Source: a virus
Lineage: Duplodnaviria; Caudoviricetes
Length of the DNA stretch: 64,000 bases
Strand: one strand, 5' to 3'
IMG/VR virus record: IMGVR_UViG_3300036824_000037
Location: 1 to 64,000 of that record
In this document: piece after piece, positions 1 to 64,000 of the stretch
How the letters are laid out: each line of letters begins with the position of its first letter
Numbering within the stretch: position 1 is the stretch's first letter
Translations under genes and position numbers: made by a program
Notes under the pieces: model-generated
Seen by the model: only the letters and a program-made list of their open reading frames with translations
The model's database searches: none
What the model was told of the DNA's origin: nothing

Positions 1-1012
1 TGCCGCCGAACACCGCGGGCTGGGTGAGCACCGCGGACGCGGGCAACTGGTTGTACTGCAGGTACAAGTTCAGGTCGGTGTCGGACTCGAAGATCGCCTT
101 CAGGGTGCCGTCGATCTCCAGGCCGCCCTGGAACACCTCGCGGGGGGTCTGCGCGCCATTGCTCGCGTGGATCGCCTCGGTCGCCCGCTTGATCGTCACG
201 TCGTAGGTCAGGCCCCGCGTACTCGCGCCGCCCGCGTTGGTCATGCTCCACTGCCAGCCCAGCATCGGCTGCACCTGGCTGAACGTGGGTGTCGGGTTGT
301 TCTGGGTCGCGCTGGGCCACCCGATCCACTTCGACGACAGGCTCAGTGCCGCCTTCGGATCGACCTTGATCGCGAGCTCCGCCAGCTTGCAGCCGGGGAA
401 CCCGCGGGTCGAGGTCGTGCCCGAGTTCACGGCCACGTCGTACTTGGACAGCGAGTAGGACACCTGCGCCGCGGTCGGCGACTGAGCGAACGTGTGCGTG
501 GACTGCGACAGCACCGACCCGCCCGCGGCGGTGTGCGCGTACTTGGTGCCCGTGCTCGGGGAGGTGACCGGCGCCGAGTACGGCCCCGCGCCCGTGACCG
601 TGCCGATCCCGACCCACTCCAAGTTCGCGCCGGCGCTGTCGGAGATCTGGATCGTCGAGTTCGACGCCACCGACGCCGTCAGCGACAGCGTCGTCGCGCC
701 CAGGATGCTGTTGCTCGCGAGTGTCGTGGATACCCCGGGCGTGACCGTGTCCGGCCCGATGATCGCGCGCAGCAGGTAGGGCAACGCGTCCGGGTAGCCC
801 AAAATGTCGAAGTCACAGTTCGACTCGCCAGGCCCCTGGTACAGGCCCTGCAGGACGGTGTCGTTGCCCCGGTAGGACTCGTCGCGGATCGGGGCGAACA
901 CGTCCGCGAACATGATGTTGGTGGAGGGGAAGTAGAACGCGGGCGCCTGGTAGGTGCCCTGCGTCGTTTCCTTGCCCGCGCCGATATAGCCCCGCCTGGA
1001 GAGAACGGTCAC
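1..1012 (-). CDS. Phage major tail (tube) protein, truncated at window edge
   Basis: Translated by hand (absent from ORF track): GTG at 1012 overlaps the upstream stop, MTVLSRRGYIGAGKETTQGTYQAPAFYFP..., open to the edge. The GxGKE.T.GT start and the position after neck genes are typical of tail tube proteins. Confidence 0.75.
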   Translation of the reverse strand, partial: MTVLSRRGYIGAGKETTQGTYQAPAFYFPSTNIMFADVFAPIRDESYRGNDTVLQGLYQGPGESNCDFDILGYPDALPYLLRAIIGPDTVTPGVSTTLASNSILGATTLSLTASVASNSTIQISDSAGANLEWVGIGTVTGAGPYSAPVTSPSTGTKYAHTAAGGSVLSQSTHTFAQSPTAAQVSYSLSKYDVAVNSGTTSTRGFPGCKLAELAIKVDPKAALSLSSKWIGWPSATQNNPTPTFSQVQPMLGWQWSMTNAGGASTRGLTYDVTIKRATEAIHASNGAQTPREVFQGGLEIDGTLKAIFESDTDLNLYLQYNQLPASAVLTQPAVFGG

Positions 1013-1278
1013 GACGGCTCACCACCCTGGGTCTTTGTCGCGGCGCTCTTGCGGGCGGTCTTGAGCGGGGCCGCCGGGGCGGTGTCACCGTCGGGATCCG
1101 CCGTGCCCTCGGGGTCCGGCTGCGCCGCGGGCGGTTCGAGGCTGGTGAAGCCGCCGAGCAGTTCCGGGAAGTCGATCTCTTCGCCTGGGCCGACCGTGAA
1201 CGGGCGTCGGTCCGGGTCCTGGTCGGTGGGCCACGCCATCACGTCCTGGACGTGGCCTGTGTCGTTGCGCTGTCGCAC
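1009..1278 (-). CDS. Small hypothetical virion-region protein
   Basis: GAGGAG RBS before GTG at 1278; stop overlaps the tail tube start (GTGA). Confidence 0.65.
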   Translation of the reverse strand: MRQRNDTGHVQDVMAWPTDQDPDRRPFTVGPGEEIDFPELLGGFTSLEPPAAQPDPEGTADPDGDTAPAAPLKTARKSAATKTQGGEPS

Positions 1279-1304
1279 GGGCGCTCCTCGGGCGCGGGGC
1301 ATGG

Positions 1305-1337
1305 AAAAGCCCCGGCCGGATGGGTCCCGGCCGGGGC
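1305..1337 (-). terminator. GC hairpin plus T-tract, probable intrinsic terminator
   Basis: Minus strand GCCCCGGCCGGGA-CCCA-TCCGGCCGGGGC-TTTT just after the stop at 1349. Confidence 0.6.
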
Positions 1338-1348
1338 TCGAAAAGGGG

Positions 1349-1876
1349 TTAATCGTTGAAGTCGAAATCGTCCGCGCTGTACGTCACCGTCGCGGCGAAG
1401 CTCGCGCCGGTCATGTACGGCAGCGGCTCGATCATCTCCACGTCGACCACCGACGGGTTCTCCGCGGCCGACATGAATTTCCCGTCATGGGTCTTGTCCG
1501 GCTGGCCGTTGAGGTTGAACGCGGTCACCCCCGGGGGTACGCCGCGGATGCGCATCACCAGGTCGTGGATCGCGGCGTCGAACGCCCGCTGGTCCGTTTC
1601 CGCGCCGCCGTTGCCGTTCGACAGCATCCACATCAGGTGCAGTTGGAACCGGTAGTGCGCGATCGAGCGGATGAAACCCTCGCGTTCGATCTGCATGCGC
1701 GGGCGCAGCACCCACATCTGGTTCTTGCGGGCGGCGGGGGTGCGCGGCACATAGGCGTTGATCAGTTGCCACTTGCCGCCTGCGGTGTCGGGCAGCAGCG
1801 GCAGCCCGTCGGCCACCGTGGTGTTCAGCCATGCGGCTTCGCGGTCCACGGCGTCGGCGGTGGTGATGAACGGCAC
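1349..1876 (-). CDS. Putative tail completion/terminator protein
   Basis: 175 aa, coding-like composition, lies between head-tail adaptor and tail tube. Function from synteny only. Confidence 0.55.
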   Translation of the reverse strand: MPFITTADAVDREAAWLNTTVADGLPLLPDTAGGKWQLINAYVPRTPAARKNQMWVLRPRMQIEREGFIRSIAHYRFQLHLMWMLSNGNGGAETDQRAFDAAIHDLVMRIRGVPPGVTAFNLNGQPDKTHDGKFMSAAENPSVVDVEMIEPLPYMTGASFAATVTYSADDFDFND

Positions 1877-1879
1877 CGG

Positions 1880-2548
1880 TCACCTCCGGCGGCGTCGGCG
1901 CTGGCGGGTGCGCCTGACCCGGTAGTTGCGGGTGCGCTGGTGGCGCACGGTGTGGCGCCGTGCCCGCTCGAGTTGGCGGCGCACCCGGTGGCGGGTGGCG
2001 TGCTGGCGCTGGTGGTAGGCGCGCCGGAACTTGGTCGAGCCCTTGCCGTATGCGGCGCGGCCCCGGGCGAGCCTGCGGCGGCGCACTGGTGCACGGTGGT
2101 GCAGGGCCCGGCGTACGGCGGCTCTGCGGGTGTGGTGTGTGGTCGGGTGTCGCCGGTTCGACGGGTGACGCTTCGAGGGATGGCGTGTCCCGGATCGGTG
2201 CGGGTGATGTCGGCCCTTGAGGCGTGCCGCGATCTTTCGGCGGGTTGCGGCGGACATCTTGTGGTGTTTACCGCGCAGGCGTTTCGACAGGAGGGCGCGC
2301 TGCTTCGCGGACAGGTGCCGGTGTTTGCCGCGCAGCCGCTTGGACAGCGCGGACTTCTGGGCGGCGGTGAGCTTATGGCCCTTGTGATGCCTGCCGCGCA
2401 GTCGCGCGGACAAGTGTGCCTTCTGCGCCTTGGACAGATGCCGATGGCGGCCGCGCAGCCGCGCCGACAGCTTCGCCCGCGCCGCCGCTGACATCGTGTG
2501 CCCACGGTGGTGCACGCCTTTACGCGATGCGCGCCGACCCCAGGCCAC
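1880..2548 (-). CDS. Extremely basic Arg/His/Lys-rich protein with about five NUMOD3-like repeats
   Basis: 222 aa with one acidic residue; repeats such as HxxSxxxRxxLSxRLRG; 3-nt gaps to both neighbouring genes. Confidence 0.75.
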   Translation of the reverse strand: MAWGRRASRKGVHHRGHTMSAAARAKLSARLRGRHRHLSKAQKAHLSARLRGRHHKGHKLTAAQKSALSKRLRGKHRHLSAKQRALLSKRLRGKHHKMSAATRRKIAARLKGRHHPHRSGTRHPSKRHPSNRRHPTTHHTRRAAVRRALHHRAPVRRRRLARGRAAYGKGSTKFRRAYHQRQHATRHRVRRQLERARRHTVRHQRTRNYRVRRTRQRRRRRR

Positions 2549-2551
2549 GTG

Positions 2552-3214
2552 CTACGCCCGCATGTACGCGTCGAGGATATCGGCGGCCTTCGCCTCAAGC
2601 TCCAACGGGTCATGGCCGTGCGACATCATCGGATCCAACTCCGCGATCGCGATCGACGCCACCATGTACTTGCACGCGCGCACCAGGTCCGCCGGGACCG
2701 TGGAATATCCGCCGTTGTACGTCGTCACGATCGTCGTGCCCGGCGGCACGAACGTTCCCAGCTGGAACCGCACATGCCCGGTGTCCGGCTCGTACTGCAG
2801 CGTCGAGGGCGCCACCGTCTGCGTCCCGGAGAACGAGCGCAGCAATTCCACCGAGGTCAGCGACCCGGACCAGAACTCCGCAAACCGCGGCGGGTACGCG
2901 CGCACCCAGTAGTGGCGCACCAGCATCGTGCTGCCGAGCGACTGCGCCCGCGAGAACCCCAGCTGGCTGGTGGGGTCCAGTGGGATGTATGCGTCGAGCG
3001 CGTCCTCCACGTCGAGCGCCTCGGCGCGCTGCGTCTCAACCAGGTTCGTGAACGGCGCGAGCCGCCGGTCCGCGAGCGACTCACACAGCCGTGTCGCCTC
3101 GATCAGCAGGTCCGCCTGCGTGGTGGTCGAGGTGTAGCCCTTGAGCAGGTCGGCGAACGCGCCCTCAGTGACCTGGCCCCAGGTGACCAAAGGGGTTCCG
3201 CTGTCGCCGGCCAC
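2552..3214 (-). CDS. Head-tail connector/adaptor protein
   Basis: C-terminal YNGGYSTVPADLVRAC matches the gp6-like adaptor motif; downstream of capsid. Confidence 0.75.
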   Translation of the reverse strand: MAGDSGTPLVTWGQVTEGAFADLLKGYTSTTTQADLLIEATRLCESLADRRLAPFTNLVETQRAEALDVEDALDAYIPLDPTSQLGFSRAQSLGSTMLVRHYWVRAYPPRFAEFWSGSLTSVELLRSFSGTQTVAPSTLQYEPDTGHVRFQLGTFVPPGTTIVTTYNGGYSTVPADLVRACKYMVASIAIAELDPMMSHGHDPLELEAKAADILDAYMRA

Positions 3215-3220
3215 AGCGGG

Positions 3221-3499
3221 CTACTCGGACACGGGCGTCTTGGCCGCCGCCTTCGACGCGGACGCCTTCTTCGACGCGGCCGCCGCTCCGGCGTCCTTCG
3301 ACGCGCCCCCGGATTCCTTGTTGGGCTCCTGCGCGGGCTCTGGTTCCGGCGCGGGCACCGAGACGAACCCGCCGTCGGGGATCTCCAGCAGCGCCTGCGC
3401 GAGGACGTCGTCGACTTCGACGACGTCCTCGGTGGTGCTCCACTCGAGCCCCCCGGGCGCGGAGCCCGGGACGCCCTTGGTCTTTCGCAGCCACGCCAT
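3221..3499 (-). CDS. Small hypothetical protein after capsid
   Basis: MAWLRKTKG... preceded by GGAGG; low-complexity C-terminus. Confidence 0.6.
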   Translation of the reverse strand: MAWLRKTKGVPGSAPGGLEWSTTEDVVEVDDVLAQALLEIPDGGFVSVPAPEPEPAQEPNKESGGASKDAGAAAASKKASASKAAAKTPVSE

Positions 3500-3547
3500 C
3501 GGCGGGCCTCCCATCGGGGTGATAGTGATATGCGGGACGGGGGCGCC

Positions 3548-3575
3548 GCCCCGGCCGGATGGGTCCCGGCCGGGG
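3548..3575 (-). terminator. Hairpin after capsid gene, identical to 1309-1336
   Basis: 28-bp exact copy, but without a T-tract. Confidence 0.5.
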
Positions 3576-3584
3576 AACGGCGGC

Positions 3585-4943
3585 CTACACCAGCGAGACC
3601 GTGCGCGCCAGACGCCCGACGTACTTCGCGCCGCGGCAGCCGAGCACCGTGTCCGTGACCGCCGCGAACGGCAGCACGTCCGGGCTGCTCGTGGTGGGCG
3701 CCAGCGGGATGATCTGCATGTCGCGGGTGTACGGGCGGATCAGGAAGTTCGGGTCGCGCGGCACGAGGTAGATGTCCTCCATGCCGGCGCCGCGCGCCTT
3801 GGCCCCGGTGTTGCCGCCCACATACGCGGCGGGCCCGGTGTTGCCGGACGAGTTCGTCAGCAGGTTCGTGCCGGTGTCGATGATCGACGTGGTGGCGACG
3901 CCGGTGGTGTCGAACGCGTCCACGACCCCGATCAGCGCCTCGTTGCCGGACGAGGTCGAGCGGTACACCTTGTACAGGATCGGCGCGGCGCCGTCGGGCA
4001 TGTTCGCGGGCGTGGAGAAGCTGAGCGTCACCGTGGAGGTCGAGCCGCTCGTGACCTGGGAGACCTCGGTGGAGCACTGGATCTCGCCGAACCGGGCGAT
4101 CACCGCGGACACCTGGTAGGAGTAGGTGGCCGCCGCGAGGGTGCCGCCGGTGGTAGCGGTGCCCGTGGTGACCGCGCCCATCTGGTTGCTGCGCGGCGCG
4201 AGGAAGCTCGACTCGAGCATCGGCACGTTGCGGTAGGAGGGCACGACCAGGCCCGCCGCGACCTCGACCTCGCCCATGAACCGCTGCTGCGCCGTGAGGG
4301 TCTGGCTCACGGACCCGAGCAGCGCCGGGGACATGATGAACATCCAGTTCGGGTTGGACGTGGGCATGCCCGCGTTCGCCGCGACCATCGCCATGATCTG
4401 GTCGAGGTTCTTCAGCGCGAAGTTCGCGCCGCCCAGGTCGATCGAGTTGGTGTACGCGTTGGACCCGGTACCCGCGGTGAAGTTGCTGACCAGGTAGTCC
4501 AGGCCGGAGCAGATCGGGTACTGGCCGTTCTTGGTGGCCGGGTCCGAGCCCCAGATGAACGCGGTCTCGATCGCCCACAGCATCGACTGCACGGTGCCGT
4601 CGATCTCGAGCTGGCGCAGGTCACCGACCAAATCCCTTGTGACCGTCTGGGCGAAGCCCGTGACGGCGCCGACGGCTTGAAACAGCTTGATATCAAACTG
4701 CGCCTGCTCGTAGGTGCTGTTGCCGATCGGGCGGGCGCCGCCGTCGACGACACCGCCGGCGTCCGGGCGGGACACGCGACGGTTGAAGAAGTACGTGGTC
4801 GAACCCCACTGCTTGCTCGGGATCGCGGCGAGCAGCGGCGCGAACCTGCGCTGGTATTCGAGCAGCAGCGGGTCGATCTGCTTCTGGATCAGGGGGGAGA
4901 CCGACGTTGCGGCGGTCAGGGCTTCCTCGAGCTCGGTCGGCAT
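3585..4943 (-). CDS. Major capsid protein with inserted beta-rich domain
   Basis: Start MPTELEEAL after GAAAGGCGAGG; ~450 aa; follows protease/scaffold; capsid-like segments (AVGAVTGFAQ, AIETAFIWG, GLDYLV). Confidence 0.85.
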   Translation of the reverse strand: MPTELEEALTAATSVSPLIQKQIDPLLLEYQRRFAPLLAAIPSKQWGSTTYFFNRRVSRPDAGGVVDGGARPIGNSTYEQAQFDIKLFQAVGAVTGFAQTVTRDLVGDLRQLEIDGTVQSMLWAIETAFIWGSDPATKNGQYPICSGLDYLVSNFTAGTGSNAYTNSIDLGGANFALKNLDQIMAMVAANAGMPTSNPNWMFIMSPALLGSVSQTLTAQQRFMGEVEVAAGLVVPSYRNVPMLESSFLAPRSNQMGAVTTGTATTGGTLAAATYSYQVSAVIARFGEIQCSTEVSQVTSGSTSTVTLSFSTPANMPDGAAPILYKVYRSTSSGNEALIGVVDAFDTTGVATTSIIDTGTNLLTNSSGNTGPAAYVGGNTGAKARGAGMEDIYLVPRDPNFLIRPYTRDMQIIPLAPTTSSPDVLPFAAVTDTVLGCRGAKYVGRLARTVSLV

Positions 4944-5071
4944 CGCGGCCTCGCCTTTCTGTGGGCATGGCAAAGGCCCCGCGCGGCGTCGTGCCGGGCG
5001 GGGCCTATGGCCGGTGAAGAGGTTGCGGGTCGGGGCCCCTCACCGGGGCCGGGTGGCGGTGGCCGTGACGG

Positions 5072-6937
5072 TCAGGCGCCGACCTTGCCGATGTCGCCGA
5101 GCAGGATGTCGGCGCGGTTGTCCCAGATCTCGGTGTCGGTCATGGGCTTGTCGCCGTGGTCGGATTCGGTCGTGCGGTGCCCCTTGCGCGGGGGCAGCCC
5201 GTATTCGCTGACGATGCTGTCGCGCAGCGCCGGGATCGCGGCCTTCAGCGCCTCGGCGACGGTCGCGGCGAGGTCGGCCTTGGTGACCGCCTCGACGGCC
5301 GGGGTCGCGGGGGCGGCCTCCTGTGTGGGTGCGGCGGCTGGAGCCGGGCTGGGCTCGGCAGTGGCCTGCTGGGTCGGCGCGGACTCGGTGGCCGGGGCCG
5401 GGCGCAGCGCCGCGATCAGGGCGGTGAACTGCTCGTTCTGCTGGCGCATCAGCGCGGCGAACTGCTCCGCCGTGACGCCGACGGCCGGGGCGGGTGTGGG
5501 AGTGGCCGCCTCGGCGGCCGGAGTGACGGTCTCGCTCACGGCGGACTCCTCTACTGGGGGTGGGGATGCGGGCGCCTGGGTCGGCGCCGGGGTCACGTAG
5601 CCGCTCGCTTCGGCGGGGACGGACAGTTCGGGTCCGTATTCGGCGCCGATCGCGGCGCCCGGGGGTGACACTGCTGCGGATTCGCCACGGGGCGCGGAGC
5701 CGCACACCTCACAGCCGCACACGCATGGGCACCCGGGACCGCCGGCCATCTCGTCGGGTACCGCGCACCCGCACCCGCACGGGCAGCCGGAGCCGGGAGC
5801 GGGGCACTCGTCATCGCCGGTGGCGTCCTCGATGTCGTCGCCCTCGCCCGCCTCGCTGTCGTCGCCCGGGTCGCCGGGCACGTCGATGTCGGCGTCCATG
5901 TCCGGGTCCAGGGCGCCGAGCGCGTCCAGCGCAGCCACGATCGCCGCGGTCGCGACGGCGCGCAGGCCCGACGGGTCGATCGACGGCGCGCGCAGCGTGA
6001 GGGACACGGGGCCGTTGTAGGCGTCGATCGCGAACCCGGCGCGGCCCTCGGGGCCGTCGTAGCACTCGCGGATCTCCCCGAACCGGGTCGCGGGCGCCGA
6101 CTCCTTGAGTGAGCCGTCCGCGTTCCAGTTGTCAGGGATCATCCCGGTCAGGCCGAGGGCCTTGGCGCGGTCGATGACGTGTGCCCGGATCTTGTCGTGG
6201 TCGGCGCCGCCGCGGCCGACGGCGCGGATCGCGCGGCGCAGGTCCGCCTTGTTCTTGATCGTGTAGGCGGGTTCGCCGTCGGCGTTCTTCATCGCCTGCC
6301 CGGCCTTGAGGGCGTCGCGCTTCTGCGCCGCGGTGTACTCCAGGGCGGGCGCCGCATCGGGGGCCGCGATGGTGTCGGTCTCGGCCACGCGGGCCTCCCA
6401 GGTCTCGGAGATAGGGCTGCGGCCGGGGGTGTGGGCGGCCGACTCGGAGGGCCGCGAGCCCTTCGGCGGGTCGATCAGGGCCGTGACGACGCCCGGGGAG
6501 GCGGTGAAGTCGATGAAGTCGATCTCCAGGTCGTCGGCCGTGACGACCTGCTCGCCCCCGTGCTCTACCTTGCGCTCGCCGATGAACCAGCCGTGGATGC
6601 TGACCGATCGCAGGGCGGGAGGGCCGCCGTCGTCGGGGTAGACCAGTTCGGCGATGTCCCGCGCGGGTGCGGTGTCGTACCAGCGGGCATCGAAGGTCGC
6701 GGACCCGTCCGCCTCCTGCTTTACGGCCACGATCCGACCCGTGATCAGCCTCGAGTCGTCTCCCGCGCCGTGCGATGTCCGCATCACGATCGGCAGGCCG
6801 TCGGGGTCGGCGATGCGCGCCTGCATCCGCGCGACCGCCTTGCCGATCATCTCCTTCGAGTAGAGTCGCCGATTCAGAGACACCCCGGGGCGCAGGAACG
6901 TACCGGAGAGCGGCTTCTTCGTGATCGCCGTGGCCAT
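5072..6937 (-). CDS. Capsid maturation protease/scaffold fusion
   Basis: N-terminal PGVSLNRRLYS...H...SVSIHG...IDFTASPGV prohead-protease pattern; Ala/Pro-rich scaffold-like C-terminus. Confidence 0.75.
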   Translation of the reverse strand: MATAITKKPLSGTFLRPGVSLNRRLYSKEMIGKAVARMQARIADPDGLPIVMRTSHGAGDDSRLITGRIVAVKQEADGSATFDARWYDTAPARDIAELVYPDDGGPPALRSVSIHGWFIGERKVEHGGEQVVTADDLEIDFIDFTASPGVVTALIDPPKGSRPSESAAHTPGRSPISETWEARVAETDTIAAPDAAPALEYTAAQKRDALKAGQAMKNADGEPAYTIKNKADLRRAIRAVGRGGADHDKIRAHVIDRAKALGLTGMIPDNWNADGSLKESAPATRFGEIRECYDGPEGRAGFAIDAYNGPVSLTLRAPSIDPSGLRAVATAAIVAALDALGALDPDMDADIDVPGDPGDDSEAGEGDDIEDATGDDECPAPGSGCPCGCGCAVPDEMAGGPGCPCVCGCEVCGSAPRGESAAVSPPGAAIGAEYGPELSVPAEASGYVTPAPTQAPASPPPVEESAVSETVTPAAEAATPTPAPAVGVTAEQFAALMRQQNEQFTALIAALRPAPATESAPTQQATAEPSPAPAAAPTQEAAPATPAVEAVTKADLAATVAEALKAAIPALRDSIVSEYGLPPRKGHRTTESDHGDKPMTDTEIWDNRADILLGDIGKVGA

Positions 6938-6941
6938 CGCG

Positions 6942-7319
6942 TCACCGCCCGATCAGGGTGATGCAGGACTGCGGGAACTTCGGCGTCGTACCACCGAGGG
7001 TCCAGGTGACCTGGCACTGGCTCGGCAGCACCAGGGACCCGGTGCCGGCGACGTGCACACCGGCGGACGCGGAGGCCTTCGTGGTGCTCGCGGTCAGTTG
7101 CGTCAGGGTCAGCGCGGCGGGGAACACGTTGCCGAACGCGTCGAGGATGTCGAGCTGCACGCTGAGCGTCGGGGTGGTGCCGGTGGGCGTGCCGACGACG
7201 AACGCCGCGAGCCACAGGTCGGTCACATCGTGGGTGTCGATGGTGCCCGAGTTGGATCCTGCTCCGGATGCGTCGAACTGCTTTTGGAAGATGATGCGGC
7301 CGTACGGGGAATACGCCAT
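6942..7319 (-). CDS. Hypothetical beta-rich virion protein
   Basis: 125 aa Thr/Gly-rich, GGAGG RBS, in the head module. Confidence 0.65.
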   Translation of the reverse strand: MAYSPYGRIIFQKQFDASGAGSNSGTIDTHDVTDLWLAAFVVGTPTGTTPTLSVQLDILDAFGNVFPAALTLTQLTASTTKASASAGVHVAGTGSLVLPSQCQVTWTLGGTTPKFPQSCITLIGR

Positions 7320-7352
7320 CGCCGCCTCCGTCCGCTCGAAGGTGGGGCGGCG

Positions 7353-8861
7353 TCAGGCCGCGGTCAGGTATCTGTCATACGAGTCGGGCAGCGACCAGTC
7401 CGAGGCGAGCGCACACCGGCAGCGCGCGTGCGTGGGAATCTCCGGGGTATCGGCGAGCAGATACGGCGACCCGGCCTCATTTGCCTCGCACGCTGCGCAC
7501 ACTCTCGAGTCGGATGCGGTCAGCACCGAGACGTAGGCGACGCCCTCGCTGGCGTAGAGGGCGAGGGCGCCCTGGCTCAGCGCGGTCGACAGCGCCCAGT
7601 CAGTGATGAACGCCACCGCGTCGCCGTCCACGCCGTCGAGCACAGCACCGGCCGCGTCGAGCATGTCCAGGTAAGAGGCGCCGTCCGCGGCGAGCTGACC
7701 GAGTGCACGCCCGAGTTCATCGGCAGCGCGGCCGATCATGCGCCCGAGCCAGCCGTCGGCGTCCGCCCACAACTGGCCGAGGTTGGCGAGCGCGTCGTAG
7801 GCGTCGGCGAACGCCAGGTCAAAGTCGATGCCGATCTTCCCGGCTCCCTGCCCGGCCAGGGCGATCGCCCCGGCGGCGCCTTCGGCGCGCCCGGAGCGCA
7901 GTGCGTCGCGCATCGCGTCGCGCAGCCGCTGCCATGCCCGGCCAGCGGGCAGCCAGGCGAGCAGGGTTAGAGCAGCGTCGCGGGCCGCCTTCTTGGCGCG
8001 GGCGAGCAGCGCCGGGTCGGCGGCCTCGGTGACGCCGAGGCTGGTGCGCAGGTGCTTGACCATCGCGCCGATGTCGAGTGCTGCGACAGCGTCGCGCCAG
8101 GCGGCGAGCATGACCGCGCCGTGCTTCGCGATCAGTGCGTCGCGGCGCTGGTAGATCTGCGCCCACAGTCCTTCGAGCGCGCCGAGCTTCAGGGTCGCTT
8201 CGAGGATCCCGGGGTCGTGCATGTGTTCGCACGCCATGCGTACGGCCGCGACGCAGCCGGCTTTGACCCGGTCGGTCATGGGTCCGCCGGTGCGCGCCCA
8301 CCCGGTGGCGTATGCCTCGCGGGCGAGGTCGGCGAGCGGATGTGCGGCGGGGGCTCGGGTCTCGGCCCTGGTTGCGAGCGGGACGTCGATGCGGGTGGTG
8401 CCGTGCTCGACGGACAGCGCGCCGACCAGGAAGCTCAGGGGCGCGAGCCGCCCGGTGGTGTCCGGCTCGCTGGCGTCAATGTAGGCCCTGGACAGGTGGG
8501 CTGTGAATCCGTGCTCGCGCGGGATGTCCACGCCGTGTTCCGTCAGGGCATCCAGGGCGGCGCGGCGCAGGTCTTCGAGTTCGGGTGCGTCGATGAGGGC
8601 GATGAGAACGTCCTGGTCGCCGCCGGTGAACCGGGCGGATCCCGCGACGGTGGCGGTGAATGGGCCGACCGACCGGGCTGCGTCTGCGGCGGCGGCGATC
8701 AGGTCGCGGACGTCGACGTCGGCCGCTTGCCCCGTGTAGGCGATGGTGACGTGAAGCGAGTCGGGGCTCAGTCCACCGGGCAGCGCGAGGGCCGCCGCGA
8801 TGTCCGGCGGCGGGTAGAGGGCCAGCATGCAGGAGTCGGAATAGTCGGGCTGATCGGACAC
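7353..8861 (-). CDS. 2H phosphoesterase (2'-5' RNA ligase/Acb1-like) fused to MuF-like minor head domain
   Basis: LHVTIAY and AHLSRAY HxT/S motifs at the N-terminus; TASDSRVCAAC...PTHARCRC MuF motif at the C-terminus; directly after portal. Confidence 0.8.
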   Translation of the reverse strand: MSDQPDYSDSCMLALYPPPDIAAALALPGGLSPDSLHVTIAYTGQAADVDVRDLIAAAADAARSVGPFTATVAGSARFTGGDQDVLIALIDAPELEDLRRAALDALTEHGVDIPREHGFTAHLSRAYIDASEPDTTGRLAPLSFLVGALSVEHGTTRIDVPLATRAETRAPAAHPLADLAREAYATGWARTGGPMTDRVKAGCVAAVRMACEHMHDPGILEATLKLGALEGLWAQIYQRRDALIAKHGAVMLAAWRDAVAALDIGAMVKHLRTSLGVTEAADPALLARAKKAARDAALTLLAWLPAGRAWQRLRDAMRDALRSGRAEGAAGAIALAGQGAGKIGIDFDLAFADAYDALANLGQLWADADGWLGRMIGRAADELGRALGQLAADGASYLDMLDAAGAVLDGVDGDAVAFITDWALSTALSQGALALYASEGVAYVSVLTASDSRVCAACEANEAGSPYLLADTPEIPTHARCRCALASDWSLPDSYDRYLTAA

Positions 8862-8986
8862 GGCGCCCCCCGACTCCCGAGCGGGCGTCAGCGACTCACC
8901 GGCTCACCCGATCTGCTTGGAGACCAGCGGCAGAACGTCCTGGGCACGGGTGGGATGTCCCTGATTCGGCACTGCGGCACCTCCCC

Positions 8987-10579
8987 TCAGGCGGCGATGG
9001 GAACCTTCGGCAGTTCGTCCAACGCCTGGGCGCGGCGCATCCGGTACGCCGCCTCCCAGGCGCGTTCGATCCGGCGCGCGTCCCGGTCGTACGCGGACTC
9101 GGCCGGAGGCGCGCCCTGGGGTGCGGCGGGCGTGAGCGCGGGGACGCCCGGGGCCACGGTGGGTGGTGCGGGCGTCTTGGGTTCGGCCTTGGCGACCTGT
9201 ACGGGCTCGCCCGCCTGCACCTCGGCCGGTTCCAGCGCGGTCCCCTTGAGTTTCATGGCGACCCCGGCCTTGCTCATGGAGTCCATGTCGCGCCACAGCA
9301 CCAGGTTCTGCCGGTCCACCAGGATCGGGTCGTCGCCGCCCTCGACGGGGGGCTCGCCGATCTCGTCGCGGTAGCGGTTGAGCACGATCGAGCCGTTGCG
9401 CAGGCGCGTGTCGCGGATCTCTTCCACGGTCTTGCTGTCGCGGTAGTCGATCTCGCCGAATTCCAGGTGGGAGTCGGCGATGCCGAAGCCGCGCTGCACC
9501 AGATGGAAGTTGATCTTTTCGAGGACGAGGTTCGCGACCGGGATGATCGTGTTGACACGCAGGGTCTTGTCCTGCGACTCGCCGGAGCCGCCGCCGAGGT
9601 TGCCCGTCTCGATGATGCCGAGTTTCGCCGGCGGCACGCCGAAGCAGGCGATGATCTCGTCTCGCAGTTGCCGGGTCGTGTCCAGGTAGTCGGTGACCTT
9701 GCGCGCGTCGAGCACCTGCACGAGTCCGCCACCGGTGGTGATGACCGGGGTGCCGACCGCCTTGGGTCCGAGGTTGAACACCATGTACTTCTCGCGCCAC
9801 CGCTGGACCTCGGTGTCCTGGGAGTGCGCGAGGTCCACGTGCAGGCGGGGCGGGTCGCCGCGGCGGAAGCACTCCTTGATCGTGGCTTCCGCGAACAGCC
9901 ACGCGGTGACCGGCAGCAGCGCCTTCTGGGCCGGGCTCACTCCGTACACGCCGCCGCGGGGGGCGTCCAGGGAGATGTGGATGACCTGGTCGGTGGTGAA
10001 CTCGGCGGTGCGGGTGCCGCCTCCGCCGTCGATCTGCTGCACGTACCCGGTGACCTCGCCGTGGTCGTCGGCGATCACGGCCATGGTGGTGGCGTCCAGC
10101 GCGTACAGGGCGACGGGTTCGCCGAGCAGGGACACGACCTCGATGTAGGCGTCGCCGAAGAGGTTCAGGTCGATCACGCAACTGCGCAGGAGTTGGACCA
10201 TGTCCTCGCGCGGGTTGGTGTACTTGAGCAGCCTCTTGAGGCGCCCCACCTCGGGTGAGTCGGGCGGGACCTTGCCCTCGACGTCGGAGTCGGACACGAC
10301 CTGCAGGCCGCCCGCGGTGACGGTGCGCGCGATCAGATCGATCGGGGCGCTCATCCACGGGCAGGTCAGGTACGCCTGGTGGAGCTGGTTCAGGATCTGC
10401 TGGCGTTCCTGGCTGTACGCCGCCGCGTTGCGGGCGCTGCTGGGCACCAGGCCGGCGCCGTACTCGTAGCCGACGCGCTGTACCTCGGCGGCGCCCGGGG
10501 GTGCGTCTGCCCGGTTGCGCGCCGCCTCGGCAGCGGCGCGGCGGGTGAATACCTCGCGGACACGGCTGCGCAGCCCCAT
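8987..10579 (-). CDS. Phage portal protein
   Basis: 530 aa; FGDAYIEV, VYGVSP, IIACFGVPP, NRYRDEIGEPPVEGGD HK97-type portal motifs. Confidence 0.92.
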   Translation of the reverse strand: MGLRSRVREVFTRRAAAEAARNRADAPPGAAEVQRVGYEYGAGLVPSSARNAAAYSQERQQILNQLHQAYLTCPWMSAPIDLIARTVTAGGLQVVSDSDVEGKVPPDSPEVGRLKRLLKYTNPREDMVQLLRSCVIDLNLFGDAYIEVVSLLGEPVALYALDATTMAVIADDHGEVTGYVQQIDGGGGTRTAEFTTDQVIHISLDAPRGGVYGVSPAQKALLPVTAWLFAEATIKECFRRGDPPRLHVDLAHSQDTEVQRWREKYMVFNLGPKAVGTPVITTGGGLVQVLDARKVTDYLDTTRQLRDEIIACFGVPPAKLGIIETGNLGGGSGESQDKTLRVNTIIPVANLVLEKINFHLVQRGFGIADSHLEFGEIDYRDSKTVEEIRDTRLRNGSIVLNRYRDEIGEPPVEGGDDPILVDRQNLVLWRDMDSMSKAGVAMKLKGTALEPAEVQAGEPVQVAKAEPKTPAPPTVAPGVPALTPAAPQGAPPAESAYDRDARRIERAWEAAYRMRRAQALDELPKVPIAA

Positions 10580-10734
10580 CGCGTCAGCCCGGGACCACGG
10601 TCGCGGCAGGATTTGTGGCGGCGTGCCCGACGGCGGGGCTCGTCATCCTCGCGCACGCACGCATGTCGCCTCCCCGCCGGATTCGCGGTCAGCCGCGGTG
10701 CGGGGGCACAGCGCCATGGAGGCCGGCCTGCGGG

Positions 10735-11247
10735 TCATGCGGTGCGGGTGAGCACGACATGCTCGATCATGCCGATGTAGCCGGTCGCCGACGCGTTCTT
10801 GGTCGCCATCAAGAAGCTCAGCGTGTGCCTGCCGACGGTGATTGCGACCCCGGCCAGGGCGGTGCGCGCGGGCGCCAGACTCGCGGCGTACCCGTCGATC
10901 GTGCCCGCCACGGCGCCGTCGACCTTCACCGTGTAGATGCCGCGGCTTTGGAACGGCAAGTGGAACAACTCGATGTCGTACACGCCGGCGTCGCAGGCGA
11001 AGTCAAAGCTGATCTGGTCGCCCTGGGCGCCGTCGGACTGGTTGACCCAGCCGTAGTAAGCGGCGTCGGCGATGTAGGTGGGGGTCCACACGCCGATCGG
11101 CGCGATCACGGTGGACGCGACGCCGTTGCCCTCGACGACGATCTGTCGGGAGTACCCGGCGACGCTTTGGCTGCCCGCGACGACTGCTTCCGCGTAGAAG
11201 GTGCCGGCGTTCTCGCGGTTCATCACGGCCACGGTCGTGTCGGGCAT
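10735..11247 (-). CDS. Hypothetical protein, possible beta-sandwich/CBM-like fold
   Basis: AGVYDIEL...GIYTVKVDG...GRHTLSF pattern; GAGGGGAG RBS. Confidence 0.6.
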   Translation of the reverse strand: MPDTTVAVMNRENAGTFYAEAVVAGSQSVAGYSRQIVVEGNGVASTVIAPIGVWTPTYIADAAYYGWVNQSDGAQGDQISFDFACDAGVYDIELFHLPFQSRGIYTVKVDGAVAGTIDGYAASLAPARTALAGVAITVGRHTLSFLMATKNASATGYIGMIEHVVLTRTA

Positions 11248-11288
11248 CTCGGGCTCCCCTCGGTCGGCGCTCGCGGCGGAGTGTGTGG

Positions 11289-12863
11289 TCAGCCCCAGGG
11301 GCTGTAGCCGACGGCGACGGGGAACCCGCCGTAGCTGGCCGGCGGCGCAGGAGGCGGCACCAGAACCGGCTCGGCGGGGCGCGCCTGCGGGTCGATCCCG
11401 TCGGGGGTCTTCTCCTCGGCGGGGAAGTGGAACGACGCCTGCCCACCTATGGACATCAGGAGGTAGCGTGCGCTGTCGTACCAGTGGTCCGGCGCGTCCG
11501 TGTCCACGTCCTCCGGGCGGTGCGGATCACGCGGCAGGGCGCCCATCGTCTTCACGAACATGGGGCACGAACCGTCGAGTACATGCAGCAGCGGGCAGGT
11601 CGCCCAGCCCAGGTCCCGGTGATACGGGCACGCGGGCGCCTCGGCGAGGTAGGTGTGCAGTCGTGATTTGCCGCCGAGCCGGTCGTTGTCGCCCTTCGTC
11701 AGATGCAGCCCCTCGACCGCCATCTGGTCGGCGGGCGGAAGCGACGACCCGGTCTTGCCCCACATCGCCGGGTCCGCCGCGACGAGCAGCACACCCAGCC
11801 CCGCGTTCGCCGCGAGGATCTGGCGGGCCTGCTCGCGCTCCGGGGTCTGCACCATGGTCAGTTCGCGGTAGAACCACAGGCGACCGTCGCCGTCGCGCGC
11901 CGCGGCGAGGTACACCGAGGGCGCCGCCCACCCGTAGTCCATGCCACCGCGACGCTGCCACGACGCTGGGACCTCGAACGGGGGCACCACGATCCGGTCG
12001 CGTTTCCAGTCGGGGAACGCGGCGTCGGGCATCGCGGACCAGTCTCCGTCCCGAATGCGGGCGCGCAGCTCGGGGTCGGCGATCCCGGCGAGCGTCTTGT
12101 CGTAGTCGCCGACGTAGGGGTTGTCGGTGGCCTTGGCGGGGATGAAGATCCGCCGCCGCCCCGCCTTGTCGATAATCTCCCGGGCCCCGTGGTCGGTGGC
12201 GTCGACGTAGTCGTCCTTGACCACCGAATGCCCGACGTGGCCGGGATTGCTGGCAGATCTACAGCCGAGCGCGGGCACCCCCGCGACGCCGGAGCGCACG
12301 CGCGTGTAGAGGAAGTCCACGACGTCCGGCGGCATCGTGGTGCGCTCGTCGATGATCAGAAGGTTGATCTCGGCGGAGGAGAGCGCGGCCGCTTCCTCGA
12401 TGTTCTTCGCGTGCGCGAAGGTCAGGATGCTCGTCCCAGTCGCGGCCGGGAACGTCAACTCGTACTTCGAGGCGTTCCACCTGGCGCCGACGGCCTTGGC
12501 GTAGTTGTATCGGGCCAGGTTGCGCAGCACCGACTGGTTGAGTTGTGGGAACGTCTTGCGGAACCAGAAGACCTGAATCCCAGGGAACCCTATACACGTG
12601 CGGATAGCCATGGCCAGGAGCGACGCGCTCTTACCGCCGCCGCCGGCGCCTCCGAAAAGCACGTCAAGGTCTTCATCCGGGAGGGCGAGGAACCGCTCCT
12701 GCGGGCACTGGCCGCACATCGGCGGCAGATCCTGCTCGGGTGTTCCCGCGAGCCGGGCGAGTACGCGTGGTTTGCACACGGCTTCGAACCCGAGTCGTGT
12801 GAGAGCGTCGGGCCGCTCAAACGCTTGAGCGGCGTATTCGACCCAGTCGGGCGTGGCGGCCAT
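11289..12863 (-). CDS. terL: Terminase large subunit
   Basis: Walker A GGAGGGGKS, Walker B LLIIDE, ASNPG, nuclease GGMDYG and DHWYDSARY. Confidence 0.95.
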   Translation of the reverse strand: MAATPDWVEYAAQAFERPDALTRLGFEAVCKPRVLARLAGTPEQDLPPMCGQCPQERFLALPDEDLDVLFGGAGGGGKSASLLAMAIRTCIGFPGIQVFWFRKTFPQLNQSVLRNLARYNYAKAVGARWNASKYELTFPAATGTSILTFAHAKNIEEAAALSSAEINLLIIDERTTMPPDVVDFLYTRVRSGVAGVPALGCRSASNPGHVGHSVVKDDYVDATDHGAREIIDKAGRRRIFIPAKATDNPYVGDYDKTLAGIADPELRARIRDGDWSAMPDAAFPDWKRDRIVVPPFEVPASWQRRGGMDYGWAAPSVYLAAARDGDGRLWFYRELTMVQTPEREQARQILAANAGLGVLLVAADPAMWGKTGSSLPPADQMAVEGLHLTKGDNDRLGGKSRLHTYLAEAPACPYHRDLGWATCPLLHVLDGSCPMFVKTMGALPRDPHRPEDVDTDAPDHWYDSARYLLMSIGGQASFHFPAEEKTPDGIDPQARPAEPVLVPPPAPPASYGGFPVAVGYSPWG

Positions 12864-12878
12864 CGCCCGCCCCTGTGG

Positions 12879-13679
12879 TCAGTTGGTGGCGGCCGCGAGT
12901 TGCCGCAGCCGGTTCGGGACCACCTGCGCGACGAGCGCCTGCTGCTGCGGGGTCAGGTGTAGGTCGTCGAGGATGCCCCGGATGGCGCCCGCGACCAGTG
13001 CGCCGTCCTGCTCGGCGAGTTTGACGCGCCGCTCTTCGATGCCGCAGCGGATCGCCTCGGCGCAGACTTTGACCAGGTGGGCGCGCTCCTGCTGGTACAG
13101 GCGTAGCCAGATGTGGCCGCCGGCCTCCTCGGTCACCCCTCGGTCGTCGCCGCCGGTTTTGCGTTTGGTCACGCCCCACACCAGCGGGTGCTCGTCGACT
13201 GCCGCAGGAAGGTCGCCGTATTCGTCGTCGCCGTCGAGGTCCGCGACGCTCACGGTGTCGTTCTCGATGATCCCCTGGACGCGTTCGCGCAGCCAGGCGA
13301 CGTGCCCGGCGGTCCACTGGACCTCGTCGAGGATCGCCTGCTCGGGCGTGGTGTCGACCTTCAAGCCGTAGGTCTGGACCATGCGGCGGGCTCGGGTCTC
13401 GGTCATGCGGCGCTTCACCGCCCGCCTCGTATGCCCGGATTTGCCGCCGTGGTATTCGCATACGGTGGTTCCCTCGACGCGCCTGTTGAGGCACTGCTGC
13501 CCGGCGCGGTGCTGGTCTGTGTTTCCGCCGGTGATGTGGGCGACGCAGCGCTCGCAGGGGTCGTGGCGCCAACAGGTATCTTCGCCGTTGCGGGCCCAGT
13601 TCTTGCAGCGTTCGCCTTCGGCGGTGATCTGGACACAGCGCCGCTCGTCCGGAGGCGGCCCGGCCGTGACCGGGGCCAT
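12879..13679 (-). CDS. Probable terminase small subunit (HGGxSTG-like Zn knuckles)
   Basis: ATG at 13679; CWRHD and CEYHGGKSG motifs; immediately upstream of terL. Confidence 0.65.
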   Translation of the reverse strand: MAPVTAGPPPDERRCVQITAEGERCKNWARNGEDTCWRHDPCERCVAHITGGNTDQHRAGQQCLNRRVEGTTVCEYHGGKSGHTRRAVKRRMTETRARRMVQTYGLKVDTTPEQAILDEVQWTAGHVAWLRERVQGIIENDTVSVADLDGDDEYGDLPAAVDEHPLVWGVTKRKTGGDDRGVTEEAGGHIWLRLYQQERAHLVKVCAEAIRCGIEERRVKLAEQDGALVAGAIRGILDDLHLTPQQQALVAQVVPNRLRQLAAATN

Positions 13680-13681
13680 GC

Positions 13682-14353
13682 TCAGCGGTCCGGCAGGGGC
13701 ACGGTGACGCTCTCGGTGATCGGCGCCCCGTGCGGGTCGGTGAGCTGCACGCCGTCGGGGCCGTACTGGAACACGTCCGCGAATAGGGCCAGCTGGTTTT
13801 CCTGGGTGTAGCCGGTGCGCACCTCGCGCACCCGGGTCCACGGCACTCCGGCCTGGGCGAGCAGCATCTGCGCGACGTGCACGGGGATCGTGAGGTGCGT
13901 CATCACCGGCCCGGGGAGCGGCCCGGCGGGTCGACGCGGGCGCACCGGCTCGGAGTCGTCGGCGGTGCAGACGCAGGCGCCGTGGCCGCCGCAGTCCTCG
14001 CGGTGTGCGTGGCGGCACACGTCGGGCTGCGGCTGGGCGTCGCGGCGCGCGGCGTGCTCGACGAGACGCGCGCTGCCGTCCGGTTTGGTGCAGGGCTGTC
14101 CGGGGTTGGCGTGGCAGTCGGGGCACGGCTGCGGAGCGGTGTCGGTGTGCTCGCAGAACGCGGGCAGGTCGTGGTTGCCGCAGGAGTACACCGCGACCGT
14201 GGCGCGCCCGTCGATCGGCAGGAAGTTCTCGCTCAGCGCGCCGTATTCGGCTTCGGTGGCGTGCCGCTGCGCCTGCAGTTCCGCAGGGGCGCCGCAGCGA
14301 TGGCACACACGCCCGGCCGCTACGGTCGGTGGCGTGTCATAGAGCACGGGCAC
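13682..14353 (-). CDS. Cys/His-rich zinc-binding hypothetical protein
   Basis: CHRCG, CPDCHANPGQPC and CRHAHREDC motifs. Confidence 0.6.
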   Translation of the reverse strand: MPVLYDTPPTVAAGRVCHRCGAPAELQAQRHATEAEYGALSENFLPIDGRATVAVYSCGNHDLPAFCEHTDTAPQPCPDCHANPGQPCTKPDGSARLVEHAARRDAQPQPDVCRHAHREDCGGHGACVCTADDSEPVRPRRPAGPLPGPVMTHLTIPVHVAQMLLAQAGVPWTRVREVRTGYTQENQLALFADVFQYGPDGVQLTDPHGAPITESVTVPLPDR

Positions 14354-14357
14354 GGAA

Positions 14358-14921
14358 TCACCCCCCGACGGGCAGTAGCAGGCCGTCCAGATCTTGCGGC
14401 GAGACGAGCCCGGGGATGCGTCCGTCACGGAAGAGATGAATCTCCGCGGCGAGGTACTCGACATCGACCGCTTGGGAGCAAATCAAACGGCTGTCATTTC
14501 CTACTCGCCGCGCCCACCAGGTGCGGGAGCTGACGACCTGGCCGAGGCGCCGCTGGGCGAGCCCGATCGCGACGATGTCGAGCCAGTTGTACCTGCGCCC
14601 GATCAGGTCGTGGGCGCGGTTGACGATCTGCTGGCGCTGGGTGGCGTCGGGCGTCAGGTGCGCGGGCAGCCGCCCGGTGGACCAGATCGCGTCGGGGTAG
14701 GCCGAGAGATCGTTGTAGCGGACCTTGCCGACGGCTTCGACGATGACGCCGTCGCCGACATACAGGAAGGCGTGATTGACCTGGGCGTCAACCCACTTGC
14801 CGTCGACTTTCGTGGCTGTGTCGAACCGGATCGCCCAGGCCGCGATGCGGTCGATCAGGCGTCCGCTCGTTCGCGTAACCGCATAGTCGCCCGGGAGCGG
14901 GTGAGGCGCTGGTGTGGTCAT
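14358..14921 (-). CDS. Permuted papain-like NlpC/P60 (YaeF/YiiX-like) amidase
   Basis: PGD...NHAFLYVG...VEA...GRRY...LICSQ...SPQDL, with the His preceding the catalytic Cys. Confidence 0.8.
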   Translation of the reverse strand: MTTPAPHPLPGDYAVTRTSGRLIDRIAAWAIRFDTATKVDGKWVDAQVNHAFLYVGDGVIVEAVGKVRYNDLSAYPDAIWSTGRLPAHLTPDATQRQQIVNRAHDLIGRRYNWLDIVAIGLAQRRLGQVVSSRTWWARRVGNDSRLICSQAVDVEYLAAEIHLFRDGRIPGLVSPQDLDGLLLPVGG

Positions 14922-14956
14922 CGCCGCGTCCCGGGCCGACTGCGTGGCCGCGGCTG

Positions 14957-15526
14957 TCAGGCGCTGGGGGCCGGCGCGGGCGGGGTCTGCGCGGTGACCG
15001 GACCGGCGGACAGGCCGATGCTGGTGGCGGGACCCGACAGGACGTCGAACACGAACGGCGCCGAGTTGCCCTGCGTGTCGGACGCGGTCAGGGTCACACC
15101 GGTCGCGGGGACGGCGCCGAGCAGGGTGCACGACAGGGTGTCGGCGGACACCTGCAGCGCCTGGACGGCGGTCGTGTTGTCCACGGCCCAGGTGATGGTG
15201 TCGGTGGTGGGCTCGCCGACGGAGTCCTTCGGGGTCGCGGTGATCGTGACCTGCTGGTTGTCGCCCAACTCAAGCGCCATGATGTCTCCTTGCGGGGATG
15301 GTGGCGCGGTCGCGCCGGGGGTTCGGTTGGTGATGGGCCCGGCCGTGAGGGTGATGCTGACGGCGGGCGGCGGTGCGGTGAGCCACGCGGCGATCAGGTC
15401 GGCGGCTTCGAGGATTTCCTCGGTGCGCTCGTTGAGGCATTCGCGTGACGGGGGCCGGGTGTCGGCGTCGATGCGGATCGCGGCGTCGAGGGCGACCTCG
15501 CGCAGTCGGACGCGTTCGGTGGTCAC
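14957..15526 (-). CDS. Protein with C-terminal Ig-like domain; alternative start at 15280
   Basis: VTITATPKD...ITWAVDN...VTLTAS Ig-like pattern; AAGGAG before the internal ATG. Confidence 0.6.
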   Translation of the reverse strand: MTTERVRLREVALDAAIRIDADTRPPSRECLNERTEEILEAADLIAAWLTAPPPAVSITLTAGPITNRTPGATAPPSPQGDIMALELGDNQQVTITATPKDSVGEPTTDTITWAVDNTTAVQALQVSADTLSCTLLGAVPATGVTLTASDTQGNSAPFVFDVLSGPATSIGLSAGPVTAQTPPAPAPSA

Positions 15527-15607
15527 AGCGCGAGTCCGATCGTGAGCGCGAGGGTCAGGACGAGTGCGAGCACGGCGGTCACCTCCCGGGGTGCGGGGCG
15601 GGTACGG

Positions 15608-15769
15608 CTACTGCTTGCGGGTGAGGGATACGCCGCTGACGTGCAGCGCGAGGAACCCGAGGCCGAAACAGAGCAGGGTGATCGGCGCGGTCCAGTCGTT
15701 CGTGTGGGCGGCGACACCACTGAGGACCGCGGCGACGAAGAACAGCACCGCGGCGATGATCGCGAGCAT
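15608..15769 (-). CDS. Small two-TM membrane protein
   Basis: Hand-translated MLAIIAAVLFFVAAVLSG...LLCFGLGFLALHVSG, 53 aa; TGATG coupling to the upstream gene. Confidence 0.6.
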   Translation of the reverse strand: MLAIIAAVLFFVAAVLSGVAAHTNDWTAPITLLCFGLGFLALHVSGVSLTRKQ

Positions 15770-17219
15770 CAGCCGACCGGCCCGAGCGTTACCGCCTGCC
15801 TGTTGCGCAGCGCCTTGGCGCGACGCCGCCCAGGACCGGATGCGGGGACGGTGCGGGTGAAGCCGCGCGCCGTGTCCTGCTGTTCGCGCAGCGCGGCACG
15901 GGCCGCCCGGTCGCGGGTGTTGGTGCGGGTGGCGGACTGGCGCAGCAGGTCGGCGTACTCGCCGCGCAGCATGGTCTTGGGCTGCCGGGGCCGGTTGAGG
16001 TACATCGGGCGCGGCTGGAGCGCCGCCATCTCGGCGCGCTGAGTGAGCATCCGGGGGCTGGCCATCACTCGCCCCCGCTTCCGCATGCCAGGTCGGGCGC
16101 GTAGAACCCCGGCTCCATGACCTGCGTCTCAGTGGTCGTGCCCTCGGCGTCGATGGCGTCGAGTTCGTCGGCGAGCCCTGTCGCGGCGGACGCGATGGCG
16201 CGTAGCTTGCGGGAGAGCCGGTCGGTGTTGGCGCGCACCTCGAGTTCGACGACCGGGCCGTGGTGCGCCATCAGGCGGTCTTGGTCTCGGCGCTGGTGAC
16301 GGCGGCCTCGACGTCATGGCCAACCTCGGCGGCCAGCTTCCCGGTGTCCGCGACAGCCTCCGCCTCGGCGGGCTTGACGCCCTGGGTCTCGGCGGTCTTG
16401 ACCACGTCGGCGGCGTCCACGACGGCTTCGTGCTCGAGCGCGGGTGCGTCGCCGCGCAGTTCGCGCACGGCGGCCACGACATCCTCGGCGACAGTGTGCA
16501 CGGTGCTGTCCGCGTGGCCGATCAGGGAGGCCGCGGCGGCCTCGATGCGGTGCAGCAGGTTCTCGAACTTGTCCTTCATCGCGGACATTCAGTGCTCCAG
16601 CGGTCTTGGGAACGCCCAGTCGACGCGGCGGATGACGACTTTGAGGTCTCCGCGCGCGGTCGGCCCGGCGAGGGTGATGGTTTTGCCGTCGTCCCCGACG
16701 ACCTGGATCTGCGCGGAGTGCTCGTCGCCGTCGCCGAGCCGCACGTGCAGCAGATCGCCCAAGCGCGGTGGCCTGTATGGGGTCACGGGCTGGTCCCCGG
16801 TCAGAGGTGGGCGAGCTGGTCGAGCAGGCTCAGCGAAAAGAGCAGTAGTGCTGATGTGCAGGCTCCGAGCAGGATCAGGGCGAGCGCGCCGAGTGTGATC
16901 AGCGGCGCGAGTACGAGAGTGCGGATCAGAGGGCGTCGGGCGCGGTGGCGCGCAGGTCGGACCAAGCCACGTCCAGGTAGATCAGTTCCCGGTCCTCGTC
17001 GAGCCCGGTGACGACTGCGTCGGTCTCGGTGCCGTCGTCGGGCGCGTACACGGTCACGTGCTCGCCGACTGCGGGGATGCGGTCGCAGACGTCGAATCGG
17101 GCGCGGACGCGGCCCAGCCGGTCGCGGGTGTTGTAGTCGATCCGGACGCGCGCGCGCAGTCCCGCGGCGAGGAGCCGGGCGACCGCGCGGTCCGTGGGCT
17201 CCGGCGAAAGCCCGGTCAT
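15769..17219 (-). other. Run of small hypothetical CDSs (15769-16065, 16065-16271, 16271-16588, 16589-16786, 16926-17219)
   Basis: Abutting or overlapping start and stop codons on the late-operon strand. Confidence 0.6.
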
Positions 17220-17515
17220 ACCGAACGCCACCGTCCGCCTTCGATGTAGCCGTGATTGCCGCAGTCCGGACACTTGATCGACGGCCAGAGGGTCAGCGGG
17301 TTCGGCGACTCGACCGTCCACTCGCCCGCCGCGCGCTCCGGGCCTTGGGCGAACTTCACGAAGCCCGAGCACCACTGCCCGTCCGCGAGCAGATGGTGTT
17401 CGACGATGCCCTCTTGCGGGTCGAGCGGCGTCGGACCTTCGACGCGGGTGTAGGCGTGGCGGGGGTCGAGGAAGACTGCGTTCTCGTCGTGCGGCGAGTA
17501 GCCGGTGACGGTCAC
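17216..17515 (-). CDS. DUF6527-like small Zn-binding protein
   Basis: W...PLTLWPSIKCPDCGNHGYIEGGRW. Confidence 0.65.
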   Translation of the reverse strand: MTVTGYSPHDENAVFLDPRHAYTRVEGPTPLDPQEGIVEHHLLADGQWCSGFVKFAQGPERAAGEWTVESPNPLTLWPSIKCPDCGNHGYIEGGRWRSV

Positions 17516-17766
17516 GCTGGCACCCACCCGGCGGCGCCCCGCCAGAACCCGTGGACGTGGCACTCCAGGCATTCGATCGACGGGGTGAGCGACCCGTCCG
17601 CCTGCCACTGCCAGCCGTCCGGCCCGAGCGGGAGTTTGCCGCCGATGCGCTCGAACTCGGGGTCGTCCTTGAGCCAGGGCGCGGTACAGCGGTGGAAGAA
17701 CACCGGGTGGTCGTCGGCCGGGTCGCGCTCGACGCGCGGCAGTGGCGGGTCGGTGGTCACGGCCAC
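17512..17766 (-). CDS. DUF6527-like small Zn-binding protein (second copy)
   Basis: W...SLTPSIECLECHVHGFW. Confidence 0.6.
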   Translation of the reverse strand: MAVTTDPPLPRVERDPADDHPVFFHRCTAPWLKDDPEFERIGGKLPLGPDGWQWQADGSLTPSIECLECHVHGFWRGAAGWVPA

Positions 17767-18033
17767 CTCCCGGACGGGGGTTCCGGCGCGCAGCTATTCC
17801 GGCGCCGTCCCTGACGCGGGGGAGGACGCGCCGGAAGAGGTGGCCGGGTGGCCGTTGCCTCGGTGCAGGCTCGATGCTCCACCGCGGAGGCAAAGCCATG
17901 GGATGCACACCAGGAGCCCACCGAGGGGCGACACCGCCCGGAGCCCGGAAAGACTTCGGGGAGCGGCCCATGCGGGCGGCTCCCCAGTCCTAGCTCTTCG
18001 CGGGGCGCCTTGTGGGCAGTCTCCCGCACGCAG

Positions 18034-18063
18034 AATGTCGCACCCTAGCTGCCTGCGCGTCAA
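18034..18063 (-). promoter_or_regulatory. Putative late promoter
   Basis: TTGACG-N18-GACATT on the minus strand ahead of the morphogenesis operon. Confidence 0.45.
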
Positions 18064-18338
18064 GCCGACGCGTCGTCGTCGCCCGGCCGTTGTTCTGTAC
18101 TCTTCGGCCGCGGTCTTCCCCGCCGCGCCGCGCGGCGCTTCTCGATCGCCGTGTCGACGACCTCGCGTTCGATCAACGCGTCCTCGGGCGGCTGCTTGAG
18201 GCGTACCACCCGCAGGTGGCCCTCCTTGATCCACCGGTTGATCGTGTCGTCGCTGCGGCCGGTGATCTTCATCGCCTCGGCGAAGCTGATGGGGCGGAAC
18301 AGCGGGTCGTCCGGGTCGAACTCCTTCTCGCTGGTCAC
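18060..18338 (-). CDS. HTH DNA-binding protein (MerR/excisionase-like)
   Basis: ISFAEAMKITGRSDDTINRWIKEGHL. Confidence 0.75.
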   Translation of the reverse strand: MTSEKEFDPDDPLFRPISFAEAMKITGRSDDTINRWIKEGHLRVVRLKQPPEDALIEREVVDTAIEKRRAARRGRPRPKSTEQRPGDDDASA

Positions 18339-19180
18339 CGGGGCAGTCCGGCGTCCGCGAGGACTCGGGGTGTGGCGAGCCCGGCTTTGCGTGCGTCGTG
18401 GTCGAGCATCTTCGTCCACTGCTCGTACTCGCCTGCGGTCATCACCATCGCCGGGCGGCACACCCGGCAGCGCACGTCCCCGGTGGCGCGCCCGGCCGTG
18501 TCCACCTCCCATTCCAGCGCGCTCAGGTCGCAGACGGGGCATTTGACGCCGTCGCAGCGCTGCGGGCGCACCTCGGTGCTCTTGGTCATGGATTGGGCGC
18601 GGCGGTACAGCGCGAGCAGGTCGGTGCCGAAGCCTTCGGAGGCGTCGCGTTCGGGGTGCTGCGCGAGCAGCCAGTCCAGGTGGCGGGTCAGGAACGTGCA
18701 GGCGTGGACGATGGCGGCGCCGACGCGTTCCTGGGCCCGCCGCTTGCCGGATAGGTTCCGGTCGCGGCGCAGCGTGTCCTCCCAGTCGCCGAGGAACACC
18801 GCGATTTCTTCGATGGTGAGGGCGTAGGCGTCGCCGGGGTAGAGGGGGCGTTCTTTGCTGCCGGAGACGTGTTCGCCGTCTTCGGCGGTGGCGCCGGTGA
18901 CTTGCAGTTGGAGGAGTATCGCGAGGTTGGGCAGGTCGGCGAGGGCGCAGCGGATCGCGGTGGCGCAGGGGCGGCACCAGACGGGGTCGCCGGCGCGGGG
19001 GGTGAGGGTGTGTGGGGTGCCTTTGGTTTCGCGGCGGGTTTCGGCTGAGCGGTAGGCGGCGTTGCAGAATCCGGGGCACGCTTCGCCGGTCGTGGCCGGG
19101 CCGGGTTCCGGGAGCGGTTCGGGTTGGGAGTGCGGCCAGTAGGGCTGTGCGGCGCGGCGGTGGTCTCTGGGCATACGCAT
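18335..19180 (-). CDS. Zn-finger protein, candidate late-gene regulator
   Basis: CPGFC/WCRPC and CPVC/CRVC pairs; position before the late operon; coupled to an HTH gene. Confidence 0.6.
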   Translation of the reverse strand: MRMPRDHRRAAQPYWPHSQPEPLPEPGPATTGEACPGFCNAAYRSAETRRETKGTPHTLTPRAGDPVWCRPCATAIRCALADLPNLAILLQLQVTGATAEDGEHVSGSKERPLYPGDAYALTIEEIAVFLGDWEDTLRRDRNLSGKRRAQERVGAAIVHACTFLTRHLDWLLAQHPERDASEGFGTDLLALYRRAQSMTKSTEVRPQRCDGVKCPVCDLSALEWEVDTAGRATGDVRCRVCRPAMVMTAGEYEQWTKMLDHDARKAGLATPRVLADAGLPR

Positions 19181-19545
19181 CTCCCGGGACGGCTCTAGCA
19201 TTTGGGAGGGATGCCGATCGGGTGTGGCCGCCGCGTGACCAGCGCGGCGGCCGTGATCGTCTGTGGCGAGTGTGGGGCTTGTGGCGCGTGGGCGCAAACC
19301 CGTTCGCCGAGCGCGCGAGGTCCGTTGGTCACGTTCGCCATGTAGTGGGTGAGAGGTGAATCGCGGGCGCCGCCGTGGGGGGTTGGAACGGCGCCCGCTG
19401 GACCGGTGTTCTCACGGCCGTATCTTCGAGGCTACCCGCGCGGTCGCCTGCGCGCGGGGGAACTGTCCGACCGTTGGATCGCCGCGAAGACTGCGGACTG
19501 AAGCCCGCAACTTGGCGCGCAACCCTCGTCGGATAGGTTCGCCCG

Positions 19546-20106
19546 GTGACCGACACCGAACCCACCCGCTGGCTCGTCGAGGAACGCCCCCTGGCCGCGC
19601 CCGGAACCGGCGCGGACCGCCGCACCGAGCTCAGCATCGCGCACGTCACCCTGCCCGACGGCGTGCAGTTCGAGCAGGCGGTGCTGCGCGTGCACCCCGC
19701 CGCGATGTGCGTCCTGGTGAACGACCACAGTGAGGCGCTCATGCTGCGTCGCCACAGGTTCGTGCCGGACATCTGGGTGTGGGAGCTGCCCGGCGGTTAC
19801 CTCGACGTCGGCGAAGACCCCGCCGACTGCGCCATGCGCGAAGCCGGGGAGGAGACCGGGTGGCGCCCAGGGCGAGTCGAGCACCTGTGCTCGTTCCAAC
19901 CGATGACCGGAAACGCCGACGCACTCAATCACGTCTACCTGGGACTCGACCCGGTTCAGGTCACCGACGTGCTCGACATGAACGAGGCGCAATCCGTACG
20001 GTGGGTGCCGCTGTCCGACGCGCCCGCGATGGTGTCCGGGATGGTGCTCGGCGCCGCCAGCGTCATCGGCCTGCTGGCCGCGCGCGACCGGCTCGGGATC
20101 CGCTGA
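19546..20106 (+). CDS. NUDIX hydrolase (ADP-ribose pyrophosphatase-like)
   Basis: ELPGG...EDPADCAMREAGEETG Nudix box; leaderless start (TAGGTT-N6-GTG). Confidence 0.9.
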   Translation: MTDTEPTRWLVEERPLAAPGTGADRRTELSIAHVTLPDGVQFEQAVLRVHPAAMCVLVNDHSEALMLRRHRFVPDIWVWELPGGYLDVGEDPADCAMREAGEETGWRPGRVEHLCSFQPMTGNADALNHVYLGLDPVQVTDVLDMNEAQSVRWVPLSDAPAMVSGMVLGAASVIGLLAARDRLGIR

Positions 20107-21451
20107 CGAGCCCCGGCCGGCTCGCCGCCAAAGCCCGCACCGGCGCCGCGCCCCGGTAGGTGGTGATACGCCGGGAGAAGCCCGCCAACTCCTGCCGGGC
20201 GCGCGTCGACGTCAACTCGTCCGCCGCGCCCGCCGCCTCGGCCGCGTACGCGCAGCCCTCCTCCAACTCACCGCGCTCGACCAGTGCGGACGCCAACACG
20301 GTCAAGTTGAACGCGCGGCCGCGCTCGTAGCCGGGCTGCATCCCGAGTGACGCCCGCATCGCCGCCGCCGCCTCGGCCGCGTCTCCGGCGTCCAGCAGCG
20401 CCCGCCCTTGCTTCGCCGCCAGATACGCGCCGTCGAAGTACGCCAGCCACACCGGGCGTTCCCCGGAGTCGGCGTCCAGCGCCCGGTGTGCTCGCGCGAG
20501 GGCGTCGGCGCAGGAGCGCGGGCTGCCGGACAGGGCGTGCCCGTGCGCCTCGGTGGCCAGGCATTCGGACTCCAGCGCCGCGCAGCTGGCCCGGCGCGCG
20601 GCCAGGGCGGCGCACCGGGCCATGTCCACCGCGTCGGCGCCCTCGCCGAGGTATGCCGCCTGGCATGACATCGCCGCGAGCACCTCCCCGCCCAGGGCGT
20701 CATCGCCGCCCTCCTGAGCGAGGCGCAGCGCTTGGATGAGGTAGCGCTGCGCGATGGCGTGCTGCTCCAGGTCGTACGCCATCCACCCGGCCAGCAGCGT
20801 CGTCTCCGCCGCCGCCGCGAACAGGGGCCGCCCGACTTCGGCCGTGTAGGCGCCGTGCCGCAGCAGGGGCGCTACCTCGTCGGCGAGGTACTGCACGACC
20901 GTGGTGCGCGCGTAGCCGCCGCCGAACTGGTTGTCCAGGCGCCGGAACGTCGCGGTGACCTCCCGGATCGCGTCCACGCTGCCCGCCCCGACCCGCCGGG
21001 CGCCGGAGCGTTCGGTGAGGGCGCTCGCGGGGGCGGTCATCCACCGGATCGCGGGGACCACGTAGGCGACGGCGGCGTAGCCCCCGCGGGCGAGCGCGGC
21101 GCGGCGGTGGATGTCGGCGGCGTACAGGTCCCGCGCCGCGTCCAGCGCCGCGCCCGGGTCGGCTTCGTAGGCCAGGCCGAGGTCGGCGGCGGGGGTTTCG
21201 GGGCGCAGCCCGAGGTCCGCGCGCGTCACCCGCCGCCCGAGGGCGGCGGTGAGGGCGGCGGCGATCAGGTCGGGGACGGGGCCTCGGGGTTGTTCGCCGC
21301 GCAGCCACCGGGCGACGGAGGCGTGGTTGTAGGCGGGCCGGGGTAGTCCGCGGGCGGCGGCGAGGCGGGTGACGTGGTGGGCGAGCGCGGCGTGGGAGAT
21401 GCCCGCTTCGGCCAGGTGCGCGGCCAGGTTCGTGTTCGGGGTCGTCGGCAT
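20063..21451 (-). CDS. HTH + TPR-like actinomycete transcriptional regulator (NsdA-like)
   Basis: YNHASVARWLRGEQP, LDNQFGGG, LAGWMAYD and AQRYLIQAL motifs. Confidence 0.8.
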   Translation of the reverse strand: MPTTPNTNLAAHLAEAGISHAALAHHVTRLAAARGLPRPAYNHASVARWLRGEQPRGPVPDLIAAALTAALGRRVTRADLGLRPETPAADLGLAYEADPGAALDAARDLYAADIHRRAALARGGYAAVAYVVPAIRWMTAPASALTERSGARRVGAGSVDAIREVTATFRRLDNQFGGGYARTTVVQYLADEVAPLLRHGAYTAEVGRPLFAAAAETTLLAGWMAYDLEQHAIAQRYLIQALRLAQEGGDDALGGEVLAAMSCQAAYLGEGADAVDMARCAALAARRASCAALESECLATEAHGHALSGSPRSCADALARAHRALDADSGERPVWLAYFDGAYLAAKQGRALLDAGDAAEAAAAMRASLGMQPGYERGRAFNLTVLASALVERGELEEGCAYAAEAAGAADELTSTRARQELAGFSRRITTYRGAAPVRALAASRPGLVSGSRAGRARPAGR

Positions 21452-21701
21452 CGCGGCCGCCCCTCGCTTCCGGTTGCGGTTGCGTGGATGGGTTCGCCCG
21501 GTGGTGGGGGTGCGCCGCCTGACCCTGGCGGCGCCGGCTGCCCGGCCGGTTCCCCCTGGTCGCAGCGTAGGGATTGCGCCTGCAACGTGCACTACACGTC
21601 ACTCTTTCGTTACCGCCGGTACGTCTTCACGCCCCCTGCTCACGCCCCACCCGGTGACATCACGCGTTCCCGCAGGTGCGGGGCGGGTGGACGCTGCGTG
21701 T

Positions 21702-22201
21702 ATGGGAACAGTTCTCGCGCCCCCCGACCCCGTGTGCGCGCCGAAGCCGCCGGATCGCGCGCGGCACCGCATCGCCGCGATCGCGGAGGCGTTGCGTGGC
21801 CCGGACGTCGGGGGTGAGGCGCGGCTGCGCGCGGTCGCCGTCGCCGCGTTGGAGATGGTGGTCGGGTGCCTGTTCGCGCTGCGCGGGGAGCGCGCGGCGT
21901 TCGTGCGCGTCCTCGTGGACGACGCCCTGGCCGGGATCGAGGCGGCGCTGCGGGGTGAGGCGCCGTGATCTGGACGCGCGGCCCCGTGGTGGCGCACGTG
22001 TGGGGTTTCAGTGAGCGGGACCTGGTGCTCGCGCGGGCAGCGGTGCTCGCGGTCGCCAGGGACTCCGGGTATGAGGTCGCGTCCATAGAGCAGGTGCCGG
22101 TGGCGCCCCCGGCGCGGGGCGATGCGACGGCGCTGGCGTCGCATTGCTCATACGGGCAGGCGTGGGCGATCTACCCCGACGCGCGCGGGGATACGCGGTG
22201 A
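21702..22201 (+). other. Two small hypothetical CDSs (21702-21968, 21965-22201)
   Basis: Coupled ORFs divergent from the regulator. Confidence 0.55.
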
Positions 22202-22596
22202 ACGGCGGCGCTGGTGGCGGTGGCTGCGGGGACGGGCTGTACGTGTCCGCGCGCCTGTCCGGGCGGATCGCGGTACTGAGCCTGGACGGCGTCCTGGACG
22301 GAACGAGCGCGCCGCGCCTGACCGAGCGGGTCGCGGACGCGGTCGCACACAAGGCGAGACACGTCGTGCTCGACCTGACGGCCCTGCGCGGCGCGGACAC
22401 CGAGGGCCTGGTCGCGCTCGCGCGTGTCGCCAGGAGTCTGCGCGACGGGGGTGTCACGCTCGCGCTGGCCGCGACCCGCCCCGAGTTGGCGTACCGGGTG
22501 CGCCGGCTGGGCGTGACGCGGATCGCGACCCTGTTCCCGAGTGTGGAGGCGGCCACCGTGCACCTGCAGCGGCTGGGTGCGGGAGGCGGGCGTTGA
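22198..22596 (+). CDS. STAS-domain anti-sigma-factor antagonist
   Basis: LSLDGVLD...APRL...VVLDLTAL..ADTEGL..L...GV...FPSVEAA. Confidence 0.85.
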   Translation: MNGGAGGGGCGDGLYVSARLSGRIAVLSLDGVLDGTSAPRLTERVADAVAHKARHVVLDLTALRGADTEGLVALARVARSLRDGGVTLALAATRPELAYRVRRLGVTRIATLFPSVEAATVHLQRLGAGGGR

Positions 22597-22865
22597 TGGC
22601 GAAGTACTATCTGCGCACCGCGTTGGGTGGTGTGCTGCGCGAGTACCTGAGCGCGGAGGACGCGCTGCTGCTGTACGAGGCGGTGGACGCCAGGTTCAGG
22701 GTGGGCGGGCTGCGCGGCGGGTTCACGTTCCGGGGTGTGCACGAGGGGCCGTTCGGGCCGCTGGTGCTGCCGTTCACGATCTCGGTGGACCCGCTCGCCG
22801 ACGCCGAGGTGCCGGGTGAGGTGCGTGAGCGCCTCGACGCGCGGACGGTCACAAAGCCGAGTTGA
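22596..22865 (+). CDS. Hypothetical protein
   Basis: TGATG overlap with the STAS gene; MAKYYLRTALGG... Confidence 0.55.
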   Translation: MAKYYLRTALGGVLREYLSAEDALLLYEAVDARFRVGGLRGGFTFRGVHEGPFGPLVLPFTISVDPLADAEVPGEVRERLDARTVTKPS

Positions 22866-23109
22866 ATGAAGCGACGAGTATCCGGCTGGGCTCGCCCGCC
22901 ACGGTGATCGCGCTGTTCGTGGAGCCTGCGCGCTCGAGCAGGTCGGCCAGCGGGACCCGGGACACGTCGGGCACCCGCCCGGTCAGTGCCGGGGTGCGCC
23001 GCGGCGGCATCCGCGGGTCGAACTCAACGTCGACCGGGCGCCGCTTCGGGCTCTCGCCCAGGGCTGCCGTACCGACGGCGCCGAGGGTGACGGTGGCGGT
23101 CTCGGACAC
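22849..23109 (-). CDS. FxSxx-COOH family RiPP precursor-like peptide
   Basis: GGAGGAG RBS, 86 aa, leader VPDVSRVPLADL, C-terminus VASFNSAL-stop. Confidence 0.75.
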   Translation of the reverse strand: MSETATVTLGAVGTAALGESPKRRPVDVEFDPRMPPRRTPALTGRVPDVSRVPLADLLERAGSTNSAITVAGEPSRILVASFNSAL

Positions 23110-23150
23110 GGCTCCTCCAAACAGGCGGCGGACTGGGGCAATTATGCCGG

Positions 23151-23801
23151 TCAGCGCCCGAATGCCAACAGGGCGACCGTGCCGAGCGCGAACAGCGGTG
23201 AGATCAGCATCGTCTCCACCCGGTTCCCGGTGCGCTGCACGATCGGCAGCATGTAGTGCGCGCGATGCGGCCACAACAGCGGACAGCCCTCTTTCGTGAG
23301 GCAGTCGCCGGCGAGGTGCGCGAGCACACCGATGCCGACCGACCACGGCAGCCACCCGTAATCGCCGCGCAGCACGAACCACGCCGCCCCCGTGGTGACG
23401 GTCGCCACGGTCAGGGTCAGGCTCGGCGCGAGGTGCAGCGCCCGCACCCCGAACGCGAACAGCACGAACAGCGCCGGGATCGCGAACCAGATCCCGCCGA
23501 ACGCGAGCATGACCCAGGTGGCGAGCGGCGCGGCGACGGCAAACAGGAGCGAGTGAGTGGCGTGCCGGTGCCCGCCAGACATCCGGTGCACGATCCGGGC
23601 CGCGGCCTTGCTGACCGGGCCGAAGGTGTGCGCGATCGTGGCCTCCGGATGGTCAAGGTCGGGCAGCAGCGCAGCTCCGGCCGTGGCGAGCACCCCGGCG
23701 CTGATCGCGGGCCAGTGTGGGTGCACGCCCACGAGCGGCGCCAGGCACACGGCGCCCGACCAGGCAGTGGAACCTGACTGCGAGTGCGAATGGCCGAGCA
23801 T
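23151..23801 (-). CDS. Membrane-bound metal-dependent hydrolase (YdjM-like)
   Basis: H...LLPDLDH...GHRHATHS...HLAGD.LT..G plus TM segments. Confidence 0.88.
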   Translation of the reverse strand: MLGHSHSQSGSTAWSGAVCLAPLVGVHPHWPAISAGVLATAGAALLPDLDHPEATIAHTFGPVSKAAARIVHRMSGGHRHATHSLLFAVAAPLATWVMLAFGGIWFAIPALFVLFAFGVRALHLAPSLTLTVATVTTGAAWFVLRGDYGWLPWSVGIGVLAHLAGDCLTKEGCPLLWPHRAHYMLPIVQRTGNRVETMLISPLFALGTVALLAFGR

Positions 23802-24013
23802 CAGCGGATCCCCTTCGGGTCGTGGATCAGTTCGCGCAGGTCGATGCCGAACAGGGCGAGACGCACATGGATCGCTTCGAGGTCCGCGGCGGGGATGGAC
23901 GCGAGCATCCCGACGGCCATCGCGGCGTCACCAGCGCGCGCGGCGCCGATCAACAGCTCGAGCCGGGTCGCGGACGTGCCGTCGATCTCCGGCAACACTG
24001 TCCCCGCGCTCAC
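23801..24013 (-). CDS. Small hypothetical protein
   Basis: Translationally coupled on both sides. Confidence 0.55.
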   Translation of the reverse strand: MSAGTVLPEIDGTSATRLELLIGAARAGDAAMAVGMLASIPAADLEAIHVRLALFGIDLRELIHDPKGIR

Positions 24014-26046
24014 GCGAACTCCTTGTGCACGTACTTGGTGTTCGGGGCCGCGCCGCGCGCCGCCGCGTTGCCGGCGCGCACCTCGTCGGCCAGCCACGCG
24101 TGCACGGTCTGGCGCACACAGGTGTGCCCCTCGGACTTCAGGCGCTCGGTCAGGTCCGTGGTGCCGATCCCGGCCGGCCCGGCTTCGAACAGGATCCCGA
24201 GCATCCGCAGTCGCGCCCCACTCGCGGGCGCGGCCGGGTCGGGCAGCTGTTCGGCCAGTCGCGCAAACTCCGACTCGTAATCCTCCGGGTTGAACGGGCG
24301 CGGGATCGCCTTGCCCTGCCCGGTGGTGAACGTCGGCTTCGCGCCCGGCGGCGGCCCGACGACCGGCAGCCCCAGCAGCGCCTTGCCCGTCGTCGTCATG
24401 GGGGGCACCGGTCCGGTCCCCGGGCGGTCCTCCACGACCGCAGTCGCAGCGGGGCGTGCGGCGCCCGGGTGCAGGTGCCCGGCGCGCTCCATCGACCACC
24501 GCTGCGCGTACACCCCGCCGAGCACCGCCGCCAGGTCGTCCTCGACACCAGGGCGCAGCCAGGAGGCGGCGGCGGCGATCTCGTAGATCTCCTGAGGGTT
24601 CTTCTCCGCGTCGAGCAGATAACCCTTGCTGGGGATCGGGCGCGCACGGCGCCGCTTGTCCTTGGCCACGAGCGCCCCCGGGTGCTTGAGCCCAGCCACC
24701 ACGGCGGCCATCTGCGGGTCCTCGAACAGTTGCTGCGCCTCCTGGCGGCTCATGCCGCCACCCACCCCGATGACCAGCTTGCACAGCGAGGACAGGTCCC
24801 CCGAGCCGCCCATGGTCACGGTGGAGCGCTGCGCGAGCAGTACCGCGGCCACGGCCTCGGAGCGGCCGGTCTGAGCGAGCATCGTCAGCAGTTTCGTGTA
24901 CTTGCCGGATGTCTCGGCGTGCATGCCGATCAGGGCGGAGACCTCCTCGCCGATCACCACGATCTGCGGCTGGTGCGCGCTCGGGATGATTTTCGAGCCT
25001 CCGGCGCCGCTGTGCGCCCGGTGGTCGATCGCGGCCAGCGCCGCCTGGAGCATGAGCGCGGCCTCGGCGTCGGTGGTGGCGACCCAGTCAAGCACGGGCC
25101 GGTCGCTCTCGCCGCGCAGCCAGGGCTCGAGCCAGGGACGGGCGGTGCGGCCACCCTTCTTGTCGATCACCCAGACGACGGTGTCGACGCAGAAGATCAG
25201 CCGGGCGATCAGGACGTTGAGGAGCACGGACTTGCCTTCACCGGTGGTGCCGATGACCCGGGCGTGCACCTCCCGCAGCAGGATCTCGAGCTTCTCCCCG
25301 GTCTCCGTCAGGGCGATGTCGAACGGGTCGTTGATACTGCGCGGAGCCGTGTCGCGGGGGATCGGGACGATCTCGGCGAGCACGTCGCGAGTGGTCACGT
25401 GCACCAGCGCGACGCTCGCGGTCGGGCCCCTCTCCACCCGCACCCGACCCTCGGGCACGTCGAGCGCGACCTCGAGCTGCTCGAGAAGGCCCGCGATGCG
25501 CTTGACCGTCATGCCCTTGTACGCGGGCAGCCGCAGCACCTTCGTGTAGCCGGCCCGCCACACCCGGGTCTCCTCGACCGTGACGCCGGGGCAGCCGAAC
25601 TCGGCGAGCAGCCCGGGCCAGTCACCCTTGCGCCCCGCCCGGCCGGCGGCGTCCTTCGCGAGTTGGTAGCTGCCGCGCCGCTCGCGCCGGTCCAGGTGGT
25701 GCGCGAGCCAGTAGGTCGGCCACAGCGCGCTCAGCGCGAGCGCGAGCGACACCCCGGCCGGTTTCGTGAACGGGGAGGCGGCCTGGGTGTAGACCAGCCA
25801 CGCCGCGGCGACGGCGACGGCGACGGCGGTGTAGACCAGCATCCAGATGCTGCGGCGGGTCAGGGCGCCGATGGTGCCGCCGACGACCGCGGCGACCAGG
25901 CACACCGCGATGACGGCGGCGGGCTGGCGCAGGTAGGTCGCGGCGGCGCTGACGGCGTAGAGGGAGGCGGCGGCGAGCGGCGGCGCCGCCGCCTCGTGGC
26001 GGATCTGCGGGTCGTTGCCCTTCGGTGTGCTCTTCGCGGCGGCCAC
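24010..26046 (-). CDS. traB: FtsK/SpoIIIE-type plasmid transfer translocase (TraB-like)
   Basis: N-terminal TM helices, Walker A GTTGEGKS, IDKKGG, VVIGEE, GRSEAV...LAQR, C-terminal winged helix. Confidence 0.8.
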   Translation of the reverse strand: MAAAKSTPKGNDPQIRHEAAAPPLAAASLYAVSAAATYLRQPAAVIAVCLVAAVVGGTIGALTRRSIWMLVYTAVAVAVAAAWLVYTQAASPFTKPAGVSLALALSALWPTYWLAHHLDRRERRGSYQLAKDAAGRAGRKGDWPGLLAEFGCPGVTVEETRVWRAGYTKVLRLPAYKGMTVKRIAGLLEQLEVALDVPEGRVRVERGPTASVALVHVTTRDVLAEIVPIPRDTAPRSINDPFDIALTETGEKLEILLREVHARVIGTTGEGKSVLLNVLIARLIFCVDTVVWVIDKKGGRTARPWLEPWLRGESDRPVLDWVATTDAEAALMLQAALAAIDHRAHSGAGGSKIIPSAHQPQIVVIGEEVSALIGMHAETSGKYTKLLTMLAQTGRSEAVAAVLLAQRSTVTMGGSGDLSSLCKLVIGVGGGMSRQEAQQLFEDPQMAAVVAGLKHPGALVAKDKRRRARPIPSKGYLLDAEKNPQEIYEIAAAASWLRPGVEDDLAAVLGGVYAQRWSMERAGHLHPGAARPAATAVVEDRPGTGPVPPMTTTGKALLGLPVVGPPPGAKPTFTTGQGKAIPRPFNPEDYESEFARLAEQLPDPAAPASGARLRMLGILFEAGPAGIGTTDLTERLKSEGHTCVRQTVHAWLADEVRAGNAAARGAAPNTKYVHKEFA

Positions 26047-26086
26047 AGCGGCTCGCCTCCTCCCGGTGTTGCGTGGCGGATGGGTT

Positions 26087-27541
26087 TTAGCTGTTGGCGT
26101 CGACGTCCCAGTGGCGCTCGTTGACGCGGGGGTCGCGCAGGCGTTGCAGTTCGACGGCGTGCGCGGCCTCGAAGATGTGCTCGGTCTCCCCGAACCAGTC
26201 GCCGAGGGTCGCGGTCTGCCCGCCGACGGAGTGCAGGTGGTCGGTGACCAGGCGCTCGATGGGCTCCTCGTCGGCCAGCCGGGCGGCGGTCTGGGTTAGG
26301 TGCACGCCGATTTCCTGGTAGAGGCGCTGCAGTCCCTGGAGCCAGTGCAGGATCTGCAGGGCGTTTTCGGGTTGGAATCCGCCGATGTGTTCGGCGGCGG
26401 CGTCGATGACGGCGTCGATGGTGGACTCGGTGGCCATGCTGCTGCCTTTCGGTGTGACGCCGGGGGCGGTGACGCGGCGCCCGGGTTTCGGGGCGGGCGC
26501 GGTCGGCGCGGTGGTTGTTTTCGCGGTTTCCGCTGCGGGGCCCGCGGGTGTGGCGGGCGTCGGTGGGGTGGTTTTCGCGGACTTCCCCGGGGTTTTTCTG
26601 TCGGGCTTTCGCGAGTTCTTCTTGTGCTTCGGGGCGGGCGCGGTGGTTTTCTTCGGGGGCTTGGTTCCGGTGGTGGGTTTGGCTTTCCCGGCGGGTGCGC
26701 CGCGGCCCTTCCTGGGGGTGTGCGGCGGATCGGTGTGGGTGGTGGGGCGCGCCTTGGTGGTCTTGGCGCGGGCGGCGCCGCGGGCGGTGGTGGTGGGGGT
26801 GCGCGGCTGACGGTCGGCGGCGCGGCGGGCCGTGCTGCGGGTCCTGCGGGTGGATGCGGTGGGGGCGCCCAGGCCGCCGTGCGCCCGGCCGTGGCGGGAT
26901 CCTGCGGAGGCCCCGCGGGCGGTGGAACCGGAGCGGCCGAGGGGGCGGCGCACGAATCGGCCCGCACGCGAACCGGTACCGGCGCCCCGGGTCCCAGAGG
27001 TCGCGGCGCGGCGGCCGGAACGGGTTCCAGACGCGACGCCCGCACTGCGTGGAACCCGCTTCGAGAGGGTTCCAGTGGCGCCGCCGTGCGCGCGGCGCAT
27101 GGCACCGGTACGTCGCCCCCGGGACGCGCCGGCACCGGCGCCCGCAGTCCCGGAACGCCGGGTCACGGTGCGGGTCGCGGTCCGCTTGGAACCCCTCGCG
27201 GAACCCGCGCTGCGGCGGCGCAGCGCGGTCCCACCGCGGCCGGTGCCGCGCTTGCGGTACACGGCGGCACCGGCCGCGACGATGCCCGCGGTGGCGGTCG
27301 CGGCGAGAGCGGCGCCCGGGCCGGCGGCGTGCGCGAGGGTCGCCAGTCCTCCGAGTCCGGAGACGGCGCCGCCGTGCACTGCGACGCGGCGTGCGCTGTG
27401 GTGGCGCGGTTCGGTCTTCTCGGCGTCGGCGCGCAGCGACGCCTCCTTGGCGGACTCGGGTTCGGGTTCGGGGGTGCGCGGCTGCGCGGCGCCCTCTTCG
27501 CCGGACTCCGCGTCGGGGTCGCGTTCGTCGATCTCGGTCAC
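26087..27541 (-). CDS. Plasmid transfer-region protein with basic linker; possible internal start at 26437
   Basis: Hydrophobic segment, Arg/Pro/Thr-rich linker, helical C-terminal domain preceded by GAAAGG; directly upstream of traB. Confidence 0.6.
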   Translation of the reverse strand: MTEIDERDPDAESGEEGAAQPRTPEPEPESAKEASLRADAEKTEPRHHSARRVAVHGGAVSGLGGLATLAHAAGPGAALAATATAGIVAAGAAVYRKRGTGRGGTALRRRSAGSARGSKRTATRTVTRRSGTAGAGAGASRGRRTGAMRRAHGGATGTLSKRVPRSAGVASGTRSGRRAATSGTRGAGTGSRAGRFVRRPLGRSGSTARGASAGSRHGRAHGGLGAPTASTRRTRSTARRAADRQPRTPTTTARGAARAKTTKARPTTHTDPPHTPRKGRGAPAGKAKPTTGTKPPKKTTAPAPKHKKNSRKPDRKTPGKSAKTTPPTPATPAGPAAETAKTTTAPTAPAPKPGRRVTAPGVTPKGSSMATESTIDAVIDAAAEHIGGFQPENALQILHWLQGLQRLYQEIGVHLTQTAARLADEEPIERLVTDHLHSVGGQTATLGDWFGETEHIFEAAHAVELQRLRDPRVNERHWDVDANS

Positions 27542-27707
27542 CGCACGCCTCCTTCGGGTGCTGTCGCGTCCGCGGCTGTCGTGCTGTCGCGCCGGATGGG
27601 GATCGGGGGGTGTCGCCGCCGGGCGCCGCCGGTCGCGGCCCCCTTGGGCGGGTGCGCGACAGGCGACGGCGACAGGGCGCGCGACATGCCGGGCGACAGG
27701 CGCGGGC

Positions 27708-28703
27708 TCATGAGGCGAACTCCATCTCGCGCTCGGGCTCCAGCTCGGTGTCGGCGGTCTCGGCCGGCGCGGCTGGCGCCGGGCCGTCCACGACCTCGCT
27801 GCGGTAGCGGCTCGCGCAACTCTTGCTCACGCCGGTGTGCGCGATGATCGTCTTCAGCGTGACGTTGGGGCCGTGCTCGTCCACGAGGGCGCGCACGATC
27901 TCAAGCTGCTGCGCCTTGCGGTCGTCCCTGTCCTTGGCGCGGTCGGCGAAGCTGGCGGCTGCCGGAGTCTCGGCGCCCGCGCGCCGCCGGGTGCGGGCTG
28001 CGTTCGCCGCGGGTTGCGCGGCGGTCCCAGCCGGCGCACAGGGACCCTGTGCCACCCGGTTCCCGGAACCGTTCGCGCCGACTTCGCCGGAACCGTTGGA
28101 ACCCGGTCCCGGAACGTGCGCCGGAACCACGACTGGAACCTGTGCGTCGGCTTCGGCCGGAACCTCTGGAACGGTTGCGGTGGAACCGGTGGCGGGGGGT
28201 GCCAGGGCGGTGCGGGCGTCGGCGAGTTTGCGCAGCAGCCAGGGCCCCAGGAACCCCCAGCCGATCAGCAGCGCCGGGGCGACGGCGTCGAACCCTGCGC
28301 GCTGCCACTGGTGCGCGCGCAGCGCCTGCCCGCAGTTCAGGGCGATCATGACGATGCCGCACACGGCGCTCATCAGGTGCACGGGCCACAGGTCGCGCTC
28401 GTCGTTGCCGACGTAGGACAGGTAGGACGCGGCGACGATCAGCCCGGTGACGGACAGGTCGACGATGGGCCCGGTCAGGAACGCGATGCGCGGGTCGATG
28501 CCCAGTGACACGCCGAGCAGGCCGACGTTGCCGAAGCTGAATCCGAACGCGAGCAGGGGGACGACGGCGATGACGAACAGGACGACGCCGCGGATCCATT
28601 TCTCGACGCGGTCGCCGCGGGCGGGCGCGGCGCCGCCGAGGGGCTGCGCGGCGTGGTTCGCCGCGGCCCCTTTCGGTGTCGTCTCGTTCGTTCCGCTGCC
28701 CAT
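27708..28703 (-). CDS. Spd-like (DUF2637-type) membrane protein with C-terminal HTH
   Basis: Four TM segments (FGFSFGNV, GPIVDLSV, GFDAVAPALLIGW) and VTLKTIIAHTGVSKSCASRY; GAGGAG RBS. Confidence 0.75.
   Translation of the reverse strand: MGSGTNETTPKGAAANHAAQPLGGAAPARGDRVEKWIRGVVLFVIAVVPLLAFGFSFGNVGLLGVSLGIDPRIAFLTGPIVDLSVTGLIVAASYLSYVGNDERDLWPVHLMSAVCGIVMIALNCGQALRAHQWQRAGFDAVAPALLIGWGFLGPWLLRKLADARTALAPPATGSTATVPEVPAEADAQVPVVVPAHVPGPGSNGSGEVGANGSGNRVAQGPCAPAGTAAQPAANAARTRRRAGAETPAAASFADRAKDRDDRKAQQLEIVRALVDEHGPNVTLKTIIAHTGVSKSCASRYRSEVVDGPAPAAPAETADTELEPEREMEFAS
28065..28187. repeat. Cluster of nine GGAAC(C) motifs inside the Spd-like gene
   Basis: Copies at 28065, 28089, 28098, 28111, 28123, 28135, 28159, 28168 and 28182. 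Confidence 0.7.
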
Positions 28704-28787
28704 TTCGGCTACTCCTCGTTTCGGCGGCGTATCAGATCTCAGTGTATGCCCCTGCGTACACGTTGCGCGTGGCCATATGATCCGCGT

Positions 28788-29117
28788 GTGGAGCGTGAGG
28801 AGATCGAGCGGGCGGTGGATTCGCTGCTCGGTCTTTCACGCGCCGACGAGGCGGATCGCGAGGTTATCGCGCAGGTTCTTGCGCAGCGGGTGGCCGCGAT
28901 CCGGGGGGATCGGGATCGGGCGCTGTGCGCGCATTCGCTCGTTCGGTTGATGTTGGTGGGGGTCCCGCTGCTGGCGCGGGTGCGGCATCTGGCGGTGTTG
29001 GGGTTGCGGGCGGCGGGGTGGTCGCACGGGGATGTGGCGGGGTTGTTGAAGGTGGAGCGGTCCAGTGCGCAGACGATCGCGCGGCGGGAGGGTGTGCGGC
29101 TGCCGTCGGAGCACTAG
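28788..29117 (+). CDS. HTH regulator divergent from the transfer operon
   Basis: GWSHGDVAGLLKVERSSAQTI; leaderless start TATGAT-N6-GTG. Confidence 0.7.
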   Translation: MEREEIERAVDSLLGLSRADEADREVIAQVLAQRVAAIRGDRDRALCAHSLVRLMLVGVPLLARVRHLAVLGLRAAGWSHGDVAGLLKVERSSAQTIARREGVRLPSEH

Positions 29118-30220
29118 CCGGGCTGGGGGCAGGGGATGGGGAGTCTGGTTGCGAGGCTCGCGGCGAGGACCGCGAGGATCGCTGCGATGGTCGGGGCGGT
29201 GTGCGGCCCGAGCCCAGCGGGGTCGTGCCAGAGCAGTTGCAGGGCGGCGGCGAGGGCGGTTTGCCCGGCGCTCGCGATGGTGCGGGCGAAGTGCAGGTCG
29301 TGGCGGTCGGGGTCGGTGCGCCAGTTGGCGAGGAACCCGAGCAGCCCCGCGAGGGAGAGCAGCAGGCCAGCGGTGAGGAACGCGGCGGTCAGCTCGGGCA
29401 TCTCACGCCGCCCCGAGCAGTCGGCTGCGCAGGTCGGCCACGTCCGCGGCGTTCACGGAGATCATCACCAGTGAACCGCTGGCTCCCTCGACGTTCATGA
29501 CGGCGAGCGAGTCGGCGGAGGTGAGCGGCTGCTCGCGGTCGCGGTTGCGCGCCCACTCGGCGAGCGTCTTCGCGAGGTCCACGCCGGGCTGCGGGTACGT
29601 CCTGCTCGCGGTCCAGCATGACGCGGGTGTTCTCGCCAAACACGGTCAGGCTCCCTTGGTGACGTAGTCGTGCGGGGTGAGGGTGAGCACGTCGCCTCGG
29701 ATATCGAGGTAGAGCGAGTCGTCCTGGGCGCGGGTCGCGGCGTCGAGCGGGTTGAGCGGCGGCTCGTCCGCCTCGTCGTCAAGCAGGTGCCAGTTCGCCG
29801 CCTGGTGCATGGCCGTCGCCTCGGTCGCGAAGTGCTCGTAGCCGAGTTCCCGGTCGAACACGCCGAGGATGCTCGGGGTGTCGATGTCGGTGCCCTTGGT
29901 CAGGATCCAGACCTTCACGGGGTGCTCCCTCGGCTTGTCGCGGTGGGTCTGCGTGCCTGGCGCCGGATTCGAACCGGTCAGGATCTCCACGCCGGGCGGT
30001 GGTGCGGTCAGTTCTGGTGCTGCGCGATGTAGGCGTCGAGGCGGTCGCGCAGGGTCGCGAGGTCGGCGAGTTCGCCGGTGACGGTGACCTCGGCGCCGGT
30101 GACGGCCCCGGTGAGGGTGACGGCGTGGTCGCTGCGGTTGGTGGGCGTGATCACGATCGAGCCGCGGACGGCGCCGGTCAGGTGGGCGGTTACGGTCCGG
30201 GTGGTCTGCGTGGCGGGCAT
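29114..30220 (-). other. Small hypothetical CDSs (29114-29401 membrane, 29403-29643 frameshifted, 29646-29918, 30008-30220)
   Basis: RBS-preceded or coupled ORFs with high GC3. Confidence 0.55.
29954..29997 (-). ncRNA. tRNA-like minihelix (acceptor stem + T-arm only)
   Basis: GCCCGGC-N12-ACCGG-TTCGAAT-CCGGC-GCCAGGC-A in an intergenic position. Confidence 0.4.
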
Positions 30221-30303
30221 TGCGGGCTCCTTCGATGGACGGGACTTGCCGGCGTGCCCGCGCGCGCTACCTCGATGCGATCGCGCGGGCCGGATTTGAG
30301 CTG

Positions 30304-30765
30304 TCAGACGCCGACGAGCGCGGCTTCGGCGATCGCGGCCTGGTCGTAGGCCCGCGCGTCGCGCAGCGCCCGGTCGCAGGCGGCGAGAGTGTTGACCTGC
30401 GCGAAGTTCCGGTTGCGCTCGATCCACGCGGGCAGCGCGGCGGCGATGGCGCGCGCGTCCGGGTCGCCGGTCTCGGGCCAGTCGTACAGGGCCAGGCGCC
30501 CACGGGCGTCGCGGGCCTGGATGGCGGTCTTCTCCTGGGCCCAGCGCGCGGCCTGCAGGACGGCGCGGCCGCCGCCGCGGATGGACAGGGCACGGGCGGC
30601 GCAGGTGCTGCCGTAGTAGGTGATCTCCTCTTCGTTGCCGTCCCCGTCGAGGATCGCGAGCACGACGGTGGACTTGAGGTCGTCCTTGCCGCAGTACTGG
30701 CACTGCACGCACTCGTCGGTGACGCCGATGTAGCGGTGCTTGGTGTCGGTCTGCGTGGCGGTCAT
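30304..30765 (-). CDS. Zn-finger hypothetical protein
   Basis: CQYCGK...YYGSTCA; GAGGGAG RBS. Confidence 0.7.
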   Translation of the reverse strand: MTATQTDTKHRYIGVTDECVQCQYCGKDDLKSTVVLAILDGDGNEEEITYYGSTCAARALSIRGGGRAVLQAARWAQEKTAIQARDARGRLALYDWPETGDPDARAIAAALPAWIERNRNFAQVNTLAACDRALRDARAYDQAAIAEAALVGV

Positions 30766-30805
30766 GTCCGGCTCCCTCGGTTTGCCCTTGCCTCGATAAC
30801 CTCAA

Positions 30806-30848
30806 TGTAGCGGGTACCCGCTACACATGTCAACGGGTACCCGCTACA
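30806..30848. promoter_or_regulatory. Tandem palindromic operators
   Basis: Perfect 20-bp palindrome TGTAGCGGGTACCCGCTACA (30806-30825) and a partial copy ending at 30848, between divergent genes. Confidence 0.8.
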
Positions 30849-30856
30849 CTCTCCAC

Positions 30857-31195
30857 ATGGACACTCAGGACGCAGCACGGCGGCTCGTGCGCGACGCCAT
30901 CGCGTTGATCGCCGCCGTCGAGGACCCGCAGGAGCGGGACCGCGAGGCCGTTGCGTTCGGGACGTTTCTGCGCGAACAGGCCGCCGCCGAGGTACGCGAG
31001 GTACGGCAGGCGAACGCAAAGGGGCTGCACGACCAGGGGCTGTCGCTCGCGCAGATCGGCGGACTGCTCGATCTGGACCGCAACCGGGTCGGCGGGATCA
31101 TCGCCGGGCGCAGCGGTGGCAAGAGGCGTCCGCGCGGCAAGAGCCCGGCGGTGGAACTCGCGGACCACGAGGCCCGCACTACCGACGGGCAGTAG
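30857..31195 (+). CDS. HTH repressor
   Basis: GLSLAQIGGLLDLDRNRVGGII; leaderless start TACACT-N6-ATG. Confidence 0.75.
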   Translation: MDTQDAARRLVRDAIALIAAVEDPQERDREAVAFGTFLREQAAAEVREVRQANAKGLHDQGLSLAQIGGLLDLDRNRVGGIIAGRSGGKRRPRGKSPAVELADHEARTTDGQ

Positions 31196-31220
31196 TGCGG
31201 GCTCCGTTCGGGCGCTCCGG

Positions 31221-31511
31221 TCATTGGGCCGGACCGGATTTATCTGCGTCGTCAGGATTCTTCGAGGCTGCGGGCCCGCGGGTCGGCGGCCTGCGCAGCG
31301 GTATGCCAGCTTCCCTGGCCAGGCGCCGCAGGATCTCGGGGTCGAGGCCCGAGAGCTCGGCGATCTGCCCGACGGTGGCGACCTGCTTGCGCAGTTCGGC
31401 GACGGCGAGCAGTTTCGTCGGTTCGCGCAGCGCCGCCTCGGCCTGCTTGACCTGCTTGTAGGCCGCGAAGCTGGCCGCTGTCGCGGGGTCCGGGGTGTAT
31501 CGGTTCACCAT
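31221..31511 (-). CDS. Small HTH protein
   Basis: TVGQIAELSGLDPEILRRLAREAGI. Confidence 0.7.
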   Translation of the reverse strand: MVNRYTPDPATAASFAAYKQVKQAEAALREPTKLLAVAELRKQVATVGQIAELSGLDPEILRRLAREAGIPLRRPPTRGPAASKNPDDADKSGPAQ

Positions 31512-31570
31512 GACTCCATAGTGCCCTACGTGTAGGCCTAATGTCCAGTAGAATTGCTGGCAGATTGAGC

Positions 31571-31599
31571 TTGACTAGGACTATCTGTAGGCCTATTCT
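31571..31599 (+). promoter_or_regulatory. Sigma70-type promoter with TGTAGGCCTA operator-like repeat
   Basis: TTGACT-N17-TATTCT; TGTAGGCCTA at 31531 and 31586. Confidence 0.65.
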
Positions 31600-31636
31600 A
31601 GAGGTAGAGCAAGGGACGCCGACGAAGGAGCCCGAG

Positions 31637-31888
31637 ATGACCGCCACCGCCCAGACCGCCGCAGTGCAGACCACCGTCCAGCCCGGCGACAAGATCACCA
31701 TCCTGACCAAGGACGGCGCGGACCACGCGATGGCCGTCGTGGAGCACACCGACGGCAGCTTCTTCACCGCGAAGTGCCCGCTCGCCGCCGACACCATGGA
31801 GATCCTGCGCACCAGCCCGGCCGGCCGGGGCTGGATGGTGAACGAGGTGGCGAAGCTGCGCCGCTGCGGCTACGAGATCGAGCACTGA
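31637..31888 (+). CDS. Hypothetical protein
   Basis: AAGGAG RBS, own promoter and downstream hairpin. Confidence 0.7.
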   Translation: MTATAQTAAVQTTVQPGDKITILTKDGADHAMAVVEHTDGSFFTAKCPLAADTMEILRTSPAGRGWMVNEVAKLRRCGYEIEH

Positions 31889-31910
31889 GCCGCCGGACGC
31901 GAAGACGAAG

Positions 31911-31934
31911 AGGCCCCCGGTTATCCGGGGGCCT
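31911..31934. terminator. Hairpin terminator
   Basis: AGGCCCCCGG-TTAT-CCGGGGGCCT. Confidence 0.7.
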
Positions 31935-32002
31935 TCGCCGTGCGCCACACGGGTGTCTGCGCGCACAGATATTAGAGTGCCGTCCACTCCGCCGTGCACG
32001 AC

Positions 32003-32039
32003 GAGGCCCGCACCACCGACGAGCGGTGGTGCGGGCCTT
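32003..32039. terminator. Hairpin terminator for the convergent operon
   Basis: AGGCCCGCACCACCG-ACGAG-CGGTGGTGCGGGCCT. Confidence 0.7.
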
Positions 32040-32053
32040 CGGGTTCTGCGCGT

Positions 32054-32842
32054 TCAGCTTCCGTTGATCCCCAACGCCTCGTCCAGCGCGTCCCAGATCG
32101 TGTCGCGCTCCGCGAACTCCCGGTCGACCACCACGACCTGCCAGGCGTCGCACAGTGCCTCGACCGCGGCGCGTCCCAGTTCGGTGCGGTAGATCGACCA
32201 CACCTCGCGGCGGGGTAGCGGCGGCCCGAACACGCTCGCGGTCAAGGCTGTGGCGGGATCGGCCGGGTCGGTGCGCACGGTGGCGTCCACGTCGAAGTCG
32301 GCGCCCCGAATCCGGGAACCGGGCGGCCACACAAAGTACGTCAGCTCATTGCGGCGTTCCCAGAGTGCCTCGCCGAGCCGGACCGCGGTGGCCTCGTCGC
32401 AGAACCCGGTCACGGCGGCGCGCTGCGACCACAGCCAGCCGTCGTAGCCCGGAGTGGGTCCGTGGCCGGGCTGGGACTCGGTCGTCATCAGACCGGCGCG
32501 GTTGTACGCGGCCAGGCGGCCGGTGAGCGGGAGGGTTTCGTTGTCGGGGGCGATGGCGTCGTAGCCGGGCAGGTAGAGGTTGCAGCCCTGGAGCCAGTCG
32601 GCGGTGAGGTTGGCGAGTTCGGGAAGGCTTGCGGCGGACTGCCAGGTGTCGCGATCGGCGCGGTAACGGGCGCGCTCCTCGGCGGTCAGGGGGCGGCTGT
32701 GGGTGTAGAACCCGTCGGCGCCGTAGAGCGGCACGGCGGGTTCGTCGGCACTGAACCCGGCCGGGACGCGGTGGCGGCGCTTGAGCCAGAGGTGCCAGCG
32801 CAGAGCGAGCGGGAGTTCCGCGAGACGGTAGGCGAGGTCCAT
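32054..32842 (-). CDS. DUF6919-like protein
   Basis: W.SA..L.EL..L.A.WL.G, NRAGLMTTESQPG and QRAAVTGF motifs. Confidence 0.65.
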   Translation of the reverse strand: MDLAYRLAELPLALRWHLWLKRRHRVPAGFSADEPAVPLYGADGFYTHSRPLTAEERARYRADRDTWQSAASLPELANLTADWLQGCNLYLPGYDAIAPDNETLPLTGRLAAYNRAGLMTTESQPGHGPTPGYDGWLWSQRAAVTGFCDEATAVRLGEALWERRNELTYFVWPPGSRIRGADFDVDATVRTDPADPATALTASVFGPPLPRREVWSIYRTELGRAAVEALCDAWQVVVVDREFAERDTIWDALDEALGINGS

Positions 32843-32845
32843 GGT

Positions 32846-34111
32846 TTACAACCTCTTGCTTACGCGTGTCCCGAACGGCCCGGGCAGCGACATCCAGATA
32901 CTTAGCCCGTGTCGGCGCCGTTTGCGGTAGCTGCGGTGGTGCAGCAGCAGGTACGCGGCGATGGCGATGCCGAACGCGATCCCGGGGTGGTGCTCGACGA
33001 AGCTTGCGATGGCGTGCAGCATCAGTTCTCCTCGGTGGTGACTCGTTCGGCGAACCCGTCGCTGTCGGCGGGCTGGTACGGGTCAAGGGTCAGGCGCAGC
33101 TCGGGCGCGCCACCGGCGTTGCCGCCCTCGACGGCTGCGATGGCGATCAGTGCGGCGGCGCAGTAGCCGATGTAGCCGAGCGCCGCGGGCGGCATGTCGG
33201 GCTTATCGAGCAGGTCGATCGCGACCACGGCGAGGAATCCGGCGACGCCGAGGGCTGCCAGGATGCGGGCGAGCACGCGGCTGCGCCGGTCGGCCATGGT
33301 CAGTCCCTCCCCGTGTCGCGCGGCCGCGCCTGGGCCTCGACGTCGGTCAGGACGACGACGCGGTCCGGCCCGATCATCTGCGCGAGTTCCTCGATCGGGT
33401 TGCGGTGCTCCCAGTCGGCGATCGGGGTGACCGGCAGCCGCGCGCCATATGCGGTCTCGGCGCCCGCGAGCCACTTCCACAGTTCGGGCACCGCCATGTC
33501 CTCGGGCGGCTGCACTCCGTCCAACTGGGGGTGCTGGGCGAGCAGTGCGGGGCGGCAGGTCTCGGCGGCGCGGGGCAACTGGTGGGTCATCAGGTTGTCG
33601 CCGGTCAGGTGGTTGAGGATGTCGTACACGCCGTCGATGTGGCGGCGCGAGAGTAGCCGTCCGGTGGTGATGGACAGGATGTCGGCGAGGTCGAACTCGC
33701 GGGCAGCAGGATCGGCCATGGTCAACTCCTAGATGGACGGATATCCGGGGGAACCGGCGTAGTAGCCGGGCAGGTCGGGGTCCGCGACCCGGCTTGCGGG
33801 CGCCGCGGCCTGCTGACGGGCGACCATCGCGTACTGGTCGCGCCCGGGGTGGGTGCAGGCGCGCCGCCCGGTCAGGCACGCCAGGCAGGAGGTGGCCAGG
33901 AGGCCGGACTCGGCGATCGGCTGCAAGGTCACGGCCGGCCAGCCGCCTGCCACTGCGCGGGCAGTGCGACCGCGAACACGCCGAGGGCGCGGGCCCGGCG
34001 CACCAGGGCGTCGGCGTCGGCGCGGCCCATGGGGATGGTGACGTTGCGGGTGTGGCGGCCGGGTTCGGGGCAGTTGAACGCGATCAGGTGCACGACGCGC
34101 AGGACGTCCAT
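32846..34111 (-). other. Small hypothetical CDSs (32846-33022, 33022-33297, 33300-33719, 33729-33932, 33929-34111)
   Basis: Coupled ORFs; two are hydrophobic. Confidence 0.55.
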
Positions 34112-34140
34112 GGGGGTTCCCCTCTCGGTGGATGCGGCGG

Positions 34141-34575
34141 TTAGTGGACGGCGGTCAGGGTGAGCGCGGCGATGAGCAGCGCGACAGAGTGGAGCGCCTG
34201 ATCGCACAGATATTGGCCGTTCATCCCGTTGCCGGCGAGGTCGGCGAAGGCGCCGGCGCGCAGCCGGATCAGGATCCAGCGCACCGGCCAGCGCCGGTCC
34301 AGCAGCGCGTGCGTTCCCGCGGACCAGGTCAGCGCGAGGATCGCGCCCAGCGGCCGGTAGCCCAGGTGCAGCACCAGGTCGAGCAGCGCGAGGACGGGGG
34401 CGATGGTCAGGTGGTAGGCGGTGATGTGGCGCAGGTTCGCGGCCCAGCCTTTGCGCCCGGGGTCGGCTTTGTGGCGGGCCATGGTGTCGGTTTGGGTGAC
34501 GTGGTCGGCGAGGTTGTGCAGGGGCAGCAGCGCGGCGAGGGTCGCGGCGAACACGGTCGCGGTGTCGGGGCTCAT
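34141..34575 (-). CDS. DUF3307-like membrane protein
   Basis: HNLADHVTQTD...H...THALLDRR...DQALH. Confidence 0.8.
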   Translation of the reverse strand: MSPDTATVFAATLAALLPLHNLADHVTQTDTMARHKADPGRKGWAANLRHITAYHLTIAPVLALLDLVLHLGYRPLGAILALTWSAGTHALLDRRWPVRWILIRLRAGAFADLAGNGMNGQYLCDQALHSVALLIAALTLTAVH

Positions 34576-35012
34576 CGCGCACCCCCGCACACCAGGGCCG
34601 CGGTGACGGTGTGCCGGGTGACGGTGTGCCGGGTGCCGGTGTCGCCGTTGGTGACGTGCGCGTGCGCGGTCACGAGGATCATGCCGCGGCTGCCCTCGCC
34701 GGCCGGGCGCCGCACCCTGGGCATGCCGGTGGGGCGGGGGGTGTCGGTGACGCTGAGCGCGAGTTGGCCGCCGGTCAGGTGCATCGCCACCTCGGCGCCG
34801 GCCGCTGGGTCGGCGTGTAGCAGCGCGTTGGTGACCAGTTCGCTGAGGATCAGTTGCGCGGCGTCGATGGTTTCGGCGGCCAGCCCGGCGTCGGCCAGTT
34901 CGTCGCGCACCCACGCGCGGGCGCGGCCCGGGGACTTCGCGGTGAGCGGCTCCAGGTGCAGCGCCCAGTCCCGCACGGCGGCGGCGGGCTGCTCCAACAG
35001 GGTCATCGTCAT
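34572..35012 (-). CDS. HATPase_c RsbW-like anti-sigma/ATP-binding protein
   Basis: ARAWVRDEL...QLILSELVTNALLHA...VTD...EGSRGMILV. Confidence 0.85.
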   Translation of the reverse strand: MTMTLLEQPAAAVRDWALHLEPLTAKSPGRARAWVRDELADAGLAAETIDAAQLILSELVTNALLHADPAAGAEVAMHLTGGQLALSVTDTPRPTGMPRVRRPAGEGSRGMILVTAHAHVTNGDTGTRHTVTRHTVTAALVCGGAR

Positions 35013-36668
35013 GACGGTCTCACCGCGTTGACCTGCGGTGAATAACTCGAACGGGTGGCGTGGGGCCGGCGCGACCTCATGATGCGGGCGAGGCGCTCGG
35101 CGCGCCGGCCGCGGCGTACCTGGCGCAGCATCGCCTTCGCGTACGCCTCGGCGTCGTCGAGGGTGTAGGTGCCGATCTCGTAGATCAGGCCGCGGGCGGG
35201 GTCGTTGACGACGATGATCGTGCCCTCGTCGGTGTTGTGCTTGAGGGTGGCGTATCCCTTGTCGTCGACCCATCGGGTGGCGGCTTCGCAGTACTCGGTG
35301 CCCTCGTCGTCGCTTTCGTGGCGGCGGCACCAGCGCTTGCAGGTGCGGGTGGGTGGCTTCATGGTGTGGCTCCGTCCGGTTGTGCGGCCCAGTGGCCGGT
35401 GGCCTCGCGTGCGCGGTCGAGGTATTCGGCGACGGTCTGCAAGCGCCCGTCGGCGTCGCGCAGCATGTCCGCGATCCGTTCGCCGTTCTCCCAGGACTGG
35501 GCGGCGGTCCCCGCCCAGACGTCCAGTGCGCTGCCGAGGCGCCCCAGGACGGTGTCGGTCTGGGTTAGGTCGTTGAGGGTGCGCAGGGTGTAGGCGAGGG
35601 CGGCGGGGTGCTGGGGTTCGGTGCTCATAGGTCCGCTCCGATCTGCGCGTCGTACTGCGCGGCTTCGAGATCGCGCTGTCGCTGCCACGCTGCGGCGAAC
35701 TGGGCGCGCAGGGCGGCCTGGTCGACGGGCTCGGTGTAGAGCTGGTGGGTCCACAGGCCGTCGATCAGGCGGGAGTCCACGGCGTAGGGCGGGTCGAAGA
35801 TCGGGGCGAGCCAGTGGGCGACGAACAGTGCGGCGCCCTGGTCGCTGCCGGTGGCGAACGGGAAGTCGAGCGCGTTCATCGGGCGCCTGCTGTCGCGGTC
35901 AGGCGCGGGTGGGCGCGCTGGATGTGGTGGGTCTCGGCCTTCGCCGCGGCGGTCTCGGAGGCGTAGCCGGCGCCGCACGAGCGCGGGCCGGTGCAGCCGG
36001 GCACCGTGCAGTGAAACGCGTGGCTCGGCGAGCCGGGCTCGTGGATCGTCATCGGGTGCTCCCGTCGATGTGTCCGCCGACGTAGGAGCAGGACAGGGCG
36101 CGCATCATCCGCGCGAGGTTGCCAGGCGTGGCCGGTACGCCGTAGCCGGCGAGCAGCGCGCGTGCGGTGTCGCGGTGGCCGGCGACCACGTCCGGTGCGG
36201 ACGCTGCGGCCAGTGCGACGTCGCGGGCCGTGGCGAATGCGGGCGGGGTCCAGCCGACGGGTTCGCCGGTGGGGTCCAGGTCGTCGAGGACCAGGGGGCG
36301 GCAGGCGGCCATCAGACGGCGCTCCCGTCCCGGGCGATGTAGGCGGTCAGCCACGCCACGTCGCCCCAGATGAGGTCGTGGTCGGCGTCGCCGTTGTTGG
36401 TGTACCGGTCGCGGTGCCACGCGGAGCGCAGGTGCCACGCTGCGTCCCGGCCGCGCGTGAAGGTCAGGCCGAAAGCCTTGCTGTAGGGGCTGTCCGGGAT
36501 GCGTCCGGGCTCGGTCGCGGCCGGGCGTCCGAGGACGAGGCGGATGCGCCCGGCCTGGTGTGCGTCGGCCTCGACGGTCCAGGCTGCGGCGGTGGCGATG
36601 AGTGTGGGGACGCCGTCGGGCAGGTCCCCCGCGAGTGCCTTTTCGCAGGCGGGGCAGTGGGCGATCAT
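35009..36668 (-). other. Run of small hypothetical CDSs (35009-35362, 35359-35628, 35625-35879, 35876-36052, 36049-36312, 36312-36668)
   Basis: ATGA/TGATG-coupled ORFs. Confidence 0.55.
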
Positions 36669-37126
36669 CGCTCGGCGCTCCCGTCCGGCGCGGTGCGCGT
36701 GGTCTCGATCCGCGGGTCGACGAGTCTGCCGAGGTCGCGGGCGCGCCGGCTGCGGCGCGCGGCGTCGCGGCGTTCGCGCAGCCGCTTGACCAGCACGGGC
36801 GCGTGGAGCTGCGCCTCGGGCCGGTCGATCAGCGAGTTGAGGATCTGGTGGTAGCAGACCGCGGACACACCGAACTCGGCGCGGATCGCGGCCTCGCGCT
36901 GGCCCGGGTGACGGAACGTTTTGCCGGCGAAGTCCAGGACGCGCCGGTCGGTGTCGGTCAGCGCGCAGGCCTGGGCGTAGTGCGCGGCCGTCGCGGTGTC
37001 GAACTGCTCCTGGGCGTCGGCGTCGAGGTGTTCGCGTTCGTCGGCGTAGTACTGCGGGTCGGCGGCGGCGCGGGCGATGTCCGGGGCGCGGCGGGCGGTG
37101 GCGGTCTTGGTGGCCATCTCAGGCAC
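36665..37126 (-). CDS. DUF3263-domain protein
   Basis: LTDTDRRVLDF...REAAIRAEFGVSAVCYHQILNSLID.PEA...PVLVKRLR. Confidence 0.8.
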   Translation of the reverse strand: MPEMATKTATARRAPDIARAAADPQYYADEREHLDADAQEQFDTATAAHYAQACALTDTDRRVLDFAGKTFRHPGQREAAIRAEFGVSAVCYHQILNSLIDRPEAQLHAPVLVKRLRERRDAARRSRRARDLGRLVDPRIETTRTAPDGSAER

Positions 37127-40011
37127 CGGCCTTCGGGGTCTCGTTGTTGCGGGCGTATACGGCCCCGTCGCGCCACAGGAGGGCCAGGTGGCCGCTCAGG
37201 GCGAGCGCGAGCGTGGAGTCCAGCGCGAGGCCCAGGCGCTCCAGGGTGGCGTCGACCGCGGTGTGGCACGCGGCCACAGCGGCGGGGCTCAGGGTGTCCG
37301 CTGCGTTGTCGCGGCGGGCGGAGGCGAGGTGGATGACGGGTGCGTCGCCGATGCGGGTGACCGACGCGAGGCCGGGCGCGCTGGTGGTGTGCCGGTTCAT
37401 CAGGCACCCGCCGTCTCGCTGCGCAGTGCCTCGCCGCGGTAGTAGTCGGCCCTGGCGGTGTCGCCGGTCAGCAGCGCGTCGTACGCGAGCAGCGCCATGG
37501 CGAGCGGCCGGATCTGGTCGGGTTCCAGCGAGATGCTGGTCATTCCGCCGATCACGGTTAGCAGCGTCTGCTCGGCGGGTCGGGAGAGGAACAGGGACGC
37601 GAGGTCGACGGCGTCGCCGGCGTGGGTGCGCTCGCCGAAGTCGATGTCCAGGGTGTCGCTGAAGCACGCCCCGGTGTATGTGGGGTCGTTGGGGTCCAGC
37701 GGGTGCTCGGTGCACCAGCTCCCGTGGGTGAGCGGGGGCCGGTCCGGGGTGCTCATGCGGCACCGCCGGTGGTGTTGCGGTGGTAGGCGTGGCTGATCTC
37801 GGCTGCGGCGTGCGCGAGGTCGCTCAGGTCCTCGGGGTGCAGGGGCAGGCGGATCTCGGGGCGTGCGGCGGCGATCGAGAGCAGCACGGTGCGGGACGCG
37901 GCCAGCTCCGGGGTGGTGTCGGCGAGGGCGGTCAGTTGCTCGTTGCTGAGCGAGCCCAGGACGGCCAGGCCCCGCTCTACGGCGCTGTGCCGCTGTACTG
38001 TGGTTGTCACGATCCGTTTCCTTCCGGAGGCTGGCGGGTCATCTGGCCCTCGATCGGTAGCCGCCGGTCGGGGGCCGCTGGTTTTCGCGGCGGTCGGTGC
38101 TGACGCGGTCTGGGCGCCGCGCGGGCCGGGGAGGTGTGCGTCCCGCGCGGCTGCCACACCGGTCAGTTGCTGTGACGGTTACGGGCCAGGGCGCGCTCGA
38201 GCTTGTGGCGGCGCCACACCTTGGCGTCGGCGACGGCCTGCGCGTCGTGGTGCAGGAGCGCGGCCGGGTTGGGGTCGGGGGCGTGGGCGGCGCAGTGGCG
38301 GCAGCCGTCGCAGTTGGCGTCGAACTGGTTCGCGTTGCAAGCCATCGGAGGGGCCTTCCGGGTCGGTGCGGGCGGGGGTAGGGCCGGTCAGTTCCGGGCG
38401 CTGCCCGACGTGCCGAGACCGGCGCGCGCGACCTGGTCGCGCTGCTTGTTGATGCGGGGGTCGAGCTGCACGGACGCGGTGTCGCCCGCCTTCAGCGCGG
38501 CCCGGAGCTTGTCGTCGCTCGCCTGCGACGCGGCTTTGGTGGCGTCCATGGCCATGGGGTTGGTCTCCTTCGCGTTTGGGTTCGGGCTGAGTGCCCGCGG
38601 CCACCCGGCCGGTGGATTAGCTGCTGGCCGAGCGCGCCTGGTTGAGCAGGTCTTGCGCCTGCCGGTCGGACACGAAGCGGCCCTGATCGGCCAGGGCGCC
38701 GCGCAGTTGCCGGGCGGTGACCGGGCCGCGGACGGCCTCGACCTCGCGCACGACTGCGGTCACTGCGGCGGTGTCGCGCTTGCTCTGCCTGTCCTGTCGG
38801 TTGAACATGGGGCGTCTCCTTCGTTCCTGGTCGGTGTTGTGCCGGGCGGTTCGGGCGTCCGGCGGCCCTGGCGCGAAGCCGCCGGGACGGGGGTCAGGTC
38901 CGCACGTACGCGCGGTGCGCGTCCCGCAGCACCGCCGCGGCCTTCATCAGGTGCCCCGCGAGGTCCTCCTGGTCGAGCGAGGTGAACCGCGGGTCGTCCT
39001 GCAAGGGGCCGGCCAGGATCTCGAGCTGGTGGACGGCTTCGGCGACGGCGTTGGCCGCGTCGCTCAGCGCCTGCCCGAGGGCTTCGGTGGCCTGGGCGGG
39101 GTCGTCGTTGCGGGTCATGCGGGGCTCCGTTCGGGGTCGGTCGGTTGGGTGGTTGGCCGCCCGCGCCCTGGGTGCGGCACGGGGCGCGGGCGGCCGGTCT
39201 GGGGCTACTTGCGGCGCCAGCCCGCGCTGCGGATCGCGGCGGCGTCCTCGCGGGCGCCCACACCATCGACGAGCGTGCGGGCGAGCGACGCCGCGGTGTC
39301 GCGGGAACCGGTGCGGTACCCGTTGCGTTGTGCGGCGGCGGCGAGGTCGGACTTGGTCGCGTTGTCCACGATCGCGCGGGCCTCGGCGCGGGTGGTGGCC
39401 TTGCTCAGCCGGTCGGCGATGCTCATCGGGGTTGCCTTTCGGGGTCGGGTGGTGGCGGTTCTCGGGGTCAGCGCTCGGCGAGGCTCAGCTCGTTGCGCGC
39501 GATCATGAGGGCGGTCTCGGCGCTGTCGGTGGCGGCGCGGGTCAGGAACGCGGCTTGCGGCAGGTCGGTGCCGGCCTGGGTGAGCAGCGCGATGGCCCGG
39601 GTCAGGTTGTCCACGGCCCGGCGGGCCTGTGCGGCGGACATGGGGGGCTCCTTCGGGGCCGGGGTGATCGGGCCGTTGCCGGCCAGCGCGCGGCGGACCG
39701 CGTCCAAGCCCTCGGCCCGGTAGCGGCGGGTGGTCTCGCTGGTGACGTCGCCGGGGTCGGCGGCGGGCGGGAAAACGGCGGCGCTCTCGGTCTCGTCGTC
39801 CGGGACGCGGGTCAGCGGCGCGTACTGCGCCAGCCACGCCGAGGGCTTCCTGTCGCGGTTGTAGCCGCCGAGACAGCGGAAGCTCCAGGTGTCGCCGTGG
39901 CGGCCCCAGAACTTCTTCCACTGCGCGCCCTGGTTGTCGGTGACGACGGCGTGGGTCGGGAGCGCGTCGAGCTCGGCTGCGGTGGTGATCAGGGCGGCGG
40001 CGAGGGTCATC
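37119..40011 (-). other. Operon of about nine small hypothetical CDSs
   Basis: For example 37400-37756, 38163-38345, 38617-38808, 38894-39118 and 39205-39426, with AAGGAG/GAAAGG RBSs. Confidence 0.5.
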
Positions 40012-40024
40012 GGGGGCTCCGTTC

Positions 40025-40303
40025 TTAGGCCGCGGCGGACGCGGGGGCGGGGGACTCGAGGTCGGCGTACGTCGTGCGCGCCGGGTGGTGCGTGACGATC
40101 GAACGCGCGATGGTGCGGCGCTCGAGGTAAGCCAGCACCGACGCTCGCGAGACGCGGACGATTCGGCCGGTCGGGCCGAGCCGAGCGACGTCGAACTCGC
40201 CGTCGTCGATCGCGCGCCACACGGACGACTTGCTGAGCCCGGTCATCGCGCACACCTCGACGACCTTGAGCATGTGCTCGCTGGTCAGGGTGGTGGTGTC
40301 CAT
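40025..40303 (-). CDS. Excisionase/AlpA-type HTH protein
   Basis: MLKVVEVCAMTGLSKSSVWRAIDDGEF...RVSRASVLAYL; AAGGAG RBS. Confidence 0.8.
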   Translation of the reverse strand: MDTTTLTSEHMLKVVEVCAMTGLSKSSVWRAIDDGEFDVARLGPTGRIVRVSRASVLAYLERRTIARSIVTHHPARTTYADLESPAPASAAA

Positions 40304-40346
40304 CGGACTTGGCTCCTTCGTTGTCGCTTGTCTTAATAAGACCACC

Positions 40347-40382
40347 CATCCCTAGGGATGTCAACTGGATCCCTGGGGATGT
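40347..40382. promoter_or_regulatory. Palindromic operators CATCCCTAGGGATG overlapping a TTGACA box
   Basis: Perfect copy at 40347-40360, variant at 40369-40381, third copy at 41253-41265 upstream of the GntR gene. Confidence 0.75.
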
Positions 40383-40451
40383 AGTATGTTCTCTGGTACC
40401 AGAAAGCCCCGGCGTCTCCGAAGAGACAGCCGGGGCTTAGGCCCTACGCGA

Positions 40452-41195
40452 CTAGGCGGTGATATCGAATTGCAGCGTGAAGACCGTCGAGTCCAGCACC
40501 ATCTCGTTGATCTCGACCACACGCCCAGCCTCGTCAAAGGCCGACCGCAGTTCGGTCAGCACGGGCACGGACGAGCTGACGCCCAAGCGCGCGACCTCTT
40601 CGCGCGTCGGATTGCGTGCGTTCACCAGGACCTCGAACCGGACCGGGCTGTGCCCGGCGTCGGCCAGGCGCGCGTACGTCCCGCCAGGGCCCGTGTCCTC
40701 CTGCGTGATGAGCGTGCCCTCGGCAATCTCCTCCGGGACGTACGAGTTCGCGAGCAGCACCACCTGCTCGCCGACCTTGTAGCCGCGGCTGCGGGACCAC
40801 GTCTTGACCTGGCCGAGCGCCAGCGCGATGTGGGCCGGCGCGTCGGCACGTCTGATGATCAGGTCTTCAGGCGTCGGCACGGTGCCGATGTCCTCGATCC
40901 ACATCGACCGGCCGTCACCCCAGACGCTCGCCAGCAGTCGCTTCGTCTCGTTGCGCACGATCTTGTGACTCGATCGGACGAAGAATCCCTTACCGCGCTG
41001 CGCCGCGATCAGCCCCTCGCGTTCGAGGATGGCCAGCGCGGAGCGGGTGGTCGGCCTGGCCACTCCGTATTCCTTCGCAAGGTCACTCTCCATGGGGAGT
41101 TGGTCGCCCGGTTTGAGGCTGCCCGATTTGATCCGCGTGCGGATCTTTTCGGCCACCTGCTCGAACTTGGGCGCCTGCGCGCGGCGACCTGGCAT
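40452..41195 (-). CDS. GntR/HutC-family regulator with UTRA domain (KorSA-like)
   Basis: LKPGDQLPMESDLAKEYGVARPTTRSALAILEREGLI...GKGFFV plus UTRA-like C-terminus. Confidence 0.92.
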   Translation of the reverse strand: MPGRRAQAPKFEQVAEKIRTRIKSGSLKPGDQLPMESDLAKEYGVARPTTRSALAILEREGLIAAQRGKGFFVRSSHKIVRNETKRLLASVWGDGRSMWIEDIGTVPTPEDLIIRRADAPAHIALALGQVKTWSRSRGYKVGEQVVLLANSYVPEEIAEGTLITQEDTGPGGTYARLADAGHSPVRFEVLVNARNPTREEVARLGVSSSVPVLTELRSAFDEAGRVVEINEMVLDSTVFTLQFDITA

Positions 41196-41385
41196 ACGCC
41201 TCTCCCTCGTGGGTTGGGGTGGGTGCGACTCTCGCTCCCGCGGTCCAACCGTACATCCCTAGGGACCTGCCGTAACTACAGCAACAGCCTCACTTCCCAG
41301 GCTTGGACGATCGGAGTACGGAGTTGAGCCGGTTCGCAGTGGAGTGGGCTAAGCGAAACCGACTGACGTCGACCAGGCGGTGCAC

Positions 41386-42369
41386 ATGAGCGCGTCGCCG
41401 GATGTCCAGCGCAAGCACCGCGCGGCGGACGCGTTCCTCGAACGCGGCTGGCATCTGATCCTGATCGGGCCGACCCGCAAACCCCTGCGCAACTGCGACC
41501 TGTGCCGCGACGCGACCGACAACGAGCACTACGTGCCCCACGGCAGCGTCGAGGACTGCCCCCACGAGCCGGAGACCTGCCACGGCTGGCAGGCCGGAAC
41601 CCTCGACCCGCACCGCGTACACCGGCTGATCGAGGCGAACCCGTCCGCGAACCTCGGCGTCGTCACCTCCCTCTCCCGCCTCGTGGTGATCGACCTCGAC
41701 GTCAACAAGCGGGGCGCCGCGCCGCCGGAGACGTACCGCGGCATGCTCGGGATCAACGACGGATGGGACGCGTTCGCCGCCGTGCTGCAACGCTACGAGC
41801 AGCGCTGGCCGGACGACACCCTGACCCTCGACACCCCGTCCGGCGGACTGCACCTGTGGTGGACGCTCCCGGCCGGGCTCACCATCACCTCATCCAGCGA
41901 GGGCAAATTCGCGTGGCTCGTGGACGTGCGCGCGCAGGGCTCGTACGTGCCCGCGCCGGGCACCCGCACCCGCGACGGCGAATACAAGCGCTGGGCCGGA
42001 GTGATGGACCCGGCGCCCGCACCCGGCTGGCTCCTGTCGCACCTGAAGGCCACCGGACACTTCCCCGAGCCAGCCAAGCCGCGCGGCACGTACCGCTTCA
42101 CGCCGAAGCCGGGCGCCGCAACGGATGGCGAGGAACGCCTGGGCCGGATCGCCGACGCCCTCGTCTCGGCGCCGGAGCACACCGGACACGCCGCACTGTG
42201 CACCGCGACTACGGCCGCCGCCCACCTGGTCGCGGACGGAATCGTGGACGAGGCCCGCGCCTACGATGTGATCCTGGACGCCGGCCGAGCGCGCGACCGC
42301 ACCGACCCGGAGATCAAATCGGCGTGGCGCACCGCGCTCGCCAAGGCCGAAACGGGGAACCATCGGTGA
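41386..42369 (+). CDS. Bifunctional DNA primase/polymerase (Prim-Pol)
   Basis: ANLGV...LVVIDLD...TPSGGLHLW...DVRAQGSYVPAPG. Confidence 0.92.
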   Translation: MSASPDVQRKHRAADAFLERGWHLILIGPTRKPLRNCDLCRDATDNEHYVPHGSVEDCPHEPETCHGWQAGTLDPHRVHRLIEANPSANLGVVTSLSRLVVIDLDVNKRGAAPPETYRGMLGINDGWDAFAAVLQRYEQRWPDDTLTLDTPSGGLHLWWTLPAGLTITSSSEGKFAWLVDVRAQGSYVPAPGTRTRDGEYKRWAGVMDPAPAPGWLLSHLKATGHFPEPAKPRGTYRFTPKPGAATDGEERLGRIADALVSAPEHTGHAALCTATTAAAHLVADGIVDEARAYDVILDAGRARDRTDPEIKSAWRTALAKAETGNHR

Positions 42370-43760
42370 GCGCACCCGCCGTCACCAACACCGGCCTCGT
42401 CGAGAGCGACGAACCGGACCCGTGGGCCGTCGTCGATCCGCCGGGGCGCGCGCCCGCAGATCGTCCCGGCCTGCTGCCGGAGGAGTTCTGGGACGCGCGC
42501 GCCGTGTTCAACCACATCCGACGGGCGGCCCACTCACAGGCGTGCTCCGGCGATGTGGCCTTCTGGGCGACGCTTTCCCGCCTCTCCGCGATGCTCTCGC
42601 ACCACATCCGCGCCCAGACGGACATCGCCGACCGCGCATCGCTGAATTTGTTCGCTGCGCCGGTCGGGCCGTCCGGCACCGGGAAGTCCACCGGGGCGAG
42701 GGTCGCCCGCAAGATGATGCCGACGCCGTTCGAAGGCTTCCTCGACGGCATGCCGATCGGCACCGGGGAGGGGATCGCCGAGGCGCTGATGGGTACCGTT
42801 GACCAGGACACGGGCAAGTTCAACAAGGGGGAGCCCGTCACGATCAAGGTCCGCAAGCAGGTGCGGCACAACGTCTTCTACTACGTGGATGAGGGCGCGA
42901 CGCTCGCTCAGATCGCGTCCCGGCCGGGCTCCACGCTCGGTGAGGCGATCCGCAGCGCGGCGATCGGCGAGTCCCTGGGGCAGACCAACGCGTCGGAGGA
43001 ACGCAGACGGTTCATCGAGGCAGAGACCTACAGCATGGGCATGGTCATCGGGTTCCAGCCCAGCACCGCTCTGCCACTGCTTTTGGAGTCCGGCAAGGGG
43101 ACGCCGCAGCGATTCTTCTGGCTTTGGTCGATCGACCCGTCCATCCCGCGCAGGGGCTTCCCGTGGCCCGGTGGGATCGAGATTCCCGGGGAGTTCATCT
43201 CCCGCGACTGCCCGCTGGACGTGACGTTCCCGCAGCGGATCAAGGACGAGTTGCGCGACGCGCTGGTTGACCGGGCCACGGGGGAAGTCGAGGTTGCGGA
43301 ACTCGACGGGCACGCGGGCCTGATGAAGGTGAAGGCGGCCGCGCTGTTCGCGCTGCTCGACGGTCGCACGGACGCCAGCGAAGAGGACTGGTCCCTCGCT
43401 GAGGTCGCGTGGGCGTGCTCGTGCGCTGTGCGGGACGCGCTGATCGAGCGCGCGCAGCGTGAGGCTGCGGTGCAGCGCGAGCGGGAAGACGACGCCAAGG
43501 TGCGCCTCGCCGTGCGGACGCACGACGCGAAGAGTTCGGCCGACCGCGACGCTCGGCGTATCGGTCTCGCGATCTGGCGCCACGCATCCCGATCCGGAGG
43601 CATCTCCCTCGGAGCATGCCGTAAGGCGCTCGCTGGCCGGGACCGGGATCTCTTCGACAAGGGCCTCGACTACGCGGAGGCGGAGGGCTGGGTGTTCGTA
43701 GAGAGGAACCAGATCTGCGTCTGCGCGGGCGTCGCGCCGGAAGGTGGACAGCGGTCGTGA
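42366..43760 (+). CDS. P-loop replication protein/helicase (DUF3987-like) with C-terminal winged helix
   Basis: GTGA coupling to Prim-Pol; LNLFAAPVGPSGTGKST, YYVDEG, GFQP and GTPQRF motifs. Confidence 0.75.
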   Translation: MSAPAVTNTGLVESDEPDPWAVVDPPGRAPADRPGLLPEEFWDARAVFNHIRRAAHSQACSGDVAFWATLSRLSAMLSHHIRAQTDIADRASLNLFAAPVGPSGTGKSTGARVARKMMPTPFEGFLDGMPIGTGEGIAEALMGTVDQDTGKFNKGEPVTIKVRKQVRHNVFYYVDEGATLAQIASRPGSTLGEAIRSAAIGESLGQTNASEERRRFIEAETYSMGMVIGFQPSTALPLLLESGKGTPQRFFWLWSIDPSIPRRGFPWPGGIEIPGEFISRDCPLDVTFPQRIKDELRDALVDRATGEVEVAELDGHAGLMKVKAAALFALLDGRTDASEEDWSLAEVAWACSCAVRDALIERAQREAAVQREREDDAKVRLAVRTHDAKSSADRDARRIGLAIWRHASRSGGISLGACRKALAGRDRDLFDKGLDYAEAEGWVFVERNQICVCAGVAPEGGQRS

Positions 43761-44009
43761 GTCGCCGAGGTGGACAAACTCCGACAGGTGGACACGATGT
43801 CCACCCCGCCGACCTGCGGTGGACAGGTGGACACGATGTCCACCTGTCTCGCTCGAACCCCCACGAAGCCCCGCTTCAGATGCGCGGAATATATAACAAA
43901 AAGGACATCAGATTCTTTCACGCGGGAGGACCCGCGAGGGTGGACATGTCCACCTGTCCACCTGTCCACCCCAGGTCAGGGCAGGTTTCGCGTGTCCACC
44001 TTGTCCACC
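43743..44009. repeat. Iteron-type replication origin: 13 copies of GGTGGACA/TGTCCACC around an AT-rich core
   Basis: Copies at 43743, 43769, 43787, 43798, 43818, 43826, 43837, 43939, 43947, 43955, 43963, 43993 and 44002; AATATATAACAAAAA near 43888-43902. Confidence 0.85.
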
Positions 44010-44023
44010 TCGCACCGGGTGAG

Positions 44024-44743
44024 TCAGCCAGCGTGCGGGGTGGGGTCTTCCAGGTGCCGCTGCACGCTCTCCGCCACGGCCTCGACCGCCGACTCCACCA
44101 GCGCCGTCTCCGTCTTCAGCGCCGCGATGTCCGCGCGCACCTGCCCGAACTCCGCATCCACCCGGTCGAACCGGCGGTCCACCCGGGTCGCGTTGCGGTC
44201 GAACCGCTTGGACAGCTCGTCCAACTCGCGCTCGTGCTTGTGCGCGAGCGTGGACAGCACCTCGATGTCCGCATTCACGTTGTCGATCTTCGCGTGGACG
44301 GAGGCGAACCCCGACTCCATCCGCTCACCCAAACCGGCGATCGCGGCCAGCACCCCGTCAAGGGTCGGCTCAAAGGCGCCCGGGTCGGTCATACCACCAC
44401 CGTAGCCAATCGGGTTGTCGTGTTGAAGACGTGCACGGATCTGCTCCACCAAGCCCCCGTACCCGGCCGCGGCCAGCGCCTCGAGGCCGGGGGCGTGCAG
44501 GGTCGCGGCGATGGCCAGGACCGTCTCGGGGGGAGGGATCGCGCCCGCATGCAGAAGCGCCGCCGACATGCCGTGGCTGATGTTGCCCCGGCCGCGCTGA
44601 GCCAACTCGGCGCGGCCCATGGTGGAGTGTTCCATCGCGACGCTCAGCCAGTTGCGCCACGCCTGCACTCTCGCTCTGTTCGACTTTCCCCGGACCACCA
44701 CGGCCGGAGTCTGCTCGGAGGGTTCGGGCGCGGGCTGCGACAT
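44024..44743 (-). CDS. XRE-like HTH plus coiled-coil protein (possible second start at 44392)
   Basis: RAELAQRG...P.PETVLAIAATL followed by heptad repeats; both ATGs have TAnnnT 6 nt upstream. Confidence 0.55.
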   Translation of the reverse strand: MSQPAPEPSEQTPAVVVRGKSNRARVQAWRNWLSVAMEHSTMGRAELAQRGRGNISHGMSAALLHAGAIPPPETVLAIAATLHAPGLEALAAAGYGGLVEQIRARLQHDNPIGYGGGMTDPGAFEPTLDGVLAAIAGLGERMESGFASVHAKIDNVNADIEVLSTLAHKHERELDELSKRFDRNATRVDRRFDRVDAEFGQVRADIAALKTETALVESAVEAVAESVQRHLEDPTPHAG

Positions 44744-44823
44744 GCCGTCAACGTATCCGCCACGTCTCGCGTCCGAGAGTGGTTGGCCGAAACCTGTCCC
44801 GCCGAAGCATGGAAGGGGACACC

Positions 44824-45881
44824 ATGACCACCGAAACCACCGCGCGCGCCCGCCGCAGCCGCCGGCCATCCAACGCGGACCGCTCGCACCGCCTCGACGA
44901 CCTCACCGCGTGGCTCACCGCCCGCAACAGCGTGGCACCCACGCAGAACCAGGAGACCCGCTCATGCTGATGCTCGAAGGCGCCCTGATCGCGCTCGGCG
45001 CGTTCCTGCTCGGCCGCGTACTGCCCGGCCGACGCCGCACACCCAAACCCGCGCCGCCACCCCGGCCGATCTGCGACTGCCGGCACAGCATCAGCTTCCA
45101 CACCGACGGAACCGGCGGCTGCGCGTGGGTGGGCGAGAAGTTCTACAAGTCCGGCTGCGGCGCGATCACCCCGAAGTGCACCTGCCTGCGGTACGTCGGC
45201 CCGACCCCGCTGCCGGAGTACTTCGCCAACGAGATCAGCGCGACATGACCGCCCTGCCGCCGGAGATCACCCGCAACCTCGACGCGCACCGCACCGCGCT
45301 CGCGTTCATCCGCGCCATGCTCACCGACCGGATCGACGACGCACTCGAGCTGTGGTTCACCTGCCCCGAAGACCAGCGCATCGACATCGGCTTCGCCCTC
45401 GCCACCCAAGCCGCCGCATACCTGAGCGCCCGATGCGGCGGAGGGGAAGCCGGCGGCCGGATGGCGCTCCGCTACGCCGACGAGACGCTGCTGGCCATGG
45501 CGCAGGAGGACGGCGGATGAGCGCCCCGGCTGGCTTCGAGCCTTATCGAACAACACCCCGGCCCGCTGCCGGGCCATCCCCGCTAGCAAGGAGGCACCAC
45601 CCATGACCCTGACCGCCCTCGACGCCCTAGACACTGACCTGCTCGACGCCCTCGCGGCTGTGGAGCGGGCACGCCGACGACTCGAACAGGCGCGGTCGGC
45701 CGGCGGATCCACCGTTCGCGGATCCACCGCCGGCGTACCCGCGCTCGCCGCAGCGTCGGACCCGAACCGCGCGCAGCGTCCGGACGAGTGCGTCATCCGG
45801 GGCGTCCGCTACCGCCTCGTGCCCAACGCGCACGAGGTGATCGAGGCGGCACTGGCCCGGAAGACGGCCGCACGTGGTTGA
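44824..45881 (+). other. Small hypothetical CDSs (44824-44970, 44964-45248, 45245-45520, 45603-45881)
   Basis: RBS-preceded, mostly coupled ORFs. Confidence 0.55.
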
Positions 45882-45883
45882 GG

Positions 45884-46450
45884 TCGCCCCGCGCCAAAGA
45901 GCGGCCAGGCCGCGCCTCACCCCGCCAGGGCGCGTCGCGCCAAACCGGGCCGGGCCATGCCACGCCTGCCATACCTGGCCCGTCCTCGCCGCGACGCGCC
46001 CAGCCAGGCCGGACCCCGCCTGCCGTGCCATGCCTGGCGATACCTCGCCTAGCCACGCCTGCCACACCAAGTCGGAACCCGACCCACCTGGCCAATCCGG
46101 GACTGGACGCACCATGACGTGCCGGAACGCGCCTGCCAGTACCTGCCAAGCCATACCGAGCCGAGCCCGGACCTGCCGTGCCTGCCGCGCCATGCCGTGC
46201 CGGGCTCTGCCGGGACGGGACACGCCGGGACTCGCGATGCCCTACCTGCCCCACCGAGCCGGGCCTAGCCTATCCGCGCCCTGCCTGGACGAGTCCGACC
46301 GAACCGGGCCTGCCGGGACCCGCCAAGCCTCGCCGTGCCTCAACGCGCCTATCCGTGCCGAGCCCGAACTCGCCCCGCCTGCCGGGCCATGCCAAGCCAA
46401 ACCGCGCCAAAACCACCGTGCCCAACCACGCCAGGACGTGCCTGCCGCGC
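45884..46450 (-). repeat. (GGY-NN)n pentamer array with 11 GGCAGGY delimiters; putative multi-guide ncRNA
   Basis: Near-strict 5-nt register; delimiters (plus-strand RCCTGCC) at 45964, 46018, 46057, 46131, 46141, 46171, 46180, 46244, 46308, 46377 and 46440. Confidence 0.9.
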
Positions 46451-46888
46451 TCACGCAGCGGCGCTATCCGCCCCGCCGACGTCCTGACGCACCATCGCCA
46501 CGAACTCCTCGAACTCCCTGTAGCGGCGATACAGCGCCTTCCACTCCCGCTCCATCGCCCGCAACACCAACTCGCTGCGAAAAGGATCCTCCCGCACCTC
46601 CTCGGCCGGGTCGTACGCGTACCCGTCCTTCGACGGCACCGACACGAACGCCCGCACCGACTTGGCCGGCCCCGACTCGTCGGCCTCCCGGTACGCGATC
46701 CGCACACTGCGGATCAACTCGCGCGCCTGGTGCAGCCGGTACGCCTCGCCCGCGGCCGAGTCGTCCCACTCGAACCGCGAGTGCAGCGGATGCGACGGCT
46801 CGCGCGCGGCGGTCACCACGTGCCTGTCTGCGAGCGTTCCGTACTGTGAACGGATCGCCAGCAGTTCCGAACGCAGGTCGGTGCTCAC
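46451..46888 (-). CDS. Partner protein of the RAMP-like gene
   Basis: 145 aa, GTGA-coupled to the upstream gene; HPLHSRFEWDDSAAGEAYRLHQARELI motif. Confidence 0.8.
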   Translation of the reverse strand: MSTDLRSELLAIRSQYGTLADRHVVTAAREPSHPLHSRFEWDDSAAGEAYRLHQARELIRSVRIAYREADESGPAKSVRAFVSVPSKDGYAYDPAEEVREDPFRSELVLRAMEREWKALYRRYREFEEFVAMVRQDVGGADSAAA

Positions 46889-47520
46889 GCAGCCACCAGC
46901 TCGCGGAGTCCGCGCACTACCTCGACCGGGCGGTTCGGGTCCAGGACATAGGTGCCGAAGTCGCCGTCCTTCTCCGGACGCCACTCGCCAACCCCGACGC
47001 CACCCCCACCGGCCTCGATCAGCGAGAGCACCGATTCCTGGGTGAGCGCCGAGGTGACGTACGTGACCTCCAGCGTCGCCGACCAGGGCAGGAACTGCGG
47101 CCGGTAGCGCAGGTCCGAGCCGCTGCGGTTGACCGTGACCACGTCCTCGCGCATCACCGGCTCGCCGACGATCCGCACGAGCCCTCGGCCATCGGAGCCG
47201 ATCTCGCCACGGAAGAACATGTACTGCTTGAGCGCGGTCATCGTGACGCCGCTGAAGAGGCGCGCACCGCTGACGGTGGCCGCCTTGAACGCGAGGGCGG
47301 GAAAGCCGTATCCGCCGTCGGCGAGCCGGTAGAACGCGGCCTCGTACTCGCCCTGCGGGTCCTTGTTCTGCTTGGGCGCCTTGCGGCCCTGCATGTTGTC
47401 CAGCATCTGGCGCTTGGCCTTCTCGCTGAACTTGTGCACGATCAGCGGCGCGGTCCCGGCGATGGGGACGTGGATCGTCTCGGTGCCGATCCGGCTGATG
47501 TTGATCGTGGCATCGGTCAT
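46885..47520 (-). CDS. Solo RAMP/Cas7-like RNA-binding protein
   Basis: 211 aa, GGAG RBS; first strand IAGTAPLIVH, YGFPALAFKAA helix motif, C-terminal Gly-rich loop AGGGGVGVGEWRPEKDGDFG. Confidence 0.72.
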   Translation of the reverse strand: MTDATINISRIGTETIHVPIAGTAPLIVHKFSEKAKRQMLDNMQGRKAPKQNKDPQGEYEAAFYRLADGGYGFPALAFKAATVSGARLFSGVTMTALKQYMFFRGEIGSDGRGLVRIVGEPVMREDVVTVNRSGSDLRYRPQFLPWSATLEVTYVTSALTQESVLSLIEAGGGGVGVGEWRPEKDGDFGTYVLDPNRPVEVVRGLRELVAA

Positions 47521-47589
47521 GGCTGTCTCCAGAGAGAGATCAAGGGAATGGTGAGTTTTCAGCCACTCCGCGCCACGAACCGTGCGAGC

Positions 47590-47620
47590 AGTATAGGAGA
47601 TGCAATGCGAAGATATGCAA
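47590..47620 (-). promoter_or_regulatory. Putative promoter of the RAMP cassette
   Basis: TTGCAT-N19-TATACT in an AT-richer patch; TTGCAT is repeated within the spacer. Confidence 0.45.
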
Positions 47621-47756
47621 GTGAGGCCACGCCCCGGAGCCGGGCGGCGGCGGTTACCTGCCACGAATCGACCTGCACGGCCGGCTCCGGGGATGGGGTT
47701 CAGGGCGTGCGCCCCCTCGCGGACCGATGCCACGGCGCGGCGAGGGAGGACTCCCG

Positions 47757-48041
47757 ATGACCTACGTCACCTGGCGCCGCCCGAACCCGGACGACGACCG
47801 CCCCACCGTCCCCTACTCGTGGTTCGGCTGGGGCCACCTGTACGGGCGCCGCTGGCAGTACTGGCCGCCCTGGGGCGTGACGTACTGGTGGCGGCCTCAG
47901 GCCATCGACGCGTGCGACGGCGAGCGAGCGTCGAAACTCGTCACCGTGCCACTGCTCGGCGCCATCGTGTGGTTCTTCAACTCGCCCTGCGACTGCCCGG
48001 GCGACGCGTCGGCCCAAGGCTGCGAGCCGGGTCAGCGATGA
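47757..48041 (+). CDS. Trp-rich hypothetical protein
   Basis: GGAGG RBS; MTYVTWRR... Confidence 0.55.
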   Translation: MTYVTWRRPNPDDDRPTVPYSWFGWGHLYGRRWQYWPPWGVTYWWRPQAIDACDGERASKLVTVPLLGAIVWFFNSPCDCPGDASAQGCEPGQR

Positions 48042-48125
48042 CTGCACGTCACGGTTCTGCATCTTCGCCGTGCGCGGCCCCGTCCGGCCGTACGGTTGCC
48101 CCGTCGCCGTCCCGTGGGGGGAACC

Positions 48126-48668
48126 ATGCGCAAGCGCGCCCGCATCATCCTGTGGTCCGTCGGGACCGCCGCGGCGGTCCCGGTCGCGGTCGGCATGGTG
48201 CAGGGCGCCCAGGAATCGCTGCACAGCACACCGGCCGCGGCTACCGCGTCTTCAGCGGCGCCGAGCAGGCCCGCGCCGGCCACCTCCACCCCCGCAGCGC
48301 CGCCACCGTCGAGCGCCCCGCCCAAGCCAGCGCCGTCCACGCAGCCCCCGTCCCCCGCGCCCACCGTGCTCGTGTCGGACCTGCCGTCCTGGGACCAGGA
48401 CGGCGACCCCGCCTGCCGGATGCACTACTCCCAGACCGCCGACGGGCGCACGGTCACCCGGTTCACGATCACCAAGCCCGGGGAGCTAATCACCCACGTG
48501 TCCGGGCCCGCAGGCTTGCAACGCCACGACGAGCAGGTCACCGCGAACACCTGGGCGTACACCTACGACACGACCCTCGCGCAGATCACCGACATGGGGG
48601 CGGTGCTGCACCTGCCGGGCGGATCACAGGTCGCCTGCGGCATCTCGGCGGGCGCGATGGCGCCCTAG
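48126..48668 (+). CDS. Secreted or membrane-anchored Pro-rich protein
   Basis: MRKRAR plus hydrophobic segment, Pro/Ser linker, two Cys. Confidence 0.7.
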   Translation: MRKRARIILWSVGTAAAVPVAVGMVQGAQESLHSTPAAATASSAAPSRPAPATSTPAAPPPSSAPPKPAPSTQPPSPAPTVLVSDLPSWDQDGDPACRMHYSQTADGRTVTRFTITKPGELITHVSGPAGLQRHDEQVTANTWAYTYDTTLAQITDMGAVLHLPGGSQVACGISAGAMAP

Positions 48669-48913
48669 CCGCGCCAGGTCACACGGCGGATGTACACCAG
48701 CCGGTCCAACTCGTCGACCTGGTACTGCACCGCGAGCAGCCCCGCATCGCGGACCCGGGTGCGCGGAACGTCCGGGGGCTCGAACGAACCGCGCCCCGAC
48801 GGGTCCCGGCAGATCTCCCGCACCAGCGCCTCGACCTGGTCGCGCACCGCGGTAGGCAGCGCCTGCACGTCGGCGACCGCCGCGGCGGACCACAGTTCGT
48901 CGTAGCCGCTCAA
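48665..48913 (-). CDS. RelE/ParE-like toxin
   Basis: TTG start overlaps the upstream stop; Y..LWSAAAVADVQALP...VQYQVDELDRLVYIRRV. Confidence 0.65.
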   Translation of the reverse strand: MSGYDELWSAAAVADVQALPTAVRDQVEALVREICRDPSGRGSFEPPDVPRTRVRDAGLLAVQYQVDELDRLVYIRRVTWRG

Positions 48914-49182
48914 CCTCGGCGCGCGAACGGGCTCGGCAGCCACGCCACCTCGTCGAGCGGCTTCAACAGGTCCGCTTTGAGTGTCGGGTCGGTCTCGACC
49001 AGCGCCTGCGCCCACCAGCGGCGCTTGACCAGGTCCACCGCTACCAGGTCGCCGGCGTCCACGGCGGTACCGAGTTCGTCGAGGAACCGCTCGAGCAGGG
49101 GTTCGGGCAGGTGCGCGCGGATCGAGGCGACGGTCTTGGCGACCCGGGGCGGCGCGGGCTGGTCGATCGGCTGCGCGGTCAT
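48910..49182 (-). CDS. DUF6247-like putative antitoxin
   Basis: MTAQP...TVASIRAHLP....RFLDEL...RRWWAQA. Confidence 0.65.
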   Translation of the reverse strand: MTAQPIDQPAPPRVAKTVASIRAHLPEPLLERFLDELGTAVDAGDLVAVDLVKRRWWAQALVETDPTLKADLLKPLDEVAWLPSPFARRG

Positions 49183-49287
49183 GCCGTCAACGCTACCCGC
49201 GGCGGCGAGGCGCGTCAGCTGGTCCGGCAATCCCCGCGCGCGGCGTCCCGGCGGCGCGGCATCATCGAACAACCCCAGGAGGAATCC

Positions 49288-51414
49288 GTGACCGACATGA
49301 CCCCCTATGGCGCGCTGGCCGGGATCGTGGTCGAACCCACCGCCGGATACCTCACCCTGATCGTGCCCCCGGTCAGCCCCATGCCCGACGGCGCGCTCAT
49401 GCCCCCGTCCCCGTACCTGATCGGCGCGAAGGACACCGCCACCGGACAGTTGCGCTGCGGCGTGCTCGGCGTGCACCTGCACTCCACGATCGCGAAGGAC
49501 CAGATCGAGATCCACGTCTACCTCGACGAGATCGCGCAGCCCGACGGCGCCCCCGCCGTCACGCCCGAGCAGGTCGGCGAAGTCCTGCGGCGCGTCGGCC
49601 ACGACGCCGCGCGCTGGCCGGAAGGGGTGCCGACGGTGCGCAGCCGGTTCCGGGTGGACGGGTTCGAGCTCGGCGAGCAGCGTTCGCCGTTCTTCGACCC
49701 GGAGAGGTTCTGGCGCGACGTGGGCGATGTGAAGCGGGCGCTGGAGCTCGACGATCCCGAAGCGGACGGAGACGAGACCGCATGACGATCACGGAGGACC
49801 CGACTATGACCAGTGAACCGCTCGACGACGACCGTCTCGAGCGGATCCTCGCGCACGTCCCGAACTGCCGCTACGGCTGCATCGCCTGCGAGTCGGCACC
49901 AGCCCTGATCGCCGACCTGCGGGAGCTGCGCCGGCGCCTGGACGACCTCGGAGATCAGGCCGTCGAGCGCATGGCCGCCCGGCTGATGGAGGACATGCGG
50001 CTGCGGTCCCTGGAGATTCGCGGCGGCAGCTTCGAGATGGACATCACCGAGGCCCGCGAGATGTGCGCCCTGTTCGTCGGCGCTGCCCGCGCGATGCTGG
50101 GGGACGCACCCAACTACACCGAGACGCGGGTGGACTTCCCGACGGCGAGGGTCGAGTTCGAGGTGAAGATCTCCGAGTCGTTCGACTCATACGTGCTGAC
50201 CGTGCAACGCGCCGGGAAACTCACCCCGCACGAGGCGCGCAAGCAGGCGGAGAAGGAGCGCGACGAGGCGCTTGAGCGGGTCGCGGACCTCGAGGCGCAA
50301 CTCGCCGAGACGCGCGAAGAGCTCGACCAGGCCCGCACGACAGGATGGACCGGCAAGTGAGCGACGCGACCATGGAAGACCCGGCCGGGCGCCTGCTGTG
50401 GGACGAGGCGCGGGAGCTGGCGCGCGACGCGCTCGGCGACCAGGCCGACGACGAGGTGCTGCTCCAGGAGGTCACCGAGCAGATCTGCGAGCAGCTGAAA
50501 GCCGGGCAGCGGTGACCGGGCGCGCCGTCGCCGCCGGCTACTTCCTGTGGTCCCTAGTCGACTCCGTCCTGGGCGGGCTCTGCGCGACCGCGGTCCTGCG
50601 GTGGCACGGCTCGACGTTCACCGGGAGCTGGCTGACCGACTTCGCGCTCATCATGGCCGCCCACGCGGCTGCGGCGCCATTCCTCGGTCCCCGGCTCGAA
50701 CGCTGGCTCACCCGCGACGACTGAGGTCGCGTGACCGCACTGGGCGCCACGCCGTGGACCCGTGACGGACTGTCCGCTACAGTAGCGATATGAGCCCACG
50801 CAAGACCGTCTTCGTCTCGGTCAACCTCACGGAGGCGGCCCGCGACGAACTGCGCCAAGCCGTTCTGGACCTCACCACACCGGCCGGACGCCGACTGTCC
50901 ATGTCCGACGTCCTGACCGCGGCGCTGCAGGTCGCCGCCGACAACCCCGAGCAGATGCTCAACAAGCTGGGCGACAAGCCCGGAGAGGACTGATCATGGC
51001 CAAGTTCAAGGTCTACCTCGACACCGACCTCGTGAACTCCCGCGTCGAGCGCGAGTTCGAGATCCCCGACGACGAACTTGACGGGCTGTCCGACGAGTCG
51101 CGCAACACCCTGATCCGCGAGTACGCGCAGGACGAGGTGTGGCACCTGTTCGACTGGGGCTACGAGGAAGTCGGCGCCTCGACCGCGGCGCCCGAGGCCG
51201 CCGTGAAGGACGGCCTCGGCAAGCGCTACCTGCGCAGCCTGACGAGCTGACCATGGGCCGCGACACCCGCACCGCCACGATCCACGCGACCGTCTCCCGG
51301 CACAACAGCGGGCAGGACGACATCGACGACGCCCTGTGGGACAAGCTGCTCGCCGAGGTCCGCGCGATCGTGAACAAGCCCGAGTACGAACCCATCCGCC
51401 CCGACCTCGGATAA
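49288..51414 (+). other. Small hypothetical CDSs (49288-49785, 49782-50360, 50513-50724, 50790-50993, 50996-51250, 51253-51414)
   Basis: Coupled plus-strand ORFs with high GC3. Confidence 0.55.
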
Positions 51415-51426
51415 GTGAGGGTCCGC

Positions 51427-52272
51427 GTGACCGACAAGACCGCGCTCGGCGACCGCGTCAAGCGATACGAGCAAGCCGCCCACACCGTGCTGCCGCGCCG
51501 CTGCTACACCCTGATCCGCTGCGACGGACGCGCCTTCCACTCCTACCTGCGCGGCGCCGACAAGCCCTTCGACTACGCCTTCATGGACGACATGGACGCC
51601 ACCGCCGCAGCCCTCTGCGCGGAGATCTCCGGCGCCGCGTTCGCGTATGTGCAGTCCGACGAGATCAGCGTGCTGCTCACCGACTTCGCCACCCACGGCA
51701 CCGAGCCCTGGTTCGGCGGCGAGGTGCAGAAGATGGTGTCCATCGCCGCGGCCACCGCGACCGCGGCCCTGAACGCACGCCGCTACGACGGACCCAACGG
51801 CGCCCCGGGCACGGACCGTCTCGCGACGTTCGACGCAAGGGTGTTCACCCTCGCCGACGCCGCCGAGGTCGGCAACTACTTCATCTGGCGCCAACGCGAC
51901 GCGGTCCGAAACTCGATCACCATGGCGGCGCAGGCCCTGTTCTCGCATAAGCAACTCAACGGGGTGAACAGCGACCAGAAGCAGCAACTGCTGTGGGAGT
52001 CGGGCATCAACTGGAACGACTACCCGGACGGCGCGAAACGCGGCCGGATCGTCACCCGCAAGACCGGCGAGCGGGAGGTGACGTTCACCCACAAGCGCAC
52101 CCAGGAAACCGAGACGGTCACCGCGATGAGGTCGTGGTGGGACGCTGAGCCCGCCCCGCACTTCACGCTGGAGCCGGGTGGGTTCCTCGCGCGGACAATC
52201 CCGCCGCTGCCGACCCTGGCTGCCGCATCGGCAGAGTCGCCCGCCCTCGCAGAACTGGAGCCGACGCCGTGA
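51427..52272 (+). CDS. tRNA(His) guanylyltransferase Thg1-like 3'-5' polymerase
   Basis: LIRCDGRAFH, KPFD, YVQSDEIS, WFGGEVQKMVS, FDAR and YFIWRQRDAVRNSI. Confidence 0.95.
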   Translation: MTDKTALGDRVKRYEQAAHTVLPRRCYTLIRCDGRAFHSYLRGADKPFDYAFMDDMDATAAALCAEISGAAFAYVQSDEISVLLTDFATHGTEPWFGGEVQKMVSIAAATATAALNARRYDGPNGAPGTDRLATFDARVFTLADAAEVGNYFIWRQRDAVRNSITMAAQALFSHKQLNGVNSDQKQQLLWESGINWNDYPDGAKRGRIVTRKTGEREVTFTHKRTQETETVTAMRSWWDAEPAPHFTLEPGGFLARTIPPLPTLAAASAESPALAELEPTP

Positions 52273-54407
52273 CCGAAACCAACGATCGTCCGCTGTGCGG
52301 CCACTGCGGACGGCCCGTCACCGGCCGCGCCAGCGTCGGCGGCATCGACGTCTGCCACGCCGGCACCATGCCACCCCAAGCCGACCCGCCGGACTGCTAC
52401 CGGCCCGTCACCGTCTACCGCGAACCACTCGGCGCAAGGATCGGGGCCGAGCTCGCCGAAGCCCCGGACGACGACCGGGCGCACCGCCTCGTCATGAACC
52501 GCCTCTCGGAGGTCACCCTACTGACCGGCGAGCAGTGCCGGCGGGTCGCGCGGGACGTGCTGCACACGCTCGCGGCGGACGGGTTCGTGCTCGCCCGCAG
52601 ACAACCGGCATCGCCACAGGAAGGGGCGTCGCGGTGACCACCGACTACATGCCCGAGTTCGACGACCCACGCCCGGACAACCCGGTCGCCCGGCCCATCG
52701 TGTACGCCGTGACCTGCATGCCCGAGGACGCCCCGGACGCGGACCTGTACGAACTCACCGTCGAACACCGGGGCCCGGGCGACCGCTGGGCGGTCAAGCG
52801 GCGGTCGGGTCCCTGTGGCGCGACTCTCGGCCGGGACGGCTCCTGGGACCACAACGGCATCACCGCCCGGGACACCGCGGCCGCGTGGCGTGAGGCGCAC
52901 TACCTGCCGTTCGCTGTGGCGATGGACCTCGCCAAGCGGTACGCGCCGCTGATCGAGGTGAGCGGTATGACCGCGGCCGGGCGCCTGGAGTGGCACGCCA
53001 ACCAGGCGCAGAGGGAAGGCGTAGCGCCATGAGCGACGCCGTCCACGAAGAGCCGACCGCCGACCCCGAAGAGGGCGCCGCGATCATCGACCCCGCGGTG
53101 CGCGACACCAGCCTCGCCGAGAAGCTGCGCTGGCTCGCCGGCCAAAGCGTCATCGTCGAATCGCCCGGCGCCCGGCATGTGCTCGCGTACCTGGTGCGCG
53201 ACGCCGAAACGCTCGAAGCCGACCTCGCCGCCTTCACCGTCCACACGAGCCGCGGCGGCACCAACGAACTACGCTGCGACCGCGAACCCGCCGACCACGG
53301 CCCGGACCAGGTCAACCGCACCAGCCTCGCCGGGATGTGGGACGGGAGCATGCCGCTGCCCCGGATCGTGGGGCTCGCCCGCGAGCACAACCGGCTGCAC
53401 CACACTGGACAGGCCGCGCCCGCAACCGAGGAGAATCCGTGATCCCGATCCGTGCCCGCTCCGACTCGCCCATCACCACCGTCGGCGGGGTGCGCGACCT
53501 CACCCCGAATCATCCGCTCGTCGGCGAGCGTTGCCCCGTGTGCGACGGCTGGCTCGTCGACGCCCCGATCACGCTCGTGCTGGTCGGTTTCGACCCCGAG
53601 GTGCGCGCCGAGGGCAAGACCTGGTGCACCGGCGCCGCGGTTGCCGTGCACGCCGCCTGCGCGGGCGTGGCGGCCGAGTCCGGGGCGCCGGAGCCGACGT
53701 GACCGCAGTCCCGCTGCCGCGCCGCGACCGGATGGCCGGCCGCTACTTCTCGCAGTGCCCGTCCTGCCGCACCGGACGCACCCTCGGTCCGTGCTGCGGC
53801 GGGGGCGGACCCGTGGACCCCAAGACGCGGCGCAAGGCCGAGAATGCCGCTGTGCGGCGACACGTGGATGACGTGCTCGGCGGGTCGGCGTGGCGCAATG
53901 ATTGGGACAATGAGACACCCGACGACGCGCCGGAACTGTGCGAGTACTGCGGCCACAACCCGGCGCTCTACGACACGCAGGAAGGCTTCCTGTGCGGCTG
54001 GTGCGACCGGCGGCTCAATCCGCGCGAGGCAGACGATGACTGAGCGCGAGACGCTGGAGGAGACCCGTCGCTGGCGCGTCGCGAAAATCGGTGCCGTGCT
54101 CGCCGAAGCCGGACTCCCCGCCTACGAGATGAACCACCTCGCGACCAACCCGTTCAACGACCCCGTGCGCCAGCCCGGATACGCCGCCGCCTCCTGGAAA
54201 GACCACCCCGACTGCGTGTTCACCGAATGGATCGACTCCTTCTTCGGCCACGGCAGTAACTGGCGCTACGGCTGCGACCGGATCATGCGGGCCCTGCGTG
54301 ACGCCGGCTACACGGTCGAGGAACCGGGGGCGTGCGGCCCGATCAATGAACAGATACGGACGCACGACTACATGCGCGTCACACGACCGGCGCGGGAACC
54401 CGAGTGA
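52269..54407 (+). other. Six coupled hypothetical CDSs, several Cys-rich (52269-52637, 52634-53032, 53029-53442, 53439-53702, 53699-54043, 54036-54407)
   Basis: GTGA/ATGA overlaps. Confidence 0.55.
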
Positions 54408-54955
54408 CCGCCCGAACGATCGCGGCGTCGGCCCGCGCGGAAGCCGAACGGGTACTGGCCGAGCATCACCCCGACGCCACCGTGCCCGTCCCGGTCGAAT
54501 CGATCACCCTGCGCCTGGGTGCGAAACGGGTCGGCAAGCGCCACGACGGCACCGACGCGGTCGTGTTCGCGCTGCAATCCGCCTACGGCGAGCAGGTCAT
54601 CGGCGTGAACAGCAGCCACGGCGGCCCGCGTCAGCGTTTCGCCCTCGCGCACGCCCTCGGCCATGTACGCCTGCACGAGTACGAGTTGGTGATCTGTCAT
54701 GAGATCCGCGACGGCGGCAGCGGGAAACGCCCGGCGGCCCGCGCCACGATCGAGCAGGAACGCGCCGCGAACCATTTCGCCGCCGAGTTACTGATACCCG
54801 CACCCCTAGTGCTACGAGAGGTGCGCGGCTGGCTGGACGGCGCCGACACCGGCTCCGACCGGGACCGGCTCACCAAGGACCTCGCGAAGCTGTTCGTCGT
54901 CTCCTACGAGGCCATGGCGTTCCGGCTGGTCGACCTCGCGGTAATCGTGCCGTGA
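54404..54955 (+). CDS. ImmA/IrrE-family protein lacking the catalytic Glu
   Basis: RQRFALAHALGH...EQERAANHFAAELLIP...LAKLFVVSYEAMAFRL. Confidence 0.85.
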   Translation: MTARTIAASARAEAERVLAEHHPDATVPVPVESITLRLGAKRVGKRHDGTDAVVFALQSAYGEQVIGVNSSHGGPRQRFALAHALGHVRLHEYELVICHEIRDGGSGKRPAARATIEQERAANHFAAELLIPAPLVLREVRGWLDGADTGSDRDRLTKDLAKLFVVSYEAMAFRLVDLAVIVP

Positions 54956-55004
54956 CGTGTCCCGATGTCTCAATCATTGCGCCACCAGGCGGGATACTGG
55001 ACGG

Positions 55005-55704
55005 GTGACCGCCGACGAGCCGCAGACCACGCCCGACTGGTTCGGCGACCCGGACGCCACACACGAACCGTTCGCCGAACCCACAGGCGCCGGGTTCCGG
55101 CCCGCGTGCTCCTGCGGGTTCCGCGCACCGCTCACCCACGACACCGAGGACGGGGCCATGCGCGCCGCGCGGGTCCACGTCGCGTGCTCCACGCCCCAGC
55201 CGCCGCCGCGGTACATGGCGGACATGAACGGCGACGACACGGTGGTGTTCTGCGTGCAGCACCCGAACCCGCCGCTGATCGTGGTCGCGCCGCCGCCAAA
55301 CGAACACCAAACCGAGATCGCCCAGGCGGTGCAGGCGCATGAACGGGAGTTCCACGGTGACGGCTCGGCCGGCTGAGTACCCGATCACGGGCCGGTATTT
55401 CGCCACGGCGCAGGACTGCGCGGTCAACTACTGGTGCCGCAGCCACCCGGACACACCGGTGTTCACGCTTCCCAGCCGCCGCTACGACCGTGACGACGTG
55501 ATCGAGGAGTTGTGCCGCCACGAACTGGCCGAGCACCCGTTCCCGCAGGACGAGGATCTGGGCCTGGTCGAGCTGGTACGCCTCGGATTCCAGGGCGACT
55601 TCTGGTCTCCGCAGCCGCTGACGCCCCGGGCAGCCGCGGAGATGATGCGCCAGGGGTTCGCGTCCCGGCCGAAGAACCCGCTGCTCCCGCCCGCCACGTT
55701 CTAA
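55005..55704 (+). other. Two hypothetical CDSs (55005-55376, ~55357-55704)
   Basis: Leaderless-type start at 55005; Cys/His motifs. Confidence 0.5.
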
Positions 55705-55844
55705 ATCCTGCCGGTGCGGGCGAGCTCGAGCAGCGTGGCCGCGTCACCCGGTCGCGTGCAATCCGAGGAAACTCCTGACGCGCCATCAACCGGGTGCTAA
55801 GACAAGAAACACCCGCGCCACCCAACCCGGAAAGGATCACCCTG

Positions 55845-56216
55845 ATGCGCATCGAACGTGTGGTGCTGACCGACGACTTGGACCCCGAGAGCGAAGCCGC
55901 GGAAACGGTCTTGTTCAGCCTCGACGGCACCAACTACCAGATCGACCTCAACGACGAGAACGCCGCCGCGTTTCGCGCAACCGTCAGCCGATACGCCGAC
56001 GCCGGCCGACGCGTGCGCGGCCAGCACGCCCGGGCGCCGCGCGTCTGGCGTCCCGCACCCAAAGCGCCCGCCCGCCCGGTCGTGGCGTCCGCGCCGCCAG
56101 AGCCGAGCACGCACGACGTGCGGGCCTGGGCGCGCAGCGAGGGCATCGCGGTCAACGACAGGGGGCGCCTGAGCCGCGAACTGATCGACCGGTACCAGAG
56201 CGCCCACGCGCACTGA
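55845..56216 (+). CDS. lsr2: Lsr2 nucleoid-associated protein
   Basis: LTDDLD...ETVLFSLDGTNYQIDL...VRAWARSEGIAVNDRGRL. Confidence 0.93.
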   Translation: MRIERVVLTDDLDPESEAAETVLFSLDGTNYQIDLNDENAAAFRATVSRYADAGRRVRGQHARAPRVWRPAPKAPARPVVASAPPEPSTHDVRAWARSEGIAVNDRGRLSRELIDRYQSAHAH

Positions 56217-56397
56217 GCCAGCCAGCGTCGCGCAGGCGGCACACTGGAGCCGTGACCACGCAACCAGTCTCGCCCGGCGAGCGGATCGCGCACGCACTGC
56301 GCATCCAAGCCGAGACCCGCAGCCGCCGCGACGCCCACCCCGTCGGGCTCGTGCACCACCGACCCCTGCGCGCCGCCACGCCCACGCTGAGGCTGCG

Positions 56398-56688
56398 ATG
56401 ACCGGCGAGACCCGCGTCGTATCCGCTCGCGTGCCCGACGCCCTCGCGGCGCGGTTGAACCACCTCGCCGACCACAGCGGACGCACCCTGTCCGAGATCA
56501 TGCGTGACGCCGTCGAGGCGTTCCTGCACCCGCAGCCGCCGCCGGTGACCCTGATCGCGTCGCACGGCGCCCGCATCCGGATCCGCACGCCCGTGTGGCC
56601 GATGTGCACCGAGAACTCGAACCCGGTCACCGGGCAGCAGATGACGTTGACACACATCCCCGGGATTCAGGGGGCGACGCGTGGATGA
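56398..56688 (+). CDS. Ribbon-helix-helix (CopG-like) protein
   Basis: VVSARVPDALAARLNHLADHSGRTLSEIMRDAVEAFL. Confidence 0.75.
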   Translation: MTGETRVVSARVPDALAARLNHLADHSGRTLSEIMRDAVEAFLHPQPPPVTLIASHGARIRIRTPVWPMCTENSNPVTGQQMTLTHIPGIQGATRG

Positions 56689-56987
56689 GTGACGCCTTGG
56701 ACGTGTTCATCGCCGAGCAGCAGCATGATCCGGTTTTCGCCGATGCCTACGAAGACGCCGAGGCGCGCGCCGCTCTGCTGCGCAGCCTCGTCGAGCAGCG
56801 CAAGGCGCGCGGGCTCAGTCAGTCGCAGGTCGCCGAGCGAATGGGCACGACCCAGTCCGCGGTGTCGGATCTGGAGTCCGGCGGCAGCGACCCGCGCTTG
56901 TCCACGCTGCAGCGCTACGCCCGCGCGGTGAACGCTGCGATCCGCCTCGGGCTGGTCGGTCCGCGCGGTGGCACGATAGGCGCGTGA
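56685..56987 (+). CDS. XRE HTH protein (HigA-like)
   Basis: DPVFADAYE...RKARGLSQSQVAERMGTTQSAVSDLESGGSDPRLSTLQRYA. Confidence 0.85.
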   Translation: MSDALDVFIAEQQHDPVFADAYEDAEARAALLRSLVEQRKARGLSQSQVAERMGTTQSAVSDLESGGSDPRLSTLQRYARAVNAAIRLGLVGPRGGTIGA

Positions 56988-59900
56988 CCACCTACCCCGC
57001 CGAGCCGACCGGCCTCGAGCAGGCCGAAGCGCTCGCCGCCGACAACCCGATCCCCGCCGAGCTGCGCAAGCAGATCGGGAACTGGATCGAACCGCAGACC
57101 ATGAACACGGAAACGAAGCACCGCGACGCCATGGCCTGCGTTGACATCGCGTACCCGCTGATCCGCGCGTACATCGGCGAACGCGAGCGCCTCGTTCACG
57201 ACGACCCGCAGCTGGCGCAGCAGATCCGGGAGGGTGTCGCGGACGCCGAGCGGGGCGACACCGTCTACCTCGGGTCGTTCGCGCAGTTCCTCGACGAGCC
57301 GGCGGCCGATGCCTGACCCCGACGCGGAGCTGCGCCGCATGCAGCGCCCGTTCACACCCGCCTACTACCGCGCTGACCTCGGTCCGCGCCGGGAGGACGG
57401 CACCCCGTACAACCTGCCGCCCGCGTACTACTGCCTAACGGAGTCCATCGCGAGGTCGTGGTTTCCGTCGTGGCCGTACGACGTCGTGCGGCTGCGCGTC
57501 GAGGAAGACGATGCCTGACCGGGTCGGCCGCTGGGTCGAGCCGCCGATCCTGCCCGAGGTCGACGCGCCGGCCCCGGACCTGATCCAAGTGCCGGGCGCG
57601 CAACTCTGGCGGCGCCTGAACGTCGAGGCGCACAACAAGGCCAGCCGTGGCGGCCACACCGAGTTCGTGGTCCTCGCCCGGGCGCCGCTACCCGACGGGT
57701 CCTGGGCGGTCCTCGCGGCGTGGCAGGGGGCGTGGCGGCAACCGGGCGGGCGAACCACGGGCAAGGCGCGCTTCGGGTGGGTGCGGCTGCTCGAAGACCG
57801 GGTCACGCCCGCGACCCCGCCGCCGGGCCTGGTCGCCCGTGAGGGCTTCGAATGGCACGGGTGGGCGCAGAGCAGCCAAATCGCCGAGGCGGTACGGCAG
57901 GCGGCCGCGCTGCTGCCGGAGTACCTGCGCGCTGCGGCGCTGACGCCGAAACCGGCCGTGCCGGACGACGAACTTCCTTGACGGGGAAGTGCGAAAAACG
58001 ATCCCTTGCGCCCATCGCCGCAGGTCGCTACTTGACGACTTGATGCGCCTGGCGCGCGTCACAATGAGCGGGTGACAACCGAACAGCCCGGGGCGCCGCG
58101 TTCCCGATCGTGGCGATGGACCCTGCCAGCGGCCTCGACAGCCCGCTGATCTCCGGTGTGCGGGAACCGGACGGCACGTTCCGCCTCGACCAAGAGGCCA
58201 GAAGCGGCCTGGGGATCTCGTGCACGGTGTTCGACGCTGCGGGCAACCCGGTCGGCGGCGAGTTCCAGATCGACCGGGCCACCTACGCCGAACTGGTCGG
58301 GCGCCTACACGGGCCGGTGCGCGAAGCCGCCGAGGCGCTGAGTCGGGCCATGGAGCCCATCGCGGCCGCCACCGAGACGATGGGGAGCCTGACCGAGCGG
58401 CTGATCGCGTCCGTGATGAACGCGCGGCCCGAGCCGCGGGACTTGGTGATCGAACTCACGGCGGACACCACGCAGTTCGCCGAAGCGCTGATGCAGATGG
58501 GCGCGTCGCGGCGACTGGCGCCGGCGCCCGCGGCCTCACGCGGCCCGACCCGGTTCGACGACGACCGCGACATGTCCGCCGCGGTCCCGCTCACCGACGC
58601 CGACCGGGACTGGAAGTCCTACGGCAACACCTGCGCCCACGTGTGCGGCGCTGATCCGGGGCACGCGTGCGACGCCCGTGCGACCACGACCCTGAAGCAT
58701 CCGCTGCCCTCGGGCGGGGTGCGGGACCTGCCGCTGTGCTCGCCGTGCGCGCAGGCCGAGGCTGCGGACAGCGACCCGGCGCCAACGGAACCGCCCCCGA
58801 TCGCGGTCGCTGAGCGCTCGATGGATCTCGACGAGATGCTCGAGCACTTCTCGCGACTGCGCCCGGCCTCGGACTTCCTCGTCCCCGCGGACGCGGCCCA
58901 GCCGGTTGTGCCGCCCGGCCGCGTGTCCACGGTCTGCGCCGGACTGCCCCTCGACGACGAACACCGGCAGGTGCTGGACGCGTACCGTGAGGCGCACCGG
59001 GGAGCGGCCGGGATGCCCTGGACCGGCGAGACACTGAGCGACGCGATGGTGAACGCGGCCGTGGACTGGTGGAACCGGGAGCACGCGGAGGCTGGTGATG
59101 AGTGACGACGACCACGAAGACCTGGACGCCCTCACCCGCGCGGAACTCGCCGAACTCGACGGCCCCGCATCCACCGTCGCGACCGTGCTCGACGAGTGGA
59201 ACCACCGGCTGCACGGGCTGACGTCCAGCAGCCACGGCGCCGGCCTGTTCCTCGACCTGCTCGCGGCGGAAGGCTGGCGGGTCACGCCGATCAACGCCCC
59301 GGACCTTGACGGCCTGCTCGCCGCGCCACGGCCGATGGCCTCGGTCGAGTTCCCGCCGGACACCACCGACGAGGAGATAATCCGGTTCCGGGTCGCGTGG
59401 ACCGAAGCCGGCGGTGGGCCGCTTCAGCTCAAGCGTGAAGGCGACCAGCGACCGTTCACGGGTGTGCAGGTGCCCTCGGAGCCGGTGCGGGTCACGTACT
59501 TAGCGGGCGTCAGCGAAGAGGAACTTGAGCGGGCGCGGCAGGCCGTGCTCGAATCCGCGACCGCGGTACTGCGCGAACAGCAGGCGGCGAGCGATGACTG
59601 AACGGTTCACGGCCCCCATATCCGGCCTGTACCACCTGCCGATATCCGACACCCCGCACCTGGCCTCGGAGTGCACCGACACCTGCCAGACGGTCGGCGG
59701 CCCGTTCACGGCACTGCCCGGCACCTACCAGCAGATCACGCTCGACAGCGACCCACGCCCCGAGCCGCGAGCCCACCAGTACGTAGTCGGCGGACTGCCG
59801 CACGACCCGACACCCGAACAACTCGCGGCCATCGCATCCGGCGACTGGCCGATCCGGCAGCCGGACGACGCCCGGCGCGAGGCAGCTGATGATGACTGAC

Positions 59901-61915
59901 GCGGACGAGCTGACTGCGGCACGGCGATGGGCGTCAGCGCGGACTGCCGAGGATGCGGCGCGGCGGATGGAGAAGCTGGCCGAGGATCTGGAGCGGGTGA
60001 TCCTGTCAATGCCGGACACGGACAAGGACCGGGAACGGTGCGACGCGGCGGCCCTGGCCTATCGGGAGTCGGCCAGGATCGTGCGGGAAGAGGGCGGGGA
60101 CGTCGATGGCTGACGATCTGGACGCGGCGGTCCGTGCGTGGCTTACCCCGGTGCCGACGGTCGAGCCGTGGGGCGAGTGGATGCGCCGCAGCCACGCCGC
60201 GCTGATCGCCGTGCTCGACCTGCACCAGCCGCAGTGGAACGGCGGCAAACGAATCTGCTGGCACTGCGTCTACCCCATGGGCGGCGACAACGTGGACTGG
60301 CCATGCGAAACGGTCGAGTCGATCGCGAAGGAACTCGGCGTGGAGGTGGCCGGCCCCGACGCGCCGCACCCGGTCACGTCCGCGGACATGGCCGCCGGAT
60401 TCAAGGCGATGGACGCGGCAGGCCTGCGGCTGTTCGGGCCGAAGGAGACGGACGGTGGCTGACGGCCTCGCCGTGTTCCTGCGCCAACGCTACGAGCAGG
60501 AGGCGGGCACCGCGCGGTTCGCGACGCAGTACAACTCCGGGACCTGGCGCCTGATGGCGAGCTGCACCATCGACATGGGCGTGCGGGTCGACGACGACGG
60601 CGACGCCTGGGGCGGCACGTTCGCCACCGACTCGGACCCCGGGGCCGCGCAGCACATCCTCGACTGGCAGCCCGCGCGAGTGCTGCGCACGGTCGCCGCC
60701 AAGCAGCGGCGCCTGGAGTTGCACTCGACCGCCGGGGACACGTGCCGGGTGTGCGCGACCGTGTGGCCGTGCGAGACGCTGCTGCTCGACGCGGCCGAGT
60801 ACGCGGGCGAGGACGGGTGGTGCGCGGCGTGGGCGCCGGCGGAGTTCACTGAGCGCCCGGACGTGGTCGTCGCGGGCGAGGTCGTACGCAGGGAGCTGAC
60901 GGCATGAGCGAGCTAGTCGAGGACGAGTGGAGGCTGGCGTGAGCCTGGAAGAGATCGAGCGGGAGATCGACGACCTCGGACTGCGCGACGAGGTCGAAGC
61001 CGCAGCGGCCGAGTACGCCGCCCTGCAACAGCCCGTGTACTGGCCCGGACTGGGCGAGATATCGCTGCTCGCCGCACAGATGTTGTCGGCGCCGTCCCTG
61101 CGGATCGGCAGCCCGGCCGGCAAGTGCTACACGGTTGGCGAGTCGCTCGTGCACGTCAAGCCCGACTGCCGCTGCCCCAAGAGGCGGCGGTGACCTGGCC
61201 GCTGCGCCTGCTGGTGCGTGCGCTGCGCCGACGACGCCACCGGGAGGCAGCGGGCCGGGTCCGGGCGCTTGAGGTCGCGCTGGGCCTGATCGAGCCGGAC
61301 TTCGTCGAGCTGCACGCGGACCCGGACCTGATCGACTGGGGTCACGGCCGGCGCGCACGCAAGCAGCGGGAGCGGTACGTGTGGCCGGAGAAGGGCGGCT
61401 ACACCGCCGGGAACGTGTCCGTGAGCGAGATGGGGCCGCTTCCCGAGGTGCTGATGCGGCCCGGACTCGGGTCGCGCACTGGGACGGGTCAGCGTTCGCC
61501 GAAGGGCGTCGCCAGGCCGCCGCTGGTCACGGAGCAGCAGGAGACTCCGCCGGCCGCGACGTACGTGCCGGAGCGGTGAGTTGTCGCCACCCGCTGGCAG
61601 GATGAGCGCATGGAGACCGCGACCGCTGGCACCGTCCCCTTCGAGCACGACGGCCTTGACTGGGCGATCCCGCGAGACCTCATCGACGCGCAGGTCGAGT
61701 GGGACCGCGCCCACGCCGCGTGCACCCGTCTCGCCGACGGCGGCGACCGGGCGCAGTACGAGCGGATGCGGACCCGCAGACTCGGGATCACGCTCTACCT
61801 GCACCGCCACCCATGGCTGATCGACCACATGGCGGCGGGGCGCAGGCATCAGGCGGATCAGGCGCTCAAGGCGTGCGCGCGGGTATCGGATCCAACTTTC
61901 GGCCCTCAGGCTTGA
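56984..61915 (+). other. About 12 plus-strand hypothetical phage CDSs including a DUF6221-like gene (60455-60907)
   Basis: Coupled ORFs; 60455-60907 has LAVFLRQR...HILDWQPARVLR.VAAK...PCETL. Confidence 0.55.
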
Positions 61916-62032
61916 AGTCGAAGGCCTTCAGTTCAACTTCCCTTCGGTATCGTCGTATGTGGCGTCGCGCGACGCCCACGTTCGACATCCCGACCCGGGC
62001 GCGGTGCCGGCCAAGGCCCTCTGGGTCCGCGC

Positions 62033-62065
62033 AGAACGGCGCCCTACCCCCGTAGGGCGCCGTTC
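62033..62065. terminator. Strong hairpin between convergent gene blocks
   Basis: GAACGGCGCCCTAC-CCCC-GTAGGGCGCCGTTC. Confidence 0.7.
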
Positions 62066-62428
62066 GCGTTCCCCCGAAGACGGCAGCGCCGCCCCCCAAT
62101 CAGCGAGGGGCGGCACCTGCTCAACCCCGGTCGAGCGCCCTACGCGGCCCACGGTAGCGCCGAGTGGCCGTCGCCGAACGGTGGCGTGCGCGAGCGAACC
62201 CCCGAAGTGTCCGGGCGGACAGCCCAAGTGGCCCGTCGGACAGGTTCGGACAGTCTCGGGCGGCGCGCGCAACAACTGGAAACAACTCGCCGACCTGCGC
62301 GGACGCCCCGGGAGGTGCGGTAGGCTGACGGCGCAACAACGCCTGGCGCAGAAGCGGCCCCGGTGGCGACCCGGGGCCGCTGTCGCTTTTCCGGGTGAAC
62401 TCCCAATCCGGGACCTACTAGTCGGTAG

Positions 62429-62848
62429 CTAGTAGTTGGCCCGCGCCTTCGATTCCAGTGCCGCGAACTCGCCCCGCCAGAACGCCGCCAGCAGCCGCTC
62501 GCGCGCCTCGGCCGAGGTCGCCACCTCGCCCCACCGGTCCGCGTGCGTACCCCGCTCGACCCGCCCGGCCCTGACGTCCGCCCACAGCCGGTCCAGCGCC
62601 GCGTCCAGCAGGTCCTGCGCCTCCGCCTCGACCAGCGCCACCACGTCGACCGCGAACGACACCTCGCGCCCGACCCGGTCCCACGCGTACGCGTACACCT
62701 TCACCAGTGCCTCGTCCGCGATCGCGTGGACCGTCTCCAGGGGCGCTGGCAGCCACGACAACGAGACGCGGGCGCCCCCGGCGTCGGTGACGTACGCGCT
62801 GGCGTAGACGACCGTCGCGGTCAGCTCCCGGCGCCGACGTCGGCGCAT
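62429..62848 (-). CDS. Hypothetical protein
   Basis: ATG 4 nt after the cold-shock gene stop; coding-like helical sequence. Confidence 0.5.
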   Translation of the reverse strand: MRRRRRRELTATVVYASAYVTDAGGARVSLSWLPAPLETVHAIADEALVKVYAYAWDRVGREVSFAVDVVALVEAEAQDLLDAALDRLWADVRAGRVERGTHADRWGEVATSAEARERLLAAFWRGEFAALESKARANY

Positions 62849-62852
62849 GGCG

Positions 62853-63053
62853 TCAGGCGAGACGGATGTTCGCCGCCTGCAAACCTTTCTGCCCCTTCTC
62901 CACATCAAATTCGACGCGTTGCCCCTCCGCCAGTTCGCGGAACCCGTCCGCCTGGATCGCTGAGTAGTGCGCGAACACATCCGAGCCGTTGTCCACGGCG
63001 ATGAAGCCGTAGCCCTTCTCGGCGTTGAACCACTTGACCGTGCCGGTTGCCAT
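62853..63053 (-). CDS. cspA: Cold-shock protein
   Basis: [18 protein letters not shown]...DVFAHYSAI...EGQRVEF. Confidence 0.95.
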
Positions 63054-63111
63054 GACGCTGCCTTCTCGTGCAGTGATCTGTTTCACCGAGTATGCCCTGC
63101 CTGTGCGCCCG

Positions 63112-64000
63112 TCAGCCGCGCACGAACCCCGTCACCAGTTGCGGCAGCGACGCGTCGAACCCCGCGACCGCGAGCACCCCCGGGTCGCGCGGGTCGCCGA
63201 TCGAATGCCCGGCCGCCGTCATCGACGCGACCACCAGCCGCGCCGCCGGATTGACCGCCGCGCGGTACGCCGCGAGCTCCTGCACCGGATGCGAACCGCC
63301 CTGCCACGTCTCGTTGTCCGTGAGCGCCAGCACCCCGTCCACCGCGAGCCCCTGCCGGCACGCCCACGAGAACGGCAGCGCGAGGTTCGTGCCGCCGCCC
63401 GACGGACGCCACGACGCGATCTCCCGCAGGTTCGTGCGCGCAGTGACCCGCGAGGCGTGCACGGAGGTGTCCACGTCGATGACGTGCGCGTTGCCGCGCT
63501 CGATCCGCGCCATGATGACCGCCATCGCGCACCCGACCTCGTACGGCGACCCGATCGGCGAACCGCCGACCGTGACCGCCGCGCCCCAGGCGCCGGACAT
63601 GGATCCGCTGGAGTCCACCGCGACCAGCAGGCGCCGGCCGGAGGGCTGCACGTGCCCGAAGGAGAGCTCGTACGCCTCCTCCAGTGCGTCGCTGATCGCC
63701 GGGACCGGCGCCCACGTCTGTACGGGCACCTTCGGGTTGGGCTGCGAGCGCCCGGAGCCGTAGACCCGCAGCGCGAGGAACACGTCCAGCGGGTGGATGC
63801 GCCCGGCCGCGAGCGCCGACTGGTCGGTCAGCCGGGCTGCGGCGCGCCGGGTCGCGTCGCCCATGGGCTTCAGCGCCCCGATCCGGGTCATCCGCGCCAG
63901 GTTGCGGATCAGCGCGGTCATCCCGACCGTGTCGACCAGCGCCTCCCACACCTGCGGCGAGGTGAGCACGGCGTCGGGCAGGAACTCCCACGGCACGCCG
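63112..64000 (-). CDS. Ro60/Rsr TROVE + vWA protein, 5'-truncated by the window
   Basis: [46 protein letters not shown] and GFDA. Confidence 0.92.

Follow-up and report, generated by a model that had tools for sequence, protein, structure and literature searches.

The cassette described here, carried by a tailed-phage record from IMG/VR, is a genuine member of the Viral Interference Programmable Repeat (VIPR) family published in 2026, and systems of this kind are therefore already known. It encodes a Vipr protein, a coupled accessory protein, and an array of alternating GGY and NN elements. The first-pass annotation of this DNA had presented the design as potentially new; that implied novelty does not hold, since the design, mechanism, and biology are all contained in the 2026 VIPR preprints. 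What may be new are two of its guides, namely a guide that matches the cassette's own promoter and co-varies with it (guide K), and a guide that is predicted to be directed at ThiF/E1-like genes (guide E). Here, "the window" denotes the whole 64,000-nucleotide stretch analysed, corresponding to positions 1 to 64,000 of the record, and all coordinates up to that limit apply to both.

The VIPR family

VIPR was described in three preprints (bioRxiv 10.64898/2026.04.26.720920, 10.64898/2026.04.26.720927, and 2026.10.15.759431) and is defined by three components: Vipr, which is a RAMP protein; an accessory gene termed vap; and vrRNAs in which GGY and NN alternate (10.64898/2026.04.26.720920). During DNA recognition, each NN pairs with the target and one target base is then skipped, and seven types of the system are distinguished (10.64898/2026.04.26.720920). 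The same discovery preprint counts 667 Vipr representatives and also describes "staggered arrays", in which tail-less vrRNAs overlap by 1 nt (fig. S18, 10.64898/2026.04.26.720920). Cryo-EM structures reveal one protomer per repeat, with GGY held by residues H17, R138, D177, W178, and R179 of the Vipr protein of phage SUSP1 (10.64898/2026.04.26.720927). The third report deals with phage-satellite conflict, in which guides hit rival VIPR systems and spare self (2026.10.15.759431). Autoregulation is unmentioned in the VIPR reports, and no self-targets are reported for the clades tested there (bioRxiv 10.64898/2026.04.26.720920, 10.64898/2026.04.26.720927, and 2026.10.15.759431).

Genomic setting and cassette layout

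The source virus record is 128,816 bp long, and its CheckV completeness is 100%. A viral setting agrees with the mostly viral or proviral location of VIPR loci. Genes for the major head protein, portal, and large terminase lie at 3585-12863 of the window; the surroundings of the cassette include genes for a Prim-Pol, a repressor-like protein, a Thg1-like protein, and an Lsr2-like protein; and genes for an integrase, methyltransferases, and a helicase of DnaB type follow further along the record. The carrier is a 128.8-kb temperate phage, with a high-GC and probably actinobacterial host. Two regions were considered as host DNA and rejected. The first, positions 1-40 kb of the window, encodes the phage head, portal, and terminase genes, and the second comprises two open reading frames (ORFs), each roughly 1,200 aa long, at 119974-127368 of the record, which lack the RpoC NADFDGD motif and are therefore probably tail or tape-measure genes.

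All parts of the cassette lie on the minus strand, in the order promoter-like patch, 211-aa ORF, 145-aa ORF, and array (Table 1). GC3 frame analysis backs coding for both ORFs and shows that the cassette runs opposite to the flanking plus-strand genes at 45125-45881 and 47727-50360. The inverted arrangement outlined by the first-pass annotation, with an array beginning at the stop codon of the second of two coupled ORFs, was thus recovered in full, each element at the coordinates that had been given for it. At its 3′ limit (~45902), the array abuts the end of a convergent plus-strand gene (45603-45881). In close relatives the cassette is likewise inverted, being placed there between the portal and terminase genes. 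The promoter was not called by a strict sigma-70 scan (spacer of 16-18 nt), because its spacer measures 19 nt; across related loci, a TTGnnn box is found 17-19 nt 5′ of TAYACT. The leader that follows the -10 box shows minor changes in several clade members and is missing from one, L378.

Table 1. Positions of the cassette features within the window
Feature	Positions	Strand	Description
Cassette promoter	47590..47620	-	Promoter-like, by sequence; -35 TTGCAT at 47620-47615, 19-nt spacer, -10 TATACT at 47595-47590
5′ leader	47567..47581	-	GGTTCGTGGCGCGGA; shortly 3′ of the -10 box; kept in most clade members
vipr	46885..47520	-	211 aa; RAMP/Cas7-like; ATG at 47520, stop at 46885-46887
vap-like gene	46451..46888	-	145 aa; GTG at 46888, stop at 46451-46453
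vrRNA array	45902..46446	-	545 nt; ~100 GGY-NN pentamers, divided at CAGG into 15 segments, each with 2-14 units in register
Guide B	46310..46379	-	Longest unbroken run; 14 units, 70 nt
Guide E	46182..46246	-	13 in-register units; reverse complement with one skipped base per pair reads L-A-I/M-V-G-L-G-G-T-G-S-I/M-L
Guide K	46035..46059	-	5 units, GGCGT GGCTA GGCGA GGTAT CGCCA; NN = GT TA GA AT CA
Predicted guide K self-target	47591..47604	+	GTaTAgGAgATgCA; overlaps the -10 box; 71-84 nt upstream of the vipr ATG

Searches for Cas1 in the 128,816-bp record and for CRISPR-like repeats or arrays in the window found neither, in agreement with the absence of cas1 and of a CRISPR array claimed earlier. 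The neighbours of the cassette are phage genes, without the companion Cas1 or CRISPR array expected of a class 1 Cas7. The SUSP1 system is likewise phage-borne and without cas genes or a CRISPR array, a likeness that for the present locus refers to the searches for Cas1 and CRISPR-like repeats.

The Vipr protein

Judged by sequence comparison, the 211-aa protein is a minimal RAMP homologous to the described Vipr proteins. It matches PHROG 4652 (E 1.5e-40), and the PDB entry 36pp_D, 'SUSP1 Vipr protein', is matched at E 3.9e-5 by the single 211-aa sequence and at E 9.7e-13 by a profile of 64 diverse homologs, which confirms the VIPR identity that the first-pass annotation had suspected. A comparison by hhalign with the SUSP1 gene product gave a probability of 98.3%. 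The family comprises 3,459 cluster representatives (E<=0.001), and translation of the gene is served by a GGAG ribosome-binding site 8 nt 5′ of the ATG. The fold, according to an AlphaFold (AF2) model with a pLDDT of 93, is Cas7/Csm3-like, the top Foldseek matches being the backbone subunits Csm3 and type VII Cas7 (E ~5e-6). Homology to SUSP1 Vipr and the modelled fold together bear out the earlier reading of the ORF as a solo RAMP/Cas7-like gene, for which AlphaFold and Foldseek had been the suggested checks.

In the alignment, H29, R140, E179, W180, and R181 correspond to H17, R138, D177, W178, and R179 of SUSP1, the residues that hold GGY. Across the 64 diverse homologs, R140 and R181 are both present in 64/64, E/D179 in 63/64, H29 in 56/64, and W180 in 55/64. 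The retention of these contacts agrees with the earlier proposal that the constant GGY serves as the protein handle. The G-loop, a loop rich in glycine, reads GGGGVGVGEWRP and spans residues 171-182. In the VIPR system of Escherichia phage SUSP1 (type II; PDB 36pp), Vipr is likewise ~200 aa long and shares this G-loop as well as the residues that contact GGY.

Cas7/Csm3 proteins of class 1 CRISPR-Cas share with Vipr an RRM core, a thumb, a glycine-rich loop, and a fixed RNA step per protomer. They differ from it in that they take a 6-nt step on any spacer, whereas Vipr takes a 5-nt step and relies on the sequence-specific GGY handle. Moreover, unlike class 1 CRISPR-Cas loci, the locus here comes without a CRISPR array, Cas1, or a second RRM.

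The partner protein

The start of the vap-like gene overlaps the vipr stop (GTGA), and in 107 of 119 related loci the gene immediately downstream of vipr encodes a homolog. The 145-aa product matches PHROG 15946, a family of unknown function (E 1.8e-30), and its matches in the ESM Atlas are only unnamed viral clusters. Its AF2 model (pLDDT 89.5) comprises an N-terminal winged-helix-like domain, which bears a conserved HPLHSRFEWDD loop, and a 37-residue C-terminal helix. Comparison by VIA-align with winged helices of the forkhead, MecI, and Fur types gave middling Z scores of 5.7-6.3; Foldseek of the model returned nothing at E<=0.001, and a PDB sequence search with the profile gave no match. 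On the strength of the model, the partner looks like a winged-helix-like DNA-binding protein. No nuclease signature was seen in it (no Pfam match; winged-helix-like model), which is consistent with the nuclease-free design proposed earlier, and a winged-helix-like partner lacking such a signature favours repression over cleavage. The published VIPR systems include a non-nuclease DNA-binding vap class, which this partner fits.

The reference locus of phage SUSP1 carries vipr, a 146-aa vap1, and GGY-NN tracts on the same strand and in the order found here. Pairwise and profile comparisons of the vap-like protein with SUSP1 vap1, one of the accessory genes vap1-6, detected no relation between them, and the locus is therefore, on sequence grounds, probably not a type II VIPR.

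The vrRNA array

The first GGCAGG of the array stands at 46446, 5 nt past the vap-like stop. GGY is followed by GGY at a lag of 5 nt 52 times in 558 nt, as compared with 5.4±2.3 (maximum 13) in dinucleotide-preserving shuffles, an excess of about 20 sd; every other 550-nt stretch of the window, on either strand, has at most 10 such pairs, and the whole 128,816-bp record contains only one such array. Strict GGY-NN runs number 13 and extend over 3-6 units each, or up to 14 in register when degenerate units are included; the tandem GGY-NN (YNNGG) repeats of at least 4 units that mark a VIPR locus are thereby present next to vipr on its own strand. Minor peaks at lags 4, 9, and 14 arise because of 1-nt phase slips at the 15 CAGG junctions. 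Segments end in GGCAG (GGCCAG twice), and the next segment begins on the final G, giving a 1-nt overlap. This grammar recurs in the relatives L035, L036, L001, and L132; in relatives with 75-91% identical Vipr, the GGY/GGCAG pattern is kept and the NN strings differ, with the exception of guide K.

A same-strand 5-nt GGY array accompanies the homolog gene in 31 of 34 species-genome loci, as the check proposed by the first-pass annotation had anticipated, and an opposite-strand array in 0/34. The genomes of these loci cover Actinomycetota, Alphaproteobacteria, Clostridia, Nitrospiraceae, and Phycisphaerales.

The guides of SUSP1 are tracts of 9-16 units, each with an invariant pseudoknot tail, in contrast to the short runs with 1-nt GGCAG-G overlaps observed here. 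A long invariant 3′ tail after the repeat tracts is absent, GGCAG(G) being the sole recurrent element, and an Rfam search of the cassette returned no family, hammerhead included. The structured 3′ tail marks the SUSP1 clade and not the VIPR family, and is not encountered in this locus. The GGCAG-G pattern agrees exactly with the staggered layout that the discovery preprint describes for vrRNA arrays in other types of VIPR.

The published guide-target rule, by which a single target base is passed over after each paired NN (skip 1), was applied to all in-register runs, with skips of 0, 2, and 3 as controls. Against their own record, the long guides (13-14 units) reached at best 18/28, equal to the skip-0, -2, and -3 controls, and in this they resemble the other VIPR types, for which no self-targets have been published. 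External targets were searched with exact gapped patterns unless stated otherwise, the published threshold being an NN match of >=80%. For guide B, exact searches found 0 matches with 13 units in viral contigs and 0 with 11 units in viral and metagenome contigs, and, with <=3 mismatches allowed, the L131 provirus and four records of related phages likewise gave 0.

A guide matching the cassette's own promoter

Under the 1-nt-skip rule, guide K matches a 14-bp site at the cassette's own promoter (coding-strand reading, TGCATCTCCTATAC) at 10/10 paired positions. This is the only such match in the 128.8-kb record, for which arithmetic from base composition gives a chance expectation of ~0.016 perfect sites. 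The same relation was followed through a set of 16 close relatives with this promoter type, 15 of which carry the common allele and the sixteenth of which is L132. All 16 loci hold exactly one guide that matches its own promoter 10/10; they share descent and therefore amount to roughly two independent observations. In the 15 common-allele loci, the paired target positions are invariant and 3/4 skip positions vary. Guide K itself varies across loci only at the third base of GGY, and neighbouring guides differ freely.

A variant pair is provided by L132, whose Vipr is 79% identical. Its guide reads GGCGT GGTTA GGCGA GGTGT CGCTA, and its target NN are GT TA GA GT TA, again a 10/10 match. Relative to the common allele, AT CA has become GT TA in the guide and the same two paired positions are altered in the promoter, so that the L132 guide would match the common promoter allele at only 8/10. 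This compensatory double change suggests that guide and promoter co-evolve. The guide K self-match and the L132 variant both require skip 1; neither is obtained with skips of 0, 2, or 3. Over all loci, perfect 5-unit skip-1 matches number 11 in the 20.8 kb made up by the 200 nt upstream of vipr versus 36 in 615 kb elsewhere, an approximately ninefold higher density that is dominated by the guide K clade; the corresponding upstream counts under skip 0, 2, and 3 are 3, 3, and 0, amounting to a small excess or none. An equivalent self-guide was not traced in sister clades (54-71% identical Vipr), whose upstream layouts differ, and is absent from L138 and L139.

These comparisons point to guide K as an autoregulatory vrRNA acting on the cassette's own -10 region, where it would set a ceiling on expression through negative feedback, and we give this interpretation about an even chance. 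With its 5 matching units, guide K is shorter than the SUSP1 vrRNAs (9-16 units), and the match of a guide to its own promoter, like the high-GC host, sets this locus apart from SUSP1 VIPR.

Alternative readings

A different role for segment K, within a VIPR locus that is itself real, is suggested by its 3′ half, which can form a local hairpin with a 5-bp stem (predicted GGCGA-GGUA-UCGCC) so that the segment could have a structural or processing role and not be a guide. It would then be conserved for processing, for termination, or as a 'tail', and coincidence together with shared descent would account for the promoter match. L132 and L379 retain the GGCGA/UCGCC stem by means of G-U wobbles; the fifth unit of the segment begins with CGC or TGC rather than GGY; and the three further units that follow in register to 46020 all mismatch the promoter, leaving 5/8 in-register units matching. 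Chance matches of five units are expected at ~0.012 per locus in the 200-nt upstream region. However, a hairpin leaves unexplained why the L132 promoter is altered at exactly the two positions changed in the guide, why variation in the promoter falls only at skip positions, and why the pairing is kept in L378 despite its diverged downstream leader. We consider this reading less likely than not.

It is less probable still that guide K is a weapon against related phages in the same infection, directed at the promoters of their VIPR cassettes, with self-repression as a side effect. The target is conserved clade-wide, so that relatives would also be hit, and anti-VIPR guides have been documented (2026.10.15.759431). 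In those published cases, however, the self score lies below the rival score, whereas each locus of this clade matches its own promoter perfectly, and the L132 guide tracks its own altered promoter at the cost of a weaker match to the common allele.

That the array is a GC-rich simple repeat or coding sequence, and the 211-aa gene an unrelated phage protein, can practically be dismissed: both strands do carry long ORFs across the array, a common situation in DNA of 71% GC, and Pfam is blank for both cassette proteins (211 aa and 145 aa), but a coding region cannot have a 5-nt period, the array keeps to one strand and accompanies the gene in several phyla, and the 211-aa protein is homologous to the solved SUSP1 Vipr.

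A guide predicted to be directed at ThiF/E1-like genes

Besides the autoregulatory reading proposed for guide K, a candidate external target emerged for guide E, the decoding of which accords with the published proposal that VIPR guides make use of the periodicity of codons. Read as codon positions 1-2, its 10-unit core finds a match in at least 120 metagenome contigs, all of them in frame on AIVGLGGTGS, and the ORFs checked among these matches belong to the ThiF/E1 family in 5/5 cases. The best full-length matches in metagenome contigs reach 24/26. As a comparison pattern, 11 units of guide B, which are somewhat more specific, gave 0 matches in the same metagenome collection. In viral contigs, the 10-unit core has one match (L131, 22/26), which taken alone is near chance level, and an exact search with 12 units gave 0 matches; it is the in-frame metagenome matches, at least 120 in number, that carry the case for the guide E target. 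A ThiF/E1 homolog was not found in the phage itself. Taken together, guide E is predicted to be directed at the codons of the nucleotide-binding motif in ThiF/E1-like genes, as a candidate assignment. That both assignments hold jointly, guide K being autoregulatory and guide E being aimed at the Rossmann-motif codons of ThiF/E1, appears to us an evenly balanced proposition.

Proposed mechanism

By homology to SUSP1, a single promoter would drive vipr, the translationally coupled vap, and then, by read-through, the array, and the transcript would be cleaved at the GGCAG-G junctions into short vrRNAs. Each Vipr protomer would take up one GGY-NN unit with GGY buried, leaving NN exposed to pair with double-stranded DNA, where every third target base would be skipped. 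The bound filament would then stop transcription without cutting the DNA. The comparative data suggest that guide K, positioned on the cassette's own -10 region, would exert negative feedback on Vipr, Vap, and the guides, whereas the remaining guides would point elsewhere, guide E potentially at ThiF/E1-like genes that belong to rival elements or to systems of the host. We regard this full explanation, a VIPR system with a mechanism modelled on its homolog together with guide K feedback and guide E targets, as very probably correct.

A precedent for such feedback exists in Streptococcus pyogenes, in which the long-form tracrRNA autorepresses the Cas9 operon by directing the effector to its own promoter through partial complementarity. 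The predicted guide K feedback resembles this case and differs from it in the effector family and in the pairing, which is contiguous for the tracrRNA.

Implications

The locus indicates that the VIPR family reaches large temperate phages of high-GC bacteria, where it occurs with a staggered array and a widely conserved winged-helix-like partner. The co-variation between the 5-unit guide K and its 14-bp promoter site offers independent comparative support for the 1-nt-skip rule beyond Escherichia and Pseudomonas, and guide K further suggests that 10 paired bases may suffice for function. It also points to built-in feedback, which would be relevant to the use of VIPR as a programmable repressor. 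Guide E, for its part, supplies a concrete candidate target class in ThiF/E1; if these ThiF/E1-like targets belong to host defence systems, VIPR would serve the phage as a means of countering defence.

Predicted self-promoter guides and the promoter leader

In three loci belonging to other clades (L004, L097, and L099), a guide carried by the locus itself matches the 200 nt upstream of vipr, with perfect 5-unit pairing under the 1-nt-skip rule, and the matched sites lie at positions -34 and -62. Because L097 and L099 carry an identical guide and site, the three loci amount to two independent cases. Self-promoter guides may not be restricted to one clade.

The promoter of the cassette is followed, just 3′ of the -10 box, by a conserved 5′ leader, GGTTCGTGGCGCGGA, which most members of the clade share, several of them in slightly altered form; L378 does not have it. 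Further upstream, the clade sequences are not alignable, yet the leader is conserved; it may mark where transcription begins, serve as a binding site for a protein, or act as a regulatory element in the RNA.

In the homologous locus of Thermoactinospora rubra (L001), arrays occur in three places: one stretch precedes vipr, another follows vap, and the interval between the two genes contains one clean run of 11 units.

Proteins matched by guide E

The best matches of guide E, a 13-unit run of the array, are ThiF/E1-like proteins of 440-470 aa encoded on the metagenome contigs L243, L236, and L203; these proteins bear an extra N-terminal domain. Their E1 regions match the PADLOC "E1-E2" (Cap2-like) models with E values of 1e-14 to 1e-21, all below the curated NCBIfam cut-offs.

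Genomic context of the phage

Features of the phage record and of the Thermoactinospora rubra locus
Feature	Position	Strand	Remarks
RNA-ligase-like gene	window 7353-8861	-	between portal and head genes
Conserved 5′ leader	window 47567-47581	-	
Thg1-like tRNA-His guanylyltransferase	window 51415-52272	+	Pfam Thg1, E 4e-24; PHROG 4717, E 1.5e-74
Lsr2-like nucleoid-associated protein gene	window 55794-56216	+	PHROG 1223, E 3e-28
556-aa protein	window 63112-64000, reaching record position 64782 (L042:1112-2782)	-	PHROG 850 "RNA-binding protein", E 4e-57
Two ORFs, ~1,200 aa each	full record (G000) 119974-127368	-	far end of record, outside the window
T. rubra arrays	L001:4621-4675; L001:3490-3900; L001:5112-5209		

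The phage encodes an Lsr2-like protein, and genes of this kind are typical of actinophages. The RpoC catalytic motif was not found in the two ~1,200-aa ORFs, which are probably tape-measure or tail genes. Taken together with the head genes at the window start, their position at the record's far end suggests that the linear record represents a complete phage genome in permuted form. The co-occurrence of the RNA-ligase-like gene, the PHROG 850 protein, and the Thg1-like gene hints at an RNA-repair module in this phage.

Follow-up and report, generated by a model that had tools for sequence, protein, structure and literature searches.

What could be the function of a stretch of phage DNA that encodes no protein and in which a scaffold triplet alternates, unit after unit, with a freely varying dinucleotide? 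The stretch lies on the minus strand at positions 45884-46450 of the 64,000-nt window that was analysed here, where it is non-coding and is bounded by the stop codon of a 145-aa gene (46451-46888) and by a convergent 92-aa ORF (45603-45881). The window belongs to a 128.8-kb virus record that is estimated to be complete and has portal, large terminase and major head protein genes; its terminase is ≤33% identical to that of any isolated phage, and its 71% GC content and closest relatives point to Actinomycetota as the probable host phylum. A preliminary description of this DNA had interpreted the region as an array of about eight guides. The guide-array interpretation is supported by the homology of a neighboring gene product to Vipr, by conserved synteny and by conserved GGCA punctuation of the repeat, although the count is not, as we find six full-length and four short units. 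We consider it very probable that the region is the guide RNA (vrRNA) array of a phage-encoded VIPR system that consists of vipr, an accessory gene and the array, all on the minus strand.

VIPR (Viral Interference Programmable Repeat) is a phage-borne, CRISPR-related DNA silencing system that became known through preprints of 2026 (10.64898/2026.04.26.720920, 10.64898/2026.04.26.720927, 10.64898/2026.10.15.759431). Its RAMP protein, Vipr, oligomerises on a vrRNA of 9-16 GGY/NN repeats with one protomer per repeat; it sequesters GGY and presents NN, which pairs with DNA in such a way that every third base, usually the codon wobble base, is skipped, and binding silences transcription (10.64898/2026.04.26.720920, 10.64898/2026.04.26.720927). 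Satellites, prophages and other VIPR systems are the natural targets, and there are no self-targets; the SUSP1 and P. fulva systems can be reprogrammed by changes in NN alone; and the discoverers have proposed this minimal RNA-guided DNA-binding system as an ancestor of CRISPR (10.64898/2026.04.26.720920, 10.64898/2026.04.26.720927). Seven VIPR types have been defined, and “staggered arrays” have been described (fig. S18 of that work) in which the next vrRNA starts where the previous one ends, with a one-base overlap; RNA sequencing confirmed only the ribozyme-interspersed and single-vrRNA architectures and not the staggered one, and the one-base-skip rule and silencing were shown by experiment only for type II systems with tailed vrRNAs (10.64898/2026.04.26.720920, 10.64898/2026.04.26.720927).

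Structure of the repeat array

The period-5 autocorrelation that had been predicted for this region is present: its self-identity is 0.50 at lag 5 and at lag 10, and 0.22-0.30 at other lags. When a 567-nt window was slid along the whole 128.8-kb contig, lag-5 identity peaked at the array (0.49 vs a mean of 0.29, sd 0.022; z = 8.9), the second-highest window reached 0.37, and no second GGYNN array was found in the contig. The repeating unit is five bases long, a GGY scaffold and a free dinucleotide (NN), and four-base GGCA units, each of which shifts the phase by one base, are interspersed among the five-base units. A dynamic-programming parse gave 113 units, 83 of them with a perfect GGY, 28 with one scaffold mismatch (single-mismatch scaffolds are GTC, GTT, GGA, GAC, CGC and AGC) and 2 with more. 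Entropies at the three scaffold positions are 0.22, 0.93 and 0.96 bits, and those at the two N positions are 1.98 and 1.91 bits.

The phase of GGC is constant inside a run and falls by one at every GGCAGG, so the delimiter is a four-base GGCA unit among five-base units. On the minus strand GGCAGGY starts at 46446, 46383, 46314, 46250, 46186, 46177, 46147, 46137, 46063, 46024 and 45970. The spacings between these starts given in the preliminary description (63, 69, 64, 64, 9, 30, 10, 74, 39 and 54) were reproduced exactly, a recount agrees that seven of them are 5n+4 and three are off by one, and the five NN strings it had spelled out match the new parse letter for letter. The array, its delimiters and its units are as follows:

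45902..46446, minus strand: vrRNA array, ~113 GGY-NN units in the same sense as vipr and vap, starting 4 nt past the vap stop codon
46443-46446 (first), 46380-46383, 46311-46314, 46247-46250 and 46183-46186, minus strand: GGCA delimiters, each shifting the five-base phase by one
46144-46147, 46134-46137, 46060-46063, 46021-46024 and 45967-45970, minus strand: GGCA delimiters, continued, each shifting the five-base phase by one
46384..46442, minus strand: U1, 5 + 6 repeats divided by a variant 4-nt slip, GGTG, at 46417-46414
46315..46379, minus strand: U2, 13 repeats
46251..46310, minus strand: U3, 12 repeats
46187..46246, minus strand: U4, 12 repeats
46148..46182, minus strand: U5, 7 repeats, followed by GGCA, an irregular GGTACT and GGCA (46147-46134)
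46064..46133, minus strand: U6, 14 repeats
46025..46059, minus strand: U7, 7 repeats
45971..46020, minus strand: U8, 10 repeats
45902..45966, minus strand: U9, 13 repeats, the last unit, with no GGCA after it

Ten units are counted when U1 is divided into U1a and U1b. With boundaries taken from the phase slips, six units (U2, U3, U4, U6, U8 and U9) have 10-14 repeats and four (U1a, U1b, U5 and U7) have 5-7, compared with the 9-16 repeats published for vrRNAs. The parse of the array shows no tails between units, only GGCA, and folding of the array RNA is at the level of shuffled sequences (z +0.6 to +1.6), as is expected of a single strand that is coated by protein. The lack of tails and of excess folding excludes the type II architecture and does not exclude VIPR as a whole. 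A search of 45000-47500 against Rfam gave nothing relevant.

A pentanucleotide microsatellite generated by slippage, or another simple repeat of no function between convergent genes, could also have a five-base period. Tandem Repeats Finder (TRF) reports short period-5, period-9 and period-10 repeats within the region, which is non-coding and G-rich on one strand (the array strand is 45% G), and these features agree with such an origin. Nonetheless, we give it almost no credence, because entropy at the free positions is near its maximum and the units all differ, save for a four-NN overlap between U4 and U6, and because it is already contradicted by the comparative data (below).

The overlap between U4 and U6 consists of the last four NNs of U4, CC AC AT GC (46187-46201), which reappear as NNs 2-5 of U6 (46109-46133). 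It could be due to two guides that tile one target, to two Rossmann-type targets that have A-I-V-G in common or to recombination within the array. A second local regularity concerns the mismatched scaffolds: in the window, T at scaffold position 2 (GTC, GTT) goes together with C at the first free position (odds ratio 12, p 5e-4), and the same pairing of GTC/GTT with C at that position is seen in 38 other loci (odds ratio 2.2, p 8e-4). C at the first free position is generally rare after GGY (12%), and no explanation was found for the link.

Protein-coding readings of the region were rejected. A five-base period with one-base slips cannot hold a reading frame, and the 628-aa plus strand ORF at 45874-47760, antisense to both vipr and vap, looks like a typical spurious ORF of DNA with 71% GC.

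The vipr gene and its partner

Two genes precede the array on the same strand:

46885..47520, minus strand: vipr, 211 aa, RAMP/Cas7-like, predicted to bind the GGY scaffold; match to phrog_4652
46451..46888, minus strand: accessory gene in the vap role, 145 aa, whose start overlaps the vipr stop by 4 nt; match to phrog_15946

A longer ORF that reaches 47733 was rejected as the extent of vipr; it is an over-extension, and the public gene call is 211 aa. A phmmer search of the PDB with the 211-aa protein found the Vipr protein of SUSP1 (36pp_D, E 7.7e-5), and a profile of 65 sequences of the protein matched the same chain with E 5.5e-13 over 179/203 profile positions (chain residues 5-188 of 202). 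In SUSP1 the bases G1, G2 and Y3 are read by H17, R138, D177, W178 and R179 (10.64898/2026.04.26.720927), and these residues align with H29, R140, E179, W180 and R181 of the phage protein. Among 65 diverse homologues the H is kept in 57, R140 in all 65, E or D in 64, the W in 57 and R181 in all 65; E179, where SUSP1 has D177, is a conservative change, and glutamate is the majority state in this clade. The family is a large one, with 3459 clusters at 50% identity.

The AF2 model of the protein (pLDDT 94.3, pTM 0.89) gave the same answer by another route. At E ≤ 1e-3 Foldseek matched it to 65 chains in the PDB, with E values from 2e-6 and a TM of about 0.5, and all those listed are subunits of CRISPR effector complexes (type III Csm/Cmr, type VII or type I-A Cascade). 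The Foldseek library is older than the Vipr entry, so this evidence from the fold is independent of the sequence match.

The 145-aa partner protein had no match in Pfam or in sequence searches of the PDB, Pfam searches with the ORFs flanking the array gave nothing, and Foldseek found nothing at E ≤ 1e-3 for the AF2 model of the partner (pLDDT 90.6). Residues 1-99 of that model weakly resemble winged-helix DNA-binding domains (VIA-align, Z 5.0-5.8), and we take this predicted winged-helix-like N-terminal domain as a weak lead. DNA-binding Vap proteins of the winged-helix sort have been predicted for several VIPR types (bioRxiv 10.64898/2026.04.26.720920, 10.64898/2026.04.26.720927). In 35/38 related loci vipr is followed on its strand by a homologue of the partner gene, and the 145-aa gene is in keeping with an accessory gene (vap) of a VIPR system.

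Related loci and kinship with known systems

A GGYNN array of at least 8 units is present within about 1.6 kb of the vipr homologue in 30 of 34 genome loci, which span Actinomycetota, Chloroflexota, Clostridia, Alphaproteobacteria, Nitrospirota and Planctomycetota, and all of these arrays are on the vipr strand and none on the opposite strand. The same linkage of vipr to a same-strand array is found in mycobacteriophages Quico and Donkeykong, in Gordonia phage Ecliptus and in a 122-kb metagenomic relative. The place of the array varies among loci; it lies before vipr, between vipr and the partner gene, or after both. Of the 156 four-base slips parsed in 38 other loci 121 are GGCA, and breaks of any other length number only 8; between breaks the median run is 9 repeats long and 65% of the runs fall within 8-16, and in these loci too scaffold entropy is low and NN entropy near-maximal. 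Judged from these sequences, GGCA is a conserved punctuation of the whole clade, across distant phyla. Both the occurrence of arrays beside vipr, always on its strand, from Actinomycetota to Clostridia, Alphaproteobacteria and Planctomycetota, and the conservation of the GGCA slip contradict an origin of the repeat as a microsatellite.

The free dinucleotides, in turn, differ between relatives. A relative whose Vipr is 79% identical has about twenty units with the same scaffold and with NN strings that are almost all different, a few of its units starting like units here; such turnover of NN on a constant scaffold is the pattern that would be expected of guides.

The arrangement of these loci also bears on whether the repeat acts as DNA, for instance as iterons that the winged-helix-like neighbor binds in replication, partition or packaging. 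The weak winged-helix likeness of the partner's N-terminal domain is in keeping with this, as is a period of five bases, which is half a helical turn. However, the array keeps to the strand of vipr in every locus, which argues for a transcript, the neighboring protein by which the module is defined is a RAMP that binds RNA and has conserved GGY-reading residues, and a position before, between or after the genes is as expected of a co-transcribed RNA gene. We regard a DNA-level element as highly improbable, and return to the array as the source of a vrRNA.

The locus resembles the published VIPR systems in several ways. It has a lone small RAMP that is homologous to SUSP1 Vipr and keeps the GGY readers, a two-gene operon with an accessory gene, and GGY/NN (YNNGG) pentamers in tandem on the strand of that operon, whose NN are hypervariable; it is encoded by a virus, and its units lack a self-target (below). 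It differs from the type II systems of SUSP1 and P. fulva, which have separate vrRNAs of ~100 nt with a conserved pseudoknot tail, in having about ten abutting units with only GGCA at their junctions. In its tail-less units it is like the “staggered arrays”, with a 4-base slip between them. The architecture of the locus is of the staggered type, and it is a known kind of system and not a new kind.

Likeness to class 1 CRISPR systems is more distant. The predicted RRM core, glycine-rich loop and thumb of the protein are shared with Cas7 proteins (Csm3, Cmr4, type I and type VII), as is the principle of a filament in which one protomer covers a fixed number of guide bases and a thumb periodically flips bases out. 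Unlike class 1 CRISPR-Cas systems, the locus has no cas1/cas2, Cas5, Cas6 or large subunit, its guide is non-contiguous, and its period is five with three bases sequestered, as in VIPR, compared with a period of six with one base flipped in Cas7 filaments. A CRISPR array, in which constant repeats of ~24-40 nt alternate with unique spacers about as long, is absent from the region, whose only repeat is the five-base unit. Sites for the TRAP protein have a conserved triplet (GAG or UAG) and a two-base spacer in about 11 repeats, with one subunit per triplet, and their spacers carry no information; the protein here is unrelated to TRAP, which has neither arrays of units nor a link to phage genes. 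A protein-binding repeat of the TRAP-like or CsrA-like kind was dropped once the neighboring gene matched Vipr.

A mechanism can be proposed as follows. The vipr gene, the accessory gene and the array are probably co-transcribed, judging from the gene order and from the homologous systems. By homology with SUSP1, one Vipr protomer would bind each GGY triplet, flip these three bases away and present the two free bases, and the free dinucleotides of a unit would pair with double-stranded DNA that carries the same dinucleotides with one skipped base between them, usually a codon wobble base. As in the systems described in the literature, a filament on its target would then block the target's transcription. 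Since each protomer needs a GGY every five bases, a four-base GGCA would put the next GGY out of register, and a filament that runs along one unit may stop at the slip and a new one begin there, such that each run of 10-14 repeats would make one guide. The junction at GGCA might be exposed to nucleases and the RNA be cut at that point, and the targets may be rival phages or defence genes. This role for GGCA is suggested by the lack of tails and ribozymes, by the unit lengths and by the one-base overlap described in the preprint, and would fit all three.

By itself the locus adds little to what is known of VIPR; it documents the tail-less staggered architecture that was left without experimental confirmation in the preprint. 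The conservation of GGCA punctuation across phyla is mildly new, and so is the presence of the staggered architecture in cultivable actinophages, cluster F mycobacteriophages and Gordonia phages, whose vipr is annotated as hypothetical. A Vipr homologue was found in 27 records of cluster F mycobacteriophages, in 5 records of Gordonia phages (Ecliptus, ODay, UmaThurman, Pipp), in cyanophage Cy-LDV1 and in Pseudomonas phage LESphi2, in all of which it is called a hypothetical protein. Because the cluster F and Gordonia phages can be cultivated, RNA ends and silencing are directly testable in them.

Two observations were made on the cluster F arrays. In phage Donkeykong (NC_051648), gp49 is the Vipr homologue and gp50 the partner gene, and the CDS annotated as gp48, a “hypothetical protein” (36870-37256; 3419-3805 of our locus L002), lies wholly on the GGYNN array; gp48 is probably the vrRNA array of a VIPR system and not a gene. 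At the end of the cluster F arrays a short conserved unit precedes a hairpin, GGCUGG-GCAA-CCAGCC (L002 3430-3460 and L001 2870-2900, minus strand; fold z -1.9), that may be a terminator or a 3' cap and has no equivalent in the array of the window.

Candidate targets of the guides

If the units are guides, their NN strings should be found, with one base skipped after each dinucleotide, in the DNA that they recognize. The large sequence collections were scanned by exact seeds only, of 8 or 9 consecutive NN, and extension was then scored over the remaining positions. No exact natural target was found, and the matches of 8-NN and 9-NN seeds from the six guides U2, U3, U4, U6, U8 and U9 in IMG/VR extend at 0.22-0.41, which is chance level. 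Two 8-NN seeds of U2 had 0 and 2 matches there, with extension at chance; the U3 seed had 4, with no extension; and the matches of the U8 and U9 seeds do not extend. With skips of 0-3 bases, no unit matches the 128.8-kb phage itself above the level of shuffled units. The idea that U7 is aimed at the operon's own promoter was rejected, since its best match on its own contig is 11/14 and shuffles gave 10.8 ± 0.5 with a maximum of 12. The gapped target search proposed in the preliminary description found no exact target, and its IMG/VR seeds were mostly at chance, but a seed of U4 fell on a recognizable motif.

Read antisense with the one-base skip, U4 gives A-[I/M]-V-G-L-G-G-T-G-S-[I/M]-L, the nucleotide-binding motif of ThiF/E1 proteins. 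A seed of NNs 3-12 of U4, which has 20 fixed bases, had >120 exact matches in metagenome contigs among the matches listed; all 78 of the matches examined carry VGLGGTGS, and 77 of the 78 are open in that frame. The best matches have 23/24 NN, in a 302-kb metagenome contig (L219), and 21/24 NN, in a 143-kb viral contig of 67% GC (L071), and both genes match PF00899 ThiF. In the first of these contigs the gene order at 3585-6801 is Prok-E2_E, ThiF and a TCAD9/kinase-like gene, and in the second a Prok-JAB gene adjoins ThiF (4286-5693); both contexts look like conflict operons of the ubiquitin-like conjugation kind. We take E2-E1 and JAB-E1 operons of this kind to include known anti-phage systems.

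Other results on U4 are less favorable. A seed of its NNs 1-10 had 0 matches in the metagenome scan, and an 8-NN seed of U4 in reversed order had 12 matches in IMG/VR vs 39 for the true seed, a threefold difference that is weak and depends on a single control. A tblastx comparison of the phage with the contig that has the 21/24 ThiF match gave only low-complexity noise, and there is no ThiF gene in the phage itself. Taken together, the matches are good evidence, at the level of sequence, that U4 may be written in codon register against a ThiF/E1-type gene; which gene, or whose, is not thereby named. This match, by which at least one guide appears to read a conserved enzyme motif in codon register, is also mildly new.

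U6 offers a second and fainter case. Read in sense, its NNs 3-10 give T-M-A-Q-P-F-Q-G, a motif of Mu F-like head-morphogenesis proteins, and its seed falls 14 times, in frame, on AATMAQPFQG of such proteins, in contigs of moderate GC; extension past the seed is only 6-7 of 12. We treat the relation of U6 to the Mu F-like motif as a lead only.

Codon register was also examined more generally, and the seed matches are mixed in this respect: they lie in register in 31/39 cases for U4, 17/22 for U6, 2/30 for U8 and 0/4 for U3. The NN positions as a whole are 59% GC, near the mean of codon positions 1 and 2 of the phage (68% and 53%) and far from position 3 (91%), and the log-likelihood of NN under a codon model is -269.8 vs about -274.5 under a uniform model, so that the uniform model is nearly as good.

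These results bear on the proposal that the repeat, as RNA or DNA, is a sponge that titrates the Vipr-like protein or a scaffold that nucleates it, does not guide it to specific targets and has NN that vary by neutral drift. The lack of an exact target, the chance-level extension of most seed matches, the nearly uniform NN usage and the four short units all agree with it. Against it, the homologous SUSP1 and P. fulva systems are reprogrammed by NN alone, neutral drift would not give ten consecutive in-register ThiF codons with >120 exact seed matches among those listed, and the lengths of GGCA-bounded units cluster in the published range for guides across phyla. A sponge or scaffold is in our view improbable, though less so than either of the other two alternatives considered above.

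The identity of the U4 motif raises the further idea that, within the proposed vrRNA array, some guides have as their targets the conserved catalytic motifs of conflict genes, of the host or of rivals, and not the regulators of rival phages. We offer this as a speculation that is probably wrong in this form, with a likelihood somewhat above that of the sponge or scaffold. If it is true, the phage uses RNA-guided silencing as an anti-defence weapon against genes that are slow to mutate at the guided positions.

Elsewhere in the window are genes for a Thg1-like tRNA-His guanylyltransferase (phrog_4717, E 1.5e-74) at 51415-52272, for an RNA-ligase-like protein at 7353-8861 and for an FtsK/SpoIIIE-like one at 24010-26046; the Thg1-like and RNA-ligase-like genes fit an RNA-repair gene set.
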